From an uncultured Thermoleophilia bacterium (lineage in GTDB: Bacteria > Actinomycetota > Thermoleophilia > Gaiellales > Gaiellaceae): a stretch of DNA of 64,000 bases. Positions 1 through 64,000 of this stretch are shown here, piece after piece. Under the pieces are notes generated by a model that was given only the letters and a program-made list of their open reading frames with translations, made no database searches and was not told where the DNA came from. How positions within the stretch are numbered: position 1 is the first letter of the stretch; each line of letters opens with the position of its first letter. Location of the stretch: the NCBI GenBank assembly GCA_963782615.1, contig CAWAKM010000007.1, positions 1,432-65,431 of the forward strand, in the 5' to 3' direction. The position numbers were made by a program, and so were the translations under genes.

Positions 1-2
1 TC

Positions 3-182
3 TGCGCCGGGCTGTCTAATCGTGAGATCGCTAGCAAACTCTTTATAAGTGAGGCGACCGTCAAGGTTCACGTTCATCACATGTTTGACAAGGTTGGCAT
101 CCGGTCCCGAACAGCACTAGCCATGAACGCTGTCCATGAACGGATCCGTCAAGCCACATCGACCATGGACGGAGAGGAGTGA
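3..182 (+). CDS. LuxR/NarL-family regulator, C-terminal HTH (5'-partial, runs off the window start)
   Basis: Manual translation from nt 3: CAGLSNREIASKLFISEATVKVHVHHMFDKVGIRSRTALAM...EE*, a canonical LuxR HTH; not in the ORF track. Confidence 0.85.
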   Translation, partial: CAGLSNREIASKLFISEATVKVHVHHMFDKVGIRSRTALAMNAVHERIRQATSTMDGEE

Positions 183-1579
183 GCAAGTGCCCTGAGTTCA
201 GCCACGCTAATCGGGTGGAAGTCTTCTCTCTTCGCAGTCCTGTACTCCTCCGCCGCACCGGCAAGCAGAGCTTCGAACGCCGCAACAACCGAGGTGTCGA
301 ACTGGCTCTCGACCGCCTGGGCCAATCGGAGACGGGCGACCCGGCTCGGCATGGCATCGCGGTAAGGTCTATCTGAAGTCATCGCGTTGTAGGCGTCTGC
401 CACCGCGATTATCTTTGAGAGTGGAGGGATCAACTCCCCCGGAATGCGATCAGGATACCCTTCGCCGTCGATACGTTCGTGGTGGTGTCGGACGATGAGG
501 GCCACGTCCGCGTATGTCTCGACTCGTTCCAAGATGCTCTCGCCGATCTCGGAGTGGCGTTGCATTTCCCTGCGCTCCTCGAGAGTCAAAGGGCCGTTCT
601 TCAGCAGAAGGCTCGCGGGAAGACCCACCTTTCCGATGTCGTGTACCAAGCCGCAAAGATAGGCGCGTTCCTGCGTCTCAAGAGGCAAGCCCATCCGCTC
701 GCTGATGTCTCGAGAGTAGATTGCAACAGCTTTCGAGTGGCCGGCTGTGTAGAGGTCACTTTGCTCCAAGGTTGCCACCAGGGCCTCTGCAAATTCAAGA
801 TTTGATCGGTTCAAACGCTCGTTGGCGCCCTTTAGATCGAAGGCGAGGGTTCGCTGCTGCAGGTACATCGCAAACAGTCGTTGCGCCGCAAGAGCGGGCG
901 CGATGAAGAGGGGCGCGGTCCACGGCGAGACCTCCGTGTATGCGAGCGTCAGCAGAGCAACAACTGGCGCGTAGACGCACACGGCAGTTGCCAAGAGAGG
1001 CGCGAGAGTACGAGCCGAGAACGACCTTTTGTTCCCGCGTAGCCGCGAGGTGACCATCGCGAAGACAAGTTCAAGTGACTCTCCAGCGATCGAGCCGACG
1101 AGGGTCGCCAGAATCACGCCCCCCGTCCCGTCCGGCCCCCTCGAAAGCATCGCCATGGCAACACCGCCGGTCACGGCGCCCACGAGGAATCGACTGCTCG
1201 TGTAGGTCAGCCACTTCAATCGTGGCGACCTACCGGACGAACCTCGGTCAAGTAGCTCGCTATCGCCGAGCTCTGACGCAGCACCGACGATCCCGCCGGC
1301 CAGAGGCCCGAACAAGACGGCCGCGAAGAGCATCAAGACGGGTGAGATCGAGAGTTCCGTCGTGTCTGTAAATCGGACGCTGCCGCGCTCAGCGATCGCG
1401 GCGGCGAGCGCAAGGATCAAAACGATCCAAATGTTCCCTATTGGTTGACCTACTAGCACCAAGACTCCGGCAGTTCCCAACGCGATCGCCGTCAACACGG
1501 CGACGTAGAGATGAAGTGGGCCGAACCGATCTCCGAGTACGGCCCTTGCGTTATCCCTCGAATGGGGTATACGATTCAT
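149..1579 (-). CDS. Membrane-anchored HD-GYP phosphodiesterase (multi-TM N-terminus)
   Basis: TAGHS, HDIGK, HHERIDGEGYP, VADAYNAMTSDRPYR motifs; hydrophobic N-terminal ~240 aa; exact start uncertain. Confidence 0.9.
   Translation of the reverse strand: MNRIPHSRDNARAVLGDRFGPLHLYVAVLTAIALGTAGVLVLVGQPIGNIWIVLILALAAAIAERGSVRFTDTTELSISPVLMLFAAVLFGPLAGGIVGAASELGDSELLDRGSSGRSPRLKWLTYTSSRFLVGAVTGGVAMAMLSRGPDGTGGVILATLVGSIAGESLELVFAMVTSRLRGNKRSFSARTLAPLLATAVCVYAPVVALLTLAYTEVSPWTAPLFIAPALAAQRLFAMYLQQRTLAFDLKGANERLNRSNLEFAEALVATLEQSDLYTAGHSKAVAIYSRDISERMGLPLETQERAYLCGLVHDIGKVGLPASLLLKNGPLTLEERREMQRHSEIGESILERVETYADVALIVRHHHERIDGEGYPDRIPGELIPPLSKIIAVADAYNAMTSDRPYRDAMPSRVARLRLAQAVESQFDTSVVAAFEALLAGAAEEYRTAKREDFHPISVAELRALAHSSPSMVDVA
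1546..1575 (+). promoter_or_regulatory. Putative sigma-70 promoter for the small peptide gene
   Basis: TTGCGT (1546-1551) N18 TACGAT (1570-1575). Confidence 0.45.
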
Positions 1580-1613
1580 TTGCCGTTAGTCCTCAAATAC
1601 AAGGAGTAGGTCG

Positions 1614-1676
1614 ATGCGGAAAGCATTTCGTGTCGTCCTTTTCGCCGCCATGTCTGCGGGCGTCAAGGACTGGTAG
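1614..1676 (+). CDS. Small 20-aa peptide MRKAFRVVLFAAMSAGVKDW
   Basis: AAGGAG RBS at 1601-1606, 7 nt before ATG; basic-hydrophobic-GxxW layout; below the ORF-track cutoff. Confidence 0.65.
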   Translation: MRKAFRVVLFAAMSAGVKDW

Positions 1677-1760
1677 CCGTCAGATCCTGAGTTCAACGCC
1701 CCTGGTGGGCATCCCTCTATAGGGGGATCCTCCAGATGCTGCGAGGTCAGGATCCGACGG
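1677..1760. terminator. Long stem-loop between the peptide gene and the convergent LuxR gene
   Basis: CCGTCAGATCCTGA (1677-1690) / TCAGGATCCGACGG (1747-1760), 13/14 complementary; starts right after the TAG. Confidence 0.45.
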
Positions 1761-1782
1761 TCTACCCCAACAGAACCAAGCG

Positions 1783-2118
1783 TCAAGCAATGAGCCCACG
1801 CCGATAGCCCACAGCTACGGCGTGGGCTCTACTGCGTGCTTGAAGCTTCGCGAGTAGATGCCGCACATGAGACTTCACCGTCTCCTCCGAGAGGAACAGG
1901 CGCTGGCCGATCTCGCGGTTCACGAGGCCGTCTGCGACAAGCTGCAGTACCTCGATTTCTCGTGCCGTCGGCTCCTGCGCGAGCTCGCGCAAGGCCGGTG
2001 GGTTGAATGCGATCACGGCGCCCGAACGGCTCGTGCTACGCCGGGCCGCAGCTGCCTCGAACCGGCGACTGTGGTCGCGGTACCGGCTCAGAATCTCCTT
2101 GCGCTCTGCGGCATCCAT
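1783..2118 (-). CDS. LuxR-family HTH regulator with short N-terminus, no receiver domain
   Basis: PTAREIEVLQLVADGLVNREIGQRLFLSEETVKSHVRHLLAKL; start placed at the MDAAERK ATG (2118). Confidence 0.85.
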   Translation of the reverse strand: MDAAERKEILSRYRDHSRRFEAAAARRSTSRSGAVIAFNPPALRELAQEPTAREIEVLQLVADGLVNREIGQRLFLSEETVKSHVRHLLAKLQARSRAHAVAVGYRRGLIA

Positions 2119-2277
2119 ATGGCCGTTTGTATCGGCGCACCACAGCGCGGCTTTAGCCTGAAACAGCGAAATTGAGCGACAATCACCCACCGCGGGGGAG
2201 TCGCGCCTCGCAGGCCGCGCCACGCGCGGAGCCGCCTGGACGGGCATGACCCACCCAGGCGGTATTGCTGCGTGTTC

Positions 2278-3378
2278 CTAGGCCGCGAGCGAGGCGAGTT
2301 CGCGGAGGGCTGCCAGCCGTGAAAGCGCCTGGCCCTCGAGCTGTCGGACCCGCTCGCGGGTCAGATCCAGTTCGTGGCCGATCGCCTCGAGCGTCCACGG
2401 CTCGCCCTCGAATCCGAACCGCAGCTCGAGAATCCGGCGTTCCCGCTCGGGCAGCGCATCGAGTGCCCGCCTGACGCCCTGGCGTCGCAAGGACTCCTCG
2501 GCCTCCTCGAACGGATCGGCTGCCTCACGATCGGCGAACAGATCGCCCAGTTCACCTTCGTCGTCCGCGCCGACGGTCTGGTTCAACGAAACGGACGCGT
2601 GCGCGGCGCCGAGCGCTTCGTCGACATGCTGGATCGGAAGGCCTGTTGCGTCGGCGAGCTCCTGCTTGGTTGCCTCGCGCCCGAGTTCGACCTCGAGCCG
2701 TCTGGCCGCGCGCGACAACTTCTGCTGTCGCTCCACGACATGAACCGGCACCCGGATCGTGCGGGCATGGTTTGCGACGGCACGCTGGACCGACTGCCGG
2801 ATCCACCAGGTCGCATACGTCGAGAACTTGAATCCGCGGCGCCAGTCGAACTTCTCGACCGCACGGTTGAGGCCGAGCGTTCCCTCTTGGATCAGGTCGA
2901 GGAACGGCACTCCCAGCCCGCGGTAACCCTTCGCGATCGACACCACGAGGCGAAGGTTCGACTCGATCATTCGGCGCTTCGCGACTGGGTCACCTCGCTC
3001 TATGCGCTTCGCGAGGGTCACCTCGTCGGCGGCCGTCAACAGCTTGTGGCGACCGACGTCCGCCAGGAACAGCTGCAGCGAATCCGCAGCGCCCGAAAGT
3101 GACTCGGCCGCCCAGACGGCGGCTTCCGCCTCCTCCTTCTTGCGCTCCGCGTCCGCCAACTGCTTCTTCGCGTCCGCGTCCGCCTGCGGTTGCCCGACCT
3201 CGAGGCCGATGGTCTCGAGCTCGCGCGTGACCTGCTCCGCTTCCTCGTCGTTCAGCTCGTGCTCGAGAACGAACGCCTCGAGCTCGATCGGCTCCACCCA
3301 GCCGCGCTCCTCCGAGCGCTCGATCAGACCCTTGATCTGATCGGATTCGAACAGTTCTGTCAGCTGGTTCTGCGTCAA
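2278..3378 (-). CDS. Sigma-70 family factor, RpoD/SigA-like with region 1.1
   Basis: [51 protein letters not shown]; no adjacent dnaG, so possibly a paralog. Confidence 0.92.
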
Positions 3379-3605
3379 GAGGGTGTGTCAGTCCTTTCGC
3401 GTACCCCGGTGTGCACAATCTTCATTGACTCTATGCAGGTTTGCCCGGTTTTTCCAGGCTTGTAACCCCCACGCAGCTGTCACAAGCTCACAACGCGAGC
3501 GGTGCGAGCGTTATTCCATCGGCGCAGAGAGCGGATCACGATAGTCCGGCGGAGCGAAGAAACCGGCGCCGGACGTATGACCATAGAGCATCGGCCGGTC
3601 GCGTG

Positions 3606-6179
3606 TCAGCGCTTACCGGCGACGCGACGTGTCTTCTTCGGCGTGGGCCCCTTGGCCCGCCGCTCAGCCAACAGCTCGAGCGCCCGGTCCATCGTGAGGC
3701 CCTCGGCGTCGTCCCCGCGACGCAGACTGGCGTTCGTCTCACCATCCGTCACATACGGCCCGAATCGACCGTCCTTGACGACGATGGGTCTCCCCGACAT
3801 CGGGTCCGGGCCGAGGTCCTTCAACGGCGGCTTCGCCTGCCCCCTGCCCCGCCGCTCCTTCGGCTGTGCGAGCAACGCGACCGCTTCGTCGGCCGTGACG
3901 GTGAAGAGCTGCTCCTCGTCCGCGAGCGAGCGAGTCTCGGCGCCTTTCTTGATATACGGGCCATATCGTCCGTTTGCGACGTGGATCTCCTCGCCGTCCG
4001 GCGTGTTCAACGTCCGGGGCAGCGAGAGCAGCCGCAGGGCGTCCTCGAGCGTCACCGTCTCGAGCGACATCGTCTTGAAGAGCGAGCCCGTGCGGGGCTT
4101 TTCGTCCGAGCCCTCGTCCAGCACCTCGCTGACGTACGGGCCGTAGCGCCCCGCGCGCGCAACGACCTGACGGCCTGATACGGGATCGACCCCGAGGTCA
4201 CGGTCGCCCGACGGCGTGGCGAGCAACTCCTCCGCCTTCTCACGGGTCAGCTCATCCGGTGCCATGTCGTCGGGAACGCTCGCGCGTTCCTCGCCGCGCT
4301 GCAGGTACGGCCCATACCGACCGACCCGCAGCACGATCCCCTCCGCGCCTGGGATCTCGATCGAATTCACGTCACGCGCGTCGATCGCATCGAGATGGTC
4401 GGTGACGAGTGCATGCAGCCCTTCCTCGCCTTCCGTCCCCCGGTAGAAGCGGCTCAACCAGTCGACCCTGTTCTCGTCACCCTGCGCGATCCGATCGAGA
4501 TCGTCCTCCAACCGAGCGGTGAAGTCGTAGTCGACCAGGCGCTCGAAATGCTTCTCGAGCAGCTTCGTGACCGAGAACGCGAGGAATGTCGGCACCAGAG
4601 CGGTGCCCTTCTTGAAGACGTAGCCGCGCTCGAGGATCGTCCCCATGATCGACGCGTACGTCGACGGTCTCCCAATGCCCCGATCCTCGAGCGCCTTTAC
4701 GAGGGATGCCTCCGTGTAACGGGCGGGCGGGGAGGTGGAATGGCCGTCGGGCTCGAGCATCGAGGGCTCGACCTGTTCGCCGACCTGGAGCGGGGGTAGC
4801 CGGCGCTCGTCGTCGCCGTTGCGCGACTCGTCGTCCCGGCTCTCCTCGTACGCGGCGAGGAAGCCCCTGAACGTGATCACGGTGCCCGACGCGCCGAACT
4901 CGGCGTCGCGCCCGTCCGACGCAGCCGCACCGAGTCGTAGCGAGACGGTCTGCCCGCGTGCGTCCTCCATCTGTGAGGCGACCGTTCGTTTCCAGACGAG
5001 TTCGTACAGCGCATGCTCGTCGCGGGACAGCTCACGTTCCACCTCGGGCGGAGTGCGGAATGCGTCTCCGGCGGGACGAATCGCCTCGTGCGCCTCTTGG
5101 GCGTTCTTCACCTTGCGCTCGTAGTGGCGCGGTGCGGCAGGGACGAACTCCGCTCCGTACAACTGTGCCGCTTGCACACGCGCCGCCGTCAGCGCCGACT
5201 CCGAGAGCGTCGTCGAGTCGGTTCGCATATAGGTGATGTATCCGTTTTCGTACAGGCGTTGTGCTACCCGCATCGTCGTCTGTGACGAGAACCGCAGCTT
5301 CCGACTTGCTTCCTGTTGCAGTGTCGACGTCATGAACGGAGCCGCCGGGCGCCGAGTGTACGGCTTCTCCTCCACCGACCGCACCGCGAACGGCGCGCCG
5401 TCGAGCGCGGTTGCGAGCGTGCGCGCGGCGTCTTCGTCGAGTGCCAGGATGTCGGACTTGAGACGGCCGTCGTCGCCAAAGTCACGGCCTTGTGCGACGC
5501 GCCGATCGTCGACGGCGACGAGTCTCGCCTCGAACGCGCCCGGGTCGAACGTGCCAACAATGTCCCAGTAGGCGGCCGGCACGAACAGCATTCGCTCCCG
5601 TTCCCGCTCGACCACGAGCCGTGTCGCAACCGACTGGACGCGACCCGCTGAAAGCCCCTGCATCACCTTCTTCCACAGGACGGGCGACACCTCATATCCG
5701 TAGAGGCGGTCGAGGATCCTCCGGGTTTCCTGTGCGTCGACCAGGCGCTCGTCGATCTCGCGGGTCTCGCCAAGGGCGCGCTCGATCGCCTCACGCGTGA
5801 TCTCGTGGAACACCATGCGCCTGACAGGCACCTTCGGCTTCAGCACTTCGAGCAGATGCCAGGCGATGGCCTCCCCCTCGCGATCCTCGTCGGTCGCGAG
5901 CAGGAGCTCGGTCGCGCCCTTCAGCTCGCGCTTCAGCTGTTCGACCTTTTTCTTCTTGTCCGGATCGACCACATACAACGGTTGGAACTGGTCATCGACG
6001 TTGACGCCGAGCCGCGCCCACTGTTCCTTTTTCGCTGCAGCAGGAATATCGGCGGCGCGGTTCGGAAGATCGCGAATGTGGCCGATCGAGGACTCGACCA
6101 CGTAGCCGTCGCCGAGATACCCGGCAATGGTCTTTGCCTTGGCGGGAGACTCGACGATCACGAGACGACGTTCGGCCAC
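3606..6179 (-). CDS. topA: DNA topoisomerase I with actinobacterial C-terminal repeats
   Basis: LVIVESPAKAKTI, ATDEDREGEAIAWH, SAGRVQS, GYITYMRTDS, GRYGPY repeats; GTG start at 6179. Confidence 0.97.
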   Translation of the reverse strand: MAERRLVIVESPAKAKTIAGYLGDGYVVESSIGHIRDLPNRAADIPAAAKKEQWARLGVNVDDQFQPLYVVDPDKKKKVEQLKRELKGATELLLATDEDREGEAIAWHLLEVLKPKVPVRRMVFHEITREAIERALGETREIDERLVDAQETRRILDRLYGYEVSPVLWKKVMQGLSAGRVQSVATRLVVERERERMLFVPAAYWDIVGTFDPGAFEARLVAVDDRRVAQGRDFGDDGRLKSDILALDEDAARTLATALDGAPFAVRSVEEKPYTRRPAAPFMTSTLQQEASRKLRFSSQTTMRVAQRLYENGYITYMRTDSTTLSESALTAARVQAAQLYGAEFVPAAPRHYERKVKNAQEAHEAIRPAGDAFRTPPEVERELSRDEHALYELVWKRTVASQMEDARGQTVSLRLGAAASDGRDAEFGASGTVITFRGFLAAYEESRDDESRNGDDERRLPPLQVGEQVEPSMLEPDGHSTSPPARYTEASLVKALEDRGIGRPSTYASIMGTILERGYVFKKGTALVPTFLAFSVTKLLEKHFERLVDYDFTARLEDDLDRIAQGDENRVDWLSRFYRGTEGEEGLHALVTDHLDAIDARDVNSIEIPGAEGIVLRVGRYGPYLQRGEERASVPDDMAPDELTREKAEELLATPSGDRDLGVDPVSGRQVVARAGRYGPYVSEVLDEGSDEKPRTGSLFKTMSLETVTLEDALRLLSLPRTLNTPDGEEIHVANGRYGPYIKKGAETRSLADEEQLFTVTADEAVALLAQPKERRGRGQAKPPLKDLGPDPMSGRPIVVKDGRFGPYVTDGETNASLRRGDDAEGLTMDRALELLAERRAKGPTPKKTRRVAGKR

Positions 6180-6299
6180 GGGTGCCCTTTTCGGGTTGGG
6201 TGACGGGATCCTCCCCGGCCGACGGCCGGGTGCGCGGGTCACCATAGCGGTGGCGTGTCCCACCGCAAGTGTCCCGAACGGGCGATACTGGAACCGCCG

Positions 6300-6929
6300 A
6301 TGTCCGTGAATCCCCGTCCGAGCTGGCCGTATCTCGTCATTGGCGGGCTTAGCTACCCGGTGCTTCGCGTTCTCTATCGAGAGCGCTGGCAGGGGGTCGA
6401 ACGGCTACCTGCCACCGGGGGCTATGTCCTTGCCGCCAACCACTGGTCGAGCTTCGACCCCTGGCCGCTCGGGATGGCGCTGTTCCCTCGCCGGTACCTG
6501 CGTTTCATGGCCAAGTCAGAGCTGTTCTGGTTCCCGCTCGGGCCGTTCATCACCGCGTGCGGCGCATTTCGAGTCCGGCGAGGGCAGCGTGATCAGGATG
6601 CGGTCGACACCGCCGTGCGCCTCTGCCGCGAAGGCCACGTTGTGGTCATGTTCCCGGAGGGCACGAGACGGGAGAAGGGCTTGCGGAAGCGGCACGAGGC
6701 ACGCTGGCGCTCGGGCGCTGCCCGCATTGCGCTCGAGGCCGGCGTTCCCCTCGTGCCGGCTGGAATCTCCGGCACATCGGAGCTGACCCGTCTCGGCGCA
6801 ATCCGGGTGGCGTTCGGGGACCCGATCGCAGTCGGCGATCTTGCCGTCATGCCCGTCGAGGACGCAGCACGTGCTGCGACCGATCGGCTGAGGGCGACAA
6901 TTGCCGAGCTCGAGGCCTCGCTGCCTTGA
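6300..6929 (+). CDS. Lysophospholipid acyltransferase (PlsC family)
   Basis: NHWSSFD (NHxSxxD), FMAKSELF, FPEGTR motifs. Confidence 0.9.
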   Translation: MSVNPRPSWPYLVIGGLSYPVLRVLYRERWQGVERLPATGGYVLAANHWSSFDPWPLGMALFPRRYLRFMAKSELFWFPLGPFITACGAFRVRRGQRDQDAVDTAVRLCREGHVVVMFPEGTRREKGLRKRHEARWRSGAARIALEAGVPLVPAGISGTSELTRLGAIRVAFGDPIAVGDLAVMPVEDAARAATDRLRATIAELEASLP

Positions 6930-7750
6930 GGCCGCTGCTCGCAGTCGATGGCGACTCGTTCGCGCACCGCGCGTTCCACGCGCTGCCGCGGTCGTTCAGG
7001 CGGGACGACAACGGGCCGGCCAACACTCTGATCGGGTTCATGTCGATGCTGCTTCGCCTCTGGCAGGCGGAGCGCCCGCGGGCCGTCGTCGTCGGGTGGG
7101 ACACGCTCGGGGTGCCGACATACCGCAACGAATTGCTCGCTACGTACCAGTCGGGGCGGGAATTCGACCCGGAGATCGTCGATCAGCTCGCGCTCCTTCC
7201 GGCTCTCGTCTCCTCGACCGGGATCGTCTGCGGTAAGGAAGGAGGGTACGAAGCCGACGACTTTCTCGCGGCCGCAGTCGCCGCCGAGCGCGCGGTCGGC
7301 GGCACCACGCTCGTTGCGACTTCGGATCGAGACGCATTCCAACTCGCCGCAGCCGACGTCACGATCCTGCAACCCGTGCGTGGCGTCAGCGAGCTGCAGC
7401 GAATCGGCCCGGCAGAGGTGCGAGATCGCTACGGGGTCGAGCCGCGCCAGGTGTGCGATTTCATCGCGCTTCGTGGCGATCCGTCGGATCGGATCCCGGG
7501 AGCCCGCGGGGTCGGCGAGAAGACCGCCGCAGCCTTGCTTCAGACCTACCCCGACTTGGACGCAATGATCGCTGCAGGTCGATTCGAGACCGAAGCGGCG
7601 CAACTCCGGATCTTCCGACAGATCGCGACTCTCGACCCGAGCGCCCCGTTGCCCGACGTACCCGACCTCGAGCCGGATTGGGCGGCCGGAGCTCGAGCGG
7701 CCGAAGAGCTCGGGGTAGACCGCCTCGCCGCACGACTCCGTGAGGTCTGA
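6926..7750 (+). CDS. Stand-alone 5'-3' exonuclease / flap endonuclease
   Basis: [44 protein letters not shown]; no polymerase domain. Confidence 0.9.
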
Positions 7751-7776
7751 CCATCGAACCCGTCAGTCACCCGGCG

Positions 7777-8607
7777 ATGGCGCATCTGCATCCCACAGGC
7801 CATCATCATCACCCCGAGCGTGAAGAGCGCCTCCTCTGTCTCATCGAGGCACTCAGGCCCGAGCTCGAAGGCGGGCGGGCCAGCCCGGCCTCGATCGCGC
7901 GGGCCCACGACGCCGACTACATCGCGCGCATCGCCGCGCTGGCCACGGAATGTTGGCTCGACGGCGATACGATCGGCCAACCGACCACCTGGGAGGCTGC
8001 GCGCCTCGCGGCGGGATGTGCAATCCGAGCGGTCGAGGTGGGAGGCTTCGCGCTCGTGCGGCCGCCGGGTCACCACGCGCTTGCCGACCGGGCGATGGGT
8101 TTCTGTATCTTCGGCAATGCCGTCATCGCTGCCCGGCACGCGCAGGCCGAGCTCGGCATCGAGCGCGTCGCTATCGTCGACTGGGACGTGCACCACGGCA
8201 ACGGCACCGAGGCCATGGTTCGTGGTGACGACTCGATTCTCTTCGTTTCGCTTCACGAGTGGCCGTTCTACCCAGGGACCGGTGGTCCGGGCACAGGCGA
8301 TGCGACAATCGTGAACATCCCGCTTGCGGCCGGTTCCGGCGACAGGGAGTACGCCGAGGCGTTTCGCACGGCCGTCGAGCCCACGGTGAGGTCGTACGAC
8401 CCTGGGTTGCTGATCGTCTCGGCCGGGTTCGATGCTCATGTGGACGACCCGTTGGCCGGCATGTCCGTCACAGCAGATGGGTTCCGGGACCTGGCCGCTC
8501 GGTGTACCCAGCTCGCTCCGCGGGTTGCGGCAGTTCTCGAGGGCGGCTACAACCTCGAGACACTGCCCGGTCTCGTGGAAGCGGCACTCGACGGATTCTC
8601 GTCGTAG
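7777..8607 (+). CDS. Histone deacetylase-family hydrolase
   Basis: [36 protein letters not shown]. Confidence 0.93.
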
Positions 8608-8817
8608 GAGCCCGACTGCATCTCAGCAGTGCCACCAACGGCCCCGGGACGTTGAAACGGCCGGGGTGCGGCCCGGCCGTTCCATTGCGGTTCCACCCCG
8701 CGAGCTCCTGAAGGAACCTGCGTGGTGACAGTATCGGCGCCTGGACGCCACGTCGTAATCGCCCGGCTTTGACGAACGCCATCCCTTCTCGTGAGGGATC
8801 TTGCAGGGTGTGCCGCG

Positions 8818-9456
8818 TCAGCGGCGCGCCGTCGCGAGACGCTCGAGTGCGTCGCGGCGTGACGAGACTCCGAGCTTGCGCAGCAAGCTCTTGACGTGCG
8901 AGCGCACCGTGTGCTCGGAGATGTAGAGCCGCGTTGCGATCTCGTCGGTGCCGAGATGCTCGTCGAGCAGCAGCAGCACCTCGACCTCGCGGGCCGAAAG
9001 CTTTTTGGCGACCTCGTCCGGCACGCCTCCCATGCGGCCGCCTTCACGAACACGGTCGAGCAGGCGGCGGGCAATGGAGCCCGAGAGGGCTGCCTCACCG
9101 TGAGCGACGCCGCGGAGGAACAAAGCGATGCGCTCGGGAGGCTCGCTCTTCAAGAGGTAGCCGGCAGCGCCGGCTCGGATTGCTTCCAGAAGGTTCTCGT
9201 CTGTTCCGGATGCCGTGAGAACGACAACCTCGCTCTCGGGCGAGGCCTCGCGAATGTGCGGTAGGGCGGCCAAGCCGTCCATGCCAGGCATGGTCAGATC
9301 GAGAAGAACAAGCCTGGGGCGAAGCCTTCGGGCCTCGGCGATCGCTTCCTCGCCGTCGGATGCCTGCCCGACGACGTCGAAGCCGTGCTGCCCCAGAAGA
9401 GACGCAAGGGCCTCGCGCGTCAGCGGGTGATCGTCCGCGATCAGGATGCTCGCCAT
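8818..9456 (-). CDS. NarL/LuxR-family response regulator
   Basis: MASILIADDHPL, LLDLTMPGMDG, GYLLKS, C-terminal LuxR HTH. Confidence 0.93.
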   Translation of the reverse strand: MASILIADDHPLTREALASLLGQHGFDVVGQASDGEEAIAEARRLRPRLVLLDLTMPGMDGLAALPHIREASPESEVVVLTASGTDENLLEAIRAGAAGYLLKSEPPERIALFLRGVAHGEAALSGSIARRLLDRVREGGRMGGVPDEVAKKLSAREVEVLLLLDEHLGTDEIATRLYISEHTVRSHVKSLLRKLGVSSRRDALERLATARR

Positions 9457-9498
9457 ACAACCCTCATCGGCAACCGGCCCTCTGCCGATTAGAGGAAT

Positions 9499-10875
9499 GT
9501 GAAAGCTCGCCCGTCGGAGAGGTACCGCCCGTGGCTGATCGGCGAGCTGGTACTCGTCTGCTTGCTCGCCCTTGGCACAGTGCTGCTGGCAGTGACAGGT
9601 CGTCTCGACGGCTACGAGCTCCCCAACGCGCGTATCGCGCTCGACACCGCCGTTGCGGTCGTCGCTTCGATCGTTGCGATTCTCGCCGCGATCAGATTCC
9701 TCGTCGAGGGTCGGGGTATGGATCTTCTGCTTGCGGGAGGATTCCTGGCGATCGGTGTCGGGACATTCGCGTTCGCAGTCGTCTCCGTGCTGTCGGGCGG
9801 TGAGCTGGGACCCGTGGAAGGCTGGGCGGCGATCGGCGCCAGTCTCTTCGGGGCGATGCTGATCGCGATCGCGCCATTCGTCGGCCGACGGACAATCAGG
9901 CGCCGCCGAGCCCTTGTTGCAACCACTGTTCTCATCGCCGTCTGCCTCCTCGGGATCTGGTTCGACGCCCGTTACCTGCGACACGACCTCAGCACCGCCG
10001 GGCCCGACGGCACCCGCTCCCCGGCGGTGGTCGTCGCATATGGCCTCCTGACCATGCTCTCGCTCATCGCCGTCGTCGGCTTCGGCTTGCGCTACCGGCG
10101 CCACGGGCGCGACCTCGACAGCTGGCTGACGCTAGCCCTTACCCTCGTCGTGTTCGCCGACCTCCACTACGTGCTCGCTCCCGCCCGCTCGAGCGACTAT
10201 GTCCTCCAGAGTGACCTGCTCCGGATCCTTGCGTTCGCCGTGCTCCTCGTCGGCGTGTGGCGGGCGATCGGGCAGGCGGAATTCGGTCGGGCTGTTGCCG
10301 AGGAACGCGCTCGCGTCGCCCGTGACATCCACGATGGCCTGGCCCAGTACCTCTTCGCGCTCTCGGCGCAGGTCAGCATGCTCGAGTCCGGGGCGGAGCT
10401 CGCCCAAATCCTGCCGCGTCTCAAGCTCGCCACCACGGCCGCCCAGCAAGAGGCCCAGTTCGCGGTGCTCGCGCTCTCGTCGGCGGCAGGCTCAGCGCCG
10501 TTCGACGCCGCCTTGAGGCGCTACGTCGAATTCCTCGTCGCCGACGGTGCGCTCGACGTGGAGGTGGAGATCGACCCGGACGTGACGCTCGCGCCGGACG
10601 AGGAGATCGAGGTGTTCCGGATCGTCCAGGAGGGCCTCGCCAACGCGAGGAAGCACGCGGGGGCGCGCAATGCCGAGGTCTCCATCAACCAGCGGGGTGG
10701 GCGTCGCATCGTGCGGATCTCGGACGACGGCTCGGGGATCGAGACCGGCGATCCGGGTGCCGGACAGGGGATGAAGAACATGCGTTCGCGCGCCGCTTCG
10801 ATCCAGGGTGTCTTCTCCCTGAGATCTTCCCCCGGGAGAGGGACGTCGATCGAGGTCGTGTTGCGGCCCGTGTAG
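9499..10875 (+). CDS. Membrane sensor histidine kinase (HisKA_3), divergent from the response regulator
   Basis: About 7 TM segments, ERARVARDIHDG, FRIVQEGLANARKHA, DDGSG, GQGMKNM. Confidence 0.9.
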   Translation: MKARPSERYRPWLIGELVLVCLLALGTVLLAVTGRLDGYELPNARIALDTAVAVVASIVAILAAIRFLVEGRGMDLLLAGGFLAIGVGTFAFAVVSVLSGGELGPVEGWAAIGASLFGAMLIAIAPFVGRRTIRRRRALVATTVLIAVCLLGIWFDARYLRHDLSTAGPDGTRSPAVVVAYGLLTMLSLIAVVGFGLRYRRHGRDLDSWLTLALTLVVFADLHYVLAPARSSDYVLQSDLLRILAFAVLLVGVWRAIGQAEFGRAVAEERARVARDIHDGLAQYLFALSAQVSMLESGAELAQILPRLKLATTAAQQEAQFAVLALSSAAGSAPFDAALRRYVEFLVADGALDVEVEIDPDVTLAPDEEIEVFRIVQEGLANARKHAGARNAEVSINQRGGRRIVRISDDGSGIETGDPGAGQGMKNMRSRAASIQGVFSLRSSPGRGTSIEVVLRPV

Positions 10876-10987
10876 GAGTCGCTCCCGGAATCCCGCGGCG
10901 CCGGCTGCAGCCGCCCGTAGGCGATGATCGCGACTCGTCGTCACAACCTTCCTCAATGGAAAAAGCCCTGTTACCAGGGCTTTTCCC

Positions 10988-11339
10988 GTAGCAGGCCTGT
11001 AAGCCGGATCCTGTCGTGGATGACCATCTCTCTGGGCCGTCGGTTACCCGACGGCTCGAGCGGCGTACCCGGTTCCTCGGCGGGCCGCGTCAACGGAACC
11101 TGCTTCGCCTTGCACCGGACGGGGTTTGGCGAGCCGCCGTGTCACCACGGCGCTGGTGGGCTCTTACCCCACCTTTTCACCCTTACCGGAGCGTGAGCTC
11201 CGGCGGTCTCCTTTCTGTGCCACTGTCCATCGGCTTTCGCCGTCTGGGGTTTCCCCAGCGTCCTGCCCTGTGGTGTCCGGACTTTCCTCGAGCGTGGCTG
11301 CCGAAGCAAGCACGCCCGCGGTCACCCGGCCTGCACCAC
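10988..11339 (-). ncRNA. rnpB: RNase P RNA (type A)
   Basis: Reverse strand has GAGGAAAGTCCGGAC, GGTAAGGGTGAAAAGGTGGGGTAAGAGCCCACC, CAAACCCCGTCCGGTGCAAGG, ACAGGATCCGGCTTAC. Confidence 0.95.
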
Positions 11340-11473
11340 CGAGGGTAGCGGGCTGCCTCTGTGCGCCGCCAACGCTCGCCCGTGTGCCAACCCGGATGGA
11401 TCGATCGGACGACGCTTCGCGGTGCAAGCCGACGCTTCGCGCTGTCCGTACGGGCCTGTCGCGAACCAAGGTT

Positions 11474-11686
11474 TCAGGCCGTGTGTGCCACGGACGGCAA
11501 CGCGAGCTCCGGTACCTCGTGGCCCTCGGCCAAGATCGATCGGCACTCGGGACACGCGATTGCGAGACCGTGCGCGCCCCGGACATGCAGCACGAACTCG
11601 CTGCACACCGGGCAGGCGAGGCTTGCACCGCGAGCGAGTGCGACGAGCTCCTGGTCGAGCGTCCGGGCGAGGGCGGTCACGGTCAT
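11474..11686 (-). CDS. Small Zn-ribbon-like protein (CPVC...CPEC), coupled to lexA
   Basis: Two CxxC motifs; its start overlaps the lexA stop (ATGA). Confidence 0.6.
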   Translation of the reverse strand: MTVTALARTLDQELVALARGASLACPVCSEFVLHVRGAHGLAIACPECRSILAEGHEVPELALPSVAHTA

Positions 11687-12315
11687 CGCAGGCTCCGAAA
11701 CACCCCCACGACCTTGCCCATGACCTGCACGTGATCGGCATAGATCGGTTGGAGAGCGCTGTTCTCCGGCTGCAACCGGACCCGGCCGGTCTCGCGGTAG
11801 AAGGTCTTGACCGTGGCCTCGTTCGCGCCCTCATCGTCGCCGATGAGCGCCACGACGACATCGCCGTTCGATGCATCCTCCTGCTTGCGGACGACGAGTG
11901 TGTCGCCGTCGAGGATGCCTGCCTCGATCATCGAGTCGCCGCGTACGGTGAGGAGGAAGTCGGCGCTACGACCGAGCGGCTCCGGCACGGCGATCCGGTC
12001 TTCGATGTTCTCCTCGGCGAGCAACGGCGAGCCGGCGGCGATCTGGCCGAGCAGCGGAAGGCGCGGCATCTCCTCGACCTGTTGCGGGGTCGGCACGGTA
12101 ACGGTGCGATGGCCGATCAGGTCGAGTGCCCGCGGCTTCGTGGGATCGCGCTTGAGGAGGCCTGCGCGTTCGAGGTTGGCGAGATGAGCGTGCACGGTCG
12201 ACGGAGAGGCGAGCCCGACCGCCTCGCCGACCTCGCGGACGGTCGGCGGGTAGCCGTGGCCGTCCGTGTACTCGACGAGAAACTGCCAGATCTCTTGTTG
12301 CCGTGCCGTCAGCAT
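11683..12315 (-). CDS. lexA: SOS repressor LexA
   Basis: GYPPTVREVG HTH, AAGSP cleavage site, GDSM catalytic Ser, ATVKT catalytic Lys. Confidence 0.97.
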   Translation of the reverse strand: MLTARQQEIWQFLVEYTDGHGYPPTVREVGEAVGLASPSTVHAHLANLERAGLLKRDPTKPRALDLIGHRTVTVPTPQQVEEMPRLPLLGQIAAGSPLLAEENIEDRIAVPEPLGRSADFLLTVRGDSMIEAGILDGDTLVVRKQEDASNGDVVVALIGDDEGANEATVKTFYRETGRVRLQPENSALQPIYADHVQVMGKVVGVFRSLR

Positions 12316-12337
12316 GATGCCTCCGAGGTGGGATGTC

Positions 12338-12351
12338 CGAACATGTGTTCG
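12338..12351. promoter_or_regulatory. LexA box (Gram-positive GAAC-N4-GTTC)
   Basis: CGAACATGTGTTCG, 23 nt upstream of the lexA start. Confidence 0.85.
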
Positions 12352-12497
12352 TCATGAAGAGTACGGATCCTTCCGGATGGCGTCAAACGAGATCGAGGAT
12401 CTATCGGTGACGGCTGGGCCCGGGCCGGCGTCGCCACATCGGGCGGATGGTCGCTGGCTGGGCGAGGCGCCTCGTCCTACCGGATCCCATGTGTGAC

Positions 12498-12525
12498 GAG
12501 GGGGCCCGACACGTCGGGCCCCCTC
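12498..12525 (-). terminator. Hairpin downstream of tRNA-Leu
   Basis: GAGGGGGCCCGA / TCGGGCCCCCTC, 12-bp stem with 4-nt loop. Confidence 0.65.
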
Positions 12526-12535
12526 ATCACACGCA

Positions 12536-12619
<84 letters not shown>

Positions 12620-12651
12620 GCGGCGCGATTGTACCCGTACCCTGCCTCTCG

Positions 12652-12873
12652 CTAGGCGAGCAACCGGTAGAGGATCACGGTGTTGACGAAGAAGAGCACC
12701 GCCACGATCGCCGTCAACCTCGTGAGGTTGCGCTCGACGATGTGGGTGCCCCCCTGCGACTGCGGGGTGAATCCCATGCCACCGAAACCGGCCTCGCGGC
12801 CGGAATGCATCAGCACGAGCGTCACGAGCGCTGCAGAGATCAGGACCTGGAGGACTGCAAAGAACGGGACCAT
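12652..12873 (-). CDS. secG: Preprotein translocase subunit SecG
   Basis: Two TMs, VLMHSGREAGFGG, VERNLTRLT; next to tRNA-Leu. Confidence 0.9.
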   Translation of the reverse strand: MVPFFAVLQVLISAALVTLVLMHSGREAGFGGMGFTPQSQGGTHIVERNLTRLTAIVAVLFFVNTVILYRLLA

Positions 12874-12908
12874 CGCCGCCGGATCGTACCAGCGCTACCC
12901 TGCGGCTC

Positions 12909-13142
12909 ATGGCGACGCCAGACGATCCCCGCGCCACGATCCAACGGCTCCTCGTGACCGGCGACAATCGGCTCAAGCAGGGAGTGGCGATCGAGAAGGT
13001 GCGTGAGAGCTACCTGGCGGCACTCGATGCCGCTCGGGTCGCCGGGCTCGAGGATACCGTCCGCCCTCTCGTCGAGCTCAGGCTCGCCGATCTGAAGAGG
13101 CTTGCAGCAGAAGCGCCTCCACCCGTTCCGCCTGCCGCCTGA
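12909..13142 (+). CDS. Hypothetical helical protein (77 aa)
   Basis: Codon usage and composition fit a real gene; no motif recognised. Confidence 0.5.
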   Translation: MATPDDPRATIQRLLVTGDNRLKQGVAIEKVRESYLAALDAARVAGLEDTVRPLVELRLADLKRLAAEAPPPVPPAA

Positions 13143-14097
13143 CGTCGTGCGCCTCCGCTGCGCGCCGGGCGGCAAGGTTGGGCCGCGCGAAGAGGGCAGC
13201 CGCTCCGAGCGCGGCGGCGATCGCGTCGTCGTCGAGGGGATCGACGAGGATGCCGGCGTCCGGTGGCACGAACTCCGGCGGCCCGCCGACGCGCGTTGCG
13301 ACGACCGACCGACCGGCAGCGAGACCCTCGAGCGTCGCGAGCCCGAACGGCTCGGTGATGCTCGGCTGGCAGACGACGTCGGCAGCGCTGATCCACGTAG
13401 CGACGCGATCGTGATCGACAGGGCCCTCGAGATGGATTCCGGCCCGCCCCTCCAGCGCAGGTCGCAGCGGCCCGTCACCGACGAACGCGAGCGCACCCTC
13501 TCCCCGGCGTTCGAACGCGCGCGCCAAGCGAAGCACGTTCTTGCGCTCGCTGAGCGAACCGACACAGAGAAAGCCCGTCCCCCCGGGCGCCCAGCCGACC
13601 TCCGCCCGGGCTGCCTCGACGTCCTGCGGTGAGAACCGGTCGAGATCGACCCCGCAGTCGATCACGGTGCTCTTCGGTAGCACCTCCGGCACGACTTCGA
13701 CAAGACGGTCGAGGAGCCATGCCGACACCGCGACGACCGCAGCCGCGCGCCGGACCGTGAGGGCGGTCGCCGCGCGGACGACTCGATTTTGGCGGGCGTT
13801 CTCGACGTCCTGGCCGTGTGCCGTGACGACGAGCGGAGCGCGGCCGCCGAGCGCGGCGAGGAGCCCTGCCGGAACGAGGAAATGCGCGTAGACGACATCT
13901 GGACGGAATTGCCTTGCCCTCTGAAGCACGTCGAACGCAAGCCTGGCGTGCCGTCCGCGCCCGCCGTTCCGGTCGACGACGGCCCGCGCGACATCGTGGC
14001 CGCGCTCGTTCAGCTCGTGTTCGAGCGTAGCCACGAACGAGCCCAGCGACCGGGCCTTGGGGCCTGGGTACATCTGCGAGACGAGCAGAATGCGCAC
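13078..14097 (-). CDS. GT4-family glycosyltransferase
   Basis: MRILLVSQMYP, VVTAHGQD, VGSLSERKN, EPFGLATLEGLA. Confidence 0.9.
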   Translation of the reverse strand: MRILLVSQMYPGPKARSLGSFVATLEHELNERGHDVARAVVDRNGGRGRHARLAFDVLQRARQFRPDVVYAHFLVPAGLLAALGGRAPLVVTAHGQDVENARQNRVVRAATALTVRRAAAVVAVSAWLLDRLVEVVPEVLPKSTVIDCGVDLDRFSPQDVEAARAEVGWAPGGTGFLCVGSLSERKNVLRLARAFERRGEGALAFVGDGPLRPALEGRAGIHLEGPVDHDRVATWISAADVVCQPSITEPFGLATLEGLAAGRSVVATRVGGPPEFVPPDAGILVDPLDDDAIAAALGAAALFARPNLAARRAAEAHDVRRQAERVEALLLQASSDRRA

Positions 14098-14134
14098 ACG
14101 CTGAGCCTACTGCGGCCGGACCCGTCCCATGTTC

Positions 14135-15709
14135 TCAGCGCCTGTCGTACGTGCCCCAGAGCTCGCGCAGCCCGCCGCAGATCTCGCCGACGGTGCAGCG
14201 TGAGCGGAGGGCTTCTCGGATGGGCGGCAAGAGGTTGCCGGTGCCTTCGGCGGTGTCGCACACGAGTTGGAGGGCACTCGCGGCCGCTTCGGGGTTGCGT
14301 TCGGCGCGGATGCGGACGGTGCGGTCACATTGACGTTGCTCGGCGGCAGGGTCGAGGTGGTGGAGCTCGATCCTGCAGTCTGCTTCCTGGCTGAACCTGT
14401 TGACGCCGACGATGACCTTCTTGCCGCTCTCGACAGCGGCCTGGAACCGGTAGGCGGATTCCTCGATCTCGCTCTGCACGAAGCCGGCCTCGATCGCAGC
14501 GACTGCGCCGCCGAGCTCGTCGACGCGGTCGATCAGCTCATGGGCCTGGTGCTCGAGCTCGTGGGTGAGAGCCTCGAGGTAGTAGGAGCCGCCGAGCGGG
14601 TCGGCCGTGTCGGTGGTGCCCGCTTCGTGCATCAGGATCTGCTGGGTGCGGAGAGCGATCGTGGCGGCGTGCTCGCTCGGGAGCGCCAGTGCTTCGTCGA
14701 AGCTGTTCGTGTGAAGCGACTGGGCGCCGCCGCAGGCGGCCGAGAGCGCCTGGATCGCGACCCGCACGATGTTGTTCTCGGGTTGCTGCGCGGTCAGGGT
14801 GGAGCCGCCGGTCTGGGCGTGGAAGCGGAGGGCCTGGGCCTCGGCTGTCCTGGCCCCGAAGCGGTCGCGCATGATCTGCGCCCACAGGCTACGGGCCGCC
14901 CGGAACTTCGCGACCTCCTGGAAGAAGTCGTTGTGCGCGTTGAAGAAGAACGACAGCCGGGCGCCGAACGTGTCAGGCGAGAGGCCGGCGGCGACGGCTG
15001 CATCGCAGTATGCGATCCCGTTCGCGAGCGTGAAAGCGAGCTCCTGGGCCGCGGTCGAGCCGGCCTCGCGAATGTGGTAGCCGGAGACCGAGATCGTGTT
15101 CCAGCGGGGGATCCGCTCCTCGCAGTAGGCGAACAGGTCGGTCGTCAGGCGCATCGACGGCCTCGGCGGGAAGATGTAGTTCCCGCGGGCCACGTACTCC
15201 TTGAGGATGTCGTTCTGCACCGTGCCACGGAGCGCCGTGCCGGGCACGCCCTGACCCTCGGCCACCAGTTCGTACAGCAGGAGCAACAGCGCCGCCGGGG
15301 CGTTGATCGTCATCGACGTCGATACCTCGTCCAACGGGATCCCATCGAGCAGCAGCTCCATATCCGCGATCGAGTCGACCGCGACCCCCGTCCGACCGAC
15401 CTCGCCCACGGCAACCGGATCGTCCGAGTCGTAGCCGAGTTGGGTCGGCAGGTCGAACGCGATCGACAGGCCCGTCTGGCCGCTCGCGAGCAGGTAGCGG
15501 TAGCGCTCGTTCGACTCCTCCGCCGAAGCAAACCCCGCGTACTGGCGGATCGTCCACGGCCGACCGCGATACATGTCCGGATACGGCCCGCGCGTGAACG
15601 GGAACACACCCGGAGGCTCCGGCTCGGGGGGCGGCGCGTCGGCGGCCCGATACAGCGGCTTCACCTCGATGCCGGAGTCGAGCAACCGCCTGTCGGGGGT
15701 GCTGGCCAT
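14135..15709 (-). CDS. Methylmalonyl-CoA-mutase-family large subunit (substrate-binding barrel, no B12-binding domain)
   Basis: [52 protein letters not shown]. Confidence 0.92.
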
Positions 15710-15776
15710 CGTTCGATCCTACGTCGACTACGTCGGGGCGGTGGCGCATCCATGGTGGGTCGATCCGGGGCTCGGG

Positions 15777-16433
15777 TCAGACCACCCCGCCCGCCCTGGC
15801 GATCGCGTCGAGCGCGATCCGCTTTCCCGACTCGATGTGGGTGCGAATTGCCTGCTGGGCCGCCGGCAGATCGACGGCCTCGAAGGCCTCGACGATCGCC
15901 CGGTGCTCACGTGCCAGATACTCGCCGACTTCGAGCCTGCCGCCGCGGATCACTTGCATCATCAGGTTCACCGAGAGTCCGCGGTAGGTGCGGGACAGCA
16001 TCTCGTTGCCCGCCAGGTCGATCTGAAACTCGTGGAACGCGGCGTTTGCGGCGTCCCATTCCTCCTGTGAGATTGCCACCTCCGACTCCTCCATCAGCAC
16101 CCGAAACCGGACCAGTGGCGTGGGATCGACGACACCAACGGTGCGCTCGGCCGCATGTAGCTCGAGCGCCAGCCGAACGTCGTATCCGTCGCCCACTGTC
16201 GAGGGTGTCACGGGAGTCACGTAGTACCCGCGTCGCGCTTTGACCGAGAGGAGCCCTTCAGAGACGAGCCGGGTCAGAGCATGGTGCACAGGGCTCCGGG
16301 AAACGCCGAGCTCGGTCGCGAGCTCGTGGAGGCTCAGCTTCGCCCCGGGCCCGGGATGGCGCCGCAGCACTCGCTGCCGAATCGTCTCGTATACCTGCTC
16401 GTTGAGGTTCGTCCGGGGAAGCGTCGTCGCCAT
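15777..16433 (-). CDS. GntR-family (FCD) transcriptional regulator
   Basis: LATELGVSRSPVHHALTRLVSEGL, AAFHE, EHRAIVEA. Confidence 0.9.
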   Translation of the reverse strand: MATTLPRTNLNEQVYETIRQRVLRRHPGPGAKLSLHELATELGVSRSPVHHALTRLVSEGLLSVKARRGYYVTPVTPSTVGDGYDVRLALELHAAERTVGVVDPTPLVRFRVLMEESEVAISQEEWDAANAAFHEFQIDLAGNEMLSRTYRGLSVNLMMQVIRGGRLEVGEYLAREHRAIVEAFEAVDLPAAQQAIRTHIESGKRIALDAIARAGGVV

Positions 16434-16491
16434 GGGACAGATGTAACATGACAGCGCCCGCAGTCTGCAACCCCCGGCTACGCTGCGGCCG

Positions 16492-17130
16492 ATGAGGGTC
16501 TCCGTCCGTCTGTTTGCCGGCCTGCGTGAGCTCGCAGGTACCCGCGCCACTGAGATCGAGCTGCCGACGGGCTCGACGGCCGACGCCGTCTGGCCCGCGC
16601 TCGACCTCGGTGCGGAGCCACCAGGACTCCTGCTTGCGGTCAACAGGAGCTATGCCGCGCGCGACACCATGCTTGTCGACGGCGACGAGGTTGCGCTGAT
16701 TCCGCCGGTGTCCGGGGGAGCGTTCCGGCTCTCGGAGCACGCGCTGTCGCTGGACGATGCCGTCCGTGAGGTCGCGTCGGACGACGGGGGTGCGATCGCC
16801 ACGTTCACGGGCACAACGCGCGCTCACTCCCGCGGCCGCGAGGTCGTGCGGCTCGAGTACGAGGCCTACGAGGGGATGGCCGAGGCGGAGATGGAGCGAA
16901 TCGCTTCGGAGCTGCAGGAGCGGCACTCGTTGATCGCGGTCGCGATCCACCATCGGGTCGGGATCGTCGAGATCGGCGAGGCCAGCGTCGTGATCGCGGT
17001 GTCCGCGGCTCATAGAGGCGACGCCCTCGCGGCCTGCGCCGAGGCGATCGACACGCTCAAGGGTACGGTGCCGCTGTGGAAGAAGGAGATCTACGTCGGC
17101 GGCGAGGAATGGATCGGGCAGGGGTCGTGA
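16492..17130 (+). CDS. MoaD-MoaE fusion (molybdopterin synthase)
   Basis: VRLFAGLRE...LIPPVSGG (MoaD) continuing into LEYEAYEGMA, HRGDAL, PLWKKE (MoaE). Confidence 0.92.
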   Translation: MRVSVRLFAGLRELAGTRATEIELPTGSTADAVWPALDLGAEPPGLLLAVNRSYAARDTMLVDGDEVALIPPVSGGAFRLSEHALSLDDAVREVASDDGGAIATFTGTTRAHSRGREVVRLEYEAYEGMAEAEMERIASELQERHSLIAVAIHHRVGIVEIGEASVVIAVSAAHRGDALAACAEAIDTLKGTVPLWKKEIYVGGEEWIGQGS

Positions 17131-17792
17131 GCGGCAGGTTCCCGGAGAGTCACTCGGAGGAGCCGCCACCGCAGCCCCCGCGTTCGGGGTGGGGGCGCCT
17201 GATTGCGCCGATTGTGGTCGCCGGGGTGGTGCTGCTGAAGATCGCCGGGTCGTTGAAGTTTCTCGGGATCTTCGTCTCGGTCGGCGGCTACGCCCTCATC
17301 TGGGGCTGGCGCTTCGCCGTCGGCTTCGTCCTCCTCATCCTCGTGCACGAGCTCGGGCACTACGTCGAGGCGCGCCGGCAGGGACTGAGTCCCCAGTTGC
17401 CCGTCTTCATCCCGTTCCTCGGCGCCTACGTCGCGCTCCGCGGCCAGCCGTTCGACCCTTGGCGGAACGCGCTCGTCTCGGTTGCGGGACCGGTCGCAGG
17501 CGGGATCGGTGCGCTGGCCTGTCTCGTCTACGGCAACGCCGTGGGCTCAGACCTGCTGCTGGCCCTCGCCTACGCCGGCTTCTTCCTGAATCTCGTCAAT
17601 CTCATCCCGATCGGGATCCTGGACGGCGGTCAAATCCTCCGGTCGTGGCGGGTTCTCCGGGCCGGCGGCGGGCGACCGAGCTCGGCCGAGGCGCGCCGGC
17701 TTGGCGGCATCGTCGGCGCTTACTCCGTGGCACTTGCGGCGGGACTGGCGCTCGGCATGGTGGTAGCGCACATTCCGCAGAACCGCCTGTGA
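17127..17792 (+). CDS. Site-2 (M50) membrane metalloprotease
   Basis: HELGH, AGP, NLIPIGILDGG; GTG start overlaps the moaE stop. Confidence 0.88.
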   Translation: MSGRFPESHSEEPPPQPPRSGWGRLIAPIVVAGVVLLKIAGSLKFLGIFVSVGGYALIWGWRFAVGFVLLILVHELGHYVEARRQGLSPQLPVFIPFLGAYVALRGQPFDPWRNALVSVAGPVAGGIGALACLVYGNAVGSDLLLALAYAGFFLNLVNLIPIGILDGGQILRSWRVLRAGGGRPSSAEARRLGGIVGAYSVALAAGLALGMVVAHIPQNRL

Positions 17793-18475
17793 ACGGCCGC
17801 GAGCTGGATCGGAGGCTGCTGCGGCGCCGCGACGCAACGCTCGCGAGCGACGTCGCGTTGATCGCCTCGGAGTTCCTCGCGGGCTTCCAGAAGGTGCAGG
17901 AGATCGATCGGCCGGCCGTCTCGATCTTCGGCTCGGCGCGGGTGGACGATCAGGCGTCGTCCTACCACCGTGCTCGTGAGACCGCGGGCCTCTTCGCACA
18001 GGCCGGGTTTGCCGTCGTCACGGGTGGAGGACCCGGGGTGATGGAGGCGGCAAATCTTGGCTGCCAGGAGGCCGGCGGGCTCTCGGTCGGGTTCAACATC
18101 GACCTTCCGCACGAGCAGGGTCTCAATCCGTACTGCGATCTCTCGTTGACCTTCAAGCATTTCTACGCTCGCAAGACGATGTTCGTGAAGGCGGCCGAGG
18201 GCTTCGTCATCTTCCCGGGCGGCTTCGGCACGCTGGACGAGCTGTTCGAGTCGTTGACGTTGATCCAGACGGGCAAGATCGGCAGTTTCCCGGTGGTGCT
18301 CTGCGACACCGCGTACTGGGCCCCCATGCTCGACTGGATCCGCGTGCGCATGCTCGAAGACGGTCTCGTCTCGGTGTCCGATCTCGACCTCGTGCAGGTC
18401 ACCGACGTGCCGGCCGAAGCCGTCGAGTGCGTGATCTCCCGATATGACGCGCGGCTCGCCGAAGGGTCGGCGTGA
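17789..18475 (+). CDS. LOG-family Rossmann-fold protein (TIGR00730-like)
   Basis: SIFGSAR, TGGGPGVMEAAN, FPGGFGTLDELFE; GTGA overlap with the upstream gene. Confidence 0.9.
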   Translation: MNGRELDRRLLRRRDATLASDVALIASEFLAGFQKVQEIDRPAVSIFGSARVDDQASSYHRARETAGLFAQAGFAVVTGGGPGVMEAANLGCQEAGGLSVGFNIDLPHEQGLNPYCDLSLTFKHFYARKTMFVKAAEGFVIFPGGFGTLDELFESLTLIQTGKIGSFPVVLCDTAYWAPMLDWIRVRMLEDGLVSVSDLDLVQVTDVPAEAVECVISRYDARLAEGSA

Positions 18476-19275
18476 TCGACGACGCGGTCACCGCGATCCG
18501 GGAGCGGTCGTCCCTCGTCCCCAAGGCCACCGTCGTGCTGGGGTCTGGCCTCGGGGGGTTCGCAGACAGGGTCGAGGCCGACGTCGAGATCCCATACGGA
18601 GAGATCCCCGGCTGGCCCGTTTCGACGGCGCTCGGGCACGCCGGCACCCTGCTGCTCGGAACGGTCGCAGGGGTGCCGCTCGCCGTCATGAAGGGGCGCG
18701 CCCACCTCTACGAGGGTCATCCTGCGGACAGGGTCGTTTTCGGAGTGCGCGTGCTCGGGCGGCTCGGGGCGGGTGCGCTCGTCGTCACAAACGCTTGTGG
18801 AGGTGTCCGCGAGGACCTCGCGCCCGGAGACCTCGTGCTCGTTTCGGATCATCTCAATCTCCAGGGAGCCTCGCCGCTCGTGGGGCCGAACGACGACACA
18901 TTGGGGCCGCGCTTCCCGGACATGAGCTCTGCGTACGATCCGGCGCTCCGGACGATCGCCCACGAGGCCGCCGCCCGCCTCGGCCAATCCCTCGCCGAGG
19001 GCGTCTACGCGGCCTGGCTCGGCCCGGCGTTCGAGACGCCTGCGGAGATCCGGATGATCCGCGCCCTCGGCGGCGACCTCGTCGGAATGTCGACGGTGCC
19101 CGAGGTGCTGGCCGCACGCCACATGGGCATCCGGTGCCTCGCCATCTCGTGTGTGACCAATATGGCGGCGGGAATCCTTCCCGAGCCGATCGATGCCGAG
19201 CACGTGCTCGTCGTCGGTGCTCAGGCCCAGGATCGGCTAACGGCGCTGCTCGCCGAGATCCTGCCCGCGCTGTAG
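18472..19275 (+). CDS. Purine nucleoside phosphorylase (trimeric type)
   Basis: VLGSGLG, GHAG, GRAHLYEG, GPAFETPAE, GMSTVPE, VTNMAAG. Confidence 0.93.
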   Translation: MIDDAVTAIRERSSLVPKATVVLGSGLGGFADRVEADVEIPYGEIPGWPVSTALGHAGTLLLGTVAGVPLAVMKGRAHLYEGHPADRVVFGVRVLGRLGAGALVVTNACGGVREDLAPGDLVLVSDHLNLQGASPLVGPNDDTLGPRFPDMSSAYDPALRTIAHEAAARLGQSLAEGVYAAWLGPAFETPAEIRMIRALGGDLVGMSTVPEVLAARHMGIRCLAISCVTNMAAGILPEPIDAEHVLVVGAQAQDRLTALLAEILPAL

Positions 19276-19304
19276 TCCCGCCCTCCTCTGCCTACACTTC
19301 GGGC

Positions 19305-20618
19305 GTGACGCCATCGCTTCGGACCCTTCCGTCCGTTGACCGGGTGCTTGCGGATCCGCGGCTTGCCGGCGCGTCGCGGGCGCTCGCGCTCCCGGCGGCG
19401 CGGACTGTGCTCGACCGTGCCCGTGACGAGATCCGGGCGGGCCGGGATCCGGGCGACGTCGTCGAGGCGACGCTTGCGGAGGTCGCGGCGGCGGGCAGGC
19501 CGTCGTTGCGGCGCGTGCTCAACGCAACCGGTGTGCTGATTCACACCAACCTCGGACGGGCTCCACTCGCGCAGTCGGCGCTCGACCGAGTCGTCGAGGT
19601 GGGCGGCGGCTACTCGAACCTCGAGTACGACCTCGACTCGGGCGTCCGGGGCTCGCGCCAGGATCATCTCGCCGGTCTGCTTTGCCGGATCACGGGCGCC
19701 GAGGCATCGCTCGTCGTCAACAACAACGCTGCGGCGGTGATGCTCGCCCTAGCCGCTCTCGCCGAAGGCCGTGAGGTGCTCGTCTCGCGTGGCGAGCTGA
19801 TCGAGATCGGTGACGGCTTCAGGATCCCGGACGTGCTCGCCCGCTCGGGAGCGCGACTGGTCGAGGTCGGCACGACCAACCGCACCCGGATCGCCGACTA
19901 CGAGCGCGCGATCGGGCCGGAGACCGCGGTCGTCCTGCGGGTTCACCAATCCAACTTCCGCGTCGTCGGCTTCACGGAGCAACCCGAGCTCTCCGAGCTC
20001 GCTCGGATGGCGAGACGAGCCGGGCTTCCTCTCGTCGACGATCTCGGCTCGGGCGCTCTCTCGGTGATCGGAGACGAGTCGACGGCCGCAGCGAGTCTCA
20101 CCGCGGGATCCGATCTCGCGTGCTTCTCGGGTGACAAGCTGCTGGGCGGCCCGCAGGCGGGGATCCTCGTCGGTCGTGCCGACTTGATCGACCGTCTGCG
20201 CCGGCACCCACTCCAACGCGCGCTGCGTGCGGACAAGCTGACGCTTGCGGCTCTCGAAGGCACACTCACTCTCGCCCTCGACCCCGAGCGCGCCCGCAGG
20301 GAGATCCCGGTGTTGCGGATGTTCGCCGAGTCGATCGCCGCCGTGAGGGAACGGGCCGAGCGCCTGGCGAGGCTGGTCGGCGGCGAGGTCGAGGAGACGG
20401 TCGCCCGTGTCGGCGGCGGAGCGCTTCCGCTGGCGGAGCTGCCGAGCTTTGCATGTGCCCTCGACGCGGTGTTGTTCGATTCTCTGCGAGCCGGCGATCC
20501 ACCCGTCGTCGGGATCGTTCGTGACGGCCTGCTGCTACTGGACGTTCGAGCTCTGGCAGACGGCGAGATCGACGAGGTGGCGCGCGCCGTCGCGAAGGCG
20601 CGCTCGCGAACGGGCTGA
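19305..20618 (+). CDS. selA: L-seryl-tRNA(Sec) selenium transferase
   Basis: VLNATGVLIHTNLGRA, VVNNNAAAV, VEVGTTNRT, FSGDKLLGGPQAG (PLP Lys); GTG start at 19305. Confidence 0.96.
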   Translation: MTPSLRTLPSVDRVLADPRLAGASRALALPAARTVLDRARDEIRAGRDPGDVVEATLAEVAAAGRPSLRRVLNATGVLIHTNLGRAPLAQSALDRVVEVGGGYSNLEYDLDSGVRGSRQDHLAGLLCRITGAEASLVVNNNAAAVMLALAALAEGREVLVSRGELIEIGDGFRIPDVLARSGARLVEVGTTNRTRIADYERAIGPETAVVLRVHQSNFRVVGFTEQPELSELARMARRAGLPLVDDLGSGALSVIGDESTAAASLTAGSDLACFSGDKLLGGPQAGILVGRADLIDRLRRHPLQRALRADKLTLAALEGTLTLALDPERARREIPVLRMFAESIAAVRERAERLARLVGGEVEETVARVGGGALPLAELPSFACALDAVLFDSLRAGDPPVVGIVRDGLLLLDVRALADGEIDEVARAVAKARSRTG

Positions 20619-20771
20619 GCACCCTCTTGTGTTGAATCGACACAAAGCCGGTGGATCTCGCGACCGTTCTCGGCGGAGGGCGACTTCTCGACTGGATCAG
20701 CGCCGGCGCTCGGCCAGTGTGCGTCAATCGGAGGCAGACGTTGCGACAGGAGCTCGTCTCGAATCAACACG

Positions 20772-22533
20772 ATGCCGGCGGGCCGCGGCGTGGCGCTGAC
20801 GGTCGGCACTGCCGGGCACATCGATCACGGCAAGACGGCCCTCGTGCGTGCGTTGACGGGCAGGGACACCGACCGACTGCCCGAGGAGCAGCGGCGCGGA
20901 ATCTCGATCGACCTCGGCTACGCCCCGCTCGAGCTGCCCGACGGGAGAAGCCTCTCGCTCATCGACGTCCCGGGCCACGAGCGATTCGTGCGCGCGATGG
21001 TGGCCGGCGCCACGGGAATCGACCTGTTCCTGCTCGTGATCGATGCATCCGAAGGCTCCCGTCCCCAGACGCACGAGCACCTAGCGATCCTGGGTCTCCT
21101 CGGTGTCGAGGCGGGAGTCGTTGCGGTGACGAAGTCCGACCTTGTCGACGAGGAGACGCTCGAGATCGCGCTCGAGGAGGGGCGCGAGCTCGTCCCAGGA
21201 GCCGAGGCAGTGGCCGTCAGCGCGAGGACAGGAGCGGGCCTCGACGCGCTGCGGGCGGCTCTCGCCCGGGTTGCCGACAGGGTGCCGGTGCGTGACGCGA
21301 ATGGGCCGGCGCGTCTCTACATCGATCGCGTGTTCACGCTCCGCGGCATCGGCACGGTCGTCACCGGAACGCTCTGGGCGGGGACGATCGCCGAGGGCGA
21401 CACGCTGAGTGTGGCGCCACGCGGCGGGGAGGTTCGCGTGCGCTCGGTGCAGGTGCACGACCAGGGGGTGCCACATGCAATCGCCGGCGAACGGGTCGCG
21501 CTCGGTCTGCCGGGCATCGACCGTCGCGAGCTGCACCGGGGAGACGCACTCGTGACCCCCGGCGCGTTTCCTGTTTCCTACCGACTCGACGTCGAGCTCG
21601 AGGAGCTCGTCCCGATCGAACAGCGACGGCGCGTGTCCGTGCATCACGGCACCGCGCGAATCCCGGGCGTGGTCGCCCGCGTCGGTGAGCGCACCGCACA
21701 ACTTCGGCTGTCGATGCCCGTCGTTGCGGCGCGTGGGGATCGCGTCGTCTTGCGGGGGGAGACCACCCTCGGCGGCGCTACCGTCCTCGATCCTGCTCCG
21801 CCGCGACGGCTCGAGCCGAAGCGGCTCGCACTCCTCGAAACCGGCGACCCTGCCTCGATCATCACGGCGACCGTGACGGCCCCCGTCACCGTCGAGGCCC
21901 TGGCCGCCCGAGCGCTGCTCACTCCAGCCGAGCTCGAGGAGGGGCTGCGCATCGTGCCTCGGGCCGGCAGCTGGATCTTCTCGCAGGAGTGGCTCGACGA
22001 GACGGCGAGCGTCGCGGTCGAGCGGCTCCGGGTCAGAGGTGAGGAGTCTCCGCTCGATCCCGGTCTCCCGCTTGGGGCGCTCCTCCCGGCTGAGCCGTGG
22101 GCGCACGCGATTCTGCCGCTGCTGCCGATCGAACGACGCGGAGGAATGGCATACCTTCCCGGCGTCGCCGCGTCGCTCGGTGCGCGGGCCGAGGCGGCAG
22201 ATGCGCTCTGTCAGCGAGCTCGAAGTAGCCGGGCTGGCGGCGGTGAAGGTGAGCGATGGTGAGCTCGGACGGTATCTGGAGACGGATGGCCGGCTCGTTC
22301 GGCTCGGGGATGGTTTCGTGGTTTCGGCCGATGCCTACCGGCGCGCGCGCGATCTCGTCGTGACCGAGTGCCGGGTGGCAGGCGAGATCGCCCTTGCCCG
22401 CTTTCGCGACCTCGCGGGCGTCGGTCGCCGCGATGCCCAGCTTCTGCTCGAGCGGCTCGACCAGGACGGCGTCACGCGCCGCCTCGGCGACCGGCGGGTC
22501 CTGCGTCGGGCCGGGCGCGACGAGCCGTCGTAG
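20772..22533 (+). CDS. selB: Sec-specific elongation factor SelB, with a +1 frameshift near 22209
   Basis: GTAGHIDHGKT, RGISID, DVPGHERF; the last winged-helix domains (RFRDLAGVGRRDAQLLLERLD) are in the +1 frame. Confidence 0.9.
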
Positions 22534-22569
22534 AGGCGAGACGGAGCGAGGCCTGCAGTCCTCTCAGCC

Positions 22570-23123
22570 TCACGGTCGCGGCCCCCACTCGGGCTCGTCG
22601 TCGATGCCCGACGGCCTCGGCGACGCGGTTGATGTAGTTGAAGTACGAGATCACCTGGATCGCATCATGGATCGCGGGATCGTCCCAGCCGTGTGCCCGG
22701 AGAACGCTTACATCCGCCGGTTCCGACGGTTGCCGGAGCCGCGGTCAGCTTGACGGCGAAGTCGCACAGAGCGCGCAGACGAGGCTCGAGATCTGCCTGC
22801 CGGTAGTCGTGTGCCGCGTGTTGCGCGAGCTCCTCGTCTGCGCCCTCTGCACGGAGGTCGTTTGCGTGCGAGATCGTTCAGTAGTAACAGTCGTTGTGCC
22901 GCGAGGTGACGGTGGCGAGCAATTCCCGCTCCGCACGGGTCAGTCCTGACGGCCCGAACATGATCGCCTTGTACATCTCCATCGACCGCTTCAGGACGCC
23001 CGGACGAAGGCTCATCGCCTTGACGATGTTGAAGACCTTGCCCGCACGCGCGATGGCGGCGTCGTACTCCTCTTTCAGCGGTCCCGAGGCGTCGTCCGGC
23101 TCGATCAAGCGGATGTGCGCCAT
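22570..23123 (-). CDS. AhpD/CMD-family peroxidase-like selenoprotein (CYYU), two apparent 1-nt insertions
   Basis: RELLATVTSRHNDCYY-TGA-TISHANDLR reads on in frame; C-terminal AIQVISYFNYINRVAEAVG recovered after removing extra bases at ~22721 and ~22608, giving 183 aa. Confidence 0.8.
22833..22872 (-). promoter_or_regulatory. Candidate bacterial SECIS hairpin
   Basis: CGACCUC-CGUGCA-GAGGGCG upper stem-loop, loop starts 25 nt after UGA with G in position 2; CUCG/CGAG lower stem. Confidence 0.55.
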
Positions 23124-23231
23124 CGCGCGATCCTAACCGGCCGTCGCGGATTCGAGGTCGTCGTCTGCGGGCCGTCGTCCGTCCTGGCCGTCATTGTGGC
23201 AGTACCTACGTCCCCTGCAGAGAGGCACGTC

Positions 23232-23579
23232 GTGAGCGGCATCGCTTGGCTTATCTATCTGGCGATCATCGTCGCCGTCATTGCCGCGTGGTGGATGGTC
23301 TTCACCAAGGCGGGCGAGGCGGGCTGGAAGTCGATCATCCCCATCTACAACCTCATCGTGCTGATGAAGATCGTCGGCCGTGAGTGGTGGTGGGTGATTC
23401 TCCTGATCATCCCGATCGTCGGCTTCATCGTCTGGATCATCGTGGCCCTGGACCTCGCCAAGAGCTTCGGTCGCGGCACGGGATTCGGCATCGGGCTTGC
23501 CTTCCTGACACCGATCTTCGGGCTCATCCTCGGGTTCGGCAGCGACACCTATAGAAAGGCTGCTGCGGCGCCCGCCTAG
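23232..23579 (+). CDS. DUF5684-like small membrane protein
   Basis: WMVFTKAGEAGWKSIIPIYN, LAKSFGRGTGFGIGL; GTG start after AGAGG. Confidence 0.8.
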   Translation: MSGIAWLIYLAIIVAVIAAWWMVFTKAGEAGWKSIIPIYNLIVLMKIVGREWWWVILLIIPIVGFIVWIIVALDLAKSFGRGTGFGIGLAFLTPIFGLILGFGSDTYRKAAAAPA

Positions 23580-23623
23580 GGCTGTGGTCGGGAGAGCCCC
23601 CGGAGGGCGCGACCGCGTGGGAG

Positions 23624-23663
23624 CAGGTCCGAGGACGGGCACGGGAGCGCGTCCTCGGACCTG
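23624..23663. terminator. 14-bp inverted repeat between convergent genes
   Basis: CAGGTCCGAGGACG / CGTCCTCGGACCTG. Confidence 0.5.
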
Positions 23664-23701
23664 GGCATTGGACCGACCTACGCGGTCGGAGCACTGGTGG
23701 T

Positions 23702-23974
23702 CTACTCGCCGCCCGAATCGGGATCCGGGTCGGGCAGAGGAGCAACAAAGAACGTTCCGCCTCGAAGTGCGAAGATGATGCAGCTGAGCCGGCCAGGGAA
23801 CGACTGCTGGCTGCTCGGCTTCAGGGTATGCCAACCCCGAAGGCACTTGGCAGCGTTTCTCAGGTTGTCGCCCGGTGCCGCTGTCGCGCTGTTCGCGCCG
23901 ACGAGGCCGACGACGAGAGTGAGGACGGTTACGAGACCGAGCTTGGCTCGACCTCGAGTGTGGTGCAACCGCAT
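23702..23974 (-). CDS. Small secreted two-Cys protein
   Basis: RBS GAAGGGGG, signal peptide ending ATA-A, AAKCLRGWHTL...FPGRLSCIIFALRGG. Confidence 0.65.
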   Translation of the reverse strand: MRLHHTRGRAKLGLVTVLTLVVGLVGANSATAAPGDNLRNAAKCLRGWHTLKPSSQQSFPGRLSCIIFALRGGTFFVAPLPDPDPDSGGE

Positions 23975-24111
23975 ATGGAGCCCCCTTCATAGCGTGGAAC
24001 CGACGACCTCCATATCGGCTCTCCGGGCTTCCTGGGCGATGACACGGTCGAGGGACGTGTGCGGAGGAGTTGCCCACACCTCGGACCCGGGAGAACGGTA
24101 GCCTCCTCCGC

Positions 24112-24204
24112 GGAGCGGCACGGGCCCGGTGGCCCAGCAGGTCTTCAAAACCTGTGCGGTGTGGTAACCCCACGCTCGGTCGGTTCGACTCCGGCGCCGC
24201 TCCG
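24112..24204 (+). tRNA. selC: tRNA-Sec(TCA)
   Basis: 8-bp acceptor GGAGCGGC/GCCGCTCC, GCAGGT-CTTCAAA-ACCTGT anticodon arm, long variable arm, GGTTCGACTCC, G discriminator. Confidence 0.95.
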
Positions 24205-24314
24205 TCAAGCCGTTTTTGGCCTGTTGAAGCCGTTTTTCGGCTACCAGATCGATGCTTAGCCTGCCTCCGGTTCGTCCGCTCAGATCCGCTGGAATCCGCT
24301 GGTTTCTGGCCCGC

Positions 24315-24338
24315 ACTGGACCGCAGACTGGACCGCAG
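24315..24338 (+). repeat. Tandem 12-mer ACTGGACCGCAG x2 (arm-type-site-like)
   Basis: Perfect tandem copies 24315-24326 and 24327-24338, with a degenerate CTGGCCCGC just before. Confidence 0.6.
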
Positions 24339-24491
24339 CGTAAAAAGACAGGAATCACTGCGGGCCGCTTGAGCAGTCCACCCCGAGGCCGCCGCGCCAG
24401 TGTCCGCGGAATGTCACCCGAGCGGACGCTCTGCCTAAAAGGCTTTCGAGTCGCTCGGCTAAACGAACCTGCCAGGCTGCGCATCTAAGTA

Positions 24492-24989
24492 GTGATGACG
24501 CCGCAGCACGAACTGGCTGAGACGGGCTCGATCGGCGACATCGAGACGATCTACCGCGAGCAATACTCGCGATACCTTCGCTTCGCCGTCGCCAACCTTG
24601 GCGACGTCGAGCGCGGCCGCGATGCAGTCCACGAAGCCTTCGTAAGCGCGATCAAGTCAGTCGGCGACTTTCGCGGCCAGGCACGCCTCGAATCGTGGCT
24701 GTGGCGGATTCTCTTGAACGTGTGCATTGCCGAGAAGAGACGTCGAGTCGTGCCGATCGAGGACGCGCGCCTTCAGGCCGACTTCGAAGACCCCGAATGG
24801 CCCGAGATCCGCGCCGCGATCGCCTCTCTTCCGGAGAGGCAGAGGACGGTTCTCTTTCTTCGTCACTACGCCGACCTCGACTACGAGCAGATCGGCGCCG
24901 TACTCGGCATCGCCCGGGGAACAGTGGCGGCAACCCTGAACACAGCCCACACAAGGCTACGGGCCGTACTTGGAGAGGTGAAGAGGTGA
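24492..24989 (+). CDS. ECF sigma factor
   Basis: DAVHEAF, WLWRILLN (region 2); LPERQRTVLFLRHYADLDYEQIGAVLGIARGTV (region 4). Confidence 0.9.
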   Translation: MMTPQHELAETGSIGDIETIYREQYSRYLRFAVANLGDVERGRDAVHEAFVSAIKSVGDFRGQARLESWLWRILLNVCIAEKRRRVVPIEDARLQADFEDPEWPEIRAAIASLPERQRTVLFLRHYADLDYEQIGAVLGIARGTVAATLNTAHTRLRAVLGEVKR

Positions 24990-26260
24990 GTGACTACCTG
25001 ACCTGCGTCCTAGACGAGCTCGTCCCGACCTTCGCCGACGAGGGTGGCGACTGGGAACGCGTCGTCTCCGACGCTGGTGCCGAGCCTCCGACGACGACCG
25101 CGCAGCGGTCGCGCGTCGACACGGCCGCATCATCCGTGGCGCCCCGTCGAAGACATGGCCGGTGGGCGACGCGGTGGCTCACCCGTCCTCGGCTCGTCGC
25201 CATCGCCGTCACCGCTCTGCTAGCCGTGCTCCTCGTCACACCGGCGCTCGGTCTCGGTGATCGCCTCCTGAGTCTGATCCGGAGCACGCCCACCCCGCTC
25301 GACGTGCAGACACCTGCGTGGTCGCCCGACGGACGGAAGCTCGCGTTCGTGAGCCGACGCGACGGCAACTCGGAGATCTACGTGATCAACACTGACGGCA
25401 GCGGGCAGGAGAACCTGACCCAGCACCCGGCGAGGGACAGCCATCCGAGCTGGTCGCGCGACGGACGGAAGCTCGCCTTCGTCAGCCGACGCGACGGCAA
25501 CTCCGAGATCTACGTGATGAACGCCGACGGGAGCGGGCTGCGCAACGTGACACGGGCTCCGTCGAACGATCTCCGTCCGGCCTGGTCGCCTGATGGGCGT
25601 GCGATTGCGTTTGTCAAGATGATCCTGAAGAAGTGCCCGCGCCCACGCGACAAGACTCCGTGCAACAACGACGTCTACGAGCCGAACCTCTATGTCGTGA
25701 ACGGCGACGGGAGCGGGCTGCGGCGACTGACAACACAGTGGGCGTCTCTGGTCAATCCAAGCTGGTCGGCGGACGGGAAGACGATCCGGTTCGGGCGTTA
25801 TCTCGTGCAGGCCGACGGCAGCGGGCAGACAGAGCTGCCTAGGAACGTCCCGTTCGCAGGAGCGTGGTCGCCCGACGGGCAGCGGATCGCCGTCGTGTCG
25901 TTCCCCCACAGCCCCCGGGACCCAACCGTCCCCGGACTTTGGGTCATGAACGCCGACGGAAGCAACCGTCGGCAGCTGACGCGCTACGCCGTCGGGACCG
26001 ATCCCGCGTGGTCCCCGGACGGTCGCCGGATCGCCTTCCGAAGGTTCGACCGCCGGACGTCGGCGGGGAACTCAGACCTCTTTGTCGTGAACGCCGACGG
26101 GAGCGGGCTGCGACGGCTGACACACCATACGGAGAACGTGCAGCGTTGGTTCGCGTGGTCACCCGACGGGCGCACGATCGCCTTCCTGCACAACCGGGAG
26201 GTGTACATCGTGAAAGCCGACGGAAGCGATGAACGGAGGCTCACGCAGCTCAACGACTAG
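24986..26260 (+). CDS. Membrane-anchored TolB-like (PD40 repeat) beta-propeller, probable ECF partner
   Basis: GTG overlaps the sigma stop; short cytoplasmic N-terminus, one TM, repeated PAWSPDGRKLAFVS..DGNSEIYV.N.DGS. Confidence 0.85.
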   Translation: MSDYLTCVLDELVPTFADEGGDWERVVSDAGAEPPTTTAQRSRVDTAASSVAPRRRHGRWATRWLTRPRLVAIAVTALLAVLLVTPALGLGDRLLSLIRSTPTPLDVQTPAWSPDGRKLAFVSRRDGNSEIYVINTDGSGQENLTQHPARDSHPSWSRDGRKLAFVSRRDGNSEIYVMNADGSGLRNVTRAPSNDLRPAWSPDGRAIAFVKMILKKCPRPRDKTPCNNDVYEPNLYVVNGDGSGLRRLTTQWASLVNPSWSADGKTIRFGRYLVQADGSGQTELPRNVPFAGAWSPDGQRIAVVSFPHSPRDPTVPGLWVMNADGSNRRQLTRYAVGTDPAWSPDGRRIAFRRFDRRTSAGNSDLFVVNADGSGLRRLTHHTENVQRWFAWSPDGRTIAFLHNREVYIVKADGSDERRLTQLND

Positions 26261-26483
26261 TTGAGGGCGAAGCAACCCAGCGGGGTGGGCCAGGCAACAG
26301 CCGTGAGGGCGGGAAACCTCCTGTTGCCACTTGCTACACGTAGTCAACCGGTGACATCGGGCGCGGGGCCCTGCTCGCCTGCGCCAGACCGTATGGAGTG
26401 CCCGGCGCCTCTCTCGTAAGTTGGCGCGGGTTGCCGTCGGGATGGGCCCGGCGGTAGAGCCGCAATTACGGGAGGCGCCGGTT

Positions 26484-27555
26484 ATGAGCGAAGGTAGCTG
26501 GGTCGGGCTTGATGTGCACGCGCGGTCGGTGGTGGCGGGCGTGATCGATGTGGGGAGTGGTGAGGTGCGGTCGCTGCGGGTGCCGGCCGGGTCTGACGCC
26601 ACGGTGGCGTGGTTGAAGACGCTGTCGGCGCCGGTTCGGGTCGTGTATGAGGCGGGGCCGACTGGGTACGGGCTTGCGCGTGCGTGTGCCCGGGCGGGGA
26701 TCAGCTGTGTTGTCGCGGCTCCGTCGCGGATCCGGCCGGCGGCCGATCGGGTCAAGACCGACCGGCGGGACGCTGAGCGGCTAGCGAGGCTGCTTCGGTT
26801 GGGTGAGGTCACTCCGGTGCGGGTGCCGGGGCCGGAGGAGGAGGCCGCGCGTGATCTGGTCAGGGCGCGGGAGGATGCCCGTGGCGATCTGATGCGGGCT
26901 CGGCACCGGCTCTCGAAGCTGCTGCTTCGTCATGGCGCGGTGTACGACGCGACCGCGTGGACGCGGGCGCACGACGCGTGGCTTCGCCAGCAGCGGTTCC
27001 AGAGCGGCCCGCTCGCGATCGTGTTCGACGAGTGCTACGGCCGCATGGTCGACGCGAAGGCCAGGAGGGACGCGCTCGACGTGGCGATCTCCGAGCTCGC
27101 CGCGAGTGAGCCGTACGTTGGTGTCGTCGAGCGGCTCGTCTGTCTCCGCGGTGTCTCCACGCTGACGGCGTTCGCGTTGACCGTTGAGCTCGGCGACTGG
27201 AACCGGTTTCGCCCCGAGTCGCTCGGCCCGTTCCTCGGCCTCACCCCGAGCGAGAACTCAAGCGGGGAGCGGCGCCGTCAAGGCGCGATCACCAAGACCG
27301 GCAACGCGACATGCACGTCGGCTCCTGGTCGAGGCCGCCTGGCACCACCGCCGCCCGTCGCGCTTGAGCGTCACGCTGGAACGCAGACGCACAGGCAAGT
27401 CCCTCGCCGTACGAGCCCAAGCGGACCGCAGCGCCCGCCGGCTCCACGGACGCTGGCACGCGCTCGAGGCCCGAGGCAAGCCCCGCTCGATCGTCGTGGT
27501 CGCGGTCGCCCGCGAGCTCGCCGGTCACTGCTGGGCGCTCGCGACGATGGAGTAG
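26484..27555 (+). CDS. IS110-family DEDD recombinase/transposase, +1 frameshift near 27310
   Basis: GLDVH, YEAGPTG, KTDRRDA, GLTPSENSSG...ITKTGN; HARRLLVEAAW and VAVARELAG are in the next frame. Confidence 0.88.
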
Positions 27556-27604
27556 GTCGCACCAGCAACGGCTCGGCGAGGAGAGCGCACCGGCGCAACG
27601 ACGC

Positions 27605-27730
27605 GAGGAGCGACCCGAGAGAACACTGGGAGCAGCCCCATCGGCGGCCACGCTCGACGCCAGAGATCGGCACCGCTCCTCATCTCGCATACCCGGTCAT
27701 GCGGCACCAACCCGCGCATATGAGTCGCGA
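27605..27730 (+). ncRNA. Candidate bridge/seek RNA of the IS (two internal guide loops)
   Basis: Stem GAGGAGCG/CGCTCCTC encloses the target-matching guides; a TCGC/GCGA stem encloses the donor-matching guides (see findings); true RNA ends unknown. Confidence 0.7.
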
Positions 27731-27977
27731 CACAGACGTCGACGACAGCCGGTGCGCACTCCCCGCCGAGACCCGAACCCCGCAAAACAGCGAGGTGAAC
27801 AACCCCTGCCCAGTTGACAGGCCGCACTCCATATGAGAGTTCGGGAATGTCACCCGAGCGCCAAGTGAGCCTCCTTGTAACAGACTGTTACAAGGACTCC
27901 CCTCGCCGCTGGCCGAGATCGGGAACGCTCGTCTGCCCGAGCGTGCGGGAATGCCCCTGCGCGACCGGCTGCCGCCG

Positions 27978-28265
27978 CTAGCGCGTCAGCGACCCGACGT
28001 CGTCGAGGTAGTCCATCGAAACGGACGCCAGGTCGACACCGTCACGCACCATCGCCTCTTCCATCGCCGGATTCGTGGCGTCCGCCTCCGCCACCTCGCG
28101 GGAGTCGTACGTCTCTGCGAGAACAACGACGTTCGGATCGTCCTGCCCGCGCCAGATGCGCGCGGAACGTACGTGACTTCCCAGCGGCGAGGCGAAGAAC
28201 TGCTCATAGCTTTGCCGCCACGACTCATAATCGGCTACCCGGCAGCGAACAAGAATGGTCGTCAT
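27978..28265 (-). CDS. Small dimeric alpha-beta-barrel (cyclase/ABM-like) protein
   Basis: MTTILVRCRVADYESWR, IWRGQDDPNVVVL, AMEEAM..GV pattern; RBS GAGGAGG. Confidence 0.7.
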   Translation of the reverse strand: MTTILVRCRVADYESWRQSYEQFFASPLGSHVRSARIWRGQDDPNVVVLAETYDSREVAEADATNPAMEEAMVRDGVDLASVSMDYLDDVGSLTR

Positions 28266-28763
28266 GTCGCCTCCTCGACTAGGTTCGCGACACCATACGA
28301 CGGAGCGAATGGCGACACAAGCGCCGCCTGCGCGAGCGTACTTACACCCGATCGGCGAGGTTCGGTGATTCCTGATCGAGGAAGCCCGTCAGACGGAGGA
28401 CACGACGGAGGATCGCCGTATCCTGGATCTTCGGCGGTAGGCGGCTCTCGATCGCCGTGCGTTCAGCCCACTCCCGTACCTGTTGGCGCAAGTTCTCGTC
28501 TACAGCCGTGTCTCTTATGTTGACCTAGAGTGGCTTGTGTTACGCCGCGTCGCGTTTCCGTTGCTCGCGGTAGCTCCTGATCAGCGCGAGTGATCTCGGG
28601 CCGTAGCGGTAGGTGATGGAGCCGCCTGCTCCTGGCTGGCGTTCGATTGCGATGAAGCCATTGCGTTGGAGATGGGCAAGGTCGGATTCGCGGAACATGA
28701 TGTCGGCGTCCTGAGCGGCGCGTTAGGGGGCGTGGGGGCGTCGAAGCTTGACAAGTCTGAGCA

Positions 28764-28797
28764 TATCGATTATCAATATCCGTATTGTTTATCGATA
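28764..28797. promoter_or_regulatory. Imperfect 15-4-15 inverted repeat (putative XRE operator), with TTGACA at 28748
   Basis: TATCGATTATCAATA / TATTGTTTATCGATA, 13/15 complementary, AT-rich. Confidence 0.55.
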
Positions 28798-28811
28798 CGT
28801 TAGGAGTAGCC

Positions 28812-29411
28812 GTGGAAAATGGATCGTTCGACAGGTGGTTGCAGCGGTTGCGAGTGACCGCGACGATCGTCTACATCGTCGCGCTCTGCCTCGCCGTCGC
28901 AGTGCTGGTCATCGCCGTCATCCCCCACTCGCCAGTCACCACCACGTTGCCCGCCAAGGACGTGGCCGGGCTCGACCAAGTCAGCGGCTTGGCCTCCGGG
29001 ATCACCGTCGACCCTGCGGGCACGATCGCCGTCGAGATCGCCGAGCCGTCGACCGCGCAGCGGTTGCTGTACCTCGTCGTCGTGCTGCCCGGACTTGCCC
29101 TCGTCGCACTGATCGCCCGGCGGATGGCCAAGCTGCTTGGTGACGCGCTCGCGAGCGACCCGTTCACCGTCCAGACCGTCCGAGCGCTCACTGCCCTGGC
29201 CAAGGTCACCGCGATCGGCGGAATCGGCGTGTGGGCGATGAGCTACCTGGCTACCTGGGTGCTCTCGGCAACCGTCCTCGACACGGCCGGCGTCACTCGG
29301 CCACACGAGGCCCCGCTCGGCTGGCTCGCCGTTGCGCTCATCCTCGCCGCGTTCGGCCAACTCCTCGCCCGCGGAGTCGCCATGAGAGCTGAACTCGACA
29401 CGGTCATCTAG
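28812..29411 (+). CDS. DUF2975-like membrane protein
   Basis: Four TMs, DPFTVQTVRALTALA, GVAMRAELDTVI; AGGAG RBS before GTG at 28812. Confidence 0.8.
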   Translation: MENGSFDRWLQRLRVTATIVYIVALCLAVAVLVIAVIPHSPVTTTLPAKDVAGLDQVSGLASGITVDPAGTIAVEIAEPSTAQRLLYLVVVLPGLALVALIARRMAKLLGDALASDPFTVQTVRALTALAKVTAIGGIGVWAMSYLATWVLSATVLDTAGVTRPHEAPLGWLAVALILAAFGQLLARGVAMRAELDTVI

Positions 29412-29674
29412 TGACCGAACCTGCCGACCACGGCATCGAAGTGCACCTCGACAAGCTCCTCGCAGAGCGAGGCATCACCCTGGTCGAGCTCTCCACCCAG
29501 GTCGGCGTCACCGTCGCCAACCTCTCAATCCTCAAGAACGGTCACGCCCGCGCCGTCCGCTTCAGCACCCTCACTGCCATATGTGACGCCCTCGACTGCA
29601 ACCCCGGACAACTCCTCAGCCGGGCACGTCCTCCAGACGTTGACGCTGCGTCCTCAAGCTCGCGCCCGGCTTAG
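29411..29674 (+). CDS. XRE/Cro-C1 regulator (YozG-like), usual DUF2975 partner
   Basis: HLDKLLAERGITLVELS..VGVTVANLSILKNGHARAVRFSTL..IC..LDCNPG. Confidence 0.9.
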   Translation: MTEPADHGIEVHLDKLLAERGITLVELSTQVGVTVANLSILKNGHARAVRFSTLTAICDALDCNPGQLLSRARPPDVDAASSSSRPA

Positions 29675-29926
29675 CCCGCAAATGCTCGCGCAACCAGCCG
29701 AAGGAACTCGGCTTCGCCAGCGCGCTCTCGCCTGACATCGCTCGGAGGGCCAGCCGCGCTGAGGAGCGTTTCGAGGGACACGCCGCCATCATCCTCCACG
29801 ATCCACCTCTCGGTTGGCGCAAGCATTCCGGCGGAGCGCCCATGACGGGCTTCAGCCGTAGACACAGGCCGGCAGTTAAGGGAGGATCGCCGCAATGACT
29901 ATGACCTCACCGCCGCGAGTTCTCTT

Positions 29927-30784
29927 GTGAGGTCGGCGCTTCGTGGTTTCGCACTCGTCGCGATCGCTGCGGCCATCGTGCTCACGGCCGCGGTGGCAGC
30001 CGCGTCCGGGCGAAGCGTGTCCCAGATGACGCTTTCGGTCAGCCCTGCCAAGCCTGCATTAAGCTCGATAGCGACGGTGACGATCCGAGGCATCGCCGAC
30101 GAGACGGCCATGCCGGCGGTCGTGGCCGTCTCGGGCTCCGTGTGTCCGGCTCGGGTCCCGTCGCTTTCTAATGCATTCTGGTCAGAAGATTCCAGCCTCA
30201 CGCTCGGTGCATTCACGCGCAAGGTCAGGGTGTTCATCCAAACGAAGACCATGCGGCGGTTCTGTGCGTACCTCCAGCCGGCGGTGCAGGGGGTGAACGA
30301 CGGTGACCCCCCGGAGATCTCGCCCGGCGCACCGCTCGTTCGAGCCGAGGTCGCGCTTCCTCAGGCTGCCGCTGGTCCGCTCCGCGGCGTTCCGGTGTCC
30401 GGGGTCAGCGGGGGGAACCGGGACGGCCCCGGCCCGACGCTCGTGTTAGACCGCACCGGCCGCCGGATCGTGATGGTGCGAACGACCTGCGGCGGCAGCG
30501 CCCTGCACCCTCCATCTCTCGGCAAGGAGTTCATCGGCAAGCGGTTCAGCGCGCGGGTTTCTCTGCCGCTGACGAGAACCATCCGCTGGAGCGGGTTCGT
30601 CACCCCGGACAACTCGCGCAACTACGACGCTCCGGTGCCCGTCGCGTGGACGAAGCCCACACGGTTCACGTTGAACGTGAAGGTGATCGTGAAGGATGGC
30701 CTGGCGAGGGCCCTCGTCGGCACGGGCGCACTCGCGAGCCCCGGTCTGCCGTGCCCGAAGGTTCAACGCTACGTCTTCCCCTGA
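29927..30784 (+). CDS. Hypothetical secreted protein
   Basis: Signal peptide (AAA-SG); beta-rich composition with several Cys. Confidence 0.6.
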   Translation: MRSALRGFALVAIAAAIVLTAAVAAASGRSVSQMTLSVSPAKPALSSIATVTIRGIADETAMPAVVAVSGSVCPARVPSLSNAFWSEDSSLTLGAFTRKVRVFIQTKTMRRFCAYLQPAVQGVNDGDPPEISPGAPLVRAEVALPQAAAGPLRGVPVSGVSGGNRDGPGPTLVLDRTGRRIVMVRTTCGGSALHPPSLGKEFIGKRFSARVSLPLTRTIRWSGFVTPDNSRNYDAPVPVAWTKPTRFTLNVKVIVKDGLARALVGTGALASPGLPCPKVQRYVFP

Positions 30785-30979
30785 ACCGCTACGTCGTCGG
30801 CTCTGGACTAGTTTGCGCTAACTAAGTAGTTGGTTCGGCCAGAACCAGCCGCCCCAGCATCCTCTCGCGTGACCGCTGTCGGGGTGAGAGCGATCCTCAG
30901 CGGACTATCGCAAACACTGCCGCACATCGGCTCGCCATTGGTCGGAATCGACCGTCTCAAGCCGTTCTCGGCGGAATCA

Positions 30980-31060
30980 CAGCAGGTCTTCTAAACCTGT
31001 GCGGTGTGGTAACCCCACGCTCGGTCGGTTCGACTCCGGCGCCGCTCCGTCAAGCCGTTT
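30980..31060 (+). repeat. attR-like 3' copy of selC (loop CTTCTAA instead of CTTCAAA)
   Basis: Matches 24135-24215 except one base; lacks the 5' acceptor strand and D-arm. Confidence 0.9.
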
Positions 31061-31256
31061 CGGCGTCCCGAAAGGGCTTGCGACGGTTGCGGCCGTCGCG
31101 TCGATACAAGCCCTATCGCCGCCTGAGGCCGCTCAAGACCGCCTGGGGCCCGCGTGGACTTGCGAGCTGCGTGATCGAAACCGTGTGACCCCGTGGCGCG
31201 GATGTTCGTCGCACTCGCCTTTCGCCCATGGCCACGTCACAATCCGTGCGAGCGGC

Positions 31257-34067
31257 ATGGTGGAGACAGTCATCGGGCGGGACATGGAGCTTAGCTCGAT
31301 CGAGGGTTTCCTCGATCGAATCCGGGGCGGCCCAAGCGCGCTCGTGCTCTCGGGCGAGCCGGGCATCGGGAAGACGGCATTGTGGGAGGTTGGCGTCGAG
31401 GCAGCCCGGGAGCGTCACGACCGAGTGCTGACGTGCCACGGCGTCGAGGCCGAGGCGTCACTCGCGTTCGCCGGGCTCTCGGAGCTGCTCGCCCGAGTGC
31501 TCGACGAGGCCACACCGTCGCTCGCGCCACCACGGCGGCGGGCCCTCGAGGTCGCGCTGCTCCTCGTCGAGCCGAGCGGGCGCCCTCCTGACCACCACGC
31601 CATCGGGCTGGCCGTGCTCGACGTCCTGCACGCGCTGGCCGAGCACGGGACGGTTCTCATTGCGCTCGACGATGTGCAGTGGCTGGACGCGGCCTCCGCT
31701 GGCGTGCTTCAGATCGCCTTCCGCCGGCTGCGCGAGGAGCCGGTCGGGCTCCTGGCGACGCTGCGCCAGGCACCGGAGGTCGACGATCCGTTCGACCTCG
31801 ACCGTTCGTTCCCCGAGGAGCATCTCGAGCGGCTCTCGATCGGCCCGCTCACGTCCGGGGCTCTCCACCGGCTGCTCGCGGAGCGCCTCGGGCTCGAGCT
31901 GACCCGGCCGGAGCTGGCGCGCGTGCAGGAAGCGACGGCGGGAAACCCATTCTTCGCGCTCGAGCTCGGCCGCGAGCTCGTCCGCACCGGGTCGCGGCCG
32001 ACACCGGGCCAGCCGTTGCGCGTTCCCGACAGCCTCCGGGAGCTGCTCGGTGGCCGCCTCGCACGCCTGCCCGGAGAGACACTCGATGTCCTGTTGCAGG
32101 TCGCCGCGCTCGCACGGCCGACGGTCGAGGTGGTCGCGGCCGCGCACGGCGAGCGGGACCCCGTCCTCCGCGGGCTCGAGGCGGCGGTCGACGAGGGGGT
32201 CGTCGAGCTCGACGACACACGCATCCGCTTCACGCACCCGCTGTTGGCGTCGATCTGCTACGAGAAGGCGCCGGTATGGAAGCGCCGCGCCGTGCACCGG
32301 GCGCTCGCCGGAGCGGTCTCCGACATCGAGGAGCGCGCCCGCCACCTCGCACTCGCCGCAGACGGACCTGACGCAGCGGTCGCAGCGGAGCTCGACGCTG
32401 CGGCAGGCCGGGCGGCGATTCGCGGCGCTACCGGTGTCGCAGCCGAGCTCTGCGAGCTCGCGGCCGAGCTGACCCCGAGCAATCCGCCCCGGCAACGAGA
32501 ACGGCTCCTCCAGGCTGCCGCCTTCCACCGTCTCGCCGGCAACACAGAGCAGGCGGCAGCACTCCTCGAGCAGCTCCTGACGGAGGTCCCATCCGGTGTC
32601 GAACGAGCCGACATCCTCCTCGCGCTCGGCTGGACGTTCCTCACCAGGCTTCCGACGATGAAGGAACATTTCGACGACGCACTCCTCAATGCGACCGGCG
32701 ACGACGCCCGCTTGGCACGGATTCTGTCGCTGCGAAGCATGTTCCACCTGATGTCGCTCGACGTGCCGGCGGCCCTCGCGGACGCCAGAGCAGCGCTGGA
32801 GCGGGCCGAGCGGGTGGGCGACCCGGTCCTGATTGCCACTGCGATCGCGCGGGTCGGGCACGTGGAGTCGTGGGGTGCCGAGATAACACCCGGCCTGCTC
32901 GAGCGTGGTGTGCAGATCGAGCAGCAACTCACTGTGGAGCTCGACTTCATCGAGAGCCCGAGCATCCACCTCGGCAGGCAGCTGATGCGCCGCGGCGAGA
33001 TCGACCGGCCCCGTACGATCTTCGTGGAGCTGGAGGCGAAGGCGGTGGCCCGCGGGGACGAGGTGACACGGACCCTGATGCTCTGGTACCTGTCGCTGGT
33101 GGAGTGGTGCGCCGGGCGCTGGCAGCGCGCCCTCGAGCTCGTCCAGACCGCGCACGAGCTCGGTGAGCAGACACAGCTCGCAGGCAGCTACGGCCATGAC
33201 GCTCGCTTCGGCGGGCTGATTCGCGCAGATCTCGGTCTCGTCGCGGAGGCGCGTGCCTCTGCTGAGCGCGCGGTCGAGCATGCGCGGCTGAACGGGGACG
33301 AGTACTTCGTGATCCCGTCCCTCGGCGTGCTTGGGCGGCTCGAGCTCGCACTTGGCAACCTCGAAGCGGCGGCCCGCCATCTGCGCGACCTGCCCGAGCG
33401 TCTGCTTGCAGGGGGCATCAACGACCCCGGGCAACCCCTCTGGGGAGACGCGATCGAGACGCTCATCGCCGTGGGCGAGCTCGACCGTGCTCGTACCTAC
33501 CTCGAGCAGTTCAGCGTGCACGCCAAGAACGTCGGAAATCTGTACGCCGTGGCGGGAGCCGCGCGCTGTCGCGGGCTACTCGCAGCCGCGGAGGGCGACC
33601 TGGCCGGAGCGATCGCAGAGCTCGAAGGGGCGGTCGACGTACTGGCCGACGGCGGCTTTCCGGTCGAGCGCGGCCGCGCGCTGCTCTGCCTCGGGATGGT
33701 GCGAAGGCAGGCACAGCAGAAGCGCGCCGCCCGCGAGGCGCTCGAGCAGGCGCTCGTGGTCTTCGACGAGCTCGGTGCCCGTCTGTGGGCCGATAAGGCC
33801 CGCGCGGAGCTCAAGCGGATCGGCGGGCGGCGGCCCGCCCCCGACGGGCTGACCGACACGGAGGAGCGCATCTCGAGGATGGCGGCCGACGGCAGTTCCA
33901 ACAAAGAGATCGCCTCGGCGCTCTTCATGAGCGTGCGCACCGTCGAGGCTCACCTTACGAGCGTCTACCGCAAGCTCGACATCCGCTCCCGCAGCGGGCT
34001 CGCCAACCGGCTTGAACCGGTTGCGGCTGAGGCCGGCAAACCTGCGGTCGACGCGGGCGAAACCTAG
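31257..34067 (+). CDS. Large AAA-ATPase / TPR / LuxR-HTH regulator (LAL/MalT-like)
   Basis: VIGRDMEL, GEPGIGKT, IALDDVQWLD, GNPFFALEL, C-terminal LTDTEERI...SNKEIA..LFMSVRTVEAHL. Confidence 0.92.
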   Translation: MVETVIGRDMELSSIEGFLDRIRGGPSALVLSGEPGIGKTALWEVGVEAARERHDRVLTCHGVEAEASLAFAGLSELLARVLDEATPSLAPPRRRALEVALLLVEPSGRPPDHHAIGLAVLDVLHALAEHGTVLIALDDVQWLDAASAGVLQIAFRRLREEPVGLLATLRQAPEVDDPFDLDRSFPEEHLERLSIGPLTSGALHRLLAERLGLELTRPELARVQEATAGNPFFALELGRELVRTGSRPTPGQPLRVPDSLRELLGGRLARLPGETLDVLLQVAALARPTVEVVAAAHGERDPVLRGLEAAVDEGVVELDDTRIRFTHPLLASICYEKAPVWKRRAVHRALAGAVSDIEERARHLALAADGPDAAVAAELDAAAGRAAIRGATGVAAELCELAAELTPSNPPRQRERLLQAAAFHRLAGNTEQAAALLEQLLTEVPSGVERADILLALGWTFLTRLPTMKEHFDDALLNATGDDARLARILSLRSMFHLMSLDVPAALADARAALERAERVGDPVLIATAIARVGHVESWGAEITPGLLERGVQIEQQLTVELDFIESPSIHLGRQLMRRGEIDRPRTIFVELEAKAVARGDEVTRTLMLWYLSLVEWCAGRWQRALELVQTAHELGEQTQLAGSYGHDARFGGLIRADLGLVAEARASAERAVEHARLNGDEYFVIPSLGVLGRLELALGNLEAAARHLRDLPERLLAGGINDPGQPLWGDAIETLIAVGELDRARTYLEQFSVHAKNVGNLYAVAGAARCRGLLAAAEGDLAGAIAELEGAVDVLADGGFPVERGRALLCLGMVRRQAQQKRAAREALEQALVVFDELGARLWADKARAELKRIGGRRPAPDGLTDTEERISRMAADGSSNKEIASALFMSVRTVEAHLTSVYRKLDIRSRSGLANRLEPVAAEAGKPAVDAGET

Positions 34068-34114
34068 AGCTTCCACGGTTACGCTCAGCGGCGTCCCGCC
34101 GTAGCCTCAGCTCC

Positions 34115-34336
34115 ATGGTCTTCGTCGTCGAGCGGTACCTCCCGGGAGCCTCCTACAGCGAGCTTCGTCGCTCCCTCGAGCGGCTGCGCCGACAAGGCGG
34201 ACTGCGGGTGCCCTACCTCGACTCGACCACGTCACTGGCGACGAGGCCTGCCACCGACGGCTCCAAGCGCCCGCCAAGACGGCTGTCGCCGAAGCGAAGG
34301 GCGGGCCTGCCGTTCAACTGGGTCGTTCCCGCGTGA
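34115..34336 (+). pseudogene. Degenerate DUF4242-like small protein
   Basis: FVVERYLPG start and RAGLPF..VVPA end; the central GDEAC motif is in another frame (two compensating shifts). Confidence 0.5.
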
Positions 34337-34361
34337 TTGTCACGCCGAAAGGAGAGGTTCC

Positions 34362-34796
34362 ATGAGCGCTTCCACTACTGCCCCCGCGACCATCCAACTC
34401 CGGCGAGGTCACCTGTTCGTGCTGATCGCCGCCGTTACCGCGCTGACGGCCGCCGCCACGCTGGCAGTGTCAACACTCGCCTTCGACTCGAACGCGATCC
34501 GAACGGGCGAGGCGGCGCAGGCACCCGTGCAGACCCTGTTGCTGCCGTCGAGCCGGTACCTCGCCCGCATCGTCGTCAGGCCGGCGGAGGCACCCGTGCA
34601 GACGCTGTTGCTGCCGTCGAGCCGGTACCTCGCCCGCATCGTCGTCAGGCCGGCGGAGGCACCCGTGCAGACGCTGTTGCTGCCGTCGAGCCGGTACCTC
34701 GCCCGCATCGTCGTCAGGCCGGCGGAGGCACCCGTGCAGACCCTGTTGCTGCCGTCGAGCCGGTACCTCGCCCGCATCGTCGTCAGGCCGGCGTGA
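34362..34796 (+). CDS. Signal/TM-leader protein with four tandem 23-aa repeats
   Basis: RBS GAAAGGAGAGG; hydrophobic N-terminus; (APVQTLLLPSSRYLARIVVRPAE)x4. Confidence 0.7.
   Translation: MSASTTAPATIQLRRGHLFVLIAAVTALTAAATLAVSTLAFDSNAIRTGEAAQAPVQTLLLPSSRYLARIVVRPAEAPVQTLLLPSSRYLARIVVRPAEAPVQTLLLPSSRYLARIVVRPAEAPVQTLLLPSSRYLARIVVRPA
34521..34792 (+). repeat. Tandem 69-bp repeat x4
   Basis: Units start at 34521, 34590, 34659, 34728 (last truncated by the stop); one synonymous C/G difference. Confidence 0.95.
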
Positions 34797-34811
34797 GAGC
34801 GGGTCGATCGG

Positions 34812-34847
34812 GCCTGGAGAGGGGAGCAGGCCCTCCCCTCTCCAGGC
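34812..34847 (+). terminator. 14-bp perfect hairpin after the repeat gene
   Basis: GCCTGGAGAGGGGA / TCCCCTCTCCAGGC; no U-tract. Confidence 0.6.
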
Positions 34848-34866
34848 GCCGGCGGCGAACAATGAG

Positions 34867-34895
34867 TTGACGCCGACCGTGCCAAATCTCACAAT
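34867..34895 (+). promoter_or_regulatory. Putative sigma-70 promoter for the PEP-enzyme pair
   Basis: TTGACG-N17-CACAAT, then AGGAGGAGG RBS before ATG 34918. Confidence 0.5.
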
Positions 34896-34917
34896 CACCC
34901 AGGAGGAGGCGAGAGCG

Positions 34918-36771
34918 ATGACAATCGCTGATGAGCAGGCCAGCGCGGCACGATCAGGCTTCCCGAGCCCGTTCGAGGTGCCAATCCCTCCGGAGTGCGA
35001 GGGGTGGGAGGAGCTGTACACCCCCTTTAGCGTGTTCAGCGAGGACCGTCGCGCGTTTGACGAGAGCCGGTGTTGGTTCCAGCTTTCCTCGCACTACGCG
35101 GAGCCTTTCTGTCCGTTCGACGCGATCTTCTTCGAGTACGCAACGGCCGCCCTGAGCCAGTCGAGCACTCGTATCTTCGTCGTGCCGCCGTCGCTCGGTT
35201 TCGAGCTGCGGGTCCTCAACGGGTTCGTCTATCTCAGCCCCAACTCGGTCACCGACGAATTGGCGCTTGCGCACCGCGCTGAGCTGTTCGCCGCCCGCGG
35301 CGGTTTCTACTACGAGCACTGGGAGGAGCTGCTGGTCGAGTGGCAGCGTCGGGTCTTGGAGGCGATCGAGGAGCTCGGGGCGCTCGAGGTGCCGGCGCTT
35401 CCCGACCTGGAGGACGAGGCGATGGTGACCGAGGGCAGGGGCCTCGGCTCGAGCCACGCCCTCCTCCATGCCTATGACCGTCTCCTCGAAGGGTTCGACC
35501 GCATCTGCCACTACCACATGCAGTTCCAGATCCTCGCCCATGGCGCCTACATGGTCTTCTACGGCTTCTGCTGGGAGGCTTTTCCCGGGATCTCCGATCA
35601 GGCCGTCGCGAAGATGGTCTCCGGGGTCGACACCGTGATCTTGCGCCCCGACGACGAGTTGCGCCGCCTCGCGCGCCGTGCTGTCGAGCTGAGGGTGGCC
35701 GAGCGCGTGATCGGCGTGGGTAACGAGGACGAGCTGCGCGCGGCCCTCGGGACGGATGCGGCGGGGAGGCTTTGGCTGGCCGACTTCGACGAGACGAAGG
35801 ACCCCTGGTTCCACTTCTCGTATGGGAACGGGTGCTACCACCATCACCGCTCCTGGAGCGACGACACGCGGTTCCCGATCACGACGATCGCCTCGTACGT
35901 CGGGCGGCTCGAAGCGGGCGAGGACATCGCGAGGCCACAGGCCGCGATCGCCGCCGAGCGCGAACGGATCACCGAGGAGTACCGGGCGCTGCTCCCGAGC
36001 GAGCTGCAGCAGGCCTTCGACGAGCACCTCACGCTCTGTCGTACGGTCTTCCCGCACGTCGAGAGCCACGGCTTCTACGTCGACCACTGGTATCACACGC
36101 TGTTCTGGAACAAGGTGCGCGAGTTCGGCACGCTGCTCGAGCGGCACGGGTTCCTGGCCGACGCGGAGGACGTCTTCTTCCTCCAGCACGGCGAGGTGCG
36201 GACGGCGCTCGAGGAGCTCCGGGTCAACTGGAGCAGCGGGGGAGCCGGGCAGCCGCGGGGCCCGCGCTATTGGCCGCGGATCGTGGAGCGGCGCACGGCG
36301 ATCTACGAGGCGATGCGCGAGTGGACACCCCCACCCGCCCTCGGCACGGTCCCGGAGGCGATCACTGATCCGGTCACGATCATGCTGTTCGGGATCTCGA
36401 CAGAGCACCTCCAGAAGTGGCTTGGCTCGGACGATGCGGACGAGCACGTGCTGTCCGGGTTCGCCGGCTCTCCCGGTGTGGCCGAGGGTACCGCGCGGGT
36501 CGTCCTCACCCCTGACCGGCTCGGGGAGCTCGAGAAGGGGGAGATCCTCGTCGCGCCGTTCACGACGCCGAGCTGGGCGCCGGTGTTCGGCACGATCGCC
36601 GGTGCGGTCCTCGACGCGGGCGGGATCATGTCGCACGCGGCGATCGTGGCGCGCGAGTATGGCCTACCGGCGGTGATCGGGACCGGATCCGCGACGAAAC
36701 GGATCACGACGGGCGACCGCGTCCGCGTCGACGGCGGCGTGGGCGTCGTCACCATCCTCGAGAACACGTGA
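34918..36771 (+). CDS. PEP-utilising enzyme: substrate-binding region plus phospho-His swivel domain
   Basis: GFAGSPGVAEG, GEILVAPFTTPSW, GGIMSHAAIVAREYGLPAVIG, VRVDG..G.V. Confidence 0.88.
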   Translation: MTIADEQASAARSGFPSPFEVPIPPECEGWEELYTPFSVFSEDRRAFDESRCWFQLSSHYAEPFCPFDAIFFEYATAALSQSSTRIFVVPPSLGFELRVLNGFVYLSPNSVTDELALAHRAELFAARGGFYYEHWEELLVEWQRRVLEAIEELGALEVPALPDLEDEAMVTEGRGLGSSHALLHAYDRLLEGFDRICHYHMQFQILAHGAYMVFYGFCWEAFPGISDQAVAKMVSGVDTVILRPDDELRRLARRAVELRVAERVIGVGNEDELRAALGTDAAGRLWLADFDETKDPWFHFSYGNGCYHHHRSWSDDTRFPITTIASYVGRLEAGEDIARPQAAIAAERERITEEYRALLPSELQQAFDEHLTLCRTVFPHVESHGFYVDHWYHTLFWNKVREFGTLLERHGFLADAEDVFFLQHGEVRTALEELRVNWSSGGAGQPRGPRYWPRIVERRTAIYEAMREWTPPPALGTVPEAITDPVTIMLFGISTEHLQKWLGSDDADEHVLSGFAGSPGVAEGTARVVLTPDRLGELEKGEILVAPFTTPSWAPVFGTIAGAVLDAGGIMSHAAIVAREYGLPAVIGTGSATKRITTGDRVRVDGGVGVVTILENT

Positions 36772-37808
36772 GCTACGTCTTCCCTCTCGATGGCCGCGAG
36801 CCGCACCTGGCGGAGATCGTCGGCGGCAAGGCGGTCGGTCTGGGCTCGCTCCTGCGCGAGGGGCTGAGGGTGCCACCGGGGTTCGCCCTCGGCACGCACG
36901 CTTACCGCGAGATCGTAGGCGCGACCGGCCTGGACGCGGAGATCAGAGCCTTGTTGCAGGAGGCAGAGTCGCTCGAGGCTCGGGCAGAAGCCTCGGCACG
37001 GATCGGCCGGCTGTTCGAGGAACGCGAGCTGGCAGGCGCGCTGCGAGACGAGCTGGGGAGCGCCTACTCCGGGCTTGGTGACGATCTCCCCGTCGCCGTG
37101 CGATCGAGCGGGATCTCCGAGGACGCGGCCGAGGCATCGTTCGCGGGCGAGCACGAGACGTTCCTCTGGGTGGTCGGTGCCGACGCGGTCGCGCGCGCAG
37201 TGCTGAGCTGCTGGGCCAGCCTGTTCACCCCGCAGGCGCTTGCCTACTTCGGCCGCGTCGGGCTGCGCGCAGACGAGACCGCGATGGGCGTTGTGGTGCA
37301 GGCGATGGTCGACGCTGAGGCGGCGGGCGTCATGATCACCATCGACCCGGTCACGGGCGACCGGTCGCAGATCGCGATCGAAGGGTCGTTCGGCCTGGGT
37401 CAGGCGGTCGTCGCCGGAGAGGTGACGCCTGACCGCTACTACGTCGACAAGGTGACGCTCGAGATCCGCTCGCGGGTGGTCTCGGCAAAGCACTTCGCGT
37501 ACCGGTTCGATCCCGACTCGGGCGGAGTGGCCGCGTTGGAGGTGCCGCCCGAAGAGCAGGAGCTGCCCTGCCTGTCGGACGACGAGGTCGTCGCTGTCGC
37601 CGCGCTCGGGAAGCGCGTGGAACGGGCACTCGGCGCCCCGCAAGACATCGAGTGGGCAATCGGGCCCGGCTGCTCGCAATCTCGGGAGCTGTTCCTTCTC
37701 CAGGCCCGGCCCGAGACCGTCTGGAGTCACAGGCCAAGGGCAGTGGCTGCCACGGGCGGATCCGCGACGCTAGGGCGGATCGAGCACGGGATGATGAGGC
37801 GGGCCTGA
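36768..37808 (+). CDS. PEP synthase/PPDK N-terminal ATP-grasp subunit
   Basis: VGGKAVGLG, VPPGF, VAVRSS..SED...SFAGEH, VVVQAMV, VVAGEVTPD, PQDIEWA; overlaps the upstream stop. Confidence 0.9.
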   Translation: MSYVFPLDGREPHLAEIVGGKAVGLGSLLREGLRVPPGFALGTHAYREIVGATGLDAEIRALLQEAESLEARAEASARIGRLFEERELAGALRDELGSAYSGLGDDLPVAVRSSGISEDAAEASFAGEHETFLWVVGADAVARAVLSCWASLFTPQALAYFGRVGLRADETAMGVVVQAMVDAEAAGVMITIDPVTGDRSQIAIEGSFGLGQAVVAGEVTPDRYYVDKVTLEIRSRVVSAKHFAYRFDPDSGGVAALEVPPEEQELPCLSDDEVVAVAALGKRVERALGAPQDIEWAIGPGCSQSRELFLLQARPETVWSHRPRAVAATGGSATLGRIEHGMMRRA

Positions 37809-37826
37809 CTGAGATCCACGGCCAGT

Positions 37827-38700
37827 GTGGGGTGTCACCGGGGTGTGCACCGCACGCGCAAACTAGGCGCTCGTGACATGCCTGACCCCAGGCAACATGC
37901 CGTGGAGGGCGTGCTCCTGGGATTCAGATGGGCGGTGACGGACTCACTGCTCGATCACATCGGCGTACGGGCGGCGCTCGATCCGCTCGCGCAGCCGGTA
38001 GGCGGCCGCCACCTCGAGCTCGAGCTCGAGCGTCACACCAAGATGCCCACCGACACCTGCGCCGCGCGCAGAACTTCCGGTCGATCCTCGCCGATCTCGA
38101 TCACATCGCCGGTGCCGGTCGCGATCCGCACGCCGCGGAGCGTCGCCGAGAAGCTCGGGAACGCGATGCCGTCGCAGAAGGTGACGATCCGTCGCTACTC
38201 GGCGTCATCATCAGCCACGGCCACCCCGATCACTACGGGCTTGTGGCGGCAAGCTCGCCCGTGGTTCCTCGCTACATCGGCGAGGCGGCACACCGGATTC
38301 TCGCCGCGGCCGCCTTCTTCACACCGACAGGCGTTGACCTGCGCCCGAACGGCTTCCTGCACGACCGACAGCCGTTCACGCTCGGGCCGTTCCAGGTCAC
38401 GCCGTACCTGTCGGATCACAGCGCCTTCGACGCCTACGGACTCCTTGCCGAGGCCGGCGATCGCAGCCTCTACTACTCCCCCGACCTGCGCGGCCACGGA
38501 CGAAAACGCAGCCTGTTCGAGCGTCTGCTGACCGAGCCGCCTAATGCGCATACGCTGCTCCTGGAAGGCACCCGCATCGCCGAACAGCCCGACGACACGC
38601 GCGGGCTGGCGAGCGAGACCGACGTCGAGAACGCGGCCGCAAGCTCTTTCGGGGCACAGACGGGATCGCTCTCGCTCTCTACTCGCCCCAGAACATCGAC
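37827..38700 (+). pseudogene. Broken MBL-fold (RNase J/beta-CASP-like) hydrolase
   Basis: GVIISHGHPDHYGL, DHSAFDAY, YSPDLRGHGRK, LLLEGTRI; N-terminus scrambled and C-terminus cut short before attR. Confidence 0.65.
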
Positions 38701-38809
38701 CGGCTCGTCTCCCGCAGGGAACTTGACTGTGGCGAGGAACGTGGCGGGAGGAGTCTCGGCGCCAGTCGAACCGCTTTCTCAAGCCGTTTGCGCCCTGGCC
38801 GCGGCGAGG

Positions 38810-38872
38810 CTTCAAAACCTGTGCGGTGTGGTAACCCCACGCTCGGTCGGTTCGACTCCGGCGCCGCTCCGT
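38810..38872 (+). repeat. Second attR-like 3' copy of selC
   Basis: 63 bp identical to 24143-24205, starting exactly at the anticodon loop. Confidence 0.9.
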
Positions 38873-39075
38873 GAAGAGGAGGTGAAGGTCGTCAGCTTGA
38901 CGAGCTTCCTGCCGCGCTCGACGGCAACCGCGGCGATGCCGGACTCAGGGGAGACGTAGAGACGCTTCATGCGGTGTCGAAGGCTAGGCGTCGGGGCTAG
39001 TCGCCCGACCTCGAAGTTGCTACTGAACTTCATCGTTTTCCCCCGGCGCGGGGCCTCACGGCTTAGTCTCAGAGC

Positions 39076-39987
39076 ATGCAGGCGAGCGACATGAGTGCCC
39101 TTCTGACCAAGGGTTTGTCGAAGCACTACGGCAACGTCGCGGCGCTCGACGAGCTCGATCTCAGGATCGAGCCGGGCGAGGTCTACGGCTACCTGGGGCC
39201 GAACGGCGCCGGCAAGACGACGACGATCCGCCTGCTGCTCGGACTGCATCGCCCGACGAGCGGTCGAGCAGAGCTGTTCGGCGTCGACGCCTGGGGCGAT
39301 CCGGTCGAGGCACACCGGCGCGTTGCCTATGTCGCCGGGGAGCCGTTTCTTTGGCCGCAGCTGACGAGCACCGAGACGTTTGCACTGCTTGCCCGGCTGC
39401 ATGGATCGACGGATAACGCTTACCGCGAGCTGCTTGTGGAGCGGTTCCAGCTGGACGTCGATCGCAAGATCCGCGCCCTCTCGAAGGGGAACCGCCAGAA
39501 GGTGCAGCTCGTCGCTGCGTTCGCGACGCGAGCCGACCTGTTGATCCTGGACGAGCCGACGAGCGGGCTCGACCCGTTGATGGAGATGGCTTTCCGCGAG
39601 ACCGTGCTCGAGGCGAAAGAGCGCGGGCAAACGGTCTTCCTCTCGTCGCACATCCTCAGCGAGGTCGAAGCGGTGTGCGATCGCGTCGGCATTCTCCGCA
39701 ACGGCCGTCTCGTCGACGAGGGGACTCTCGCCGAGCTCCGACACCTGAGCGCGCACACCGTAGACGTCACATTCTCTGGTGCCGTGCCTGCTCTCGGCCC
39801 GCTCGACGGTGTGCACGTGGTCGACACAGCAGGCAGCGTGCTGCGGCTGGAGGTCAGTGGCGCTATACAGCCGCTCCTCATGGAGCTCGCCGACCAGCAG
39901 GTGGTGTCTCTGACGAGTCACGAGCCGTCGCTCGAGGAGATCTTCCTTCACCACTACGAGGACCCGGGCGGTCGTGAAGGCAGCTAG
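39076..39987 (+). CDS. ABC-2 exporter ATP-binding subunit
   Basis: GPNGAGKT, LSKGNRQK, LILDEPTSGLD, SSHILSE; start could be 39091. Confidence 0.93.
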   Translation: MQASDMSALLTKGLSKHYGNVAALDELDLRIEPGEVYGYLGPNGAGKTTTIRLLLGLHRPTSGRAELFGVDAWGDPVEAHRRVAYVAGEPFLWPQLTSTETFALLARLHGSTDNAYRELLVERFQLDVDRKIRALSKGNRQKVQLVAAFATRADLLILDEPTSGLDPLMEMAFRETVLEAKERGQTVFLSSHILSEVEAVCDRVGILRNGRLVDEGTLAELRHLSAHTVDVTFSGAVPALGPLDGVHVVDTAGSVLRLEVSGAIQPLLMELADQQVVSLTSHEPSLEEIFLHHYEDPGGREGS

Positions 39988-41563
39988 CGCGCTCGCCCGG
40001 AGGACGCTGGCAAACGGACGGATCAACACCGGCTCGTTCGCCCTGCTCTTTCTCTTCATCGCCTTTGTCAACCCGGTCGGCTATCGGCGCGCCTACCCGA
40101 CGGCGGCCGACCGGCTGGCCTTCGCGCAGAGCTTCGGAACGAACAAGATCGTGCAGCTGTTCTATGGCATTCCGCACGACCTCCTAAGCGTTGGTGGGTA
40201 TACGGCCTGGCGCGTGGGCGGAACGGCCTCGATTTTCGCCGCTGCCTGGGGGCTGATGGCGGCTGTCCGCGCCCTACGCGCCGAGGAAGATGCCGGCCGC
40301 CAGGAGCTCGTGCTCGCAGGCGTGATCAGTCGCCGATACGCGTACCTGGCCGCACTTGGCGCGATCGCCGGTGGCGCGATCATCCTCTGGCTGGCTCTGC
40401 TGGTAGGCCTCGCTGCAGCCCGCCTGTCCGTAGCTGGCTCAGCCTTCCTGGCGCTCACCGTGATCTCGCCGATCCCGGTGTTCGCCGGTGTGGGCGCGCT
40501 CACGAGCCAGATCGCGTCGACGAAGCGCCTAGCCCTCGCGCTCGCCAGCGCGGCGCTCGGGCTTGCGTTCCTGCTTCGCGTGATCGCCGACACGTCGACG
40601 AGCTACGGCTGGATGCGCTGGGTCACGCCGCTCGGATGGGCCGAGGAGCTGCAGGCTTTCGATAACCCTCAACCGCTCGTTCTCGTCCTTCCTGTGCTCA
40701 CTGCCGTTGTGCTGCTCGTTACCGCGGGGTTGATCAACGCGGGGCGCGATGTCGGCCGCGGGCTCCTGGTGGGCGACGACACGCGCACGCCGCGCATGCG
40801 GCTCCTCTCCTCCCCCACCGCGTTTGCGTTCCGCAGCGAGCTCACGACGCTCGGGATCTGGATCGCGGGTACCGGTGTGTTCGCCGTCGTCGTCGGCGTC
40901 CTCTCGACGAGCTTCACGACCGAGAACCTCCCGGCCAATATCCGCGAGGAGCTGGAAAAGCTCGGTGGTGCATCGCTCGTCACCCCGGCCGGCGCGCTCG
41001 GCTTCTACTTCCTCCTGTTCGTGTTCGCGATCAGTCTCTTCGCGTGCTCGCAGATGGCTGCCGCGCGCCGGGAGGAGTCGGACCAGCAGCTCGAGACGCT
41101 GCTCGCGCTCTCGGTCGGGCGAACGCGCTGGCTCGGCGGGCGAATCGCTCTCGGTATCGCGGGCATCGGCGCCCTTGCTCTCGTGGCTGGCTTGCTGTCG
41201 TGGGCCGGGGCTGTCTCGCAGGGCGCCGATGTCTCGCTCGGGGAGATGCTCGAGGCCGGCCTTAACTGCCTGCCGACGTCGCTCCTCTTCCTCGCCCTCG
41301 CCTCGCTAGCATACGGGCTGATGCCGCGTGCGAGCACCGGGCTCGCGTACGGGCTCGTGAGCGTTGCGTTCGTCTGGCAGCTGTTCGGGTCACTGATCGG
41401 GGCGCCGCAGTGGATCGTCGACCTTAGCCCCTTCCAACACATCGGGCTCGTTCCGGCGCAGCCGTTCCACGTCACCGCGGCGATCGTGATGGTCGCGCTC
41501 GCCGCCGTTGGTGCGCTTGCGAGCCTGTGGGCCTTCAGGCGGCGCGACCTGACGCCCGCCTAA
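39974..41563 (+). CDS. ABC-2 exporter permease (duplicated-domain, antibiotic/peptide-exporter type)
   Basis: About 12 TMs, RAEEDAGRQELVLA, EESDQQLETLLA, WVTPLGW, LSPFQH, FRRRDL. Confidence 0.88.
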   Translation: MKAASALARRTLANGRINTGSFALLFLFIAFVNPVGYRRAYPTAADRLAFAQSFGTNKIVQLFYGIPHDLLSVGGYTAWRVGGTASIFAAAWGLMAAVRALRAEEDAGRQELVLAGVISRRYAYLAALGAIAGGAIILWLALLVGLAAARLSVAGSAFLALTVISPIPVFAGVGALTSQIASTKRLALALASAALGLAFLLRVIADTSTSYGWMRWVTPLGWAEELQAFDNPQPLVLVLPVLTAVVLLVTAGLINAGRDVGRGLLVGDDTRTPRMRLLSSPTAFAFRSELTTLGIWIAGTGVFAVVVGVLSTSFTTENLPANIREELEKLGGASLVTPAGALGFYFLLFVFAISLFACSQMAAARREESDQQLETLLALSVGRTRWLGGRIALGIAGIGALALVAGLLSWAGAVSQGADVSLGEMLEAGLNCLPTSLLFLALASLAYGLMPRASTGLAYGLVSVAFVWQLFGSLIGAPQWIVDLSPFQHIGLVPAQPFHVTAAIVMVALAAVGALASLWAFRRRDLTPA

Positions 41564-41876
41564 CTGCATACGTAGCAGTCGGCCGTGCCGCGGGCGAGGT
41601 GAAGCGCGTCGCGCGCGACCGCCGTGCCTATGTCCCGGTGGCGTCGGACTCAAGTCCACCCATCGACCCGTTCCGAACTGAAAGGATGACGGCGTGGGAG
41701 CGAGGTCCCCGAGGACGGCGATTGGCACTCGCTGGATGAGCTGAGCGAGGTGTGTCACTTCCCGGACCGGTGGATCGAGGAGTTTCGTCGGGACGGGCTC
41801 GAGGTTGTCGAGGACGTGGCCGAGGGCAAGATCGCACTCGTCTCGGCCTAGACGGTTCATGCGCGTAGTTGGAAGG

Positions 41877-42611
41877 CTAGGCGGCCAGTAGGGGTTGTAG
41901 GACGCCGATCCGAGTGAGGTAGGCGGGGCGGGGTGAGCGGAGGTAGGCGACGACTGCGTCCGCGTCTTTCTCGCACGGCAGCAGTGTTTTCCAGCCTGCG
42001 AGGTGCTCGAGTCGGTGGAAGTCGCCGCAGGCGACAGCGGAGAGCCCCTGTTGCGCTACCCAGCCAAACAGCGTGGCGCGGTTGAAGAGTTCGAAGCGGT
42101 CGACGATCTCCCGGAGCGCTGGGTCGGCAGCGAAGCCGCGGGTGAGACGGTGTGGGTTGTCGGAGACTTCGTCGTCGAACGGGTGCGCCGCGATGATCGC
42201 GGCGCCGGCCTCCCGGGCCGTCTCGATCGCCTCGCCGATCCCGCGATCGACGGAGACGAAATGTTCGAGCCCGACGGCGACCGCGTGGGCGGCCCGGTCA
42301 GGCTGTACGTCGTTGTAGGTCAACTCGAGACCGGGCAGGACAAGGAGGTCGTACTGGCTCCGCGCCCGGGCCGCCTCGCGATCGATCTCGGCCAGATACC
42401 CCGCGTACAGCTCCGGCCGCACCCCGGTGCCGGTCCATTCGGCCGGGTCGAGCCAGGGATCATCGGAGCGGACGACGTGGTCAGTAATGCAGAGCACGTC
42501 GAATCCCCGTGCCCCGTAGATGTCAACGACCGCGGCGACCGAGAACAGGCCGTCACTCCACGTCGTATGCGCGTACAGCTCAGCAAGCAAAGGACCCGTG
42601 CGAGTTCTCAT
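41877..42611 (-). CDS. PHP-domain metallohydrolase-like protein
   Basis: ELYAHTTWSDG, CITDHV, PGLELT, AAHPF, CGDFH; the first metal His appears as Tyr. Confidence 0.75.
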   Translation of the reverse strand: MRTRTGPLLAELYAHTTWSDGLFSVAAVVDIYGARGFDVLCITDHVVRSDDPWLDPAEWTGTGVRPELYAGYLAEIDREAARARSQYDLLVLPGLELTYNDVQPDRAAHAVAVGLEHFVSVDRGIGEAIETAREAGAAIIAAHPFDDEVSDNPHRLTRGFAADPALREIVDRFELFNRATLFGWVAQQGLSAVACGDFHRLEHLAGWKTLLPCEKDADAVVAYLRSPRPAYLTRIGVLQPLLAA

Positions 42612-43071
42612 GCCACGAGCATGCGCACTCCCGACCCCAATATGGGCAAGAAAGTGGCTTCTGAGCAGGGAAAACATGGATAACAGCGGTCAACCGCAAC
42701 GCACGTGCGACAGCAAAGAGTGCCCACTCGCCGAGGTCATGCCCCCTGAAGCTCGACGATATGGACACTCTTTGTGCCACCCAGCGGGAATCGGAAACCG
42801 ACGGATGGAGGAGGGCAGATCCAGAGCACTATCCAGAAGACACGTGAACCGCTCCGGGTTTCATGCAGGCCTGCAACTTTCCCGGAGCGGTTCACACAGT
42901 CACCCGAGGAGGCTCGGTCCCCGAGAGCGCCTGGGTGCGGTTCACCGCACCCGCAGACACCTGCGCACCGTCTTCGCCAGGCACCGAGGCGAAGGCACGC
43001 TGTCCATTAGGCCGTGACACAAACGATCGGAGCACCCCAGATCGTCGCCCGACTCGCACCGGAGCTGATTC

Positions 43072-43566
43072 ATGCACACTCGAGTTCTCAAACCCAAACA
43101 CGGGCCGACCCTCTTCGTGAGGCCCCTGCGCCACGGCGACGTCGGCACGGTGATGGCGGTCTTCGCACGTCTCGGCGATCGGTCGCGCCGCGCGCGCTTC
43201 AACGGCCCCAAACCGCGTCTCACCACAGCCGACCTCGAGCAACTCGCCTCGGCCGACTCGACCCGCCACGTGCTCGTCGCGTACGTCGAGGGCGACCAGC
43301 AACCGGTCGCCATTGCGCGTCTCGTCCGCGACGGGCACAGCGCCGAGATCGCCTTCGAAGTAGCCGATGAGTACCAGCAGCTCGGCATCGGGTCGACCCT
43401 CACCGCGGAGCTCCTCGCAGACGCGCGAGCCGCCGGGATCACCGAGATCACCGCTCTCGTGGCGAGCGACAATCCCGCCGCAGTCGCGCTGCTGCGCCGG
43501 ATCCTGACCGTGCTCGACATCCGCTTCGATGGCCCTGAGCTCTCGATCCGCGCGGTGCTTCTGTAA
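43072..43566 (+). CDS. GNAT-family acetyltransferase
   Basis: FVRPLRHGD, SRRARF, AEIAFEVADEYQQLGIGS, SDNPAAVALL. Confidence 0.85.
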   Translation: MHTRVLKPKHGPTLFVRPLRHGDVGTVMAVFARLGDRSRRARFNGPKPRLTTADLEQLASADSTRHVLVAYVEGDQQPVAIARLVRDGHSAEIAFEVADEYQQLGIGSTLTAELLADARAAGITEITALVASDNPAAVALLRRILTVLDIRFDGPELSIRAVLL

Positions 43567-43651
43567 CCCAGCATTCCGCGTGGCCGTGTTCGGGAACGTT
43601 CCCTGGTACTCGTCGGCACCTTGGACACCGGCGGTCGCTGTGCGTGCTCAC

Positions 43652-43756
43652 TACGAGCTCGCGCGCCTTCTTCAGCCGCCAGGCCGTGTCGGGCACCGCG
43701 ATCCCGTCGACGGAGGCCGCAAAGCCGCCGAGGAGCGTCAGCCGAACGTCGCTCAT
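43652..43756 (-). pseudogene. 5' stub of a BTAD/SARP-type regulator
   Basis: MSDVRLTLLGGFAASVDG...WRLKKARELV, after which similarity ends abruptly. Confidence 0.6.
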
Positions 43757-43832
43757 CGTGCGACCAATGTAACCCCATGGGCATGAATCGCCGCCGAAAT
43801 CCCATCACGAGTCACGGAGCCGCCTAAGAACA

Positions 43833-43853
43833 CGCAAAGAGGGCGCAAAGAGG
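43833..43853 (+). promoter_or_regulatory. Direct repeat CGCAAAGAGG x2 with 11-bp period
   Basis: 43833-43842 and 43844-43853, between the BTAD stub and the cNMP gene. Confidence 0.5.
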
Positions 43854-43917
43854 CATCCGTAGCGTGGGTTGCGTCAACCCAGATCACACCCCTCCCACGA
43901 CCTCGAAGGAGACACCC

Positions 43918-44346
43918 ATGAGCATCGACGAGATCAGAGCAATTCCCCTCTTCCGCGACTCCCCGCGCTCGCGCTGGGCCGAGCTGGCGAGGCTCGCCGA
44001 CCGCATCACGCTGCCGGCGGGCAAAGTGCTGGCACGGCAGGGATCGCTCGCCCACGAGTTCTTCGTCATCAACGACGGAATCGTCGACGTGATTCGGGAC
44101 GGGAACTTCGTGGCCCTGCTCGGCCCTGGCGACTTCTTCGGCGAGATCGCGCTTGCCGGCGACCCTCGCCGCACAGCCACGGTCGTCGCCGCCTCCGACG
44201 TCGACCTCACGGTCATCGCCCGGCGCGAGTTCCACACCATGCTGTCGCGGTTTCCCGGCATCGCATCGACCATCCTCTCGACGGCGTCGCGAAGGATGGT
44301 CTCCGACCTGAGGGCCGACTACCGAACTCCAACGGGCGCACTGTGA
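43918..44346 (+). CDS. Stand-alone cyclic-nucleotide-binding domain protein
   Basis: IPLFRD, LARQG, LGPGDFFGEIAL....RRTATVVA; RBS GAAGGAG. Confidence 0.88.
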   Translation: MSIDEIRAIPLFRDSPRSRWAELARLADRITLPAGKVLARQGSLAHEFFVINDGIVDVIRDGNFVALLGPGDFFGEIALAGDPRRTATVVAASDVDLTVIARREFHTMLSRFPGIASTILSTASRRMVSDLRADYRTPTGAL

Positions 44347-44539
44347 GCGTCGAAGGGCAAGGAAGCTGTGGTCGATGCCTTCGTCTTGCTGGTCAACAAC
44401 GACACCGGCCGGACCTCACAACGTTGCGCACCGTGGCAACGGCGCCGTGCCTTGTCGAGACGTTCGCATCACGCTCCGGTCGCTCTGGCGCCGGTGTACC
44501 GTCTGCACGGTTGAAGACGGACAACGACGGAGGGCTTGC

Positions 44540-45394
44540 GTGATCGTGATCACCGGTGCTGGAGGGCATGTCGGCGGCCTGATCGCCGATCGACTCAGCG
44601 AGCGCGGCCTGTCGTCGCGACTCCTCACGCGCGACCCGTCGCGGCTGCCGGAGCGCGCCGGTGTGGAGATCGTCGGGATCGACGGTTTCGAGGACACCGT
44701 TGCCGTCGCTTCCGCGCTCGGTGAGGACGATCGAGTCTTCATGGTCGCCATGCACTCGTCCGTCGAGGACCGCACGCGCCAGCATCGGGCCTTCGTCGAC
44801 ATGGCCGTCACCGCGGGGGTCGGTCAGCTCGTATATCTCTCATGCCTGGGTGCCGGACCCGAAGCGGTGTTTCTGCACGGGCGCTCGCACGGCGCGACCG
44901 AGGCCATGGTCAGGGAATCCGGCCTCCCGTTCACGTTCGTGCGCATGAGCATGTGGACGGACGACATCCCGAACTGGTTCGACCCCGACGGAGTGATCCG
45001 CGCGCCGGCCGGCGACGGTCGCATCAGCTTCACGTATCGACCCGAGATCGCAAGCGTGATCGCTGCGGCGTTGACCGAGGCGGGCCACGTCGGCAAGGTC
45101 TACGACGTCACCGGGCCGGAGTCGGTCAGCATGCCGGAGCTCGCCGCCCTCGCGGCCGAGATCAGCGGCGACGACTATCGCTGCGAGCCGCTCGAGCGCG
45201 ACGCGTGGACGGCCAGGCGGCTCGCGATGGGCCGACCCGCCTGGTCGGTCGAGGCGGGGCTTTCCTCCTGGGATGCTCTCCACGCCGGCGAGTTCGACGT
45301 TGTCTCGGACACCGTGCGCGACCTCACCGGGGGCGAGCCGATCACGGTGGCCGACTGGATCACCGGTCACGCCGGCGAGATGCCGCTGGCGTAG
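44540..45394 (+). CDS. NmrA/atypical SDR NAD(P)-binding protein
   Basis: VITGAGGHVG, YLSCLG, GDGRISFTYRPEIA, YDVTGPES. Confidence 0.85.
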   Translation: MIVITGAGGHVGGLIADRLSERGLSSRLLTRDPSRLPERAGVEIVGIDGFEDTVAVASALGEDDRVFMVAMHSSVEDRTRQHRAFVDMAVTAGVGQLVYLSCLGAGPEAVFLHGRSHGATEAMVRESGLPFTFVRMSMWTDDIPNWFDPDGVIRAPAGDGRISFTYRPEIASVIAAALTEAGHVGKVYDVTGPESVSMPELAALAAEISGDDYRCEPLERDAWTARRLAMGRPAWSVEAGLSSWDALHAGEFDVVSDTVRDLTGGEPITVADWITGHAGEMPLA

Positions 45395-46498
45395 TTTCGT
45401 CCCGCGACGCGGATGAACCCAACCGCGACCGCCCCGTTCCCCTCCAGGTTCGCCCGCACGCGCCCGCCGGCGCTGCCACACACAACCGTAGCGACCGGCG
45501 GTCCGCCAACACTCTCGGCCCCCTGCGGCGGGCGAACGTCGGCCTCACAGATCATCGTCGCGCGTGGCAACGCCCACGGCAACACTGCTCAGGTCAACTC
45601 GACCACATCCGGATCGAGCACCCGGACCGCCGTCATCCTCTGAGCGCCTCGGTTGCGTTCGCTCTCAGCCTGCCACTGCTCCTGCTGATTGGGGTTCGAG
45701 ACTGCAGAGCGCCATAGACGACGTCCGGCCCGCTCCGGACGGAACGTGCGCATTGGCTGAGCGCGTAGGCAGATCAGCCGGACGGTCCGCTGTCGGTTCG
45801 CGATGGGCAGCCGGCCGGCCGATCTGCGCGTGCCCCCAGAGTCGAGATTGGACGCACACTCCGTAGATGCGCGCGGCAAGGAAAACTTGCGCTGCGGTGC
45901 TGTCGGACCGACCGGGAGCGCCGCCGCCGCCAGCCGTAGGTCGGCGCCGCACCGGTCATCCCACTCCTCCGCGGGCGGAGAGTCCCTCCCAGGAATCCGT
46001 CCGCACCTAGTAGATGCGAGAGGAGGCGAAAACTTGCGGAGCGGCTCGCACGAGTCCTACGCTGGAGCGCCATTCGTATTCCTTCACGAGCGTGGCGCGG
46101 AGCTCGACGTGGTCGGCAGACCCGTCCTCGAACGCGCGAAGGATGCTTTCCCGGTCGGCAATCGACAGGCGGTCACGGTGGTATCGCGGTCGTGTGTCCG
46201 TTCTCGAGTTTCTCAGCGGTGTCCCGAGCTGCGCCCAGAGCATGCCGCGAGGTTCAGGACGAGGGGTTATCGATTTGGATTTCTGCAAGGAACATCCTTC
46301 CCGTTCGAGTCGCCTGCGCTCCTGCGCCCGCCCGGGGCTGGAAGACGAACCGGCCGACAGATGCGGAGAAGTGAGGTCCCCGTACTCCCTCGCTCTTTGC
46401 CACTGCAGAACTGCGGCATCGAGGACCGCTGGTCGTCATCTGTAAAAACCTCGTAAAGGGGGGTGCCGCGGCGGGCACTTTGCGCACGGTTCGTGTTG

Positions 46499-48310
46499 AT
46501 GTCCACCGCAGAATCCACGGTCGCTGCCTCTCGCGCCCTCGATGACCTGTATCGGAGCCATGCCGGCGAGGTGTACCGCTATGCATACGCCGTCCTCGGC
46601 AACCATGCCGATGCCGAGGACGTCATGCAGACGACGTTCGTCAACGCCCTCAGTGCCCTCGAACGGGGGGAAAGGCCTCGGAAGCCGTCGAACTGGTTGA
46701 TCACGATCACCCACAACATCGTGCGCCAGCGCTTCCGGCAGCAGCAGGCCCGTCCTATCGAGGTGGAGCTCAACCGCGACGTCGTCGCCCAGGAGGCGGC
46801 GGACAACAGTGGCCCGTCGATCGAGGAGCTCGTCCGGGGGCTCCAGCGCCTTCCCCAGAGCCAACGCGAGGCGCTCGTCCTGCGCGAGCTGGAAGGTCGC
46901 TCGTACAACGAAATTTCGCAGATCCTGGATCTCTCCAAGAGCGCACTCGAGACACTCCTCTTCCGTGCCCGCCGCTCCCTCGCGGACGAGCTCGAGAATG
47001 CCGCCACGTGTGGGCAGGCCGAGCTCGACTTCTCCCGACAGCTCGACGGTCGCCTCTCCCGCAAGGAACGCAAGCGGCTCGACGACCACATCGCCGGATG
47101 CCCGTCCTGTAAGCGCCTGCAGGAGGCCCAGGGCAGGCGGCGGCGCGCCTTCAAGGGCCTCGCTCTGCTTCCTCTGCCTCTATCGTTGACGATGTTCAAG
47201 GGAGCCCCGACTGCCTCGGCCGCGACAGGGCAGCCGACGATCGGCGCCGCTGGCACCGCAGTGGTCGTGAGCGGCAGCCCCGCAACCGGCGCTGGTGGCG
47301 CCGCCGCGCTCAGCGGGCTCGCACTCGGAGGTGTCGCCCTCAAGGCGGTCGCTGTCGTCGCGGCCGTATCGGTCGCGAGTGGCGTCGGCTATGTCGGCAC
47401 GAAGGAAGTGCAAAGCTACTACGATCCGGCGAAGAAATCGCCCGTGACAGCAGGCACTCTGGCGCCGGCAAAGCCCCATCCGACAAATGCGGGCGGCACT
47501 CAGCCAAATGCGGGCGGCACTCAGCGGTCGGAGGCGACGACCACGAGGAGCAAGGCGAGTGCCGAGGGATCCTCGGGCGCAGCCTTCCCGACCGGATCGA
47601 GCCGCATCGCAACCGCATCCGGTCAGCCGGGCTCGGCTCCCGGTCGCGCGAAGCTTACGCAGACACGCGTGGCGAAGCGGACCTCCCACCCTGCACAGCC
47701 GGCGGGCATCAGGACGTCGAGCCCACGAGCGACGAAGGCAGTCGCGAAGCCGAAAACCTCAGATGTGAAGGCGGCAACGACCATGCCCCGGAAAGCGTCG
47801 CGCCCCACGGCGAGGCAAGAGAGCGGTCCGGCGACGAGAAGTGCGAAGACATCCGGCGTCTCAGACAACACGCGGTCGGCGCTGACACGTCCGGCGGGCC
47901 GCCGGACAGTAAGGCCAAGGCGCGGTCACCCTCCCTGCTCTCGCCCGCGAGTCCGCTTCGCTGACCACTGCGGTCCCAAGCAAGTGATCGCCCGAGCTTC
48001 GCGCAGGTCGCGCCCGCGACATCATGCCGAGGTAGCCGAAAATCGGCTGGTCGTACCTCGATCGAGGGGATCTCGAGGCGGAACGCGCAAGTTGCGCCCG
48101 ATTCCTGCGTCTTCTGGGATGAACCCCATGCAGGGAGACCACGATGCTGTTCAAGATGCTCGCCGTGACCGGCGCTATCGCGATGCTCGGTGTCTCCGCT
48201 GCGATGGCGGCTCCGCCCACCGGGAAGAGCACGGGCAAGCCCGCACCGACCGGAAGCGCCTGCAAACCGAGGGTTTCGGTCATCCTGACAGGCTCGATCA
48301 CAGCCCATAG
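46499..48310 (+). CDS. ECF sigma factor fused to a zf-HC2 anti-sigma domain, TM segment and low-complexity tail (3' end uncertain)
   Basis: DAEDVMQTTF, NWLITITHN, LPQSQREALVLRELEGRSYNEI, HIAGCPSC; the ORF tail overlaps the next gene, so the true end is probably ~47.9 kb. Confidence 0.8.
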   Translation: MSTAESTVAASRALDDLYRSHAGEVYRYAYAVLGNHADAEDVMQTTFVNALSALERGERPRKPSNWLITITHNIVRQRFRQQQARPIEVELNRDVVAQEAADNSGPSIEELVRGLQRLPQSQREALVLRELEGRSYNEISQILDLSKSALETLLFRARRSLADELENAATCGQAELDFSRQLDGRLSRKERKRLDDHIAGCPSCKRLQEAQGRRRRAFKGLALLPLPLSLTMFKGAPTASAATGQPTIGAAGTAVVVSGSPATGAGGAAALSGLALGGVALKAVAVVAAVSVASGVGYVGTKEVQSYYDPAKKSPVTAGTLAPAKPHPTNAGGTQPNAGGTQRSEATTTRSKASAEGSSGAAFPTGSSRIATASGQPGSAPGRAKLTQTRVAKRTSHPAQPAGIRTSSPRATKAVAKPKTSDVKAATTMPRKASRPTARQESGPATRSAKTSGVSDNTRSALTRPAGRRTVRPRRGHPPCSRPRVRFADHCGPKQVIARASRRSRPRHHAEVAENRLVVPRSRGSRGGTRKLRPIPASSGMNPMQGDHDAVQDARRDRRYRDARCLRCDGGSAHREEHGQARTDRKRLQTEGFGHPDRLDHSP

Positions 48311-48569
48311 CGCGCCTGCCTCAGTGGCCGTCGGACTGTCGGGCGGGAACAACCACGCGAAGGCCTACCGCACGGCGCACCGGCCAGTGACAATACTCCT
48401 CACGACTGCCACAAAGAGCATTCGCGGCAACTCACATGATGCTCTGAGCCTCGTAGCCGGCGATCGAGTGAACGTGCGTGCCGTCGTCTGCAAGGCGGAT
48501 CTCGCCAATGGCGCGACTCCTGCGCTCACCGCTCTACGGTTCGTCGCCCACCCCGCCAAGAGCAGCTAG
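48144..48569 (+). CDS. Hypothetical secreted protein
   Basis: RBS AGGGAG, signal peptide ending AMA-A, two Cys, OB-like alternating pattern. Confidence 0.7.
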   Translation: MLFKMLAVTGAIAMLGVSAAMAAPPTGKSTGKPAPTGSACKPRVSVILTGSITAHSAPASVAVGLSGGNNHAKAYRTAHRPVTILLTTATKSIRGNSHDALSLVAGDRVNVRAVVCKADLANGATPALTALRFVAHPAKSS

Positions 48570-48575
48570 ACGAAC

Positions 48576-48625
48576 GGGTAGGGGACGAAGCCGAGTATGG
48601 TCTTTCTCCGCTCCGTCCCCAACCC
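48576..48625 (+). terminator. Hairpin after the secreted-protein gene
   Basis: GGGTAGGGGACG / CGTCCCCAACCC with one mismatch. Confidence 0.4.
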
Positions 48626-48737
48626 ACCCGACGCTCATCGGCCCGGCGAACCTCCGACTCCCTCGGAATCCACGACCAAACCGCCCGACGGCCGCACATC
48701 GATGACTGGATGGCTGACACGCTCCCTGCGGCACGGT

Positions 48738-49030
48738 CTACACCGGCGCCTCGGCGGCAGCAAAGCAATCGGCCCACGCAAGCCGTGGTGAACCAACTGA
48801 CCGCTCCTGCGGACCTTGCTTCCGGCCCTCGCCGAAAGTGCGGACAGCCGAAGGTAGTGTGGTCACGAAGGCCTGTCCGCCGGGTGAGAGGGGTCTGCCC
48901 GCAAGTCGGGCGACAGAGAACTTTCTCCGCAGGGGTTGACGTCCTGCGAGGCGGAAGTGTTCCAGTTCGCCTCCCTCGATTTCTTCAGCGACTGCGTCGC
49001 GGAGAGGAAGGCGAATCCGAGCCCGCTCGA
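48738..49030 (-). pseudogene. Possible LysR-type substrate-binding C-terminal remnant
   Basis: LPLRDAVAEEIEGGELEHFRLAGRQPLRRKFSVARLAGRPLSPGGQAF. Confidence 0.4.
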
Positions 49031-49160
49031 TAGGCCCGCTTGACCGCCTTACTGGAGCCGAGCTCCCAGGCGACGCCCAGACCGCACCGATACCGTCCGA
49101 CTCCACTCGCCAGTCGTCATCGAGGTTCTCGCCGGGGCAAAGGAGGGCAAATGCTAGACC

Positions 49161-51146
49161 TTGCCTATCGAGTACGCCGCCTCGCGCCCGCTGGCCGCAC
49201 TTACGCTGCGATCCGACGCGGTCGGAACGGTGTTGCCGGGCGTTCTGCTGGTCGGGTGTGTCGCTTCGGCCGACGGCGGTTACTCGACGGAGAAGTGGGC
49301 ATGGCTTGCGGCTCTGACGTTCGTCCCGGCGGCGGTCGTCCTGGTCGAGCGAGGCGGTGCGTGGCTCGGCTGGCTCGCGTTCGCGGCTCCTGCTCGCGTT
49401 CGGCTGCTGGACGCTGCTGTGAGCGCGCGCGCGCGCCGCATCTTCGGCAGCGTCCTCGTCGGGGCGGCCCTCGCGGGCATCGGAGTGCTATGGGTCCTGG
49501 AGGGGTCTCCGGTCTCGCTCGCCCGGTCGGCCTGGACGCGGTTCCTCAGCTCGCCGGAGAAGCCTTCGAATTTCGCCACCGGGACCCAGAAGGTATCCAA
49601 ATTCGGCGTATACGAAGTAGTCCTAACTGGCGACGGCGGGGTCGGTAATCCCTACGACACGATAGCCTCGGTTACGTTCATTCCGCCCTCTGGCGCCGCG
49701 AATGCCGAGACGGTTGAAGCATTCTATGACGGCGGCAATACCTGGCGGGCACGCGCCTACGTCGGAGAGGCTGGATTGTGGCGTTGGACAACAACGTCTT
49801 CCGACCCAGGCCTGGATCACAAGAGCGGCTCATTCGCGTGTGTGGCTACCACGCCGAGGCTGCGTGGTCTGATCGAGAAGCACTCAACCAACTCGAAGTA
49901 CTGGGCGACGGACGATGGACAGACGTTCATCGGGATCGCGGATACTGCCTACAACCTCTTTGGCAGGACGTGGGATGACGGCACCACCCCGATCAGTGAA
50001 GCCACCTTTGAGCAATATGTCACCGAAGATGAGGCACGTAATGTCAATTTGATCTTCGCTGACATGAACGGTGGGGGTTACAGGGATCCCCACTGGACGA
50101 ACATCTTTTCAGACCCTGGTGTATACGACAAGCCGAATCTGGCGGCGTTTCAAGCGACAGATCGCAGGTTGACGTGGCTCCTGAACAACTACCCTGGGGT
50201 CTACATCAAACTTGATGTGTTACCAGAGAACAGCGAAGGCACCGCCAGTGATGCCCAACCTGACAATACTTTCTGGAATAGACTTACTCAAACCAAGAAA
50301 ACTCGACTAATGCGGACTATTCTCGGACGTTATGCGGCTTTCCCCGAGATCATTTGGATGTTCACCAACGATACGAAGTATGGTTCAGGTTATTCCAGGA
50401 ATACGGCAATGATCGATGAGGTCGGAACGTACTTCAAGGCCAACGACCCCTGGGATCACCTACGAGCCACGGGGCAGAATCGAGGTCAGGAGTACTATTT
50501 CCAGAACGCCCCCTGGAACACCTACGTCAGCCTCGAAACCGCGGCAGCCCTGGGGGCTGATCAAATAGCCACGTATTCCGCACTTCCTCAACATGTCTTC
50601 AACTCTGAAGATTGGTATGAGGGAGCCGGAATCACCAATCCGGCCTATTTCTTTCGCTGGCTGACCTGGTCGTGGATTCTCTCTGGCGGCACCGCAACAT
50701 ACGGTAATGCGAATTACGATTCGTTCGTTCCCTACACCACGGCGGAGTGGCATGGACTCGACTCGGTGCAGCATATCGGCCCGTATCTCACAGAGAAGGG
50801 CATCGATATTTCGCGCTTTACCGACGCCGATGACCTTGCCTTCGAAAGCGATGGCGCCACCGGAGATCGTCGTGTCCAGATGATGCGAAACGGGACTATT
50901 CAGTACGTCGCCTATCACCCGAACTCGGCTGAGGCAAGTGTCCGCGCGGGCTTGAAATCATCCGTCGCAAGGATGAGAATCGATCTTCGAGACGCGCCTG
51001 GAACATTCAAGATCGAATGGTTTCGAGCAAGCGATGGGATCACAATGAGCGGGGGCTCAGTAGCCGGGGGAGCCACCCGTGATTTTGTTGCCCCCTGGGT
51101 TGGCGCTGATGTCGTGTTGTACTTGAAGAGCGCAGCTCCGCCGTGA
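49161..51146 (+). CDS. Chimeric protein: membrane N-terminus fused to DUF5060 + DUF4038 (apiosidase-like GH) + collagen-binding-like domain
   Basis: GNPYD, AFYDGGNTWRAR, DGQTFIGIADTAY, WMFTND, NDPWDHLR, FKIEWFR..DG; start uncertain. Confidence 0.75.
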   Translation: MPIEYAASRPLAALTLRSDAVGTVLPGVLLVGCVASADGGYSTEKWAWLAALTFVPAAVVLVERGGAWLGWLAFAAPARVRLLDAAVSARARRIFGSVLVGAALAGIGVLWVLEGSPVSLARSAWTRFLSSPEKPSNFATGTQKVSKFGVYEVVLTGDGGVGNPYDTIASVTFIPPSGAANAETVEAFYDGGNTWRARAYVGEAGLWRWTTTSSDPGLDHKSGSFACVATTPRLRGLIEKHSTNSKYWATDDGQTFIGIADTAYNLFGRTWDDGTTPISEATFEQYVTEDEARNVNLIFADMNGGGYRDPHWTNIFSDPGVYDKPNLAAFQATDRRLTWLLNNYPGVYIKLDVLPENSEGTASDAQPDNTFWNRLTQTKKTRLMRTILGRYAAFPEIIWMFTNDTKYGSGYSRNTAMIDEVGTYFKANDPWDHLRATGQNRGQEYYFQNAPWNTYVSLETAAALGADQIATYSALPQHVFNSEDWYEGAGITNPAYFFRWLTWSWILSGGTATYGNANYDSFVPYTTAEWHGLDSVQHIGPYLTEKGIDISRFTDADDLAFESDGATGDRRVQMMRNGTIQYVAYHPNSAEASVRAGLKSSVARMRIDLRDAPGTFKIEWFRASDGITMSGGSVAGGATRDFVAPWVGADVVLYLKSAAPP

Positions 51147-51608
51147 GCGCCCGGTCAACACCGGGCACCCGACGGTCATCGAGACAGACCGCCTGCTGCA
51201 GCGATCGTTCTCCGCCCTCGCCCTGCGAATCCACGCGCCGGTCTTGTTGCTCGTGCGTGATGCGATGACCTGGCCGCCCGCTGATCCGCGCTACCGCTGA
51301 CTCCGTTACCCGGGACCACAGAGGCCTAGCAACGGTCAAGTGCCGCGCCGCAGCGTTCCACAGCGGCTGAAATCTTGTGGGCGAGGTTCGCGTCAGCTTA
51401 CTTCGTTTACTAATGGCATGCCGTTGCGGACGAGTCGCGCGACTGCTTTCGCGCACCAGCGTTTCTAGCGAGACTAGTTCTCGGCGACTCGCGCCGGGTT
51501 CTGGCTGCACCACGACTCGGTGTAGCCCTGGGCGAAATCACGCAGCCGATCTGTGGCGGGCGTCATCGGGCTTCCTCCCGTGGTTCGCAGGCGTCGACAT
51601 CTCCGGGC

Positions 51609-53159
51609 TTGCCGCGAGATCTTCTCGAAGACGCGCCGACGTGTCCGGCGTCGCCTGCGCCAGTTCGGGTTCTGTCACACGAGAGACCGCCATGCAGTGG
51701 CGTAAACTCGCGGCAGCACTTGGCTCGGGAGGGTCCCATTTCTGCCCACGGAGCGGTTGATCGACTCGTCGCCCAAGAAGCAACGCCGTTCTCGGATGTC
51801 TCAACGGACGGAGCCGGCCGAGTTGCGGTTAGCCCATGGCGCCGACCCAGACGCGAAGGGCTCCTCCTCGCTCTAGTGGCGGTCGCTGCGCTCTCACCGC
51901 TGTACATGCTCAACGCACAGGACGTGTCCCGTGTCTGTCTTGCCCGTGCGCTTGCGCATTTCGAGCTAGCGGCGGACGCGTGCCTCTCGGACGCTCTCGA
52001 CCGATCCAGCTACGGCGGTCACCTCTACTCGGACAAGGCCCCGGGAATGTCGGCACTCGAAGTTCCGGTTGTGGCAGCGCTACACATCCCAGTTGCCCGC
52101 GAATGGCCCTACCCGATCTATAGGAGTCTTTGGCCGACGCGTGTGTTGACTGCCGGCCTCGCCTTCCTCGGGTGCGCGTTTCTGGTGGGGCGGCTATCCG
52201 AGGGCATTGCCCCGGGGTTCGGCGGGTTGACGCTTGTCACGTTTGCGATTGGCACTCTCGTGGCGCCGCTCGCGGCCGCGAACTTCGATCACGTCCCAGC
52301 CGCGGCCCTCGGGTTTCTGGCTTTCACTCTCGCATGGAAGCGGCGACCTCACCTCGCGGGACTGGCGGCGGGCGCGGCCCTGTTCGTCGAGTACCAATCG
52401 ACTGTCCTCATCGTGATTGTCGGCATCTACGTCGCGCTGCAGGGCCGCTGGGCGGTTCTGAACTATGCTCGCGGCGTCCTGCCGGGAGCTGCGCTCTTGT
52501 GGACATACAACTGGATGGCGTTCGGGGCGCCGTGGCGGCCGTCCTACAAGTTCGTGGCGAACGAATACGCCGGCGACCAGTCCCACGGCGTGTTCGGCGT
52601 AAGCCTGCCACGCGCGCACTCGGTCTACGACGTGATGATCGGAAACAAAGGGATTCTCGTAGTCTCTCCCGTCACGCTGGCGGCGGCGGCGGGACTCGTA
52701 CTCCTAAGCCGACGGTACCGGGCCGAGGCGCTGACATGCGGGGCTGTGGTGGCCGCATACCTGGTGGTCAGCTGTGGGTACTTCCTACCTTACGGCGGAG
52801 TATCTCCGGGGCCGCGTTTCGTCGTCCCGGCGCTCCCCTTCCTTGCGCTCGGACTACCCCTCGCATTCGCTCGCCTCCCGCGAACGACAGCCCTGCTGGC
52901 GGCCGTGTCGGTTCTCGCGATGACGGCTGTCACCCTCACCTGGACGCAGGCCACGCTGTACCGGCATACCGTCTGGGGAGAGATCGCACGACTTGCGGTA
53001 GACGGTAGATCGTCACGACTTGTGCAAAGCCTGTCGTCGAACGCACTGGGATGGTTGGGCGCCGGACCGGACCTCTCCGCACTTGTGGTGACAGGCTGCG
53101 CCGCGGGCGCACTTGCGCTGGCACTGCGATCCACACCGCGCCGATCACTCAAAGAGTAA
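51609..53159 (+). CDS. Polytopic membrane protein, GT-C glycosyltransferase-like
   Basis: About 12 TMs, LYSDKAPGMS, ALFVEYQ, GPRFVVPALPFL; start uncertain. Confidence 0.65.
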   Translation: MPRDLLEDAPTCPASPAPVRVLSHERPPCSGVNSRQHLAREGPISAHGAVDRLVAQEATPFSDVSTDGAGRVAVSPWRRPRREGLLLALVAVAALSPLYMLNAQDVSRVCLARALAHFELAADACLSDALDRSSYGGHLYSDKAPGMSALEVPVVAALHIPVAREWPYPIYRSLWPTRVLTAGLAFLGCAFLVGRLSEGIAPGFGGLTLVTFAIGTLVAPLAAANFDHVPAAALGFLAFTLAWKRRPHLAGLAAGAALFVEYQSTVLIVIVGIYVALQGRWAVLNYARGVLPGAALLWTYNWMAFGAPWRPSYKFVANEYAGDQSHGVFGVSLPRAHSVYDVMIGNKGILVVSPVTLAAAAGLVLLSRRYRAEALTCGAVVAAYLVVSCGYFLPYGGVSPGPRFVVPALPFLALGLPLAFARLPRTTALLAAVSVLAMTAVTLTWTQATLYRHTVWGEIARLAVDGRSSRLVQSLSSNALGWLGAGPDLSALVVTGCAAGALALALRSTPRRSLKE

Positions 53160-53384
53160 GGAGAAACGGGCACACAGCTGCCGCGACGATCCAGCCGAGG
53201 CGAGAGGGTTTGCCGTGGAGACCGCCTGAGGCCTGAGAAGGTGGCGAACTGTAGCGAGATGAGCGGGCCGCCTGCGTCCCGCTGGCCGTTGCCGGCCAGG
53301 ACGCCACGATCTGCGCTGTCCGTTCATACTCGCAATGGCCGGTCGTCCGCGATCGGGGTCGGGAGTACAAGATTAGGGGTGTGC

Positions 53385-55070
53385 ATGGCTCAAAGATCGA
53401 CTCGTCGCTTGCCGCTCGTCGTTCTCGGGCTCGTCGTCGTGCTGCTCCACGCTGAGGTGGGCGCGTCAAGCCCGGGTGGCACCAGGGCCGATGCGAAAAT
53501 CCTCCGGATCGGGACGACGTTCTACGTCGACACACTGAACCCGTTGGTCGGGATCGAAACGAACGACACGACGGCCTACACGATGATCTTCCCGCAACTC
53601 GTCCAGTACGAGCCTGGCCCGAAGATCGCCGGCGACTGGGCATCGAGTTGGTCGCACAGCAAGGACGGGCTCACCTGGACGTTCCACCTGCGGAAGGGGA
53701 AGTGGTCGGACGGTGTTCCTCTCACCGCGCAGGACGCCGTGTGGACGATCCGCACGGTCATCAAGTACAAGTCAGGCCCCACCTCGTATGTGGCAAGCGC
53801 GGTCGAGGGGGTAAAGGGAGCGTCGGCGCCGAATCCGCAGACGCTGGTGATCACCTATGACCGACCCATCGCGCCTGCGCTGTCGAACCTGGCGCAGTTC
53901 TTCGTCCTGCCACAGCACGTCTGGTCGAAGAAGCTCGGCAAGAACGGGACGGGCCTGAAGGAGTTCAAGCCGCAGGAGGAGTTACCGGTGGTTGCCGGCG
54001 GCCCCTACACCGTCACGCAGTTCGAGCAAAAGGGCACGACGGCCTTCAAGCCCAACCCGTACTTCTACGGCCCCAGGTCGCAAGCCGCCGGCGTGGCGCT
54101 GACCTACTACACGAATGCGACTTCGATGGCGGTCGACATGGAACGCGGCAACCTCGAGTTCATCGACGCGCTGCCGTACGGCGCCGCCAACGCGGTGAAG
54201 GGAAAGCAGGGGATCACCGTGAACTTCGGGGCCGGCTCAGAGGTCACGAACCTCGGCTTCAACTCCAACCCGAAGAAGTCGAAGAACCGCGAGCTCTTGA
54301 GCCCCCGCCTGAAGGAGGCGTTCGAGTACGCGATTCCACGCCGGCAGATCATCGACGTCGTCTTCAGCGGCCACGCAGAGCCGTGGGCGAACATCTTGTC
54401 GCCCGCGTCGAAGGCCGAGGGTTGGCTCAACCCTGCCGTCAAGCCGCTTCCGTACAGCGCTGCCAAGGCAAACACGATCCTCGACTCGCTCGGCTACGAG
54501 CGCGGCGCGAACGGGCTCCGGGTCGTCCCGGCAACGAACGGGAGGTACGCGCAACCCGCGCATGCGATGAGCTACAGCGTCATAGTCCCGAAGGATCTCG
54601 ACTTCAACGGCGAGCGCCAGTTCGACATCCTCGCCACGGCCTTCAAGAAGGTCGGCGTAAAACTCACCCTGACGCCCGGTGGGGACGGCGCCACGGCCTA
54701 TGAACTCATCACGGCCCCGAACGGCAAGTACCTGAAGGCCGACATGTACACGTGGTACTGGCACCCCTACATCGACCCGTCCTTCAACCTCTCAGTCGTC
54801 ACGAAGGCAGAGTGGTACAACAACAGCGACACCGGTTTCGACGATCCGCTCTACGACAGGTGGTGGAAGACGCAGAGCTCGCTCGTCGACTTCAAGCGGC
54901 GGCAGGCGCTCGTGTGGAAAATGGAGGCGTATCTCGCACAGAAACGCCCCTACATCCAGCTCGTCGTCGCCGACGCGATCACCGCGCATGCGGCCAGTTG
55001 GACGGGGTTCGAGCCGAGCCTCGGGGGGTCCTGCAAGTGTTACTACACCTCTCCGCACCCGTTGTCCTGA
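53385..55070 (+). CDS. ABC transporter substrate-binding protein, family 5 (peptide/nickel)
   Basis: Signal peptide, LASSW-like DWASSW..SKDGLTWTFHLRKGKWSDGVPLTAQDA, GGPYTV, FKPNPYFYG. Confidence 0.9.
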   Translation: MAQRSTRRLPLVVLGLVVVLLHAEVGASSPGGTRADAKILRIGTTFYVDTLNPLVGIETNDTTAYTMIFPQLVQYEPGPKIAGDWASSWSHSKDGLTWTFHLRKGKWSDGVPLTAQDAVWTIRTVIKYKSGPTSYVASAVEGVKGASAPNPQTLVITYDRPIAPALSNLAQFFVLPQHVWSKKLGKNGTGLKEFKPQEELPVVAGGPYTVTQFEQKGTTAFKPNPYFYGPRSQAAGVALTYYTNATSMAVDMERGNLEFIDALPYGAANAVKGKQGITVNFGAGSEVTNLGFNSNPKKSKNRELLSPRLKEAFEYAIPRRQIIDVVFSGHAEPWANILSPASKAEGWLNPAVKPLPYSAAKANTILDSLGYERGANGLRVVPATNGRYAQPAHAMSYSVIVPKDLDFNGERQFDILATAFKKVGVKLTLTPGGDGATAYELITAPNGKYLKADMYTWYWHPYIDPSFNLSVVTKAEWYNNSDTGFDDPLYDRWWKTQSSLVDFKRRQALVWKMEAYLAQKRPYIQLVVADAITAHAASWTGFEPSLGGSCKCYYTSPHPLS

Positions 55071-55073
55071 CCC

Positions 55074-56012
55074 GTGCCGGGCTCGCTTTTCCGCGAGGAC
55101 GGCGTCTGGTTGCGCTGCCAGCTGCACGCACACACGACGAACTCCGACGGCGAGGCGTCACCGGCCGCTCTCTGTGACCACTACGCGGAGGCGGCCTTCG
55201 ACGTCCTCGCGATCACCGACCACTGGCACGTGACCGAGGTCGACCACGACCGGCTCGTCGTCCTCCCCTCCAGCGAGCTCACGGCCCATGCGCCGTCCTC
55301 CCACGGTGAGGCCGAGGCGCTCGCCCTCGGAGTTTCCGAGCTGCCCGAGGTGAGAGAGCCCTTTCCGGACATCGAGGCGTTGGCAGCGTGGATCGTCGGG
55401 CACGGTGGCGTCCCCTTTCTCTGTCATCCCTACTGGAGTGGACTGCGGGTGGAGGACGTTCTTGCGGCGTCGTCCCTCGTAGGTCTCGAGATCTGGAACG
55501 GCGGCTCGGAGGTGCTGCAGGGCAACGGCCTCTCGACCGTACACTGGGACGACGCGCTCCAGCAGGGCCGTCTGCTGACGGGAATCGCGACCGACGATTG
55601 CCACTCGCCTGGACAGGACAGCGGCTTCGGCTGGACCTGGGTGCTGGCCGAGGAGCGTTCTGCGTCGGCCGTCGTGGACGCGCTGCGTCGTGGCCGCGCC
55701 TACGGCTCTGCTGGACCGCTGCTGCTCGACGTGGCGATCACGGAGGAGTCTGTCGTCGTGCGCTGTTCGCCGGCGAGGTCCGTGCGCCTGCGCTCCGGGC
55801 CGTGGGACGGCTGCGGCGTCAACGCCGACGCAACGATGGGCAGCTGGCGCGGCGAGGCCCGCGAACGCGACGCCGCCGGACTCGTCACCGAGGCCCGCTT
55901 CGAGTACCCGGAGTTCTGGCGCTGGGCCCGGGTCGAGGTCGAGGACGAGCGCGGCCGCCGTGCATGGAGCAACCCATTCCTGCTGCCCGGGGAGGCGCAG
56001 ACCCCGGCCTGA
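55074..56012 (+). CDS. PHP-domain (CehA/McbA-like) metallohydrolase
   Basis: QLHAHTTNSDG, AITDHW, CHPYW, LEIWNG, ATDDCH, GRAYGSAGP, AWSNPF. Confidence 0.85.
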   Translation: MPGSLFREDGVWLRCQLHAHTTNSDGEASPAALCDHYAEAAFDVLAITDHWHVTEVDHDRLVVLPSSELTAHAPSSHGEAEALALGVSELPEVREPFPDIEALAAWIVGHGGVPFLCHPYWSGLRVEDVLAASSLVGLEIWNGGSEVLQGNGLSTVHWDDALQQGRLLTGIATDDCHSPGQDSGFGWTWVLAEERSASAVVDALRRGRAYGSAGPLLLDVAITEESVVVRCSPARSVRLRSGPWDGCGVNADATMGSWRGEARERDAAGLVTEARFEYPEFWRWARVEVEDERGRRAWSNPFLLPGEAQTPA

Positions 56013-56342
56013 GGCGAGTGCACGCTCCAACGTCGCCTTGAGGTATTCCAAGCGGGCCCTGCGTGGTTGTTGGCGCACTCTCTGGGGGGCGCCCGAGGAG
56101 ACCAGTCGAGGCTGCAACGCAGCTTCCCTTCACCGGTTGGGACAGCCGGGGCGCTGATCGGTCTGCGCCGACACAAACGCCACCTCGGCCGGGAATCTGC
56201 ACGTCCACCACACCGTCGCCGGCTCATCGGTCCTTCGTCACCGACTCGCACCTCACCGTCGACCGGTGCAGAAACCGGCTCCGCTCAACACCTCAGCGCA
56301 GGTCAGCAGCCCGCTCCCGTCACCGCTGTTGCCCCTCCGGAG

Positions 56343-57422
56343 CTACCGGAGTCGCCACCGCTTCCGGTGGCGGTTGTTGTCGATCGTGACGGTACCCGTC
56401 TGGTAGGGCTCCCAGACGACGCTGCCGTCGAGCAACGTGACGGTGAGCCCGAGCTGGTGGGCGCCGTTGCTGAGTTTCGTTGTGTCGAGCCGGTACTCGT
56501 ATGGGGCTGTCGTGTCAGTAGAGGTGATCTTGTTGCCGTCGAGCGCGAACACGACCTGCTGCACCGGCGCCGACGGCGTTGCCGTCCAGGCCACCGTCCC
56601 CTTCAGCGTCTGTCCCGCCGTGATGTTTTGCGCGACCCGCGGCAGGATCGGGTCCGTATACACCCAGGCGACGCTCGAGGACGTTCCGCCGGCGCCATCC
56701 GGGATCGACACCCCGAGACCGATGCCCAGCGATTGGCTCTTCAGATAGGTCTTGGAGGGGTCATACATCCCCTCACCGATCGTCCAGCGGTCGACCTCAG
56801 GGGGGACGTCAAGGGGATTGCAGTCGCTCGGCGGTTCGTCCGGTTCCGGCGAGGCGAGTTCCCAGCAGTTGTACCACTGGTAGGTGAACGTGATCGGCAG
56901 CCCGACCGCGGCGCCGACGAGAGCCCAGTCGCCGTGGTCTGCAACAACGGTGTTGCCAACGACCGGGTCGCCGACGATGCGCGGTTCACGCACAAGGAGC
57001 GGCGGACGGTAGATCACGGGCCCGACCGGCGACGAGTCCTGCGTGCTGTGCCCATTCGCATCCGTAGCCGTTACCCGCACCCATAGGGACGAACCGACGT
57101 GGGAGTCCGCGACCGCGTACGTCGAACCGACGCCGACGCTCGCGAGCGGGGTCGTGTCGCCGCGGAACCATTCGTAACTGAAGTCAATCGGCCCCGTTCC
57201 CGTCCATGCTCCAGGCAGAGCGGTGAGGGTGCTTCCCTCCCAGACCTTGCCGTCGCCGCCTGGCGAACCCGACAGTCCTGCCGGCGACTGCACCTCGATC
57301 CCGATTCCCGACCCATAGGCTGGGCCGGCCTGCGCGATATCTGCGGCATCCGCCGATCCAGGCAGGCCCGCGAGACAAGCCGCGGCCACCGCCACGAGCG
57401 CCCAGCCTCTCAAACGTCGCAT
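56343..57422 (-). CDS. Secreted protein with two Ig-like repeats and a C-terminal bacterial Ig domain
   Basis: Signal peptide; G..LTA.PG.W.G....FSYEW motifs; DTTAPYEYRLDTTKLSNGAHQL. Confidence 0.75.
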   Translation of the reverse strand: MRRLRGWALVAVAAACLAGLPGSADAADIAQAGPAYGSGIGIEVQSPAGLSGSPGGDGKVWEGSTLTALPGAWTGTGPIDFSYEWFRGDTTPLASVGVGSTYAVADSHVGSSLWVRVTATDANGHSTQDSSPVGPVIYRPPLLVREPRIVGDPVVGNTVVADHGDWALVGAAVGLPITFTYQWYNCWELASPEPDEPPSDCNPLDVPPEVDRWTIGEGMYDPSKTYLKSQSLGIGLGVSIPDGAGGTSSSVAWVYTDPILPRVAQNITAGQTLKGTVAWTATPSAPVQQVVFALDGNKITSTDTTAPYEYRLDTTKLSNGAHQLGLTVTLLDGSVVWEPYQTGTVTIDNNRHRKRWRLR

Positions 57423-57639
57423 CACAATGCCGCCTTTCGTCTCGATCGTACAACGTACGACGGCCTGCAGCTCATGTCCTTCATCTCATGGACGACCCCG
57501 GCGTGAGCCGTCAGGAACGATGATCGGACGCAAATCGTGCGGAGCTTGTGGTGATCCGTTCTCGGCCTGCCGACGCAGTCGGGTCCGAAGCAGCTTTTCG
57601 GCCCGCGGCGCGTCCGGCGGTGACGTTCGGGTCGTTGGC

Positions 57640-59268
57640 TTATGGCGTTTCGACGGGGACGTCTACGGCGATGGTCGTGCCGTGTCCTGGTTGGGAGTTG
57701 ATGTCGAACGTGCCGTTGATGAGCGTGATTCGTTCACGCATGCCAAGGAGTCCGGCACGGTCCGGCGCTACCTGTTCGGGGTTGAAGCCTTGCCCGTCGT
57801 CGGTGATGGTGAGCCTGATCGTGTTCGAGGAGCGTCCCAGCTTGACCTGGATCGCCCGTGCGTCTCCGTGTCTGATCGCGTTGGCCACTGCTTCCTGGGT
57901 GACGCGGTACAGCGCGGTTTCGACGGGTTCGGGCAGTCGAGTGTCCAGCCCGTGCGTTGTCAGAGTGATCGTCAGGTGGCTGCGCTCTTGCAGGTCGCTG
58001 CTGAATCGTTCGAGCGCCGCGACGAGCCCGAAGTCGTCCAGCACGGAGGGGCGAAGATCGATCGAGAGCTTGCGGACGCTCGCCAGTGCGTCTCTGACGA
58101 GTTCTCGCAACGCACTTGCAGCCTTCTCGTCGACCTCCTCCAACGGCCTGAGGCCGAGCAGGATCGCGGTCAGCGCCTGTCCGGTCTCGTCATGCAGTTC
58201 TCGAGCAATTCGTTTGCGTTCGAGCTCCTGGGCTCCCAGGATGCGGGACACGGTGTCGCGGTGGACACGTTGGGAAAGGTCGATCGCGATTGCGGCCCGA
58301 TCTGCGAACTCCTGCACGAGTCGGTAGTCGGTCTCGGAGAAGCGCGGATCGAGCCCCGCGTGGTCGTTGACTGCGATCGCTCCGATCGGCTCGCCACCCA
58401 CGAGTAGGGGCACGAAGATCGCCGCCCGGATGCCCCATTCGCGGGCGAGTGACCGGTCGGCCTCGAGGTCGTCGATCATGGAATCGACACGCTCGCCACG
58501 GCGGCGGTGCATCACTGCAGCGGTCTTGGAGCCGCTGGGTTCGAGACGACGGCCGACGGCATCGGTTGCACGCTCGCCCGCCGCGGCAGCGATCTCGAAC
58601 GATCCGTCCGGATGCTGCAGAGAGACATAGACGAAGCGGGCGTGGACGAGTTCCTGGATCCGCTCGCAGACCAGGTCCAGGACGACCTTGGGCTCGTACT
58701 CGTTCGCGAGAGCATTGCTCACCTCCGCGAGGGACTCGAGCTGGCGCGACCACCGGATCGACGACTCGTAGAGGCGGGCGTTCTCGATCGCGACGGCGGC
58801 CTGCGCGGCAAGCAGTTCGATCAGTTGTTCATCCTCTTCCGTGAAACCGGCGTCTCCTTCCTTCTCCGTCAAGTAGAGGTTTCCGTAGGCAACGCCACGC
58901 ATGAAGATCGGCACGCCCAGGAACGACATCATCGGCGGATGCCCGGGCGGGAAGCCGACCGAGCGCGGATCGGCGTGGAGGTCATCGAGCCGCAGGCGGC
59001 GCGCGTCTCGGATGAGCGCACCCAGGACACCGCGGCCACGCGGAAGCTCCCCGATCGTTCGCCGGGTCTCCTCATCGACGCCGTGAGTGATGAACCGCTC
59101 GAGGTCCGAGCCGCGGGCGTCGATCACGCCCAAGGCGGCATATCGTGCCTGCGTCAGATCGGCAGCACTCTCGACGATCCGCCGCAGCAGATCGTCCAGC
59201 GACAACTCGGCGTTCAGGGCCACGCCGGCGTCGATCACTCGATGCAGACGCTCCGCATACGAGCCCAC
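57640..59268 (-). CDS. GAF-GAF histidine kinase (DosS/DosT-like)
   Basis: ARYAALGVID, PRSVGFPPGHPPM.SFLGVPI, ERKRIARELHDETGQ, QEAVANAIRH, GLLGMRER; start uncertain (59268-59350). Confidence 0.9.
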   Translation of the reverse strand: MGSYAERLHRVIDAGVALNAELSLDDLLRRIVESAADLTQARYAALGVIDARGSDLERFITHGVDEETRRTIGELPRGRGVLGALIRDARRLRLDDLHADPRSVGFPPGHPPMMSFLGVPIFMRGVAYGNLYLTEKEGDAGFTEEDEQLIELLAAQAAVAIENARLYESSIRWSRQLESLAEVSNALANEYEPKVVLDLVCERIQELVHARFVYVSLQHPDGSFEIAAAAGERATDAVGRRLEPSGSKTAAVMHRRRGERVDSMIDDLEADRSLAREWGIRAAIFVPLLVGGEPIGAIAVNDHAGLDPRFSETDYRLVQEFADRAAIAIDLSQRVHRDTVSRILGAQELERKRIARELHDETGQALTAILLGLRPLEEVDEKAASALRELVRDALASVRKLSIDLRPSVLDDFGLVAALERFSSDLQERSHLTITLTTHGLDTRLPEPVETALYRVTQEAVANAIRHGDARAIQVKLGRSSNTIRLTITDDGQGFNPEQVAPDRAGLLGMRERITLINGTFDINSQPGHGTTIAVDVPVETP

Positions 59269-59385
59269 GGCCGTCTTCCGGGTTCGCCCCTCGGCCCCCG
59301 TCAACGCGCTCGTCCGTAGAAGACCACGTCCGCCGATCCGGCGGGACACCGATGCGGGGGCACCTCGCGCCCACGAGGCTGTTCG

Positions 59386-59838
59386 ATGAGAGACATGTTC
59401 CGAGTTCTGATTATTGACGACCACGCAGTCGTCCGCGATGTTCTTCGCGCCCAGCTCAGGCAGGCGGGGATCGACGTTGTCGGTGAGGCGGCCGATTTCG
59501 ACGACGGACTCTGCCAGGCACGGCGCCTGCGACCCGAGATCATCATCCTCGACGCCGTCATCCCACTCACAAACGGGCATGTGGCTCTCGCCGCTCTCGC
59601 CAACGCCCTCCCGGACACAAGGATCATCTACCTCGGCAGCGACGCCGACGCCCGATACGCCGACGCCGCGCTCCGCGCCGGGGCCGACGCCTACGTCTTC
59701 AAGGACGACGCCGACACGAGAACCGTGCCGACCGTGAAATTGCTCGCCGCGCCGCGACGAGCCCAGGGCCGCCGGGCGTCCGGTACGGCGAGGCGTCCAG
59801 ACCGGACGCGCGGGCAAGCGCGAGCTGTCGAGCAGTAG
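59386..59838 (+). CDS. Receiver-only NarL-type response regulator
   Basis: RVLIIDDHAVVR, IILDAVIP, GADAYVFKD; no HTH. Confidence 0.8.
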   Translation: MRDMFRVLIIDDHAVVRDVLRAQLRQAGIDVVGEAADFDDGLCQARRLRPEIIILDAVIPLTNGHVALAALANALPDTRIIYLGSDADARYADAALRAGADAYVFKDDADTRTVPTVKLLAAPRRAQGRRASGTARRPDRTRGQARAVEQ

Positions 59839-59928
59839 AGCCCGCCAGCACCGGTGGTCGGAGCACGGTCTCGATGAGTGGCTTCGCGGCGTGTCCCGGT
59901 GACGCCCTGACGGCGGCCTCGAGAAGCG

Positions 59929-61182
59929 ATGATGAGAACCGTGACCCGACTCGAGCATCTCGGCTCCGACGCGCTCCTCGCCCTTCTGGTCGGTCGGCGT
60001 TGGTTTGCGGCGTCCGGGCTCGAGCCCGAGTGTGCGCTCATCTCGTGCGTCGTTCACGCCGACGCCGATCTGGAGCTCGCGCTCGTCGAAGTGCGATTCG
60101 CCGGGGGCCTTCTCCACAGATACCTTCTTGCCGTCGGTCCGGACGGCCGGGATGCGTTCGGACATCTGCCCGCGTTGGGCCGCCTCGCGGCGCTTGCCAG
60201 AGTAACGACGCCCTGTGCATCGGCTCGTGTGATCGGGGTCGAGCAGTCGAACTCGTCGGTCGTGCTCGACGAGAGCGTCGTCATCAAACTCTACCGCCGC
60301 ATCGAGGCAGGCCCCAGTCCTGAGGTCGAGCTGCTGGTTGCACTCGAGGAAGCCGCATTCGCTTCGGCGCCGCGCCTGCGAGGCGTAATCCGGCACACGA
60401 GCACGTCCCTCGAGCTGACGCTCGCCGTCCTCACCGACTACGTCCCCTCGGCTGGAGGAGGTTGGGAACTGACCCTCGCCTCGCTCGCCGCCGGGAACGC
60501 GGGTTGGCTGCCGGAGCGGGCGCGGAGGCTGGGAGAGGTGACGGGATCGATGCACGCGGCATTGGCCTCGGCGTCCCAGTCGTCCATTGCGCCGGAACCG
60601 GCGAACGTGAAATCGGTCGGCCTGCTCGCCGCGGCGATCGACGAGGAAGTCGTTCGGCTCGTCGATACGCCGATCGAGGGCCGGATCCGGGAGCTGCGCG
60701 ACCTCGTGCAGCGTCTGGCCCGCGTCGGCGCACCCGGGCTCGTGCTCCGGGCTCACGGCGACTATCACCTCGGCCAGGTCCTGTGGGCCAATTCGGGCGA
60801 CTGGGTCGTAATCGATTTCGAGGGCGAGCCGGGCCGCTCGCTCGCCGACCGCCGCCGGCGGACATTCGCGCTCGGGGACGTCGCCGGCATGCTGCGCTCG
60901 TTCGCCTACGCCGAGGCTGCAGCGCGCCTGGTCAACGGCGTCTCCGCACCTCCAGGGTGGCAAGCCTCGTGCCGTGCCGCCTTCGTCGACGGCTGGCGGG
61001 CCACCGTCGACCCCCGGCTGTTGCCTTCGAGCCAGGTCGGCTTCGAGCGCCTGCTCGCTCTCCTCGAGCTGCAGAAGCTCGTCTACGAGCTTCGGTACGA
61101 GCTTGCCAACCGACCCGATTGGGTGGCCATCCCGGTCGCGGCGCTCGAACGGATGCTGGATGCCTCACGACCGGAGCCATAG
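59929..61182 (+). CDS. Maltokinase-like (Mak/Pep2) phosphotransferase
   Basis: [67 protein letters not shown]. Confidence 0.88.
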
Positions 61183-61249
61183 CCGCTGGTCTTACAGCTA
61201 CTCCTCCACTATTCTCGTCGCGGGTAGGTCGACGAGAGGGAGCGCCTTC

Positions 61250-62434
61250 GTGAGCAAGATCGTCCTCGAGAACGTGAGCAAGGTGTATCCGGGTGATGTG
61301 CATGCGGTCGACGACGTTTCGTTGACGATCGAGTCCGGAGAGTTCATGGTGCTCGTCGGCCCGTCGGGATGTGGTAAGTCGACGTTGCTCCGGATGATCG
61401 CGGGGCTCGAGGACATCACCGAGGGCGCCGTGTTCATCGGCGACCGGGACGTCACCCACCTGTCGCCGCGCAATCGCGACATCGCGATGGTGTTCCAGAA
61501 CTACGCGCTGTATCCCCACATGAGCGTGCGGAAAAATCTCGCGTACGGGCTCAAGGTCAGGAAGACGCCGAAAGAGGAGATCGACCGTCGCGTCGACGGA
61601 GTGGCGAAGATGCTCGGGCTCGAGCCGTACCTCGACCGTCGGCCTGCGAACCTGTCGGGCGGCCAGCGCCAGCGCGTCGCGATGGGGCGCGCGATCGTGC
61701 GCGAACCGGCCGCGTATCTGATGGACGAGCCGCTGTCGAATCTCGATGCGAAGCTGCGTGTGGGGATGCGTGCCGAGCTCTCGCGCCTTCACGAACGCCT
61801 CGGCACCACGACCGTCTACGTGACCCATGATCAGATCGAGGCCATGACCCTCGGACAACGCGTTACGGTGATGAAAGACGGCATCATCCAGCAGGTCGGC
61901 CAGCCGCAGGTTCTCTACCTCGACCCGGCGAATCTCTTCGTTGCAGCGTTCATGGGCTCACCGTCGATGAACCTGGTCGAGGCGACCGTCGCCGGCGACA
62001 GTATCGAGTTCGCGGGGTTCCGCCTGCCTCTGGCTCCCGAGCGGAGGCCGGCAAGGGACGGTCAGGTGATTCTCGGCATCCGGCCGGGCGACTTCGAGGA
62101 CGTTGCGTATGCCGACGCCGGTCTGCCCGAGATCGAGGTCGACGTCGCCGTGCTCGAGGAGCTCGGCGCCGAGTCGCACGTGATCTTCTGGGTGGATGCG
62201 GCTCCTGTGGCGACCGATGACACGAGGGCGGAAGACGACGAGGACGAGCGGGCACAACTTCTCGCCGACGACCAGCGATCGCTCTTCACGGCTTCGGTCG
62301 ACGCGCACACGCGAGCCAAGCCGGGCAGCAGCCTCAGGCTCGCGATCGACGCGCGCGCCTTCCACTTCTTCGACCCGCTCACCGGGCAGTCACTGCGCGC
62401 CCCCGACAAGGAGCTTGCTGGGGCATCCGTCTAG
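61250..62434 (+). CDS. Sugar ABC transporter ATP-binding subunit (MalK/MsiK/UgpC-like)
   Basis: [54 protein letters not shown]. Confidence 0.95.
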
Positions 62435-62895
62435 CTGAATCCCACTGCGTGGGCCCAGTAGTCCACGAGCCAGTGGCCGTTGCGCTTACGGAGAACGATC
62501 TCGAACGTGTGGGGCTTCTGATCGGGCGCGTCGAGCGTGATCCAGCTCCCGACCTCGGTGGAAAGCCGGACGCGAGGAGTCAGCTGGGCGGTGACCGCCT
62601 TGGGCTTTTCGGTCACGTAGGGCGCGAAGGCCCTGCCTGCCGCGAACGTCGCCCTCGTCCGGCTCTTCCGCAAGGCGGGTGTGACGAGGTCGTACGCGCA
62701 CCCCGGGTTCTGCCGCAGCACCCCGGAGGTGATGAAGAGGATCGCCACCTCCTCTGGCGTGGCCTTGCGCGCATCTGCGCGCACCTTCGCGCACGACGTC
62801 GCCGAGACGCCGCCCTCCGCCGGCCCTACGGTCAGGCCCATCGCCACTGCGAGCACGGAAACTGCGATGAGAGCGTGTACGAGGCGATAAGGCAC
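62431..62895 (-). CDS. Hypothetical secreted protein (NTF2-like layout)
   Basis: Signal peptide, [27 protein letters not shown]. Confidence 0.6.
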
Positions 62896-63104
62896 GACCG
62901 GTGAAGCGTAGCCACGCCGAGCGGGCCGCGATCGCGATCGCGGCCGGGTGACGGGGACCTAGCGTCGAACCAGACCCGGGCGTCGATACGGCCATCGTGC
63001 CGGACGAGCTGCGCGCGATCGCGACGAGCGAGTCTGTTTCGCTTGCTGAATAGGCACGGCGCCAGCACGGCGGTTCACGGTACGACGGTCGCCGCCGGAG
63101 TCGG

Positions 63105-64000
63105 TCACGGCCTCGGAGAAGCCGTCGTTCCGCCGTGGCGCAGCTGCGGGTGGAACACGTAGTTCGGTTGTGTCTGATCGGGCGACTCGATCAGCTTGCG
63201 CAGCGCGCTGATCGCCGTCACGGCGATCTCGTCGATCGGCTGCGCGACCGTGGTCAGCGACGGCTGGGTCCACGAGGCTGCCTCGATCCCGTCGAACCCG
63301 ACGATGGACAGGTCGTCGGGAACGCGCAGGCCGAGCGCTGTCGCCTCGAGCAGCGCCCCGATCGCCATCAGGTCGTTCGAGCAGATGACGCCCGTCGGAA
63401 GGTGCCCGATGCCCGCGTCCATCAGCAACCCCAGCGCCTGGCGACCGCCGTCGACCGTGAACCCGGCGTATGCGACGGAGCCGTTCGGCTCGATCCCGGC
63501 GGCGCGGAGCGCGTCGTCGCGGCCCATCAGCTTCTCCCGGGTCGCCTGCGCGAAGGACTCGCCGGCAACGAAGCCGATGTGCCGGTGGCCTAGCTCCAGG
63601 AGGTGCTCGGTTGCGAGACGACCGGCGGCGCGCTCGTCGACGCCGACGGTCGTCGACGCCGGTGACTCGAGGCCGCCGTTCACGAACACGAGCCGCGCCC
63701 CCTGCGCGAGCAGCTGCGAGTAGTGACCATGGTCGCCGCGCACGTCGGTGATCTCGGCGCAGATGAACACCATTCCCTCGACCCGGCGCTCGAGCAGCAT
63801 GTGCACGTAGCCGACCTCGCGCATGGCCGAGCCCCGGGTGTTGCAGAGGATAGCCGCGTAGCCGGCATTCGTCGCCTGCGTCTCCATCGCCTGCGCAAGG
63901 GCGGCGAAGACGGGGTTGGCGAACTCCGGTACGAGCAGGCCGATTGCGCCCGAGTCGGTACTGCGTCCGGGCGGCACATAGAGCAGCTCCTGCATCGCAC
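63105..64000 (-). CDS. LacI-family regulator (5'-partial; HTH lies beyond the window)
   Basis: IGLLVPEFANPVF, ATEHLLELGHRHIGF, PTGVICSNDLMAIG, VPDDLSIVGFDG, PSLTTVAQP. Confidence 0.93.
   Translation of the reverse strand, partial: AMQELLYVPPGRSTDSGAIGLLVPEFANPVFAALAQAMETQATNAGYAAILCNTRGSAMREVGYVHMLLERRVEGMVFICAEITDVRGDHGHYSQLLAQGARLVFVNGGLESPASTTVGVDERAAGRLATEHLLELGHRHIGFVAGESFAQATREKLMGRDDALRAAGIEPNGSVAYAGFTVDGGRQALGLLMDAGIGHLPTGVICSNDLMAIGALLEATALGLRVPDDLSIVGFDGIEAASWTQPSLTTVAQPIDEIAVTAISALRKLIESPDQTQPNYVFHPQLRHGGTTASPRP

What the first reader, a model, noticed from the sequence alone, without database searches (positions are those of the whole stretch)
149..2118. Hidden 20-aa peptide gene divergent from a membrane HD-GYP, flanked by LuxR regulators: candidate peptide-signal / cyclic-dinucleotide module
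Seen: 1614-1676 encodes MRKAFRVVLFAAMSAGVKDW. It has a strong AAGGAG RBS (7-nt spacing), a TTGCGT-N18-TACGAT promoter-like pair and a long hairpin right after the stop, so it looks like a complete expression unit. It lies head-to-head, 34 bp from the annotated start of an HD-GYP gene with a multi-TM N-terminus, and LuxR-HTH genes lie on both sides (3-182 and 1783-2118). Established: HD-GYP domains hydrolyse c-di-GMP and related nucleotides; Gram-positive signal precursors (ComX, SHP, AgrD) are short basic-hydrophobic peptides with a C-terminal active part, and ComX is modified on Trp. Inference: the peptide is a secreted signal sensed by the HD-GYP membrane domain, linking quorum-type signalling to second-messenger turnover. 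I know of no such described system in this lineage. No processing enzyme or transporter is visible in the window.
Basis: partly seen in the sequence, partly recalled or inferred. Interest (0 to 1): 0.8.

Follow-up and report, generated by a model that had tools for sequence, protein, structure and literature searches.

The report
Conserved tiny Trp-ending peptide gene
The 20-codon reading frame is a real, unannotated gene found throughout the soil actinobacterial family Gaiellaceae, always between a small LuxR-type regulator and a membrane-bound HD-GYP enzyme, but whether its peptide is a signal sensed by that enzyme remains untested.

Summary
ORF 1614-1676, its AAGGAG ribosome site, the TTGCGT-N18-TACGAT promoter and the long hairpin after the stop are all present. 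All are conserved well beyond chance.

- **Spread.** In 118 distinct Gaiellaceae loci, 100 carry an intact small ORF at this position. It lies between a family-specific 111-aa LuxR gene (convergent) and a 7-TM HD-GYP gene (divergent).
- **Coding.** pN/pS is 0.36 in the ORF frame, against 1.23 and 1.43 in the two shifted frames.
- **Peptide.** Length runs from 8 to 29 aa. Only the C-terminus is shared: G-x(1-2)-[KR]-x-W, then TAG or TAA (79 of 80), although the genome uses TGA for 65% of stops.
- **Regulation.** A palindrome, ATCCCYC-N4-GRGGGAT, sits in the promoter spacer, about 39 nt after the stop, and in some genomes upstream of the LuxR gene. Elsewhere in this genome it lies next to pilin, TadE-like and GGDEF-EAL genes.

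My best reading is a peptide acting in trans within a LuxR / HD-GYP / LAL-regulator circuit tied to pili and c-di-GMP. The main rival is a cis-acting leader coupled to termination by release factor RF1. Sensing by the HD-GYP membrane domain is possible but unsupported. No expression data could be obtained.

The parts
1614..1676 (+). Small ORF, 20 codons plus TAG: MRKAFRVVLFAAMSAGVKDW
   Evidence: Orthologs are intact in 100 of 118 loci. pN/pS is 0.36 in this frame against 1.23 and 1.43 in the shifted frames.
1546..1575 (+). sORF promoter: -35 TTGCGT (1546-1551), 18-nt spacer, -10 TACGAT (1570-1575). The inferred transcription start is about 1582.
   Evidence: TTGnnn-N17/18-TAnnnT is conserved in 93 of 100 loci, with the -10 ending 6-7 nt before GCCGTC. 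No transcript data are available.
1553..1570 (.). Site A: palindrome ATCCCTCGAATGGGGTAT inside the promoter spacer. Probable transcription-factor operator.
   Evidence: The same motif occurs at 28 genomic sites, against 3 in the reversed-genome control.
1582..1596 (+). 5'-terminal motif GCCGTTAGTCCTCAA (family consensus GCCGTCAGTYCCCRA). It is the most conserved element of the locus and its role is unexplained.
   Evidence: It pairs with a 3' CUGACGG arm only in the 8-aa clade.
1601..1606 (+). Shine-Dalgarno AAGGAG, 7 nt before the ATG
   Evidence: (A/T)AGGAG or GAGGAG is conserved, with spacing mostly 6 nt.
1674..1766 (+). Long stem-loop starting at the stop codon. The arms are 1677-1690 and 1748-1761.
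   Evidence: -50.9 kcal/mol, z -5.6. The stem is conserved, with compensatory changes at 9 of 22 pairs and many U-G pairs on this strand. The + strand folds better in 68 of 84 loci.
1711..1728 (.). Site B: palindrome ATCCCTCTATAGGGGGAT at the tip of the stem-loop, 37 nt after the stop. Second copy of the operator motif.
   Evidence: (the spacing from stop to site is 36-45 nt in most clades).
1783..2118 (-). Small LuxR/GerE regulator, 111 aa, convergent with the sORF. The conserved start is at 2118, although the ORF is open to 2247.
   Evidence: Pfam GerE 2.3e-18. Orthologs at E<=1e-25 occur in 49 of 53 family genomes and in none of the other sampled genomes of the class. Identity is 72-98%.
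149..1579 (-). 7-TM HD-GYP phosphodiesterase, divergent from the sORF
   Evidence: HD_5 2.7e-33. HDIGK and GYP motifs are in the sequence. TM profile. It is syntenic with the LuxR gene in nearly all loci.
3..182 (+). C-terminus (GerE HTH) of a large LAL/MalT-type regulator, convergent with the HD-GYP gene. It is cut off by the contig start.
   Evidence: The full ortholog is 872 aa with a Walker A motif (weak AAA_22 match) plus a GerE domain. It is syntenic in 73 loci.

Best explanation
ORF 1614-1676 is a genuine, translated micro-gene with its own promoter, ribosome site and structured 3' end.

Its product is a very small peptide whose working part is the free C-terminus, G-x(1-2)-[KR]-x-W-COOH. 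The N-terminal part is an optional, lineage-specific extension. It is signal- or TM-like in the 25-29 aa forms, basic and amphipathic in the 16-22 aa forms such as this one, and absent in the 8-10 aa forms.

The gene appears to be controlled by a dimeric transcription factor that binds the palindrome ATCCCYC-N4-GRGGGAT. That palindrome sits in the promoter spacer and again about 39 nt after the stop. The factor is most likely the neighbouring 111-aa LuxR protein, whose own upstream region carries the site in some genomes. In this genome the same site lies next to pilin, TadE-like and GGDEF-EAL genes.

I infer that the peptide acts in trans as an effector of this circuit, on one of its three conserved neighbours: the 7-TM HD-GYP, the LAL regulator or the small LuxR.

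Shown: the gene is conserved, is under purifying selection as protein, has fixed synteny, and shares the operator motif. Inferred: trans action, the identity of the transcription factor, and the target.
For: - **Coding.** pN/pS is 0.36 in frame against 1.23 and 1.43 out of frame, over 22 independent pairs. G021 and G233 differ by 5 synonymous and 0 non-synonymous changes.
- **Indels.** All older length changes are in frame. All non-coding spacings are fixed, so the A-B distance falls into classes of about 123, 159 and 186 nt. These match the 8, 20 and 28 aa length classes.
- **C-terminal pattern.** W is invariant, with F in two sequences. The residue at -3 is K in 52 and R in 22 of 80, using the unrelated codons AAG, AGG, CGA and AGA. 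The residue at -2 is free. This alternation fits recognition of a free C-terminus. The W-to-F replacement argues against sensing through the Trp codon.
- **Long forms.** They keep a Pro/Arg-free hydrophobic helix despite sequence divergence, for example MRSRIATLLLALASLAAISGNVKLW and MLHWQSRLLAVLATLASIAALAGSSRGW. A purely cis-acting leader would not need this.
- **Orientation.** No gene lies downstream in the same direction.
- **Synteny and co-loss.** LuxR, sORF, HD-GYP and LAL are syntenic across more than 20 genera. Where the HD-GYP gene is lost (L078, L083), the promoter and 5' half of the sORF are lost too.
- **Operator.** The genome has 28 sites against 3 in the control. Sites lie next to N_methyl pilin, TadE-like and GGDEF-EAL genes. 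Of 58 loci, 56 carry the site around the sORF and 13 carry it 53-82 nt upstream of the LuxR start. None occurs elsewhere in about 250 kb.
Against: - No transcript, ribosome-footprint or peptide data exist.
- The 8-10 aa clade has no export or membrane segment, so a single secreted-signal mechanism cannot cover the whole family.
- The stop codon is TAG or TAA in 79 of 80 sequences, against 35% expected. The stem begins 0-2 nt after the stop in 42 of 100 loci. These features fit coupling between termination and RNA folding more naturally than a plain peptide gene.
- About 10 of 110 loci carry a frameshifted sORF. Per nucleotide this exceeds the rate in the neighbouring HD-GYP gene, which is frameshifted in 21 of 103 loci over 1.4 kb. 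Constraint may therefore be weaker than it looks, or these long-read MAGs are error-prone.
- The 5' motif GCCGTCAGTYCCC is more conserved than the peptide and remains unexplained.
- No receptor has been identified.
Confidence: 0.55

Rival explanations
1. Cis-acting regulatory leader. The nascent [KR]-x-W peptide slows or modulates RF1-dependent termination at UAG or UAA. The ribosome at the stop codon then covers the first bases of the downstream stem and decides how the roughly 190-nt RNA folds. The outcomes could be its own stability, sequestration of its ribosome site, or read-through antisense to the LuxR / HD-GYP transcripts. The released peptide would have no role.
For: - Only the last residues and the stop type are universal. 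TAG or TAA occurs in 79 of 80 sequences, against a genomic TGA share of 65%.
- ORF length varies from 8 to 29 codons.
- The stem begins 0-2 nt after the stop in 42 of 100 loci, and the stop-to-site-B distance is fixed at about 39 nt.
- The structure is specific to the + strand, with compensatory changes.
- In the 8-aa clade the 3' arm can pair with either the 5' end or the post-stop sequence, and the ribosome site can be masked.
- Known termination-arrest peptides (TnaC, SpeFL, MsrDL, PepNL) are short and depend on the release factor. Only UGA is read through by Trp-tRNA (PMC11890864).
Against: - No downstream gene lies in the same orientation.
- The hydrophobic helices conserved in the long forms have no role in this model.
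- Purifying selection acts along the whole 20-21 aa peptide, not only the last residues.
- The stem starts 9-16 nt after the stop in 24 of 100 loci, and my pattern found no GCCGTC-like start in 27 more. In the long-form sequences I inspected it starts well after the stop.
- The alternative 5'-3' pairing is significant in one clade only.
Confidence: 0.2
2. The peptide is exported and processed to a C-terminal 5-6-mer. It is then sensed outside the cell by the 7-TM domain of the divergent HD-GYP, linking cell density to c-di-GMP hydrolysis. This is a sub-case of the best explanation.
For: - The long and middle forms look like SHP- or PrgQ-type precursors, with an AxA-like site before G-x-x-[KR]-x-W.
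- The sORF is strictly adjacent to the HD-GYP gene and is lost with it.
- The HD-GYP has a 7-TM input domain with no recognised ligand domain.
- The -2 residue is clade-specific: D/E, I/V or small.
Against: - The 8-10 aa forms cannot use a signal-peptide route.
- The HD-GYP loops are short, so there is no periplasmic domain.
- The window peptide has an Arg inside a hydrophobic stretch of only 11 residues.
- The LAL regulator and the small LuxR are equally linked.
- No co-variation test was possible.
Confidence: 0.2
3. A type I toxin-like or small membrane-protein gene. Its highly structured mRNA would be kept silent by 5'-3' pairing and by antisense transcription from the LuxR / HD-GYP strand.
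For: - The long forms are 25-29 aa single-helix peptides with a basic N-terminus.
- The mRNA is strongly structured, with possible masking of the ribosome site and 5'-3' pairing.
- The gene is fully overlapped by the opposite-strand gene pair.
Against: - It is single-copy and fixed in a core-genome position across a whole family.
- Many forms contain Arg in the helix or are only 8 aa long.
- The conserved part is the polar C-terminus, not the helix.
Confidence: 0.05
4. Not a gene. The conservation would reflect only DNA operators and an RNA terminator between convergent genes, and the open frame would be incidental.
For: - The non-coding motifs are the best-conserved parts.
- About 9% of loci are frameshifted.
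Against: - Frame-specific pN/pS is 0.36, against more than 1.2 in the other frames.
- Start codon, ribosome site and stop are conserved.
- Indels of 24-36 nt stay in frame.
- Basic residues at -3 are encoded by unrelated codons.
Confidence: 0.03

Closest known systems
Short hydrophobic peptide pheromone genes next to their regulator (shp/rgg, comS/comR, prgQ/prgX of pCF10)
   Same: - A tiny ORF of 17-25 aa lies beside a transcription-factor gene.
- It has a basic N-terminus, a hydrophobic middle and a conserved C-terminal active part.
- The peptide gene is convergent with the regulator gene, and operators sit at and beyond its promoter, as in prgQ/prgX.
- The exporter is not linked.

The comparison with these systems rests on my own knowledge.
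   Different: - No RRNPP/TPR receptor was found. The neighbours are a 111-aa LuxR, an LAL regulator and a 7-TM HD-GYP.
- The lineage is Actinomycetota (Gaiellaceae), not Firmicutes.
- One clade makes only 8-10 aa with no hydrophobic part.
- The C-terminus is cationic and aromatic ([KR]-x-W), and the stop codon is constrained.
Termination-arrest leader peptides (TnaC, SpeFL, MsrDL, PepNL)
   Same: - Very short ORFs whose conserved residues lie next to the stop codon.
- They depend on which release factor reads the stop.
- RNA structure begins right after the ORF (PMC11890864).
   Different: - Those peptides control a downstream gene in the same orientation, and here there is none.
- None is known to end in [KR]-x-W or to prefer RF1 stops in a TGA-rich genome.
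- Arrest has not been tested here.
mccA, the heptapeptide precursor gene of microcin C
   Same: - One of the shortest known genes.
- Homologs vary widely in length, with only the C-terminal residue invariant.
- A stable hairpin follows the stop directly.

This comparison rests on my own knowledge.
   Different: - No MccB-type adenylyltransferase or any maturation enzyme lies nearby.
- The invariant residue is Trp, not Asn.
- The neighbours are regulators and an HD-GYP.
Small membrane proteins that modulate sensors (MgrB-PhoQ type)
   Same: The 25-29 aa forms could be single-pass helices encoded beside a membrane-bound signalling enzyme.
   Different: - The 8-22 aa forms cannot span a membrane.
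- The conserved part is the C-terminal tail.

Membership tests
SHP / PrgQ-type peptide pheromone precursors (RRNPP systems) | A small ORF of about 15-35 aa lies directly beside the cognate regulator gene | tested here: met
   The sORF lies between the small LuxR and HD-GYP genes in 100 of 118 loci.
SHP / PrgQ-type peptide pheromone precursors (RRNPP systems) | Basic N-terminus, hydrophobic core and conserved C-terminal mature peptide | tested here: inconclusive
   Met in the 25-29 aa forms, partly met in the 16-22 aa forms, and absent in the 8-10 aa clade.
SHP / PrgQ-type peptide pheromone precursors (RRNPP systems) | The receptor is a cytoplasmic TPR-containing RRNPP regulator | tested here: not met
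   The small LuxR has only a GerE domain. The LAL regulator gives AAA_22 (weak) and GerE, with no TPR match in Pfam. Its helical middle part was not examined by fold.
SHP / PrgQ-type peptide pheromone precursors (RRNPP systems) | Export, processing and re-import by dedicated machinery (PptAB, Eep, Opp) | not tested
   I did not search the genome for these.
Termination-arrest leader peptides (TnaC / SpeFL / PepNL kind) | Conserved residues at the C-terminal end next to the stop codon | tested here: met
   W or F is last in all 80 sequences, and K or R is at -3 in 74.
Termination-arrest leader peptides (TnaC / SpeFL / PepNL kind) | Dependence on a particular stop codon or release factor | tested here: inconclusive
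   The stop is TAG in 60, TAA in 19 and TGA in 1, against a genomic TGA share of 65%. This is a bias only; there is no functional test.
Termination-arrest leader peptides (TnaC / SpeFL / PepNL kind) | A downstream gene in the same orientation whose expression depends on the stall | tested here: not met
   The next gene is the convergent LuxR in every locus read.
Termination-arrest leader peptides (TnaC / SpeFL / PepNL kind) | A demonstrated ribosome stall (toeprint or peptidyl-tRNA) | not testable with these tools
   This needs in vitro translation.
HD-GYP phosphodiesterase (the neighbouring gene) | HD-superfamily domain with HD and GYP motifs | tested here: met
   HD_5 2.7e-33 and HD 1.8e-20. 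LVHDIGK and HHERIDGEGYP are in the translation.
Type I toxin | A hydrophobic membrane-active peptide, often multi-copy or mobile, with a dedicated antisense RNA | tested here: not met
   It is single-copy and fixed in a core position across the family. Forms of 8 aa and Arg-rich forms exist. Antisense RNA could not be tested.
Canonical intrinsic terminator (for the hairpin) | A G+C-rich stem followed by a U-tract | tested here: not met
   The scan does not list it, and no T-run follows 1761. The stem itself is strong and conserved.
Known RNA families (Rfam 15) | A match to a curated covariance model | tested here: not met
   Nothing better than E=3.8 overlaps the sORF region of the window. Ten diverse loci gave no match at the gathering score in this region.

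The most novel reading that the evidence does not exclude
Gaiellaceae may use a previously unknown kind of ribosomally made micro-peptide: 8-29 aa, with active end G-x-[KR]-x-W-COOH, made directly as an octapeptide in one genus. It would be the diffusible or intracellular ligand of a circuit built from a 7-TM HD-GYP, a family-specific global LuxR regulator and an LAL regulator. That would tie peptide signalling to c-di-GMP turnover and pilus expression. The RF1-type stop and the stem abutting it would add termination-coupled control of the peptide's own mRNA.
Probability: 0.3. Interest if true: 0.85.

Novelty: new variant of a known kind. Interest (0 to 1): 0.66.

Why it matters
- **Lineage.** Gaiellaceae are abundant soil Actinomycetota known almost only from metagenome-assembled genomes, and nothing is known about how they signal.
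- **Hidden gene.** This gene is invisible to standard gene callers at 8-29 codons. Yet it is one of the best-conserved features of a module that also holds a family-specific regulator, and that regulator's operator marks pilin, Tad and GGDEF-EAL genes.
- **If the peptide is an effector.** This would be the first peptide input to an HD-GYP / c-di-GMP circuit, and a rare peptide signal in this phylum.
- **If it is a termination-coupled leader.** This would be a new arrest motif ([KR]-x-W with an RF1 stop) that has no downstream gene.
- **Testability.** Either way there is a clear handle: short synthetic peptides, three defined operators and one small RNA.

Tried and rejected
- **Known RNA family.** Rejected. 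Nothing in Rfam matches either strand.
- **Genome-wide REP-like repeat.** Rejected for the sORF and the UTR motif. The sORF is single-copy, and CCGTCAGWTCC occurs at chance frequency. My first strict search suggested the palindrome was nearly unique to this locus. A relaxed search corrected this to 28 sites against 3 in the control, which indicates a regulon.
- **Palindromes as RNA hairpins of the sORF transcript.** Weakened. Site A lies upstream of the inferred start. A third copy lies upstream of the LuxR gene. The T/C asymmetry flips strand between clades.
- **Conserved 5' motif explained by pairing with the 3' arm.** This holds only in the 8-aa clade.
- **Trp-codon attenuator.** Unlikely. 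There is one Trp codon, no trp genes are nearby, and two lineages have W replaced by F.
- **DNA looping with conserved helical phase between sites A and B.** Rejected. The distances of 123, 159 and 186 bp simply track ORF length.
- **A promoter for the HD-GYP gene on the minus strand.** I found nothing convincing by eye.
- **Earlier scan notes.** Nothing on this locus or on look-alike sequences.
- **Literature.** No description of this module was found.
Full report
**1. Observation**

- ATG 1614 to TAG 1674-1676 gives MRKAFRVVLFAAMSAGVKDW.
- AAGGAG (1601-1606) lies 7 nt upstream of the ATG.
- TTGCGT (1546-1551) and TACGAT (1570-1575) are 18 nt apart.
- A 93-nt stem-loop starts at the stop codon: -50.9 kcal/mol, z -5.6 on the + strand and z -4.55 on the - strand.

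The divergent gene 149-1579 is a bona fide HD-GYP. It matches HD_5 at 2.7e-33 and has HDIGK and GYP motifs. Its N-terminal half has about seven hydrophobic segments and only short loops.

GerE/LuxR domains lie on both sides. The left one (3-182) is the end of a large LAL/MalT-type regulator, 872 aa in a relative, with a Walker A motif and a GerE domain.

The window belongs to a 4.07-Mb metagenome-assembled genome. Record titles of the close relatives place it in Gaiella / Gaiellaceae, class Thermoleophilia.

**2. Is the small ORF real?**

I collected HD-GYP orthologs, pattern hits and LuxR-anchored loci. This gave 118 distinct loci from more than 20 genera of one family.
- 100 loci have an intact small ORF at the same place and in the same orientation.
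- The strict pattern had 0 hits when read backwards.
- Over 22 phylogenetically independent pairs, pN/pS is 0.36 in the ORF frame and 1.23 and 1.43 in the two other frames.
- G021 and G233 differ by five synonymous changes and no replacement.
- Lengths fall into classes of 8-10, 16-22 and 25-29 aa. Every non-coding spacing stays fixed, so the distance between the two flanking palindromes is about 123, 159 or 186 nt. Large indels are therefore tolerated only inside the ORF and only in frame.

About ten loci carry single frameshifts, each one a singleton. These assemblies are noisy, since the HD-GYP gene is frameshifted in 21 of 103 loci. Even so, the sORF rate per nucleotide is higher, and I keep this as a caveat.

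I conclude that this is a protein-coding gene (about 0.9).

**3. What is conserved in the peptide?**

The only universal features are at the C-terminus.
- The last residue is W, or F in two sequences.
- K (52) or R (22) stands at -3, encoded by the unrelated codons AAG, AGG, CGA and AGA.
- The residue at -2 is free but clade-typical: D/E in this genus, I/V in the 8-aa genus, and small residues elsewhere.
- G stands at -5 or -6.

The rest differs by clade.
- The 25-29 aa forms are basic, then strongly hydrophobic, then AxA-like, then G-x-x-[KR]-x-W. An example is MRSRIATLLLALASLAAISGNVKLW.
- The 16-22 aa forms, including the window, are basic and amphipathic.
- One genus-level clade encodes only M-x-[RK]-G-x-K-[IV]-W.

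The stop codon is TAG in 60, TAA in 19 and TGA in 1 of 80 distinct sequences. In the same genome, long ORFs end in TGA 65% of the time.

**4. Non-coding anatomy**

- **Promoter.** TTGnnn-N17/18-TAnnnT is conserved in 93 of 100 loci. It ends 6-7 nt before a near-invariant GCCGTCAGTYCCC, which is therefore probably the 5' end of the RNA.
- **3' stem.** The long stem after the stop is conserved, with compensatory changes at 9 of 22 pairs and many U-G pairs that would be C-A on the other strand. The + strand folds better in 68 of 84 loci, and in 15 of 15 in the 8-aa clade. It is thus a structure of the sORF transcript. It has no U-tract.
- **Alternative pairing.** In the 8-aa clade the 3' arm can pair either with the 5' end or with the post-stop sequence, and the ribosome site can be masked. 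Elsewhere the 5'-3' pairing is not significant, so the strict conservation of the 5' motif remains unexplained.
- **Rfam.** No family matches.

**5. A shared operator and its regulon**

The palindrome ATCCCYC-N4-GRGGGAT occupies the promoter spacer (site A, 1553-1570) and the tip of the 3' stem (site B, 1711-1728).

Across 58 full loci:
- 56 have at least one such site around the sORF, and 42 have both;
- 13 have a third site 53-82 nt upstream of the small LuxR start;
- none occurs in the other roughly 250 kb.

Three points argue for a DNA operator of a dimeric factor rather than an RNA hairpin.
- The T/C asymmetry of the palindrome flips strand between clades.
- One copy lies upstream of the inferred transcription start.
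- One copy lies in another gene's promoter region.

Genome-wide there are 28 sites, against 3 in a reversed-genome control, and several are in tandem. Neighbouring genes include a type IV pilin and a large pseudopilin (both N_methyl), a TadE-like protein and a GGDEF-EAL protein.

The small LuxR is the obvious candidate regulator.
- It is 72-98% identical across the family.
- It is present in 49 of 53 family genomes and in none of the other sampled genomes of the class.
- It sometimes carries the site upstream of its own gene.

This assignment is an inference.

**6. Mechanism**

I weighed two families of explanation.

*(a) The peptide is the product that matters.* This reading is favoured by several results.
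- Purifying selection acts along the whole peptide.
- The long forms conserve hydrophobic helices.
- The conserved / free / conserved pattern at the free C-terminus is the logic of C-terminal peptide recognition. From my own knowledge, PDZ and TPR carboxylate clamps work this way.
- The W-to-F replacement is conservative for a binding pocket.
- There is no downstream gene in the same orientation.
- The gene is embedded in a transcription-factor regulon.
- It is co-lost with the HD-GYP gene in L078 and L083.

*(b) Translation and termination are what matter.* This reading is favoured by the extreme length variation, the RF1-type stop bias, the stem that abuts the stop codon, and the alternative pairings. 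Published termination-arrest peptides are of similar size and depend on the release factor. Only UGA is read through by Trp-tRNA (PMC11890864).

I put (a) at about 0.55 and (b) at about 0.2. The two are not exclusive. From my own knowledge, mccA is a precedent for a heptapeptide gene whose hairpin and ribosome occupancy control its own mRNA.

The 8-aa clade has no export-like segment. A single secreted-signal route therefore cannot hold for the whole family.

**7. Comparison with known systems, and novelty**

The closest analogues in layout are shp/rgg and prgQ/prgX. Like them, this locus has a tiny peptide gene beside, and convergent with, its regulator gene, with operators at and beyond the promoter. 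The defining RRNPP receptor is absent, the partners differ, and the phylum differs.

The arrest-peptide family fails on the downstream-gene criterion. The type I toxin and 'not a gene' readings are disfavoured.

I found no description of this module in the held literature or in earlier notes of this scan.

I rate it a new variant of a known kind: a regulator-linked micro-peptide gene with an unusual C-terminal and stop-codon signature and new partners.

**8. Limits**

- Most genomes are MAGs, and many are long-read assemblies with indel errors.
- The transcription-factor assignment, the transcription start and the peptide target are inferences.

Noticed in passing
G000 contig C8:871643 and C8:883239, C8:196868-196897, C2:213435; also window 10827 (C7:12258): The operator palindrome ATC[CA]C[CT]C-N3-5-G[AG]G[GT][GT]AT occurs at 28 sites in this genome, against 3 in a reversed-genome control, and often in tandem. 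Sites lie next to a type IV pilin, a 602-aa pseudopilin, a TadE-like gene and a GGDEF-EAL gene. This suggests a pilus / c-di-GMP regulon of a global regulator.
   Followed up: partly
window 1783-2247 (-): The small LuxR ORF is open to 2247 (154 aa), but orthologs all begin at the position of ATG 2118 (MDAAERKEIL...). A conserved GATACGCA-like element lies only 4-7 nt upstream of that start, so the mRNA may be leaderless.
   Followed up: no
window 1546-1579: In this genome the only in-frame start of the HD-GYP gene (ATG 1579) lies just downstream of the -10 element of the sORF promoter and next to the inferred start site. In relatives I read, the HD-GYP start lies on the far side of site A, beyond or overlapping the -35. 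The HD-GYP mRNA must therefore begin within or beyond the sORF region and be antisense to the sORF 5' end. Alternatively it is co-transcribed with the LuxR gene.
   Followed up: partly
window 3-182 and contig C7:186-1613: The left neighbour is a LAL/MalT-type regulator truncated by the contig start. At least 475 aa are present here, and the ortholog in G002 is 872 aa. It is convergent with the HD-GYP gene in 73 loci and diverges much faster than the small LuxR (33-75% identity within the genus).
   Followed up: partly
L078 and L083 (LuxR-anchored loci): Two genomes lack the HD-GYP gene. The LAL gene abuts the locus, and only the last codons of the sORF (...LKAW / ...LEAW), the stop and the 3' hairpins remain. 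This looks like a deletion with one end inside the sORF.
   Followed up: partly
L067:4701-4809 (+): A match to Rfam EGFOA RNA (RF02955, 60.7 bits, gathering score 37.7) lies about 1.9 kb beyond the LuxR gene (match 2501-2827) in one relative. It is unrelated to the sORF.
   Followed up: no
HD-GYP orthologs in L-loci: The HD-GYP alignment is split over two or three reading frames in 21 of 103 loci. This indicates frequent indel errors or pseudogenes in these mostly long-read MAGs, so any single frameshift in this data set should be read with caution.
   Followed up: partly
window 2278-3378 (-) and 3606-6263 (-): The module sits directly downstream of an RpoD/SigA-like sigma factor gene and topA, all on the same strand. 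That is a core-genome neighbourhood.
   Followed up: no

What the first reader, a model, noticed from the sequence alone, without database searches (positions are those of the whole stretch)
22570..23123. Cryptic AhpD/CMD-family selenoprotein (CxxU) beside selB
Seen: the 81-aa ORF stops at TGA exactly where the second Cys of the CxxC motif belongs (NDCYY-TGA-TISH). The frame continues with family-typical sequence, a SECIS-like hairpin follows (22833-22872), and removing two single bases yields an intact 183-aa protein. Established: AhpD-like selenoproteins are known, but they are routinely mis-annotated as two fragments. Inference: this is the client of the adjacent selA/selB/selC machinery.
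Basis: partly seen in the sequence, partly recalled or inferred. Interest (0 to 1): 0.62.

Follow-up and report, generated by a model that had tools for sequence, protein, structure and literature searches.

The report
AhpD-like selenoprotein gene, assembly-broken
This is an ordinary member of a selenoprotein family known since 2005: a small AhpD-like redox enzyme whose internal TGA encodes selenocysteine. The two frameshifts in it, and a third in the neighbouring selB gene, are almost certainly single-base errors of this assembly, not real mutations.

Summary
The minus-strand gene 23123..22570 is a peroxidase-related AhpD/CMD-family gene (TIGR01926). Its in-frame TGA (22880-22878) sits at the second Cys of C-x-x-C-x-x-x-H.

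- Twelve same-genus orthologs are intact single-frame genes with the same C-x-x-TGA. Cys paralogs and solved structures have Cys at that position.
- An invariant small hairpin (22860..22841, GU in the loop) follows the TGA. It includes a fixed rare CGT codon.
- selA, selB, tRNA-Sec and selD are all present.

The window carries two extra bases in this gene (22716, 22607) and a third in selB (22215). An independent public assembly contig, 99.85% identical over 17.1 kb, differs by exactly these three indels. It encodes an intact 183-aa selenoprotein and a 586-aa SelB.

The window's contig also has single-base insertions in other conserved genes. These include the single-copy glutamate racemase gene murI, hit twice, with the protein sequence conserved downstream of each insertion. 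FdhA (Sec) and a second CxxU paralog are intact in this genome.

The frameshifts are therefore most likely assembly artefacts.

The gene is one client of the Sec machinery, not the only one. It is a known family that gene callers routinely truncate to 81 aa. Low interest.

The parts
22570..23123 (-). AhpD-like / peroxidase-related (TIGR01926, COG2128) selenoprotein gene. It encodes 183 aa once the two spurious bases are removed. ATG at 23123, Sec codon 82, final stop TGA at 22572-22570.
   Evidence: frames. (TIGR01926 168.3 bits, positions 3-178/178). (after removing 22607 and 22716 the gene is identical, base for base, to the intact gene of the sister contig, P0122).
22878..22880 (-). In-frame TGA read as selenocysteine (U82), at the second position of the C79-x-x-U82-x-x-x-H86 redox motif (motif spans 22866-22889).
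   Evidence: all 12 orthologs have C-x-x-TGA and the Cys paralogs have CxxC; it aligns to the second Cys of CVYC in PDB 6k40.
22841..22860 (-). SECIS-like hairpin CGACCUC[CGUGCA]GAGGGCG, with GU in the apical loop, starting 21 nt after the U of UGA.
   Evidence: 6 base pairs invariant in 13 sequences; lowest third-position entropy of the gene (0.14 against a mean of 0.84), with CGT in 13 of 13. CGT is only 10.6% of Arg codons in this genome. No covariation, so this is inferred rather than shown.
22716..22716 (.). Extra base (G on the + strand, C on the gene strand) that shifts the gene from frame 1 to frame 2. Most likely an assembly error.
   Evidence: absent from all 12 orthologs; absent from the 99.85%-identical ENA contig.
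22607..22607 (.). Extra base in a C/G run (CC to CCC on the + strand) that shifts the gene from frame 2 to frame 3. Most likely an assembly error.
20772..22533 (+). selB, the selenocysteine-specific elongation factor. It lies convergent with the selenoprotein gene. In this assembly an extra base at 22215 splits it, putting the SECIS-binding winged-helix end in another frame.
   Evidence: GTP_EFTU and Beta-barrel_SelB in ORF 20772-22262; SelB-wing_3 in ORF 22039-22533. (TIGR00475 341.9 bits). (one extra base against 9 orthologs). (the sister contig has an intact 586-aa SelB). (otherwise 4 nt differences, 3 of them synonymous).
19407..20618 (+). selA, L-seryl-tRNA(Sec) selenium transferase. Intact.
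   Evidence: TIGR00474 514.6 bits, 1-454/455. (403-aa SelA called in the sister contig).
24112..24204 (+). selC, tRNA-Sec (anticodon UCA).
   Evidence: ARAGORN. (Rfam RF01852, 64.5 bits against a gathering score of 47).

Best explanation
The locus is one intact gene for a 183-residue AhpD-like, peroxidase-related thiol/selenol oxidoreductase (TIGR01926 / COG2128; the 'AhpD-like' CxxU selenoprotein family).

How it works. Codon 82, UGA, is decoded as selenocysteine. SelB carrying Sec-tRNA(Sec) is recruited by a small hairpin 21-40 nt downstream of the UGA. SelB, SelA and tRNA-Sec are encoded within 2 kb; SelD lies elsewhere in the genome. Sec82 replaces the second Cys of the family's C-x-x-C-x-x-x-H centre. 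It forms a selenenylsulfide/selenol redox couple with Cys79, assisted by His86. The likely substrates are peroxides or an oxidised partner peroxiredoxin.

The frameshifts. The two frameshifts downstream of the UGA, and the one in the 3' end of the convergent selB, are single-base insertion errors of this metagenome-assembled contig. They are not mutations of the organism.

Shown: family membership; UGA/Cys correspondence; conservation of the UGA and of the downstream coding sequence; presence of the Sec machinery; absence of all three insertions from a near-identical independent assembly; the same kind of insertion in essential genes elsewhere on the contig.

Inferred: SECIS function of the hairpin, actual Sec insertion, the catalytic roles of C79/U82/H86, and the substrate.
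For: Selenoprotein identity.
- Family: Pfam CMD and TIGR01926 score 119 bits even unrepaired, and 168.3 bits full length when repaired. The nearest solved structures are AhpD-like or peroxidase-related proteins, E about 1e-29, with CVYC..H aligned to CYYU..H.
- Orthologs: 12 same-genus genomes have full-length single-frame orthologs (63-80% identity), each with exactly one in-frame TGA at C-x-x-TGA. An ortholog from another family of the order also has CFY-TGA. Cys paralogs have CxxC.
- Nucleotide constraint after the UGA: the hairpin is invariant in 13 sequences, has the lowest synonymous variability in the gene, and carries a fixed rare CGT codon. A distant ortholog has a different hairpin with GU in the loop at a similar distance.
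- Machinery: selA, selB, tRNA-Sec and selD. The gene lies within 4 kb of selB in 9 of 9 genus members where both coordinates are listed.

Frameshifts are artefacts.
- The ENA contig ERZ25039502:contig_60912 is 99.85% identical over 17.1 kb (22 substitutions). Its only 3 indels against the window are the extra bases at 22215, 22607 and 22716. It encodes intact P0122 (183 aa) and P0123 (SelB, 586 aa).
- With the extra bases removed, the gene is identical to the sister's. selB then differs by 3 synonymous changes and 1 non-synonymous change. There is only 1 unique change at otherwise invariant residues, so no sign of decay.
- A census against relative G004 found 9 single-base insertions in about 42.7k aligned aa of contig C7, against 1 in about 68.8k aa on other contigs (binomial p = 0.0012). 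All are insertions. They include two in the single-copy murI and one each in xseA, a 2-oxoacid dehydrogenase E1 gene, alkA and marR, each followed by a conserved protein sequence.
- Sec-type FdhA and a second CxxU paralog are intact in the same genome, so a working SelB is expected.
Against: - The artefact reading is therefore indirect.
- The sister contig is a different strain or assembly: 22 substitutions in 17 kb, and an IS110 plus different island content. Strain-specific real mutations are not excluded.
- The three insertions cluster within 510 bp in two functionally linked genes, and they are the only indels in 17.1 kb against the sister. That is more clustered than a uniform error rate predicts, although similar clusters occur at murI and alkA.
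- Two of the three insertions are not simple homopolymer extensions.
- The hairpin is short (4 + 2 bp with a mismatch), shows no covariation, is not more stable than shuffles, and matches no Rfam family.
- Sec insertion has not been shown biochemically for this subfamily in Gaiellales.
Confidence: 0.82

Rival explanations
1. Real, very recent decay. In this particular strain selB and the adjacent selenoprotein gene have each been inactivated by genuine single-base insertions, a first step towards loss of selenocysteine decoding. The close sister strain still has both genes intact.
For: The three indels are the only ones in 17.1 kb against the sister contig, and all fall in the 3' ends of selB and its neighbouring selenoprotein gene. 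The ortholog is dispensable in the genus: several members with selB lack it. Loss of selenoproteins is a known evolutionary trend (PMC1794560, title and abstract).
Against: - selA, selD, tRNA-Sec, Sec-type FdhA and a second CxxU gene are all intact.
- There is no amino-acid decay: the gene has 0 substitutions against the sister, and selB has 3 synonymous to 1 non-synonymous.
- Three indels to nine substitutions in the locus is far above natural ratios, and all are insertions, whereas bacteria are biased towards deletions (general knowledge).
- The same lesion type hits the single-copy essential murI twice, and other housekeeping genes on the same contig.
Confidence: 0.1
2. The TGA is a true stop. 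The organism makes only an 81-aa N-terminal fragment, or nothing, and the downstream sequence is a relic of a former Cys-type gene.
For: Gene callers and public databases annotate 81-aa products for this gene and its relatives.
Against: The downstream 101 codons are conserved in frame in 12 orthologs at 63-80% identity with no further stop. The TGA is invariant at the catalytic Cys position. The full Sec machinery is adjacent. The 81-aa fragment lacks half of the CMD fold, including the catalytic second residue and the His.
Confidence: 0.03
3. Programmed +1 ribosomal frameshifting restores the frame at the two sites, and in selB.
For: All three shifts go in the same direction.
Against: None of the 12 orthologs, the 9 selB orthologs or the near-identical sister contig has the extra bases. 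There is no conserved slippery motif. Identical lesions are scattered in unrelated genes.
Confidence: 0.01

Closest known systems
AhpD-like selenoprotein family (COG2128 / TIGR01926 'peroxidase-related enzyme', CxxU). Zhang, Fomenko & Gladyshev 2005, Sargasso Sea (PMC1088965); 'AhpD-like 1' in the GOS analysis, Zhang & Gladyshev 2008 (PMC2398784).
   Same: Same domain family: TIGR01926 matched full length above the cut-off. Same CxxU redox motif, with Sec at the second Cys. Widespread Cys homologs. Bacterial SECIS-type hairpin downstream of the UGA. Truncated by gene callers.
   Different: Described mainly from marine metagenomes; here it is in soil Gaiellaceae (Actinomycetota). In this genus it is fixed next to selB, convergent with it. 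This particular copy appears frameshifted in its assembly.
Solved Cys-type relatives: PDB 6k40 (alkyl hydroperoxide reductase AhpD), 2pfx, 3c1l, 2oyo, 2prr (uncharacterised peroxidase-related / antioxidant defence proteins).
   Same: E = 1e-25 to 1e-29 over nearly the full length. The C-x-x-C-x-x-x-H motif is aligned.
   Different: They have Cys where this protein has Sec. Their physiological substrates are mostly unknown.
Mycobacterium tuberculosis AhpD (TIGR00777), the AhpC-reducing alkylhydroperoxidase.
   Same: CMD fold core (TIGR00778 domain 43 bits against a cut-off of 27.8) and the CxxC..H catalytic arrangement. By established knowledge of AhpD, the second Cys is the reactive one.
   Different: Not a member: TIGR00777 scores 19.1 bits against a cut-off of 191.95. 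It has a different length and subfamily.
NF041238 AhpD_rel_CFYUT alkylhydroperoxidase-related (seleno)protein.
   Same: Another CMD-family group with Sec in the CxxU position; partial similarity (76 bits).
   Different: Below the cut-off of 175. That family is a protein of about 357 aa with an extra N-terminal part.

Membership tests
AhpD-like selenoprotein family (TIGR01926 / COG2128, CxxU) | Full-length match to the peroxidase-related enzyme model above its curated cut-off | tested here: met
   168.3 bits against a cut-off of 81.8, positions 3-178/178 (repaired or sister sequence); 119.4 bits even for the unrepaired frame-1 reading.
AhpD-like selenoprotein family (TIGR01926 / COG2128, CxxU) | In-frame UGA at the second Cys of C-x-x-C-x-x-x-H, with Cys in homologs at that column | tested here: met
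   (12 orthologs with C-x-x-TGA; paralogs CDYC, CRYC, CPYC). (6k40 has CVYCAVSH against CYYUTISH here).
AhpD-like selenoprotein family (TIGR01926 / COG2128, CxxU) | Coding conservation continues downstream of the UGA in the same frame in orthologs | tested here: met
   12 single-frame orthologs covering residues 1-182 with one TGA only; intact in the 99.85%-identical sister contig.
AhpD-like selenoprotein family (TIGR01926 / COG2128, CxxU) | Bacterial SECIS: a hairpin shortly downstream of the UGA with a conserved G in the apical loop | tested here: inconclusive
   A hairpin 21-40 nt after the UGA with loop CGUGCA is invariant in 13 sequences, with suppressed synonymous variation. But there is no covariation, low stability and no Rfam model hit. 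bSECISearch was not available.
AhpD-like selenoprotein family (TIGR01926 / COG2128, CxxU) | The genome encodes the Sec-decoding trait (selA, selB, selC, selD) | tested here: met
   selB is split by one extra base in this assembly but is intact in the sister contig.
AhpD-like selenoprotein family (TIGR01926 / COG2128, CxxU) | Selenium is actually incorporated into the protein | not testable with these tools
   Needs 75Se labelling or mass spectrometry.
AhpD proper (TIGR00777, M. tuberculosis type) | Match to the AhpD subfamily model above its cut-off | tested here: not met
   19.1 bits against a cut-off of 191.95.
NF041238 AhpD_rel_CFYUT (seleno)protein | Match above the cut-off and the ~357-aa architecture | tested here: not met
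   76.3 bits against a cut-off of 175. Only the C-terminal half of the model is matched, and this protein is 183 aa.

The most novel reading that the evidence does not exclude
The three single-base insertions are real. On that reading, this strain has just inactivated SelB (losing its SECIS-binding end) together with the adjacent selenoprotein gene, while selA, selD, tRNA-Sec, Sec-FdhA and a second CxxU gene are still untouched. That would be a snapshot of the first step of loss of selenocysteine decoding, seen against a 99.85%-identical sister strain that retains it.
Probability: 0.1. Interest if true: 0.4.

Novelty: new member of a known kind. Interest (0 to 1): 0.15.

Why it matters
The main value is as an annotation correction.

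- The gene and its relatives are truncated to 81 aa in public databases. 106 of the best 120 protein clusters hit by the fragment are exactly 81 aa. One of these is the entry for the cultured Gaiella occulta. The selenoproteome of Gaiellales is therefore under-reported.
- The tight conserved linkage to selB in this genus, and the presence of the ortholog in a cultured species, make Sec insertion directly testable.
- There is a practical warning. This assembly's contig carries scattered single-base insertions, so apparent pseudogenes on it, including selB, should not be read as biology without checking reads.

Tried and rejected
2. A home-made codon-usage Viterbi frame caller was too insensitive and confused the strands. 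It was dropped in favour of homology-based detection.
3. A nucleotide-gap plus GC3-phase classifier was noisy at 80% identity and missed the known sites. It was dropped.
4. A first, broader tblastn census timed out. It was rerun with stricter ORF filters.
5. The single-sequence fold of the post-UGA region is no better than shuffles. Rfam has no hit for a SECIS here. RNAalifold gives only invariant pairs. The SECIS therefore rests on conservation, not covariation.
6. A genome-wide scan for in-frame TGA flanked by coding signal recovered FdhA and this gene. The other candidates inspected were gene junctions: tadB/tadC-like, ABC binding protein/permease, and E2/lipB. One was a TGA inside an AI-2E-type transporter. 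No new selenoprotein family was found, and the scan missed the C8 paralog, so it is not exhaustive.
7. Searching the ENA sister record for murI was not possible, because the record is not held.
8. The idea of decay of the Sec trait was my leading reading early on. I rejected it after the contig-wide census and the sister-contig comparison.
9. Programmed frameshifting was rejected because no ortholog has the extra bases.

Full report
OBSERVATION

The window is high-GC (about 68%).

On the minus strand an 81-aa ORF (22878..23123) ends in TGA. Read through, it gives ...SRHNDCYY-U-TISHANDLRAEG... and continues to ...KLTAAPATVG. The family-typical sequence then continues in the next frame (DVSVLRAHGWDDPAIHDAIQVISYFNYINRVAEAVG) and then in the third frame (IDDEPEWGPRP*).

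Even unrepaired, the frame-1 reading hits Pfam CMD (3.8e-11) and TIGR01926 'peroxidase-related enzyme' at 119 bits against a cut-off of 81.8. Repaired, it scores 168.3 bits over model positions 3-178/178.

SURROUNDINGS

- selA lies at 19407-20618 (TIGR00474 514.6 bits).
- selB starts at 20772 (TIGR00475 341.9 bits).
- tRNA-Sec lies at 24112-24204 (Rfam 64.5 bits against a gathering score of 47).
- selD is elsewhere in the genome and intact (C5:355528-356442).
The GTPase and beta-barrel domains are in ORF 20772-22262. The C-terminal winged-helix domain (SelB-wing_3) is in another frame, ORF 22039-22533.

IS THE TGA A SEC CODON?

A six-frame search of 41 related genomes found 12 same-genus genomes with a full-length single-frame ortholog (63-80% identity), each containing exactly one TGA.

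- All 12 read C-[HYR]-Y-TGA at the same column. A more distant ortholog from another family of the order reads CFY-TGA. Paralogs without a TGA read CDYC, CRYC or CPYC there.
- Solved relatives (6k40, 2pfx, 3c1l, 2oyo, 2prr; E = 1e-25 to 1e-29) align CVYCAVSH with CYYUTISH.
- The TGA therefore stands exactly at the second Cys of C-x-x-C-x-x-x-H, and the coding sequence is conserved after it.

Downstream of the TGA, the stretch GACGACCTCCGTG..GAGG is invariant in all 13 sequences. RNAalifold folds it as CG-A-CCUC[CGUGCA]GAGG-G-CG, window 22860..22841, beginning 21 nt after the U of UGA.

- Codons 88-94 have the lowest third-position entropy in the gene (0.14 against a mean of 0.84). Arg91 is CGT in 13 of 13, although CGT makes up only 10.6% of Arg codons in this genome.
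- A distant ortholog has a different hairpin with GU in the loop at a similar distance.
- This fits a bacterial SECIS. But there is no covariation, the single-sequence fold is unremarkable (z 0.59), and Rfam has no matching model. I rate the SECIS as inferred.

ARE THE FRAMESHIFTS REAL?

A nucleotide alignment shows that the window has two single extra bases relative to all 12 orthologs. selB has one extra base relative to 9 orthologs. My first reading was possible decay of the Sec trait. Four lines of evidence argue against it.

1. No decay signal. The repaired protein has only one unique change at otherwise invariant positions (D88N), no more than the other orthologs have.

2. Other Sec clients are intact in the same genome.
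   - A formate dehydrogenase alpha subunit reads ...NIDSCNRT-U-HAPSVVGL... (C7:206983), in a single frame to its stop. It matches TIGR01591 at 642 bits, just under the 666.25 cut-off, with the first 49 model positions unmatched.
   - A second CMD-family gene has CPF-U (C8, about 1099072-1099640; TIGR01926 102 bits).

3. The insertions are a property of the contig. I compared 880 kb of relative G004 with this genome by tblastn. I kept only cases where the G004 ORF is continuous and coding-like on both sides of the split.
   - Contig C7 shows 9 single-base insertions in about 42.7k aligned residues. All other contigs together show 1 in about 68.8k residues (binomial p = 0.0012).
   - Every event is an insertion of one base, followed by well-conserved protein sequence.
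   - Besides the Sec locus, the events hit a 2-oxoacid dehydrogenase E1 gene (C7:80903), marR (162806), xseA (166942), alkA (176221) and, twice, murI (180566 and 180888).
   - murI is single-copy in this genome and is split over three frames. Its G004 ortholog scores as glutamate racemase.
   - G004, another MAG, has its own extra bases in fdhA, where this genome is intact.

4. An independent assembly lacks the insertions. The 81-aa fragment is found, identical, on ENA contig ERZ25039502:contig_60912 (340 kb).
   - That contig is 99.85% identical to the window over 17.1 kb (window 14694-24413 and 27849-35224), with 22 substitutions.
   - It differs by exactly three indels, namely the window's extra bases at 22215 (selB), 22607 and 22716.
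   - It encodes an intact 183-aa protein with U82 (P0122) and an intact 586-aa SelB (P0123).
   - With the three bases removed, the window's gene is identical base for base to the sister's. selB then differs by 4 nt, of which 3 are synonymous.

Three indels against nine substitutions in this 2.4-kb locus, all of them insertions and all in conserved genes, is an error signature and not an evolutionary one.

Some caveats remain.
- The sister contig is a distinct strain or assembly.
- The three events are tightly clustered within 510 bp, though similar clusters occur at murI and alkA.

I put about 85% on artefact and about 10% on real, very recent inactivation.

MECHANISM

Inferred from the family: this is an all-alpha CMD/AhpD-fold oxidoreductase whose C79-x-x-U82 pair cycles between selenol/thiol and selenenylsulfide. 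His86 occupies the position of the catalytic His of AhpD-type enzymes. Sec sits at the position of the reactive second Cys; the roles of these residues come from established knowledge of M. tuberculosis AhpD and were not tested here. The likely function is peroxide detoxification, or re-reduction of a peroxiredoxin. The substrate is unknown.

RELATION TO THE SEC MACHINERY

The gene lies within 4 kb of selB in 9 of 9 genus members where both coordinates are listed. The 3' end of selB lies in the 1.5-kb flank in 10 of 12 loci. The linkage is therefore conserved.

It is not the only client: FdhA and a second CxxU paralog are also present. Several genus members have selB but lack this ortholog.

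COMPARISON WITH WHAT IS KNOWN

AhpD-like CxxU selenoproteins (COG2128) were described from the Sargasso Sea in 2005, with 27 sequences (PMC1088965). They ranked among the most abundant prokaryotic selenoprotein families in the GOS data: 'AhpD-like 1', COG2128, CxxU, 299 sequences (PMC2398784).

This gene meets the tested membership criteria of that family. It does not meet those of AhpD proper (TIGR00777, 19 bits against 192) or of NF041238 (76 bits against 175).

The 81-aa fragment hits 3,097 protein clusters. 106 of the best 120 are exactly 81 aa, meaning truncated at the TGA. They include 'carboxymuconolactone decarboxylase family protein [Gaiella occulta]'. Earlier agents of this scan reached the same verdict on look-alike genes in other genomes.

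VERDICT

It is a new member of a known selenoprotein family. The frameshifts here and in selB are most likely assembly errors. Interest is low.

Noticed in passing
Genome contig C7 (window = C7:1432-65431): C7:80903, 162806, 166942, 176221, 180566, 180888: Contig C7 carries an excess of single-base insertions that split conserved genes: 2-oxoacid dehydrogenase E1, marR, xseA, alkA, and the single-copy murI twice. The rate is about 14 times that of the other contigs. Apparent pseudogenes on this contig are suspect.
   Followed up: yes
window 20772-22533 (extra base at 22215): selB is frameshifted in this assembly, which separates its SECIS-binding winged-helix end. It is intact (586 aa) in a 99.85%-identical ENA contig.
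   Followed up: yes
G000 C7:206730-208690 and downstream to about 210560 (outside the window): An intact Sec-type formate dehydrogenase alpha gene (SCNRT-U-HAPSV) is followed by an intact fused NuoE/NuoF-like gene. The ortholog in relative G004 has two extra bases that put its C-terminus out of frame, so that MAG has indel errors too.
   Followed up: partly
G000 C8:1099072-1099640 (outside the window): A second CMD/TIGR01926 gene with a CPF-U-TETH motif, intact. It is preceded by another CMD-like ORF. TGA-containing paralogs of this type occur in at least 8 related genomes.
   Followed up: partly
window 24413-27849, compared with L071:7377-8710: Between the tRNA-Sec region and window ~27849, the sister contig carries an IS110-family transposase where the window has about 3.4 kb of other sequence. 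Synteny with the sister contig also breaks to the left of window 14694.
   Followed up: no
L014 (G014:C2:122324-122870) and L015 (G011:C17:28051-28601): Two other genus MAGs also show this gene split by a frameshift, at different positions (near residue 60 and near residue 99). These are probably further assembly errors.
   Followed up: no
G000 C8:854910 (minus strand, outside the window): An in-frame TGA lies inside a strongly coding AI-2E-type transporter-like ORF (..LATLTRG-TGA-PLAVIMLIIV..). There is no Cys nearby. It is more likely a nonsense error or a TGG-to-TGA change than a Sec codon.
   Followed up: no
window 18444-20618: The 724-aa ORF listed here is a high-GC artefact. The real selA starts at 19407 (403 aa). 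The upstream part overlaps a PNP_UDP_1 gene (18472-19275) in another frame.
   Followed up: yes
window 16492-17130: A MoaD(ThiS)-MoaE fusion gene (molybdopterin synthase) lies 2.3 kb upstream of selA. It may be functionally linked to the molybdopterin-dependent Sec-FdhA.
   Followed up: no

What the first reader, a model, noticed from the sequence alone, without database searches (positions are those of the whole stretch)
24112..38872. Two islands stacked in tandem at tRNA-Sec, neither encoding an integrase
Seen: full selC, then 3' copies at 30980-31060 (81 bp, from the D/anticodon junction) and 38810-38872 (63 bp, starting exactly at the anticodon loop), delimiting ~6.9-kb and ~7.8-kb segments. 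No tyrosine or serine integrase ORF is recognisable in either. Established: selC is an integration hotspot, and tandem accretion leaves such repeats. Inference: these are either decayed islands or minimal non-autonomous cassettes mobilised in trans, forming an array of regulator-plus-cargo modules. The accessory DNA beyond 38.9 kb may be a further element whose end lies outside the window.
Basis: partly seen in the sequence, partly recalled or inferred. Interest (0 to 1): 0.68.

Follow-up and report, generated by a model that had tools for sequence, protein, structure and literature searches.

The report
Integrase-less island stack at tRNA-Sec
Downstream of the selenocysteine tRNA gene of an uncultured soil actinobacterium (Gaiellaceae) lie two gene blocks, each ending in a leftover copy of the tRNA's 3' part. 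These are ordinary scars of mobile elements that inserted one after another and lost their integrase. The first block is also being remodelled today by a separate, little-known gene-cassette system.

Summary
A genuine tRNA-Sec gene (24112-24204) is followed by two direct 3' copies, at 30980-31060 (80/81 nt) and 38810-38876 (66/67 nt). They bound blocks of 6.8 kb and 7.8 kb.

No tyrosine or serine recombinase, or detectable remnant of one, lies in either block or anywhere on the 404-kb contig. About 29 kb of further accessory DNA follows, up to the conserved flank at about 68.5 kb, outside the window.

In the same genus selC is a recurrent landing site. Most genomes carry one to five partial copies, and gene content downstream of selC differs in every species. 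A tRNA-targeting tyrosine integrase is intact at selC in one relative and a pseudogene in at least three others.

The best reading is tandem accretion followed by integrase loss, giving CIME-like or decayed islands. This is a known kind of structure. Mobilisation in trans is not excluded, but nothing supports it. A 99.9%-identical second strain keeps both blocks.

The only strain difference is a 3.4-kb segment (PD40 gene plus IS110) whose ends fall inside a 31-nt site. That site bounds integron-like cassette arrays across the genus. This side result is the interesting part.

The parts
20772..22533 (+). selB, upstream core gene. It is split into two ORFs here by a 1-nt insertion near 22215, compared with the 586-aa intact gene of the sister strain.
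   Evidence: Pfam GTP_EFTU, Beta-barrel_SelB and SelB-wing_3. Indel seen against L076. Gene call in L076.
24112..24204 (+). Intact tRNA-Sec (selC). This is attL of the array.
   Evidence: ARAGORN. Rfam RF01852 64.5 bits.
24205..30979 (+). Island I, 6.8 kb, no integrase.
   Evidence: Bounded by selC and copy 2. None of its cargo genes lies within 20 kb downstream of selC in the relatives' regions compared.
24394..24424 (+). Cassette site A (GCGCCAGTGTCCGCGGAATGTCACCCGAGCG), 190 nt after selC.
   Evidence: nhmmer E = 1e-5. The 17-mer is repeated at 27844-27860.
24695..26260 (+). PD40 (TolB-like) beta-propeller protein, given as the maximal ORF. Paralogues of 82% and 67% identity lie on C5 and C8, each next to IS110-type elements.
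   Evidence: Pfam PD40 1.2e-53. Paralogues.
26386..27842 (+). IS110/IS1111-family insertion sequence inside cassette site B. Three other copies of 91-93% identity are in the genome.
   Evidence: Pfam DEDD_Tnp_IS110 plus Transposase_20. Copies on C8, C2 and C3. Flanks.
27839..27860 (+). Right half of cassette site B (AGTTCGGGAATGTCACCCGAGCG). The left half is at 26374-26385.
   Evidence: nhmmer E = 1.2e-5. Sequence.
28713..29736 (+). DUF2975 membrane protein (28812-29411) plus HTH_26 regulator (29411-29674). This 1.0-kb cassette is 99.3-99.7% identical in two other species. It ends in GCCAG|CGCGCTCTCGCC.
   Evidence: Pfam. L077 and L078.
29927..30784 (+). 285-aa predicted secreted protein with no family match.
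   Evidence: Same gene called in L076.
30955..30966 (+). TCTCAAGCCGTT, shared with 38777-38788 just upstream of each partial copy. It resembles the TCAAGCCGTTT that follows the tRNA. Possible element-arm motif, untested.
   Evidence: (D3).
30980..31060 (+). Partial selC copy 2: attR of island I and attL of island II.
   Evidence: 80/81 identical. Rfam sub-threshold, 28.3 bits.
31061..38809 (+). Island II, 7.8 kb, no integrase.
31257..34067 (+). LAL-type regulator (AAA_16, TPR, LuxR HTH).
   Evidence: Pfam. Start taken from the L076 gene call. 64% paralogue at C7:379686-382484.
34362..34796 (+). 144-aa ORF with four 23-aa (69-nt) tandem repeats. Found only in this copy of the module.
   Evidence: (D1).
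34918..37808 (+). Split PEP-utilising enzyme pair: PEP-utilizers mobile domain protein, then PPDK_N ATP-grasp protein. Paralogues of 71% and 78% at C7:376485-379331.
   Evidence: Pfam. Paralogues.
37809..38809 (.). About 1 kb with no convincing gene. It is not homologous to what follows the paralogous module (an MFS transporter and a luciferase-like gene).
38810..38876 (+). Partial selC copy 3: attR of island II.
   Evidence: 66/67 identical; exact run 38810-38872.
38877..64000 (.). Third accessory stretch. It continues to about 68.5 kb outside the window, has no terminal selC fragment and no mobility gene. Content: ABC transporters, GNAT, cNMP-binding protein, NmrA, ECF sigma/anti-sigma, glycosidase, SBP, GAF histidine kinase, LacI.
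   Evidence: Pfam. Synteny. No further selC fragment.

Best explanation
The region is a tandem accretion array at selC. Elements carrying a tRNA-targeting tyrosine integrase inserted one after another into the 3' part of tRNA-Sec. Each brought its own copy of that part, which keeps the tRNA intact, and pushed the previous copy downstream as a scar.

The integrases and other mobility genes were then deleted. This left two integrase-less blocks that still carry near-perfect att repeats. In the literature such blocks are called CIMEs or decayed islands. A third, older stretch has lost its far boundary.

Shown: the repeats; the absence of any integrase; the hotspot behaviour across the genus; and the presence of the integrase family at selC in relatives, both intact and decayed.

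Inferred: that these particular blocks once carried that integrase. Island II ends in the same repeat class, starting at the anticodon loop, as the integrase-bearing segments of relatives.

Present-day change inside island I does not use the selC repeats. It occurs at a 31-nt cassette site and through IS110-family insertions.
For: Repeats and significance:
- Repeat structure and E-values.
- All partial copies in 13 genomes lie downstream of selC in direct orientation. Their 5' limits cluster at selC positions 24-34, 39-44 and 62-64.

Hotspot behaviour:
- The 20 kb downstream of selC shares no gene with the window in any of the relatives' regions compared. Upstream genes (selB, DUF5684) are conserved.
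- The conserved right flank of relatives maps to own C7:~70-79 kb. In G005 it lies only ~2.3 kb after selC.

The integrase in relatives:
- An intact 408-aa tyrosine integrase (Phage_integrase plus SAM-like domain) lies 3.9 kb after selC in G019.
- Fragments of 84-89% identity lie inside att-bounded segments in G001 (two) and MFD02199. Weaker fragments are in G002 and G014.
- Homologues of 48-53% identity sit next to tRNA-Ser or tRNA-Asp genes in other Thermoleophilia.
- Segments that carry this integrase end in copies starting at position 32, as island II does.

Absence in this genome:
- No integrase or remnant in the window or on the contig.

Literature:
- The same architecture, including many islands without an integration module, is described for Dehalococcoides ssrA islands (PMC3146451) and for CIMEs (PMC5704250).
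Against: - The att copies are almost perfect (1 mismatch each), yet not even a fragment of an integrase remains. Relatives do keep recognisable fragments. This means either clean deletions or elements that never encoded one.
- Base composition of the blocks equals that of the genome.
- The cargo has 64-82% paralogues elsewhere in the same genome. So the donors were close relatives, or the blocks were partly rebuilt from resident DNA.
- In G019 the integrase is not adjacent to the att site, and no complete reference element with both ends was recovered.
Confidence: 0.78

Rival explanations
1. The two blocks are still-mobile, non-autonomous cassettes. A selC-specific integrase encoded elsewhere, in this genome, on a plasmid or phage, or in a newly arriving element, excises and integrates them through the retained att repeats. 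This is cis or trans mobilisation as for CIMEs.
For: - Near-perfect repeats of 81 and 67 nt.
- A shared 12-nt motif upstream of both partial copies.
- Complete absence of integrase debris.
- Many 7-9 kb att-bounded, integrase-less segments in the genus: own two, G001, G006, G007, G011, G013.
- CIME mobilisation is documented elsewhere (PMC5704250; PMC3146451).
Against: - No homologue above 38% identity of the selC integrase in the genome.
- No integrase-bearing element in tandem.
- The one other strain on record has both blocks in place.
- No block is found at selC or elsewhere in another genome.
Confidence: 0.14
2. The blocks were not brought by selC-integrating elements. They were assembled in place by the 31-nt cassette system and IS110 activity, and the selC fragments are passengers or by-products.
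For: - Island I holds two to three cassette sites, at least one cassette shared with other species, and a terminal junction of the array type.
- Cassette sites also lie within 3 kb of selC in G013, G024 and MFD02199.
Against: - Island II and the stretch after it have no cassette sites.
- The cassette system does not explain direct repeats of the tRNA's 3' part with class-specific 5' limits. These are the signature of integrase crossover in tRNA genes.
- Integrase remnants in relatives sit inside such segments.
Confidence: 0.05
3. The copies are chance or assembly artefacts, or local duplications of selC unrelated to mobile elements.
For: None beyond the fact that the genome is a metagenome-assembled genome with single-base indel errors.
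Against: - E = 7.6e-35 and 2.5e-27.
- Identical structure in an independent assembly.
- The same pattern in a dozen related genomes.
Confidence: 0.01

Closest known systems
Tandem ssrA genomic islands of Dehalococcoides (McMurdie et al. 2011, PMC3146451)
   Same: - One small-RNA gene is followed by several islands.
- Each island ends in a direct repeat of the gene's 3' end.
- Content is strain-specific.
- About half of the islands lack the integration module and were proposed to be cis-mobilisable or fixed.
   Different: - The target is tmRNA, not tRNA-Sec.
- The integrase there is a serine recombinase next to attL. Here it is a tyrosine integrase seen only in relatives.
- Repeats there are 20 bp; here they are 63-81 nt.
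CIMEs (cis-mobilisable elements) and accretion at ICESt1-type elements of Streptococcus thermophilus; accretion of Streptomyces pathogenicity islands (cited in PMC5704250)
   Same: Elements that lost integration and transfer genes but kept attL and attR, stacked in tandem at the 3' end of a target gene.
   Different: - In those cases a functional ICE or IME with a matching integrase sits in the same array or was shown to mobilise the CIME.
- No such partner is present here, and no mobilisation was tested.
selC-associated islands of Enterobacteriaceae (from my own knowledge: LEE, SHI-2, PAI-I of UPEC)
   Same: Same target gene and the same use of its 3' end.
   Different: - Those islands carry P4-type integrases next to selC and virulence cargo.
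- They are a different integrase lineage in a different phylum, and usually form one island rather than a stack.
Integron cassette arrays and CALINs (PMC4889954, PMC9024848). Relevant only to the 31-nt site inside island I.
   Same: - Same-strand arrays of one- or two-gene units with a median spacing of 729 bp.
- Units recur in other genomes with other neighbours.
- IS1111/IS110-type ISs insert into the sites, as the IS1111-attC group does in integrons (the last point is from my own knowledge).
   Different: - The site is conserved in sequence (31 nt), not a structured attC.
- There is no IntI, and no conserved gene at array ends.
- The phylum is reported to lack complete integrons.

Membership tests
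tRNA-integrated genomic island (tyrosine-integrase type) | Insertion at the 3' part of a tRNA gene, leaving an intact tRNA and a displaced direct repeat. | tested here: met
tRNA-integrated genomic island (tyrosine-integrase type) | Integrase gene inside the island. | tested here: not met
   No PF00589 or PF00239 hit, and no remnant by tblastn or custom HMM. The integrase is present in relatives' selC segments.
tRNA-integrated genomic island (tyrosine-integrase type) | Variable presence or content among relatives, with a conserved flank on both sides. | tested here: met
   The conserved right flank lies ~46 kb from selC here and ~2.3 kb in G005.
tRNA-integrated genomic island (tyrosine-integrase type) | Deviant base composition. 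| tested here: not met
   GC 0.62-0.71 in the blocks, like the rest of the window.
CIME (cis-mobilisable element) | attL and attR retained; integration and transfer genes lost. | tested here: met
CIME (cis-mobilisable element) | Excision or transfer when a related integrase or ICE is present. | not testable with these tools
No cognate integrase in the genome. The sister strain shows no excision.
Integron / CALIN (for the sites in island I) | attC sites, meaning a structured imperfect palindrome with R and L boxes. | tested here: not met
   The site is a conserved 31-nt sequence with variable upstream context. No Rfam match.
Integron / CALIN (for the sites in island I) | IntI integrase. | tested here: not met
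   NCBIfam TIGR02249 and PRK15417 score far below cut-off for all own tyrosine recombinases. No conserved gene at array ends.
Integron / CALIN (for the sites in island I) | Co-oriented arrays of small cassettes that recur with different neighbours. | tested here: met
IS110/IS1111 family insertion sequence (26386-27842) | DEDD transposase with Transposase_20 domain, several copies, site-specific target. | tested here: met

The most novel reading that the evidence does not exclude
Gene turnover next to selC in this lineage is driven mainly by an undescribed, integron-like cassette system of the genus, not by the selC att repeats. The system's 31-nt site is CCTGCGCCAGTGTTCGGGAATGTCACCCGAG, and it has no dedicated integrase beside its arrays. 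Island I would then be a small outpost array of that system. It would comprise the PD40 cassette, the DUF2975+HTH cassette and a terminal GCGCCAG|CGYSCTCTCGCC junction, carried on or inserted into a selC island. IS110/IS1111 elements home to the same site and cause deletions there. The recombinase would act in trans and could even be of the IS110 type, because cassette ends and the IS insertion point coincide at GCGCC-AG.
Probability: 0.45. Interest if true: 0.8.

Novelty: new member of a known kind. Interest (0 to 1): 0.38.

Why it matters
As given, the finding is a clean example of a well-described process. It adds a first picture of selC as a genus-wide landing site in Gaiellaceae (Thermoleophilia), together with the tyrosine integrase family responsible.

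Its practical value is for annotation. The 'tRNA-Arg(tct)' call is a scar, and about 46 kb downstream of selC is accessory DNA.

The greater value lies in the side result. Two 99.9%-identical strains differ by one unit whose ends lie within a 31-nt site. A 1-kb two-gene unit is 99.3-99.7% identical in three species whose flanks are only about 80% identical. The same site forms arrays in 19 of 25 genomes of the genus. This gives direct evidence of recent cassette movement in a phylum said to lack integrons.

Tried and rejected
- Integrase remnants: searched with Pfam over the whole genome, tblastn and a custom HMM on six frames. Nothing found.
- A third selC fragment closing the stretch after 38.9 kb: none above background.
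- A cryptic att fragment next to the G019 and MFD02199 integrase: none.
- The IS110 transposase as the island's integrase: rejected. It is a 1.46-kb multi-copy IS in the middle of island I.
- A gene family common to all att-bounded segments, as a hidden recombinase: only LAL regulators (8 genomes) and the known integrase (4 genomes) recur. LALs are abundant genome-wide.
- More strains through exact-protein look-ups: only one other assembly exists.
- For the cassette site:
  - Not an integron attC and no IntI.
  - Not dif-like when compared with CACGCCGATAATGCACATTATGTCAAGT (PMC3025954).
  - No conserved gene at array ends.
  - Tyrosine-recombinase remnants near three arrays are unrelated to each other.
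  - Compensatory change in the inner dyad was seen in one copy only, so no structural claim is made.


Full report
OBSERVATION

ARAGORN finds tRNA-Sec(tca) at 24112-24204. Rfam RF01852 confirms it at 64.5 bits against a gathering score of 47.

Two direct copies of its 3' part follow:
- 30980-31060 matches selC positions 24-104, 80/81 identical. The one change falls in the anticodon.
- 38810-38876 matches positions 32-98, 66/67 identical. The exact run is 38810-38872.

Against the whole 4.07-Mb genome the matches have E = 7.6e-35 and 2.5e-27, and no further copy exists.

ARAGORN's tRNA-Arg(tct) at 30959-31048 is copy 2 misread. Rfam gives it 28.3 bits. Both partial copies are preceded at the same distance by TCTCAAGCCGTT. 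This resembles the TCAAGCCGTTT that follows the tRNA itself.

GENE CONTENT

Upstream lie selA, selB and a DUF5684 gene.

Island I (24205-30979) holds:
- a PD40 beta-propeller protein;
- an IS110-family IS;
- a DUF2975 membrane protein with an HTH_26 regulator;
- a 285-aa secreted protein.

Island II (31061-38809) holds:
- an AAA_16-TPR-LuxR (LAL) regulator;
- a 144-aa protein with four 23-aa repeats;
- a split PEP-utilising enzyme pair;
- about 1 kb without a gene.

After copy 3 come transporters, regulators and enzymes, with no mobility genes.

NO INTEGRASE IN THIS GENOME'S ARRAY

- PF00589 hits eight places in the genome, none on the 404-kb contig.
- PF00239 hits nothing in the genome.
- tblastn with the selC integrase of a relative finds nothing in the window.
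- A family HMM run with --max on all six frames of C7:24000-72000 gives only noise, E >= 0.3.

RELATIVES

The window is contig C7:1432-65431 of a 13-contig, 90.65%-complete genome.

In 24 genomes of the genus, most carry selC followed by one to five partial 3' copies. All are in direct orientation and lie within about 35 kb. G001 has five, G013 three and G012 two. Their 5' limits fall into classes at selC positions 24-34, 39-44 and 62-64. This suggests more than one integrase specificity. From my own knowledge, these limits correspond to the anticodon-loop and T-loop sublocations of Williams (2002).

Upstream genes are conserved. No gene downstream of selC in the window occurs within 20 kb downstream of selC in any of the relatives' regions compared. 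The conserved right flank of relatives maps to own C7:~70-79 kb. In G005 it starts about 2.3 kb after selC. No terminal selC fragment closes it.

THE INTEGRASE IN RELATIVES

- G019 has an intact 408-aa tyrosine integrase (Phage_integrase plus SAM-like N-domain) 3.9 kb after selC, antisense to it.
- Fragments of 84-89% identity lie inside att-bounded segments of G001 (two) and of MAG MFD02199. Weaker fragments are in G002 and G014.
- Homologues of 48-53% identity lie next to tRNA-Ser or tRNA-Asp genes in Solirubrobacteraceae MAGs.
- Segments with this integrase end in copies that begin at position 32, as island II does.
- Of 24 att-bounded or att-adjacent segments examined, five carry this integrase and only one copy is intact.

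Integrase loss is therefore the rule in this genus. The same was reported for the Dehalococcoides ssrA islands, where 15 islands lack the integration module (PMC3146451). The CIME concept describes the same outcome (PMC5704250).

DECAYED OR MOBILISED IN TRANS?

The best own homologue of the selC integrase is 38% identical. The assembly is about 9% incomplete, so absence is not proven.

Exact-protein look-ups found one other assembly of the same population, ENA ERZ25039502 contig_60912. It is 99.8-99.9% identical over window 17307-24413 and 27849-39674 and beyond. It keeps both partial copies and island II. So there is no sign of excision at the selC repeats.

The nearly perfect repeats and the lack of any integrase debris keep the trans-mobilisation reading alive, at about 0.14.

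WHAT DIFFERS BETWEEN THE TWO STRAINS

Window 24414-27848 (the PD40 gene plus the IS110 copy) is absent from the sister strain. In its place is a different 1334-bp IS110-family element, which I call IS-X. It sits inside the 17-mer GGAATG^TCACCCGAGCG, which in the window is directly repeated at 24408-24424 and 27844-27860.

The simplest history is IS-X insertion into both sites followed by recombination between the two copies. Alternatively, the PD40 unit was gained or lost at the site. The data do not decide between these.

The window's own IS sits in the same site at GCGCC-AG|AGTTC and has three other copies in the genome.

THE 31-nt SITE

The consensus is CCTGCGCCAGTGTTCGGGAATGTCACCCGAG, with an inner dyad TTCGGG-AATGTCA-CCCGAA.

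Distribution:
- It occurs in 19 of 25 genomes of the genus, counting the window's own.
- A reversed control pattern has zero hits in all 41 genomes searched.
- It forms same-strand arrays, for example 16 sites in 13.5 kb in G020 and 9-14 sites in 23 kb on own contig C9.
- Median spacing is 729 bp, n = 76.

Evidence that the units move:
- The DUF2975+HTH unit of island I (28713-29736) is 99.3-99.7% identical in two contigs of other species whose flanks are about 80% identical to this genome. In one of them (L078) the site bounds it on both sides; in the other (L077) on the left only.
- Other units of 400-700 nt are shared between arrays of different species at 87-93% identity, with ends on the sites.
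- Unit ends fall right after GCGCCAG.
- Four unrelated places, including window 29720-29736, share a terminal junction GCGCCAG|CGYSCTCTCGCC.

What the system is not:
- No IntI.
- No serine recombinase.
- No conserved gene at array ends.
- No dif-like XerD arm.
- No Rfam family.

Actinobacteria are reported to lack complete integrons (PMC4889954, PMC9024848).

Earlier notes of this scan describe similar arrays in Gaiellaceae. I reached the result independently here, but those notes are not independent proof.

Sites also lie within 3 kb of selC in G013, G024 and MFD02199. By a rough estimate this is more often than about 20 sites per 3.5 Mb would give by chance.

VERDICT

The finding as stated is real and is an ordinary tandem accretion array with lost integrases (confidence 0.78). 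It is a new member of a known kind. The 'cassettes mobilised in trans' alternative is not excluded.

The unexpected element is that island I is partly built from, and is currently being changed at, a different recombination-type site belonging to an integron-like cassette system of the genus.

Noticed in passing
window 24394-24424, 26374-26385 plus 27843-27860, 29710-29736; own C9:14.6-37.3 kb; loci L078, L083-L094: A genus-wide 31-nt site (CCTGCGCCAGTGTTCGGGAATGTCACCCGAG) bounds one- or two-gene units in same-strand arrays. Units are shared between species at 87-99.7% identity with ends on the site. No integrase lies beside the arrays. This is an integron-like system in a phylum said to lack integrons.
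   Followed up: partly
window 28713-29736; L077:9303-10325; L078:2314-3320: The DUF2975+HTH_26 pair is 99.3-99.7% identical in three species whose surrounding DNA is about 80% identical. This indicates very recent transfer of a 1-kb unit between species.
   Followed up: yes
window 24414-27848 versus L076:7105-8438: The sister strain (99.9% identical) lacks the PD40 gene and the window's IS. It carries a different 1334-bp IS110-family element inserted in the spacer of the same site (GGAATG|TCACC). Related copies of 67-75% identity are on own C11, C9, C8, C3 and C5.
   Followed up: partly
window ~22215 and ~22607: There are single-base insertions relative to the sister strain. One splits selB (586 aa intact in the sister strain) into two ORFs. 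These are probably long-read assembly errors, so frameshifts in this MAG should not be read as pseudogenes without checking.
   Followed up: partly
window 31257-37808 versus own C7:376485-382484: The LAL regulator plus split PEP-utilising pair of island II has a paralogous copy (64%, 71% and 78% aa identity) 340 kb away. That copy is followed by an MFS transporter and a luciferase-like oxidoreductase. The repeat-peptide ORF (34362-34796) is present only in the island copy.
   Followed up: partly
window 27973-28339 versus own C11:120965-121331: A 367-nt non-coding stretch is repeated at 97% identity next to an IS-X-like element on contig C11. It is possibly DNA carried along with that IS.
   Followed up: no
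G024:C6:319776-325145 (not fetched): Two selC fragments lie far from selC, next to a LAL regulator homologue (42-47% identity). This could be a relocated piece of a selC island.
   Followed up: no
L055:8976-9290, L048:14862-15176, own C5:72631-72942 and others: A 104-aa protein family without a Pfam match recurs in selC-downstream regions of at least five relatives (G001, G009, G013, G014, G015). In this genome it lies near a tRNA-Ile island-like region.
   Followed up: partly

What the first reader, a model, noticed from the sequence alone, without database searches (positions are those of the whole stretch)
26386..27842. IS1111-type element with a fully readable bridge/seek RNA in its right end
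Seen: with an AG core at both ends, the empty target is GCGCC-AG-AGTTC and the circle junction is CATATG-AG-ACCG. In the right noncoding end, a GAGGAGCG/CGCTCCTC stem (27605/27674) encloses an internal loop. One side, GAACACTGG (27621-27629), has reverse complement CCAGTGTTC, an 8/9 match to both the rejoined target CCAGAGTTC and the upstream site CCAGTGTCC. The other side, CGCCAGAG (27658-27665), matches the target top strand exactly. A second loop carries CGGTC (27694-27698; reverse complement of left-end GACCG) and CATATGAG (27717-27724; identical to right-end 27830-27837). Established: IS110-family recombinases are guided by noncoding RNA with target- and donor-binding loops. Inference: a new natural programmable recombinase-guide pair with an AG core, in which the reverse-complement guide precedes the top-strand guide in both loops. 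The transposase needs one base removed at ~27310.
Basis: partly seen in the sequence, partly recalled or inferred. Interest (0 to 1): 0.78.

Follow-up and report, generated by a model that had tools for sequence, protein, structure and literature searches.

The report
IS1111-type element with guide RNA
This is a 1.45-kb jumping gene of the known RNA-guided IS110/IS1111 kind: its 3' non-coding end encodes a guide RNA whose short loops match its insertion site and its own ends, a clean but expected example, and this particular copy has a broken recombinase gene.

Summary
The element is window 26388-27837 (1450 bp). It has one shared AG at each junction, 10-bp subterminal inverted repeats, a DEDD/Ser recombinase gene with a +1 frameshift near 27309, and a 282-nt 3' non-coding region.

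Fifty-four related copies were compared, from Gaiellales/Thermoleophilia MAGs plus one Leucobacter. The two target-loop segments follow each copy's own insertion site (0 of 20,000 shuffles reach the observed match). Five relatives sit in different targets and have correspondingly rewritten loops. The donor-loop segments change together with the element ends (CATATGAG to CATATCAG; ACCG to ACGG or ACCCT).

The bridge/seek-RNA reading is therefore well supported. It is not a new kind of system. The guide order is the published IS1111 order. AG is IS621's CT core read on the other strand. NCBIfam already names the protein an IS110 family RNA-guided transposase.

RNA expression and the circular intermediate could not be tested.

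One side observation may be more novel. The target is a ~35-nt non-hairpin motif that separates independently assorting, cassette-like genes in same-orientation arrays in this genus. No integron integrase was found.

The parts
26386..26387 (+). AG core at the left junction (last two bases of the left half of the target)
   Evidence: Unoccupied sites read ...GCC-AG-YGTTC... with a single AG. The flanks of 50 occupied sites rejoin on one AG.
26388..27837 (+). Insertion sequence, 1450 bp (ACCGTATGG...CATATG-AG), IS1111 group of the IS110 family
   Evidence: Copies at 92-93% identity on contigs C8 and C2, plus a 503-bp left fragment on C3. Similarity ends exactly at these bases.
26392..26401 (+). 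Left subterminal inverted repeat TATGGAGTGC, 4 nt in from the end
   Evidence: Perfect reverse complement of 27824-27833. Conserved in relatives.
26484..27555 (+). Recombinase (transposase) gene, disrupted by a +1 frameshift near 27309. The N-terminal 275 codons are in one frame and the last ~82 codons in the next. D10, E56, D93, D96 and the S259-S260-G261 motif lie before the break.
   Evidence: Pfam DEDD_Tnp_IS110 and Transposase_20. NCBIfam NF033542 'IS110 family RNA-guided transposase', 242 bits against a 140-bit cut-off, for the intact C2 copy. Alignments. AF2 model matches the ISCro4 and IS621 synaptic-complex recombinases at E about 1e-8.
27574..27768 (+). Predicted bridge RNA core. A long closing stem (27574-27594 with 27748-27768) encloses a multiloop.
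   Evidence: RNAalifold on 55 distinct sequences gave 48 pairs, nearly invariant, 4 with compensatory changes. The single-sequence fold has z = -3.9.
27605..27681 (+). Target-binding stem-loop (77 nt, the size of a published short seekRNA). Outer stem GAGGAGCG/CGCTCCTC, inner stems CCG/CGG and GAGC/GCTC.
   Evidence: Size comparison with the 74-96-nt seekRNAs in PMC11187229.
27621..27629 (+). Target guide 1, GAACACTGG. Complementary to the top strand CC-AG-TGTTC (core plus right half of the target).
   Evidence: 8/9 match to this copy's own site. Across 29 distinct guide/site pairs, 201 of 261 positions match against a shuffled mean of 164; 0 of 20,000 shuffles reach the observed value. Rewritten in L038, L050, L061, L067 and L073 to fit their different sites.
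27658..27666 (+). Target guide 2, CGCCAG. Identical to the top strand of the left half of the target plus core, so it pairs with the bottom strand. It is followed by A-G-A, whose first base equals the first base of the left end (possible handshake position).
   Evidence: Across 17 distinct pairs, 79 of 102 positions match against a shuffled mean of 66.6; 0 of 20,000 shuffles reach it. CCAG becomes CTAG, CGAG or TCAG with the target. The handshake reading is not significant.
27694..27698 (+). Donor guide for the left end, CGGTC. Complementary to G-ACCG (core G plus the first four bases of the element).
   Evidence: Changes to CCGTC where the left end is ACGG (L038), and to AGGGTC where it is ACCCT (L067, L073).
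27701..27715 (+). Small hairpin GCGG-CACCAAC-CCGC between the two donor guides
   Evidence: Invariant in 55 sequences.
27717..27724 (+). Donor guide for the right end, CATATGAG. Identical to the last 8 bases of the element, core included.
   Evidence: Reads CATATCAG or CATTTCAG in all five relatives whose right end is CATATCAG.
27778..27795 (+). GC-rich hairpin CCCCGC-AAAACA-GCGAGG downstream of the RNA core. Possible 3'-end or terminator-like stem, weakened in this copy.
   Evidence: Conserved with compensatory changes, for example GGCCCGC/GCGGGCC in L038, L050 and L061. Function is inferred.
27814..27819 (+). Invariant outward-facing TTGACA, 18 nt from the right terminus. Candidate -35 box of a junction promoter.
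   Evidence: Conserved even in relatives at 52-57% identity. No acceptable -10 was found across the predicted junction, so this is only a lead (and inspection).
27824..27833 (+). Right subterminal inverted repeat GCACTCCATA
27838..27858 (+). Right half of the target motif, AGTTCGGGAATGTCACCCGAG
   Evidence: Matches the consensus YGTTCSGGAATGnCnCCYGAG seen at 50 occupied and about 100 empty sites.
26372..26387 (+). Left half of the target motif, CTCGCCTGCGCCAG
24392..24422 (+). Unoccupied, slightly degenerate copy of the target motif (one extra base), 190 nt after tRNA-Sec
27934..27959 (+). Second, weak unoccupied motif copy about 95 nt downstream of the element
   Evidence: 22.5 bits on the motif matrix, with 0 hits in the reversed-sequence control.

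Best explanation
Window 26388-27837 is a copy of an unnamed IS1111-group insertion sequence (IS110 family) that is common in soil Gaiellales/Thermoleophilia.

Its DEDD/Ser recombinase is programmed by a roughly 200-nt RNA made from the 282-nt region downstream of the gene.

One arm of the RNA is the target-binding loop. [quoted passage not shown] Two single-stranded segments in the multiloop bind the donor. [quoted passage not shown] By analogy with IS621 and ISEc11, the element excises as a circle with junction CATATG-AG-ACCG. It then recombines at the AG (CT on the other strand) of the motif TGSGCC-AG-YGTTCSGG, without a target duplication.

This copy has a frameshifted recombinase gene. It could move only with protein supplied in trans by the intact copy on contig C2.

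Shown: element boundaries, protein family, conserved RNA fold, and guide/DNA co-variation. Inferred: that the RNA is made and from which strand, the circular intermediate, and the chemistry.
For: Boundaries and single AG.

Protein:
- Pfam DEDD_Tnp_IS110 and Transposase_20.
- NCBIfam 'IS110 family RNA-guided transposase', 242 bits.
- D10/E56/D93/D96 and the GL-P----SG motif are conserved.
- The fold matches the ISCro4 and IS621 bridge recombinases at E about 1e-8.

IS1111 traits:
- 10-bp subterminal inverted repeats.
- 96-nt 5' against 282-nt 3' non-coding region.

RNA: conserved structure with 48 pairs; z = -3.9.

Target guides: permutation tests give 0 of 20,000 shuffles for both.
- GAG-type targets go with GAG-type guides (L022, L037).

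Five naturally retargeted relatives:
- L038: site CT-AG-CTGTT, guide (reverse complement) ATAGCTGTA.
- L050: site CT-AG-CTCAG, guide ATAGCTCAG.
- L061: site CT-AG-TAG, guide GTAGTAGGA.
- L067: site TC-AG-AAGAG, guide ACAGAAGAA.
- L073: site CT-AG-CTGTA, guide ATAGCTGTA.

Donor guides: the right-end change G to C is mirrored in all five. The left-end changes ACCG to ACGG and to ACCCT are mirrored.

Chance in this window alone: 0 of 5,000 shuffles.

Literature: IS1111 seekRNAs lie downstream of tnp with the top-strand match 5' of the bottom-strand match (PMC11187229). Bridge RNAs were predicted in the right end of 93% of IS1111 elements, often with donor-binding bases in a multiloop (PMC11208160).

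Recent activity of the family: four copies with near-identical non-coding regions at different sites in one MAG (L014-L017).
Against: - There is no expression data.
- The transcribed strand is inferred. G-U versus A-C counts in the stems do not discriminate between strands.
- Donor-guide co-variation rests on few independent events: 4 distinct classes, permutation P = 0.08 and 0.17.
- The left-end guide is only 5-6 nt long.
- No circle junction was found in public metagenome contigs. The only hits to a gapped junction pattern were an unrelated low-GC sequence.
- No sigma-70-like promoter was found in or across the ends.
- This copy's recombinase gene is broken, and parts of its RNA are slightly degraded: the 3' arm of the closing stem and the 3' hairpin.
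Confidence: 0.9

Rival explanations
1. SeekRNA-only model. The RNA supplies only the target loop. As in the Siddiquee et al. description, the same two segments also read the target halves that flank the donor. The element ends are recognised by the protein through the subterminal inverted repeats. Under this model the internal CGGTC and CATATGAG are not functional guides.
For: The short seekRNAs that co-purify with IS1111 transposases are 74-96 nt and carry only the target matches (PMC11187229). The target arm here is 77 nt. The left-end match is only 5-6 nt. Donor co-variation has few independent events.
Against: Three different end changes are each mirrored in the RNA: right end G to C, left end ACCG to ACGG, and left end ACCG to ACCCT. 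The 8-nt CATATGAG repeat occurs by chance in 1.6% of shuffles. Durrant et al. report donor-binding bases in a multiloop for many IS1111 elements. The long closing stem holds both parts in one fold and is conserved.
Confidence: 0.08
2. The internal matches are DNA-level relics, for example old duplicated ends or protein-binding sites, and are not RNA guides. Their agreement with flanks and ends comes from shared ancestry.
For: The stems are almost invariant, so RNA structure is supported by few compensatory pairs (4 of 48). No transcript has been observed.
Against: The two target segments follow sequences that lie outside the element and differ between unrelated insertion sites. Duplication or ancestry of element DNA cannot produce that. 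The protein family is experimentally RNA-guided.
Confidence: 0.02
3. The guide RNA is transcribed from the minus strand, antisense to the recombinase gene's 3' flank. The donor part would then come first and each guide would read the opposite DNA strand.
For: The stems and guide pairs are symmetric by construction. Wobble-pair counts do not favour either strand. Two weak terminator-like sites lie on the minus strand.
Against: In every IS1111 element studied, the RNA mapped downstream of tnp and on its strand (PMC11187229). On the plus strand the order is target loop then donor loop, with a 9-nt 5' guide and a 6-nt 3' guide. That reproduces IS621 exactly.
Confidence: 0.04

Closest known systems
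IS1111-group elements with a 3' seekRNA (ISEc11, ISKpn4, ISPst6, ISPa11; Siddiquee et al. 2024, PMC11187229)
   Same: Subterminal inverted repeats. Long non-coding region downstream of tnp. GL-P----S(t)G motif. A stem-loop of about 80 nt carrying a segment complementary to the top strand 5' of a segment complementary to the bottom strand, the two overlapping at the insertion point. No target duplication.
   Different: High-GC actinobacterial (Gaiellales) host. The recombinase is 356 aa, slightly above the quoted 330-350 aa. The target is a linear 35-nt motif found in cassette-like arrays, not a REP, an attC or a Tn21 inverted repeat. Nothing here has been tested experimentally.
IS621 / ISCro4 bridge recombinase with bridge RNA (Durrant et al. 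2024, PMC11208160; Hiraizumi et al. 2024, PMC11208158)
   Same: DEDD plus Ser recombinase fold (Foldseek E about 1e-8). Target loop followed by donor part. The 5' guide of about 9 nt and the 3' guide of about 6 nt read opposite strands and overlap on a dinucleotide core. That core is CT when read on the strand opposite to tnp.
   Different: The RNA lies in the right end instead of the left, so the whole recognition module is inverted relative to the gene. Donor guides sit in a multiloop rather than in a simple internal loop. The subterminal repeats are long. Protein identity is only about 18-19%.
IS1111-attC group (Tetu & Holmes 2008; Post & Hall 2009, cited in PMC11187229)
   Same: An IS1111 element that specialises on the repeated junction sites of arrays of cassette-like genes, always in one orientation.
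   Different: The junction motif here does not fold as an attC. No integron integrase was found in 10 genomes. Membership is therefore not met.
ISPpu9 / Ssr9 of Pseudomonas putida (PMC12288879)
   Same: IS110-family element with a small RNA gene downstream of the transposase, inserted in repeated extragenic sequences.
   Different: P. putida carries extra orphan copies of the RNA gene. In this genome the RNA region occurs only in the three full IS copies.

Membership tests
IS110 family (DEDD / RNA-guided transposases) | N-terminal DEDD RuvC-like domain (PF01548) and C-terminal Tnp domain (PF02371) | tested here: met
   E = 2e-16 and 7e-17. NF033542, 242 bits against a 140-bit cut-off.
IS110 family (DEDD / RNA-guided transposases) | Catalytic D, E, D, D and the Ser of the G--P----SG motif | tested here: met
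   D10, E56 and D96 are invariant and D93 and S260 are conserved in 90% or more of the aligned relatives down to 46% identity (S260 is Thr in L038, the published S(t)G variant); S259 and G261 are invariant. All lie upstream of the frameshift in the window copy.
IS110 family (DEDD / RNA-guided transposases) | Insertion without target-site duplication at a specific sequence, sharing a short core with the element junction | tested here: met
   Occupied sites compared with about 100 empty sites show one AG shared.
IS1111 group | Subterminal inverted repeats of 7-17 bp | tested here: met
   TATGGAGTGC 26392-26401 and GCACTCCATA 27824-27833, 10 bp, 4 nt from each end.
IS1111 group | The longer non-coding region, and the RNA, lie downstream of tnp | tested here: met
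   96 nt upstream against 282 nt downstream. The conserved fold lies downstream.
IS1111 group | Segment complementary to the top strand lies 5' of the segment complementary to the bottom strand | tested here: met
   27621-27629 precedes 27658-27663. The rule is from PMC11187229.
IS1111 group | Transposase clusters with IS1111 relatives in a phylogeny of ISfinder entries | not testable with these tools
   No ISfinder sequences were available. Only the GL-P----S(t)G motif typical of the group was seen.
Bridge/seek-RNA-guided recombination system | RNA loop segments co-vary with target DNA | tested here: met
   (0 of 20,000 shuffles for both guides). Five retargeted relatives.
Bridge/seek-RNA-guided recombination system | RNA segments co-vary with donor (element-end) DNA | tested here: met
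   Three kinds of end change are mirrored in the RNA. Independent events are few (P = 0.08 and 0.17).
Bridge/seek-RNA-guided recombination system | The RNA is expressed and bound by the recombinase; a circular intermediate forms | not testable with these tools
The junction was not found in metagenome contigs.
IS1111-attC group | The target is an integron attC site: an imperfect palindrome that folds, in an array next to intI | tested here: not met
   No excess complementarity (P = 0.65). Fold z-scores about 0. No TIGR02249 hit above cut-off in 10 genomes.

The most novel reading that the evidence does not exclude
The element's target may be the junction site of a previously undescribed, integron-like cassette system in this Gaiellales genus.

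The target is a ~35-nt non-hairpin motif, TGSGCCAG-YGTTCSGGAATGnCnCCYGAG. It separates single accessory genes in same-orientation arrays, and the units on its two sides assort independently between genomes.

These genomes have no integron integrase, and most have no IS110-family gene.

Under this reading the IS would be the counterpart of the IS1111-attC elements for a new kind of recombination site, and its guide would point to the conserved centre of that site.
Probability: 0.3. Interest if true: 0.7.

Novelty: new member of a known kind. Interest (0 to 1): 0.33.

Why it matters
As an element it is ordinary. It is another IS1111-type RNA-guided insertion sequence, and current annotation pipelines would already label its protein as such.

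Its modest value has two parts:
- It is a well-resolved natural retargeting series. Six target classes are read by the same RNA scaffold, across recombinases 52-97% identical. This could inform guide rules for high-GC IS1111-type bridge recombinases, including possible handshake positions.
- It acts as a pointer. Its guide marks the conserved centre of an intergenic motif that behaves like the junction of mobile gene cassettes, in an actinobacterial lineage in which no integron integrase was found here. That motif system, not the IS, is what deserves follow-up.

Tried and rejected
- **Rfam** (on the element; on two arrays): nothing relevant.
- **phmmer against PDB sequences**: no hit. Only fold comparison links the protein to IS621 and ISCro4.
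- **Circle junction in metagenome contigs**: the exact junction gave 0 hits. A gapped pattern gave 5 hits, all one unrelated low-GC sequence that happens to contain the palindromic ends. Rejected.
- **Junction promoter**: TTGACA is invariant 18 nt from the right end, but no acceptable -10 follows across the predicted junction. The promoter scan found nothing. Left as a lead.
- **attC/integron hypothesis for the target**: rejected. No integron integrase, no complementarity with upstream sequence, no folding signal.
- **Idea that an IS110-type recombinase builds the arrays**: unlikely. Five genomes with arrays among those searched have no PF01548 gene, and the RNA region occurs in only 5 of 19 genomes of the genus.
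- **Handshake-guide reading of the bases after the core in the two 3' guides**: suggestive. In four of five retargeted relatives the base after the core in the right-end guide equals the first base of the right flank. It is not significant with so few classes.
- **The match of CGGTCAT to a core-less junction ATG|ACCG**: rejected as coincidence, because CAT does not change where the right end changes.
- **L063 (Actinomycetospora)**: has a recognisable RNA and right end, but its left end could not be placed.
Full report
**1. Observation**

- outer stem GAGGAGCG 27605-27612 / CGCTCCTC 27674-27681
- GAACACTGG 27621-27629
- CGCCAGAG 27658-27665
- CGGTC 27694-27698
- CATATGAG 27717-27724, repeated at 27830-27837
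- junctions GCGCC-AG|ACCG and CATATG-AG|AGTTC

In 5,000 shuffles of the 260-nt non-coding region, the four matches occur singly in 1.6-21% of cases, the first three together in 0.02%, and all four together never.

**2. The element and its copies**

The assembly (13 contigs, 4.07 Mb) holds three full copies at 92-93% identity: the window copy, one on contig C8 and one on contig C2. A 503-bp left-end fragment lies on C3.

Aligned with their flanks, similarity starts at ACCGTATGG and ends at CATATGAG in all copies. The element is therefore window 26388-27837, 1450 bp.

Its features:
- 10-bp subterminal inverted repeats, TATGGAGTGC 26392-26401 and GCACTCCATA 27824-27833
- 96 nt of 5' non-coding sequence
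- a recombinase gene from 26484
- 282 nt of 3' non-coding sequence

State of the recombinase gene in each copy:
- C2 copy: intact 356-aa ORF.
- Window copy: one extra base near 27309, which shifts the last ~82 codons.
- C8 copy: several indels.

The protein has Pfam DEDD_Tnp_IS110 and Transposase_20. It scores 242 bits on NCBIfam NF033542, 'IS110 family RNA-guided transposase'.

D10, E56 and D96 are invariant, D93 is conserved in 90% or more of sequences, and the motif G252-L-x-P-x-x-x-S259-S260-G261 is conserved in relatives down to 46% identity (S260 is Thr in L038).

An AlphaFold2 model (pLDDT 74) has as its best PDB matches the ISCro4 and IS621 recombinases in their bridge-RNA synaptic complexes (E about 1e-8, probability 1.0). 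Sequence-only search of the PDB finds nothing.

**3. Relatives and the target**

The protein has thousands of relatives at 87-97% identity in public metagenomes.

A scan of one genome per species returned 77 loci. Almost all are from soil MAGs labelled Gaiellaceae, Gaiellales, Thermoleophilia or Actinomycetes. More distant copies come from Leucobacter (54%) and Actinomycetospora (57%).

The ends are nearly invariant. The flanks of about 50 complete copies give the target consensus (c)TCGCCTGSGCC-AG|YGTTCSGGAATGnCnCCYGAG.

About 100 unoccupied copies of this motif were found in genomes of the same genus. They read straight through with a single AG. This fixes the core and the insertion point. 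With its flanks joined, the window's site is a top-scoring motif instance (46.7 bits).

**4. The RNA**

The 3' region folds better than shuffles (z = -3.9).

On 55 distinct sequences RNAalifold gives 48 pairs:
- a long closing stem, 27574-27594 with 27748-27768;
- a 77-nt arm, 27605-27681, with an internal loop bearing the two target segments;
- a small hairpin GCGG/CCGC, 27701-27715, flanked by the two donor segments;
- a further hairpin, 27724-27746.

The stems are almost invariant; four pairs show compensatory changes.

A GC-rich hairpin further downstream (27778-27795) is conserved with compensatory changes. An outward-facing TTGACA (27814-27819) is invariant 18 nt from the terminus.

Rfam has no matching family.

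**5.

For 54 loci I extracted the four segments, the flanks and the ends.

Target guides:

| Guide | Compared with | Distinct pairs | Positions matching | Shuffled mean | Shuffles reaching observed |
|---|---|---|---|---|---|
| Guide 1 (reverse complement) | target positions -4 to +5 | 29 | 201/261 | 164 | 0 of 20,000 |
| Guide 2 | last six bases of the left flank | 17 | 79/102 | 66.6 | 0 of 20,000 |

The signal comes from two sources.
- Small variants: targets ending GAG go with guides CGCGAG and, in part, CGAGTGTTC.
- Five relatives that sit in quite different sites and have rewritten loops:

| Locus | Site | Guide 1 (reverse complement) | Guide 2 |
|---|---|---|---|
| L038 | GGCT-AG-CTGTT | ATAGCTGTA | TCCTAG |
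| L050 | CTCT-AG-CTCAG | ATAGCTCAG | CTCTAG |
| L061 | GCCT-AG-TAG | GTAGTAGGA | TCCTAG |
| L067 | GATC-AG-AAGAG | ACAGAAGAA | CCTCAG |
| L073 | AGCT-AG-CTGTA | ATAGCTGTA | TTCTAG |

Donor guides:
- All five of these relatives have the right end CATATCAG and an internal CATATCAG (CATTTCAG in L073).
- L038 has left end ACGG and guide CCGTC.
- L067 and L073 have left end ACCCT and guide AGGGTC.
- With only four distinct classes, permutation cannot reach significance (P = 0.08 and 0.17). Each change is nevertheless compensatory.

Bases after the core:
- The bases after the core in guide 2 begin with A, and are AC or ACC in many copies. These are the first bases of the left end.
- In L038, L050, L061 and L067 the base after the core in the right-end guide equals the first base of the right flank. 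It does not in L073, and in the main group it is T, as in most but not all right flanks.
- This resembles the handshake guides of IS621 (PMC11208158), but it is not significant here.

**6. Comparison with what is known**

- Siddiquee et al. (PMC11187229) showed that IS1111 elements carry the long non-coding region downstream of tnp. It yields a 74-96-nt seekRNA that co-purifies with the transposase. In IS1111 the segment complementary to the top strand lies 5' of the one complementary to the bottom strand, the reverse of IS110-type elements.
- Durrant et al. (PMC11208160) predicted bridge RNAs in the right end of 93% of IS1111 elements, often with donor-binding bases in a multiloop. They defined the IS621 layout: a 5' guide of 8-9 nt on the bottom strand, a 3' guide of 4-7 nt on the top strand, and a CT core.
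- Read on the strand opposite to tnp, the present system is that layout exactly: core CT, a 9-nt 5' guide and a 6-nt 3' guide.

The order of guides and the AG core are therefore family traits, not novelties. The element is a new, unnamed member of a known kind. Other agents of this scan reached the same verdict for similar elements in other genomes; I treat those notes as leads only.

**7. What could not be shown**

- Expression, the transcribed strand and the circular intermediate are all untested.
- Wobble-pair counts do not settle the strand.
- The predicted junction is absent from public metagenome contigs. The five hits to a gapped pattern are an unrelated sequence.
- No promoter-like site was found.

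**8. The target motif: a side finding that may matter more**

Distribution:
- The motif occurs in 15 of 19 genomes of the genus and is essentially absent from other genera of the order.
- The IS RNA region occurs in only 5 of the 19.
- Five genomes with arrays among those searched have no IS110-family gene at all.

Arrangement:
- Copies lie in same-orientation runs 0.4-2 kb apart.
- Each interval holds one, sometimes two, co-oriented genes of the kinds typical of accessory cassettes: DUF899, two GNATs, peptidase S51, YCII, cupin, YecM.
- The stop codon lies about 20-35 nt before the motif and the next start codon about 25-45 nt after it.

Independent assortment:
- Among 90 distinct instances, 20 pairs have homologous flanks.
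- Nineteen of those 20 are homologous on one side only: 8 upstream, 11 downstream.
- The homology ends at the motif edges.
- The units on the two sides of a motif therefore assort independently between genomes.

The motif is not attC-like:
- no excess complementarity with upstream sequence (P = 0.65);
- fold z-scores near 0;
- no integron integrase above cut-off in 10 genomes.

Its right half is a quasi-palindrome, TTCGGG-AATGTCA-CCCGAG.

In the window, tRNA-Sec (24112-24204) is followed in order by:
- a degenerate motif copy (24392-24422);
- a sigma-factor-like ORF (judged from its translation only, not searched) and a TolB-like gene;
- the occupied motif;
- a weak motif copy (27934-27959).

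What recombines these sites is unknown.

**9. Verdict**

Novelty is low: a new member of a known kind, and this copy is defective. Interest is modest. The motif arrays are flagged for separate follow-up.

Noticed in passing
window 24392-24422, 26372-26387 + 27838-27858, 27934-27959; loci L112-L128 (e.g. L112 2696-18846 minus strand, L113 520-6039 plus strand): A ~35-nt non-hairpin motif, TGSGCCAG-YGTTCSGGAATGnCnCCYGAG, separates single co-oriented accessory genes in arrays in 15 of 19 genomes of this genus. In 19 of 20 pairs of instances with homologous flanks the homology is on one side only, so the units assort independently like cassettes. There is no integron integrase and no attC-like fold.
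   Followed up: partly
window 24112-24204 and 24495 onward: tRNA-Sec (selC) lies 190 nt upstream of the first motif copy. The next genes look like an ECF-type sigma factor followed by a TolB-like beta-propeller protein, so this first 'cassette' holds two genes. Another first-reader note calls 24112-38872 two islands stacked at selC.
   Followed up: partly
window 27873-27895: Perfect inverted repeat CCTTGTAACAG-A-CTGTTACAAGG, about 35 nt downstream of the element, between the occupied motif and the weak motif copy. Possible operator or terminator; not examined.
   Followed up: no
L018 (contig JAICXJ010000096.1) and L053: Two copies of the IS about 1 kb apart in one orientation, as expected if neighbouring motif copies of one array are both occupied.
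   Followed up: no
L040, L058, L066 right flanks: In three loci the right half of the target is replaced a few bases after the insertion point by a shared sequence, ...CTCCTATG(N)TGTCAAG.... This suggests another element inserted next to, or into, the same motif.
   Followed up: no
L043 and L052 (1501-2568): The recombinase genes of these two relatives contain internal out-of-frame stretches that return to frame (paired frameshifts). This may be decay or long-read indel errors.
   Followed up: no
L063 (Actinomycetospora lutea, NZ_JAQZAL010000010.1): A relative at 57% identity with a recognisable RNA and right end (CATATCAG). Its left end could not be located, and its two target segments imply inconsistent cores (CG versus AG).
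   Followed up: partly
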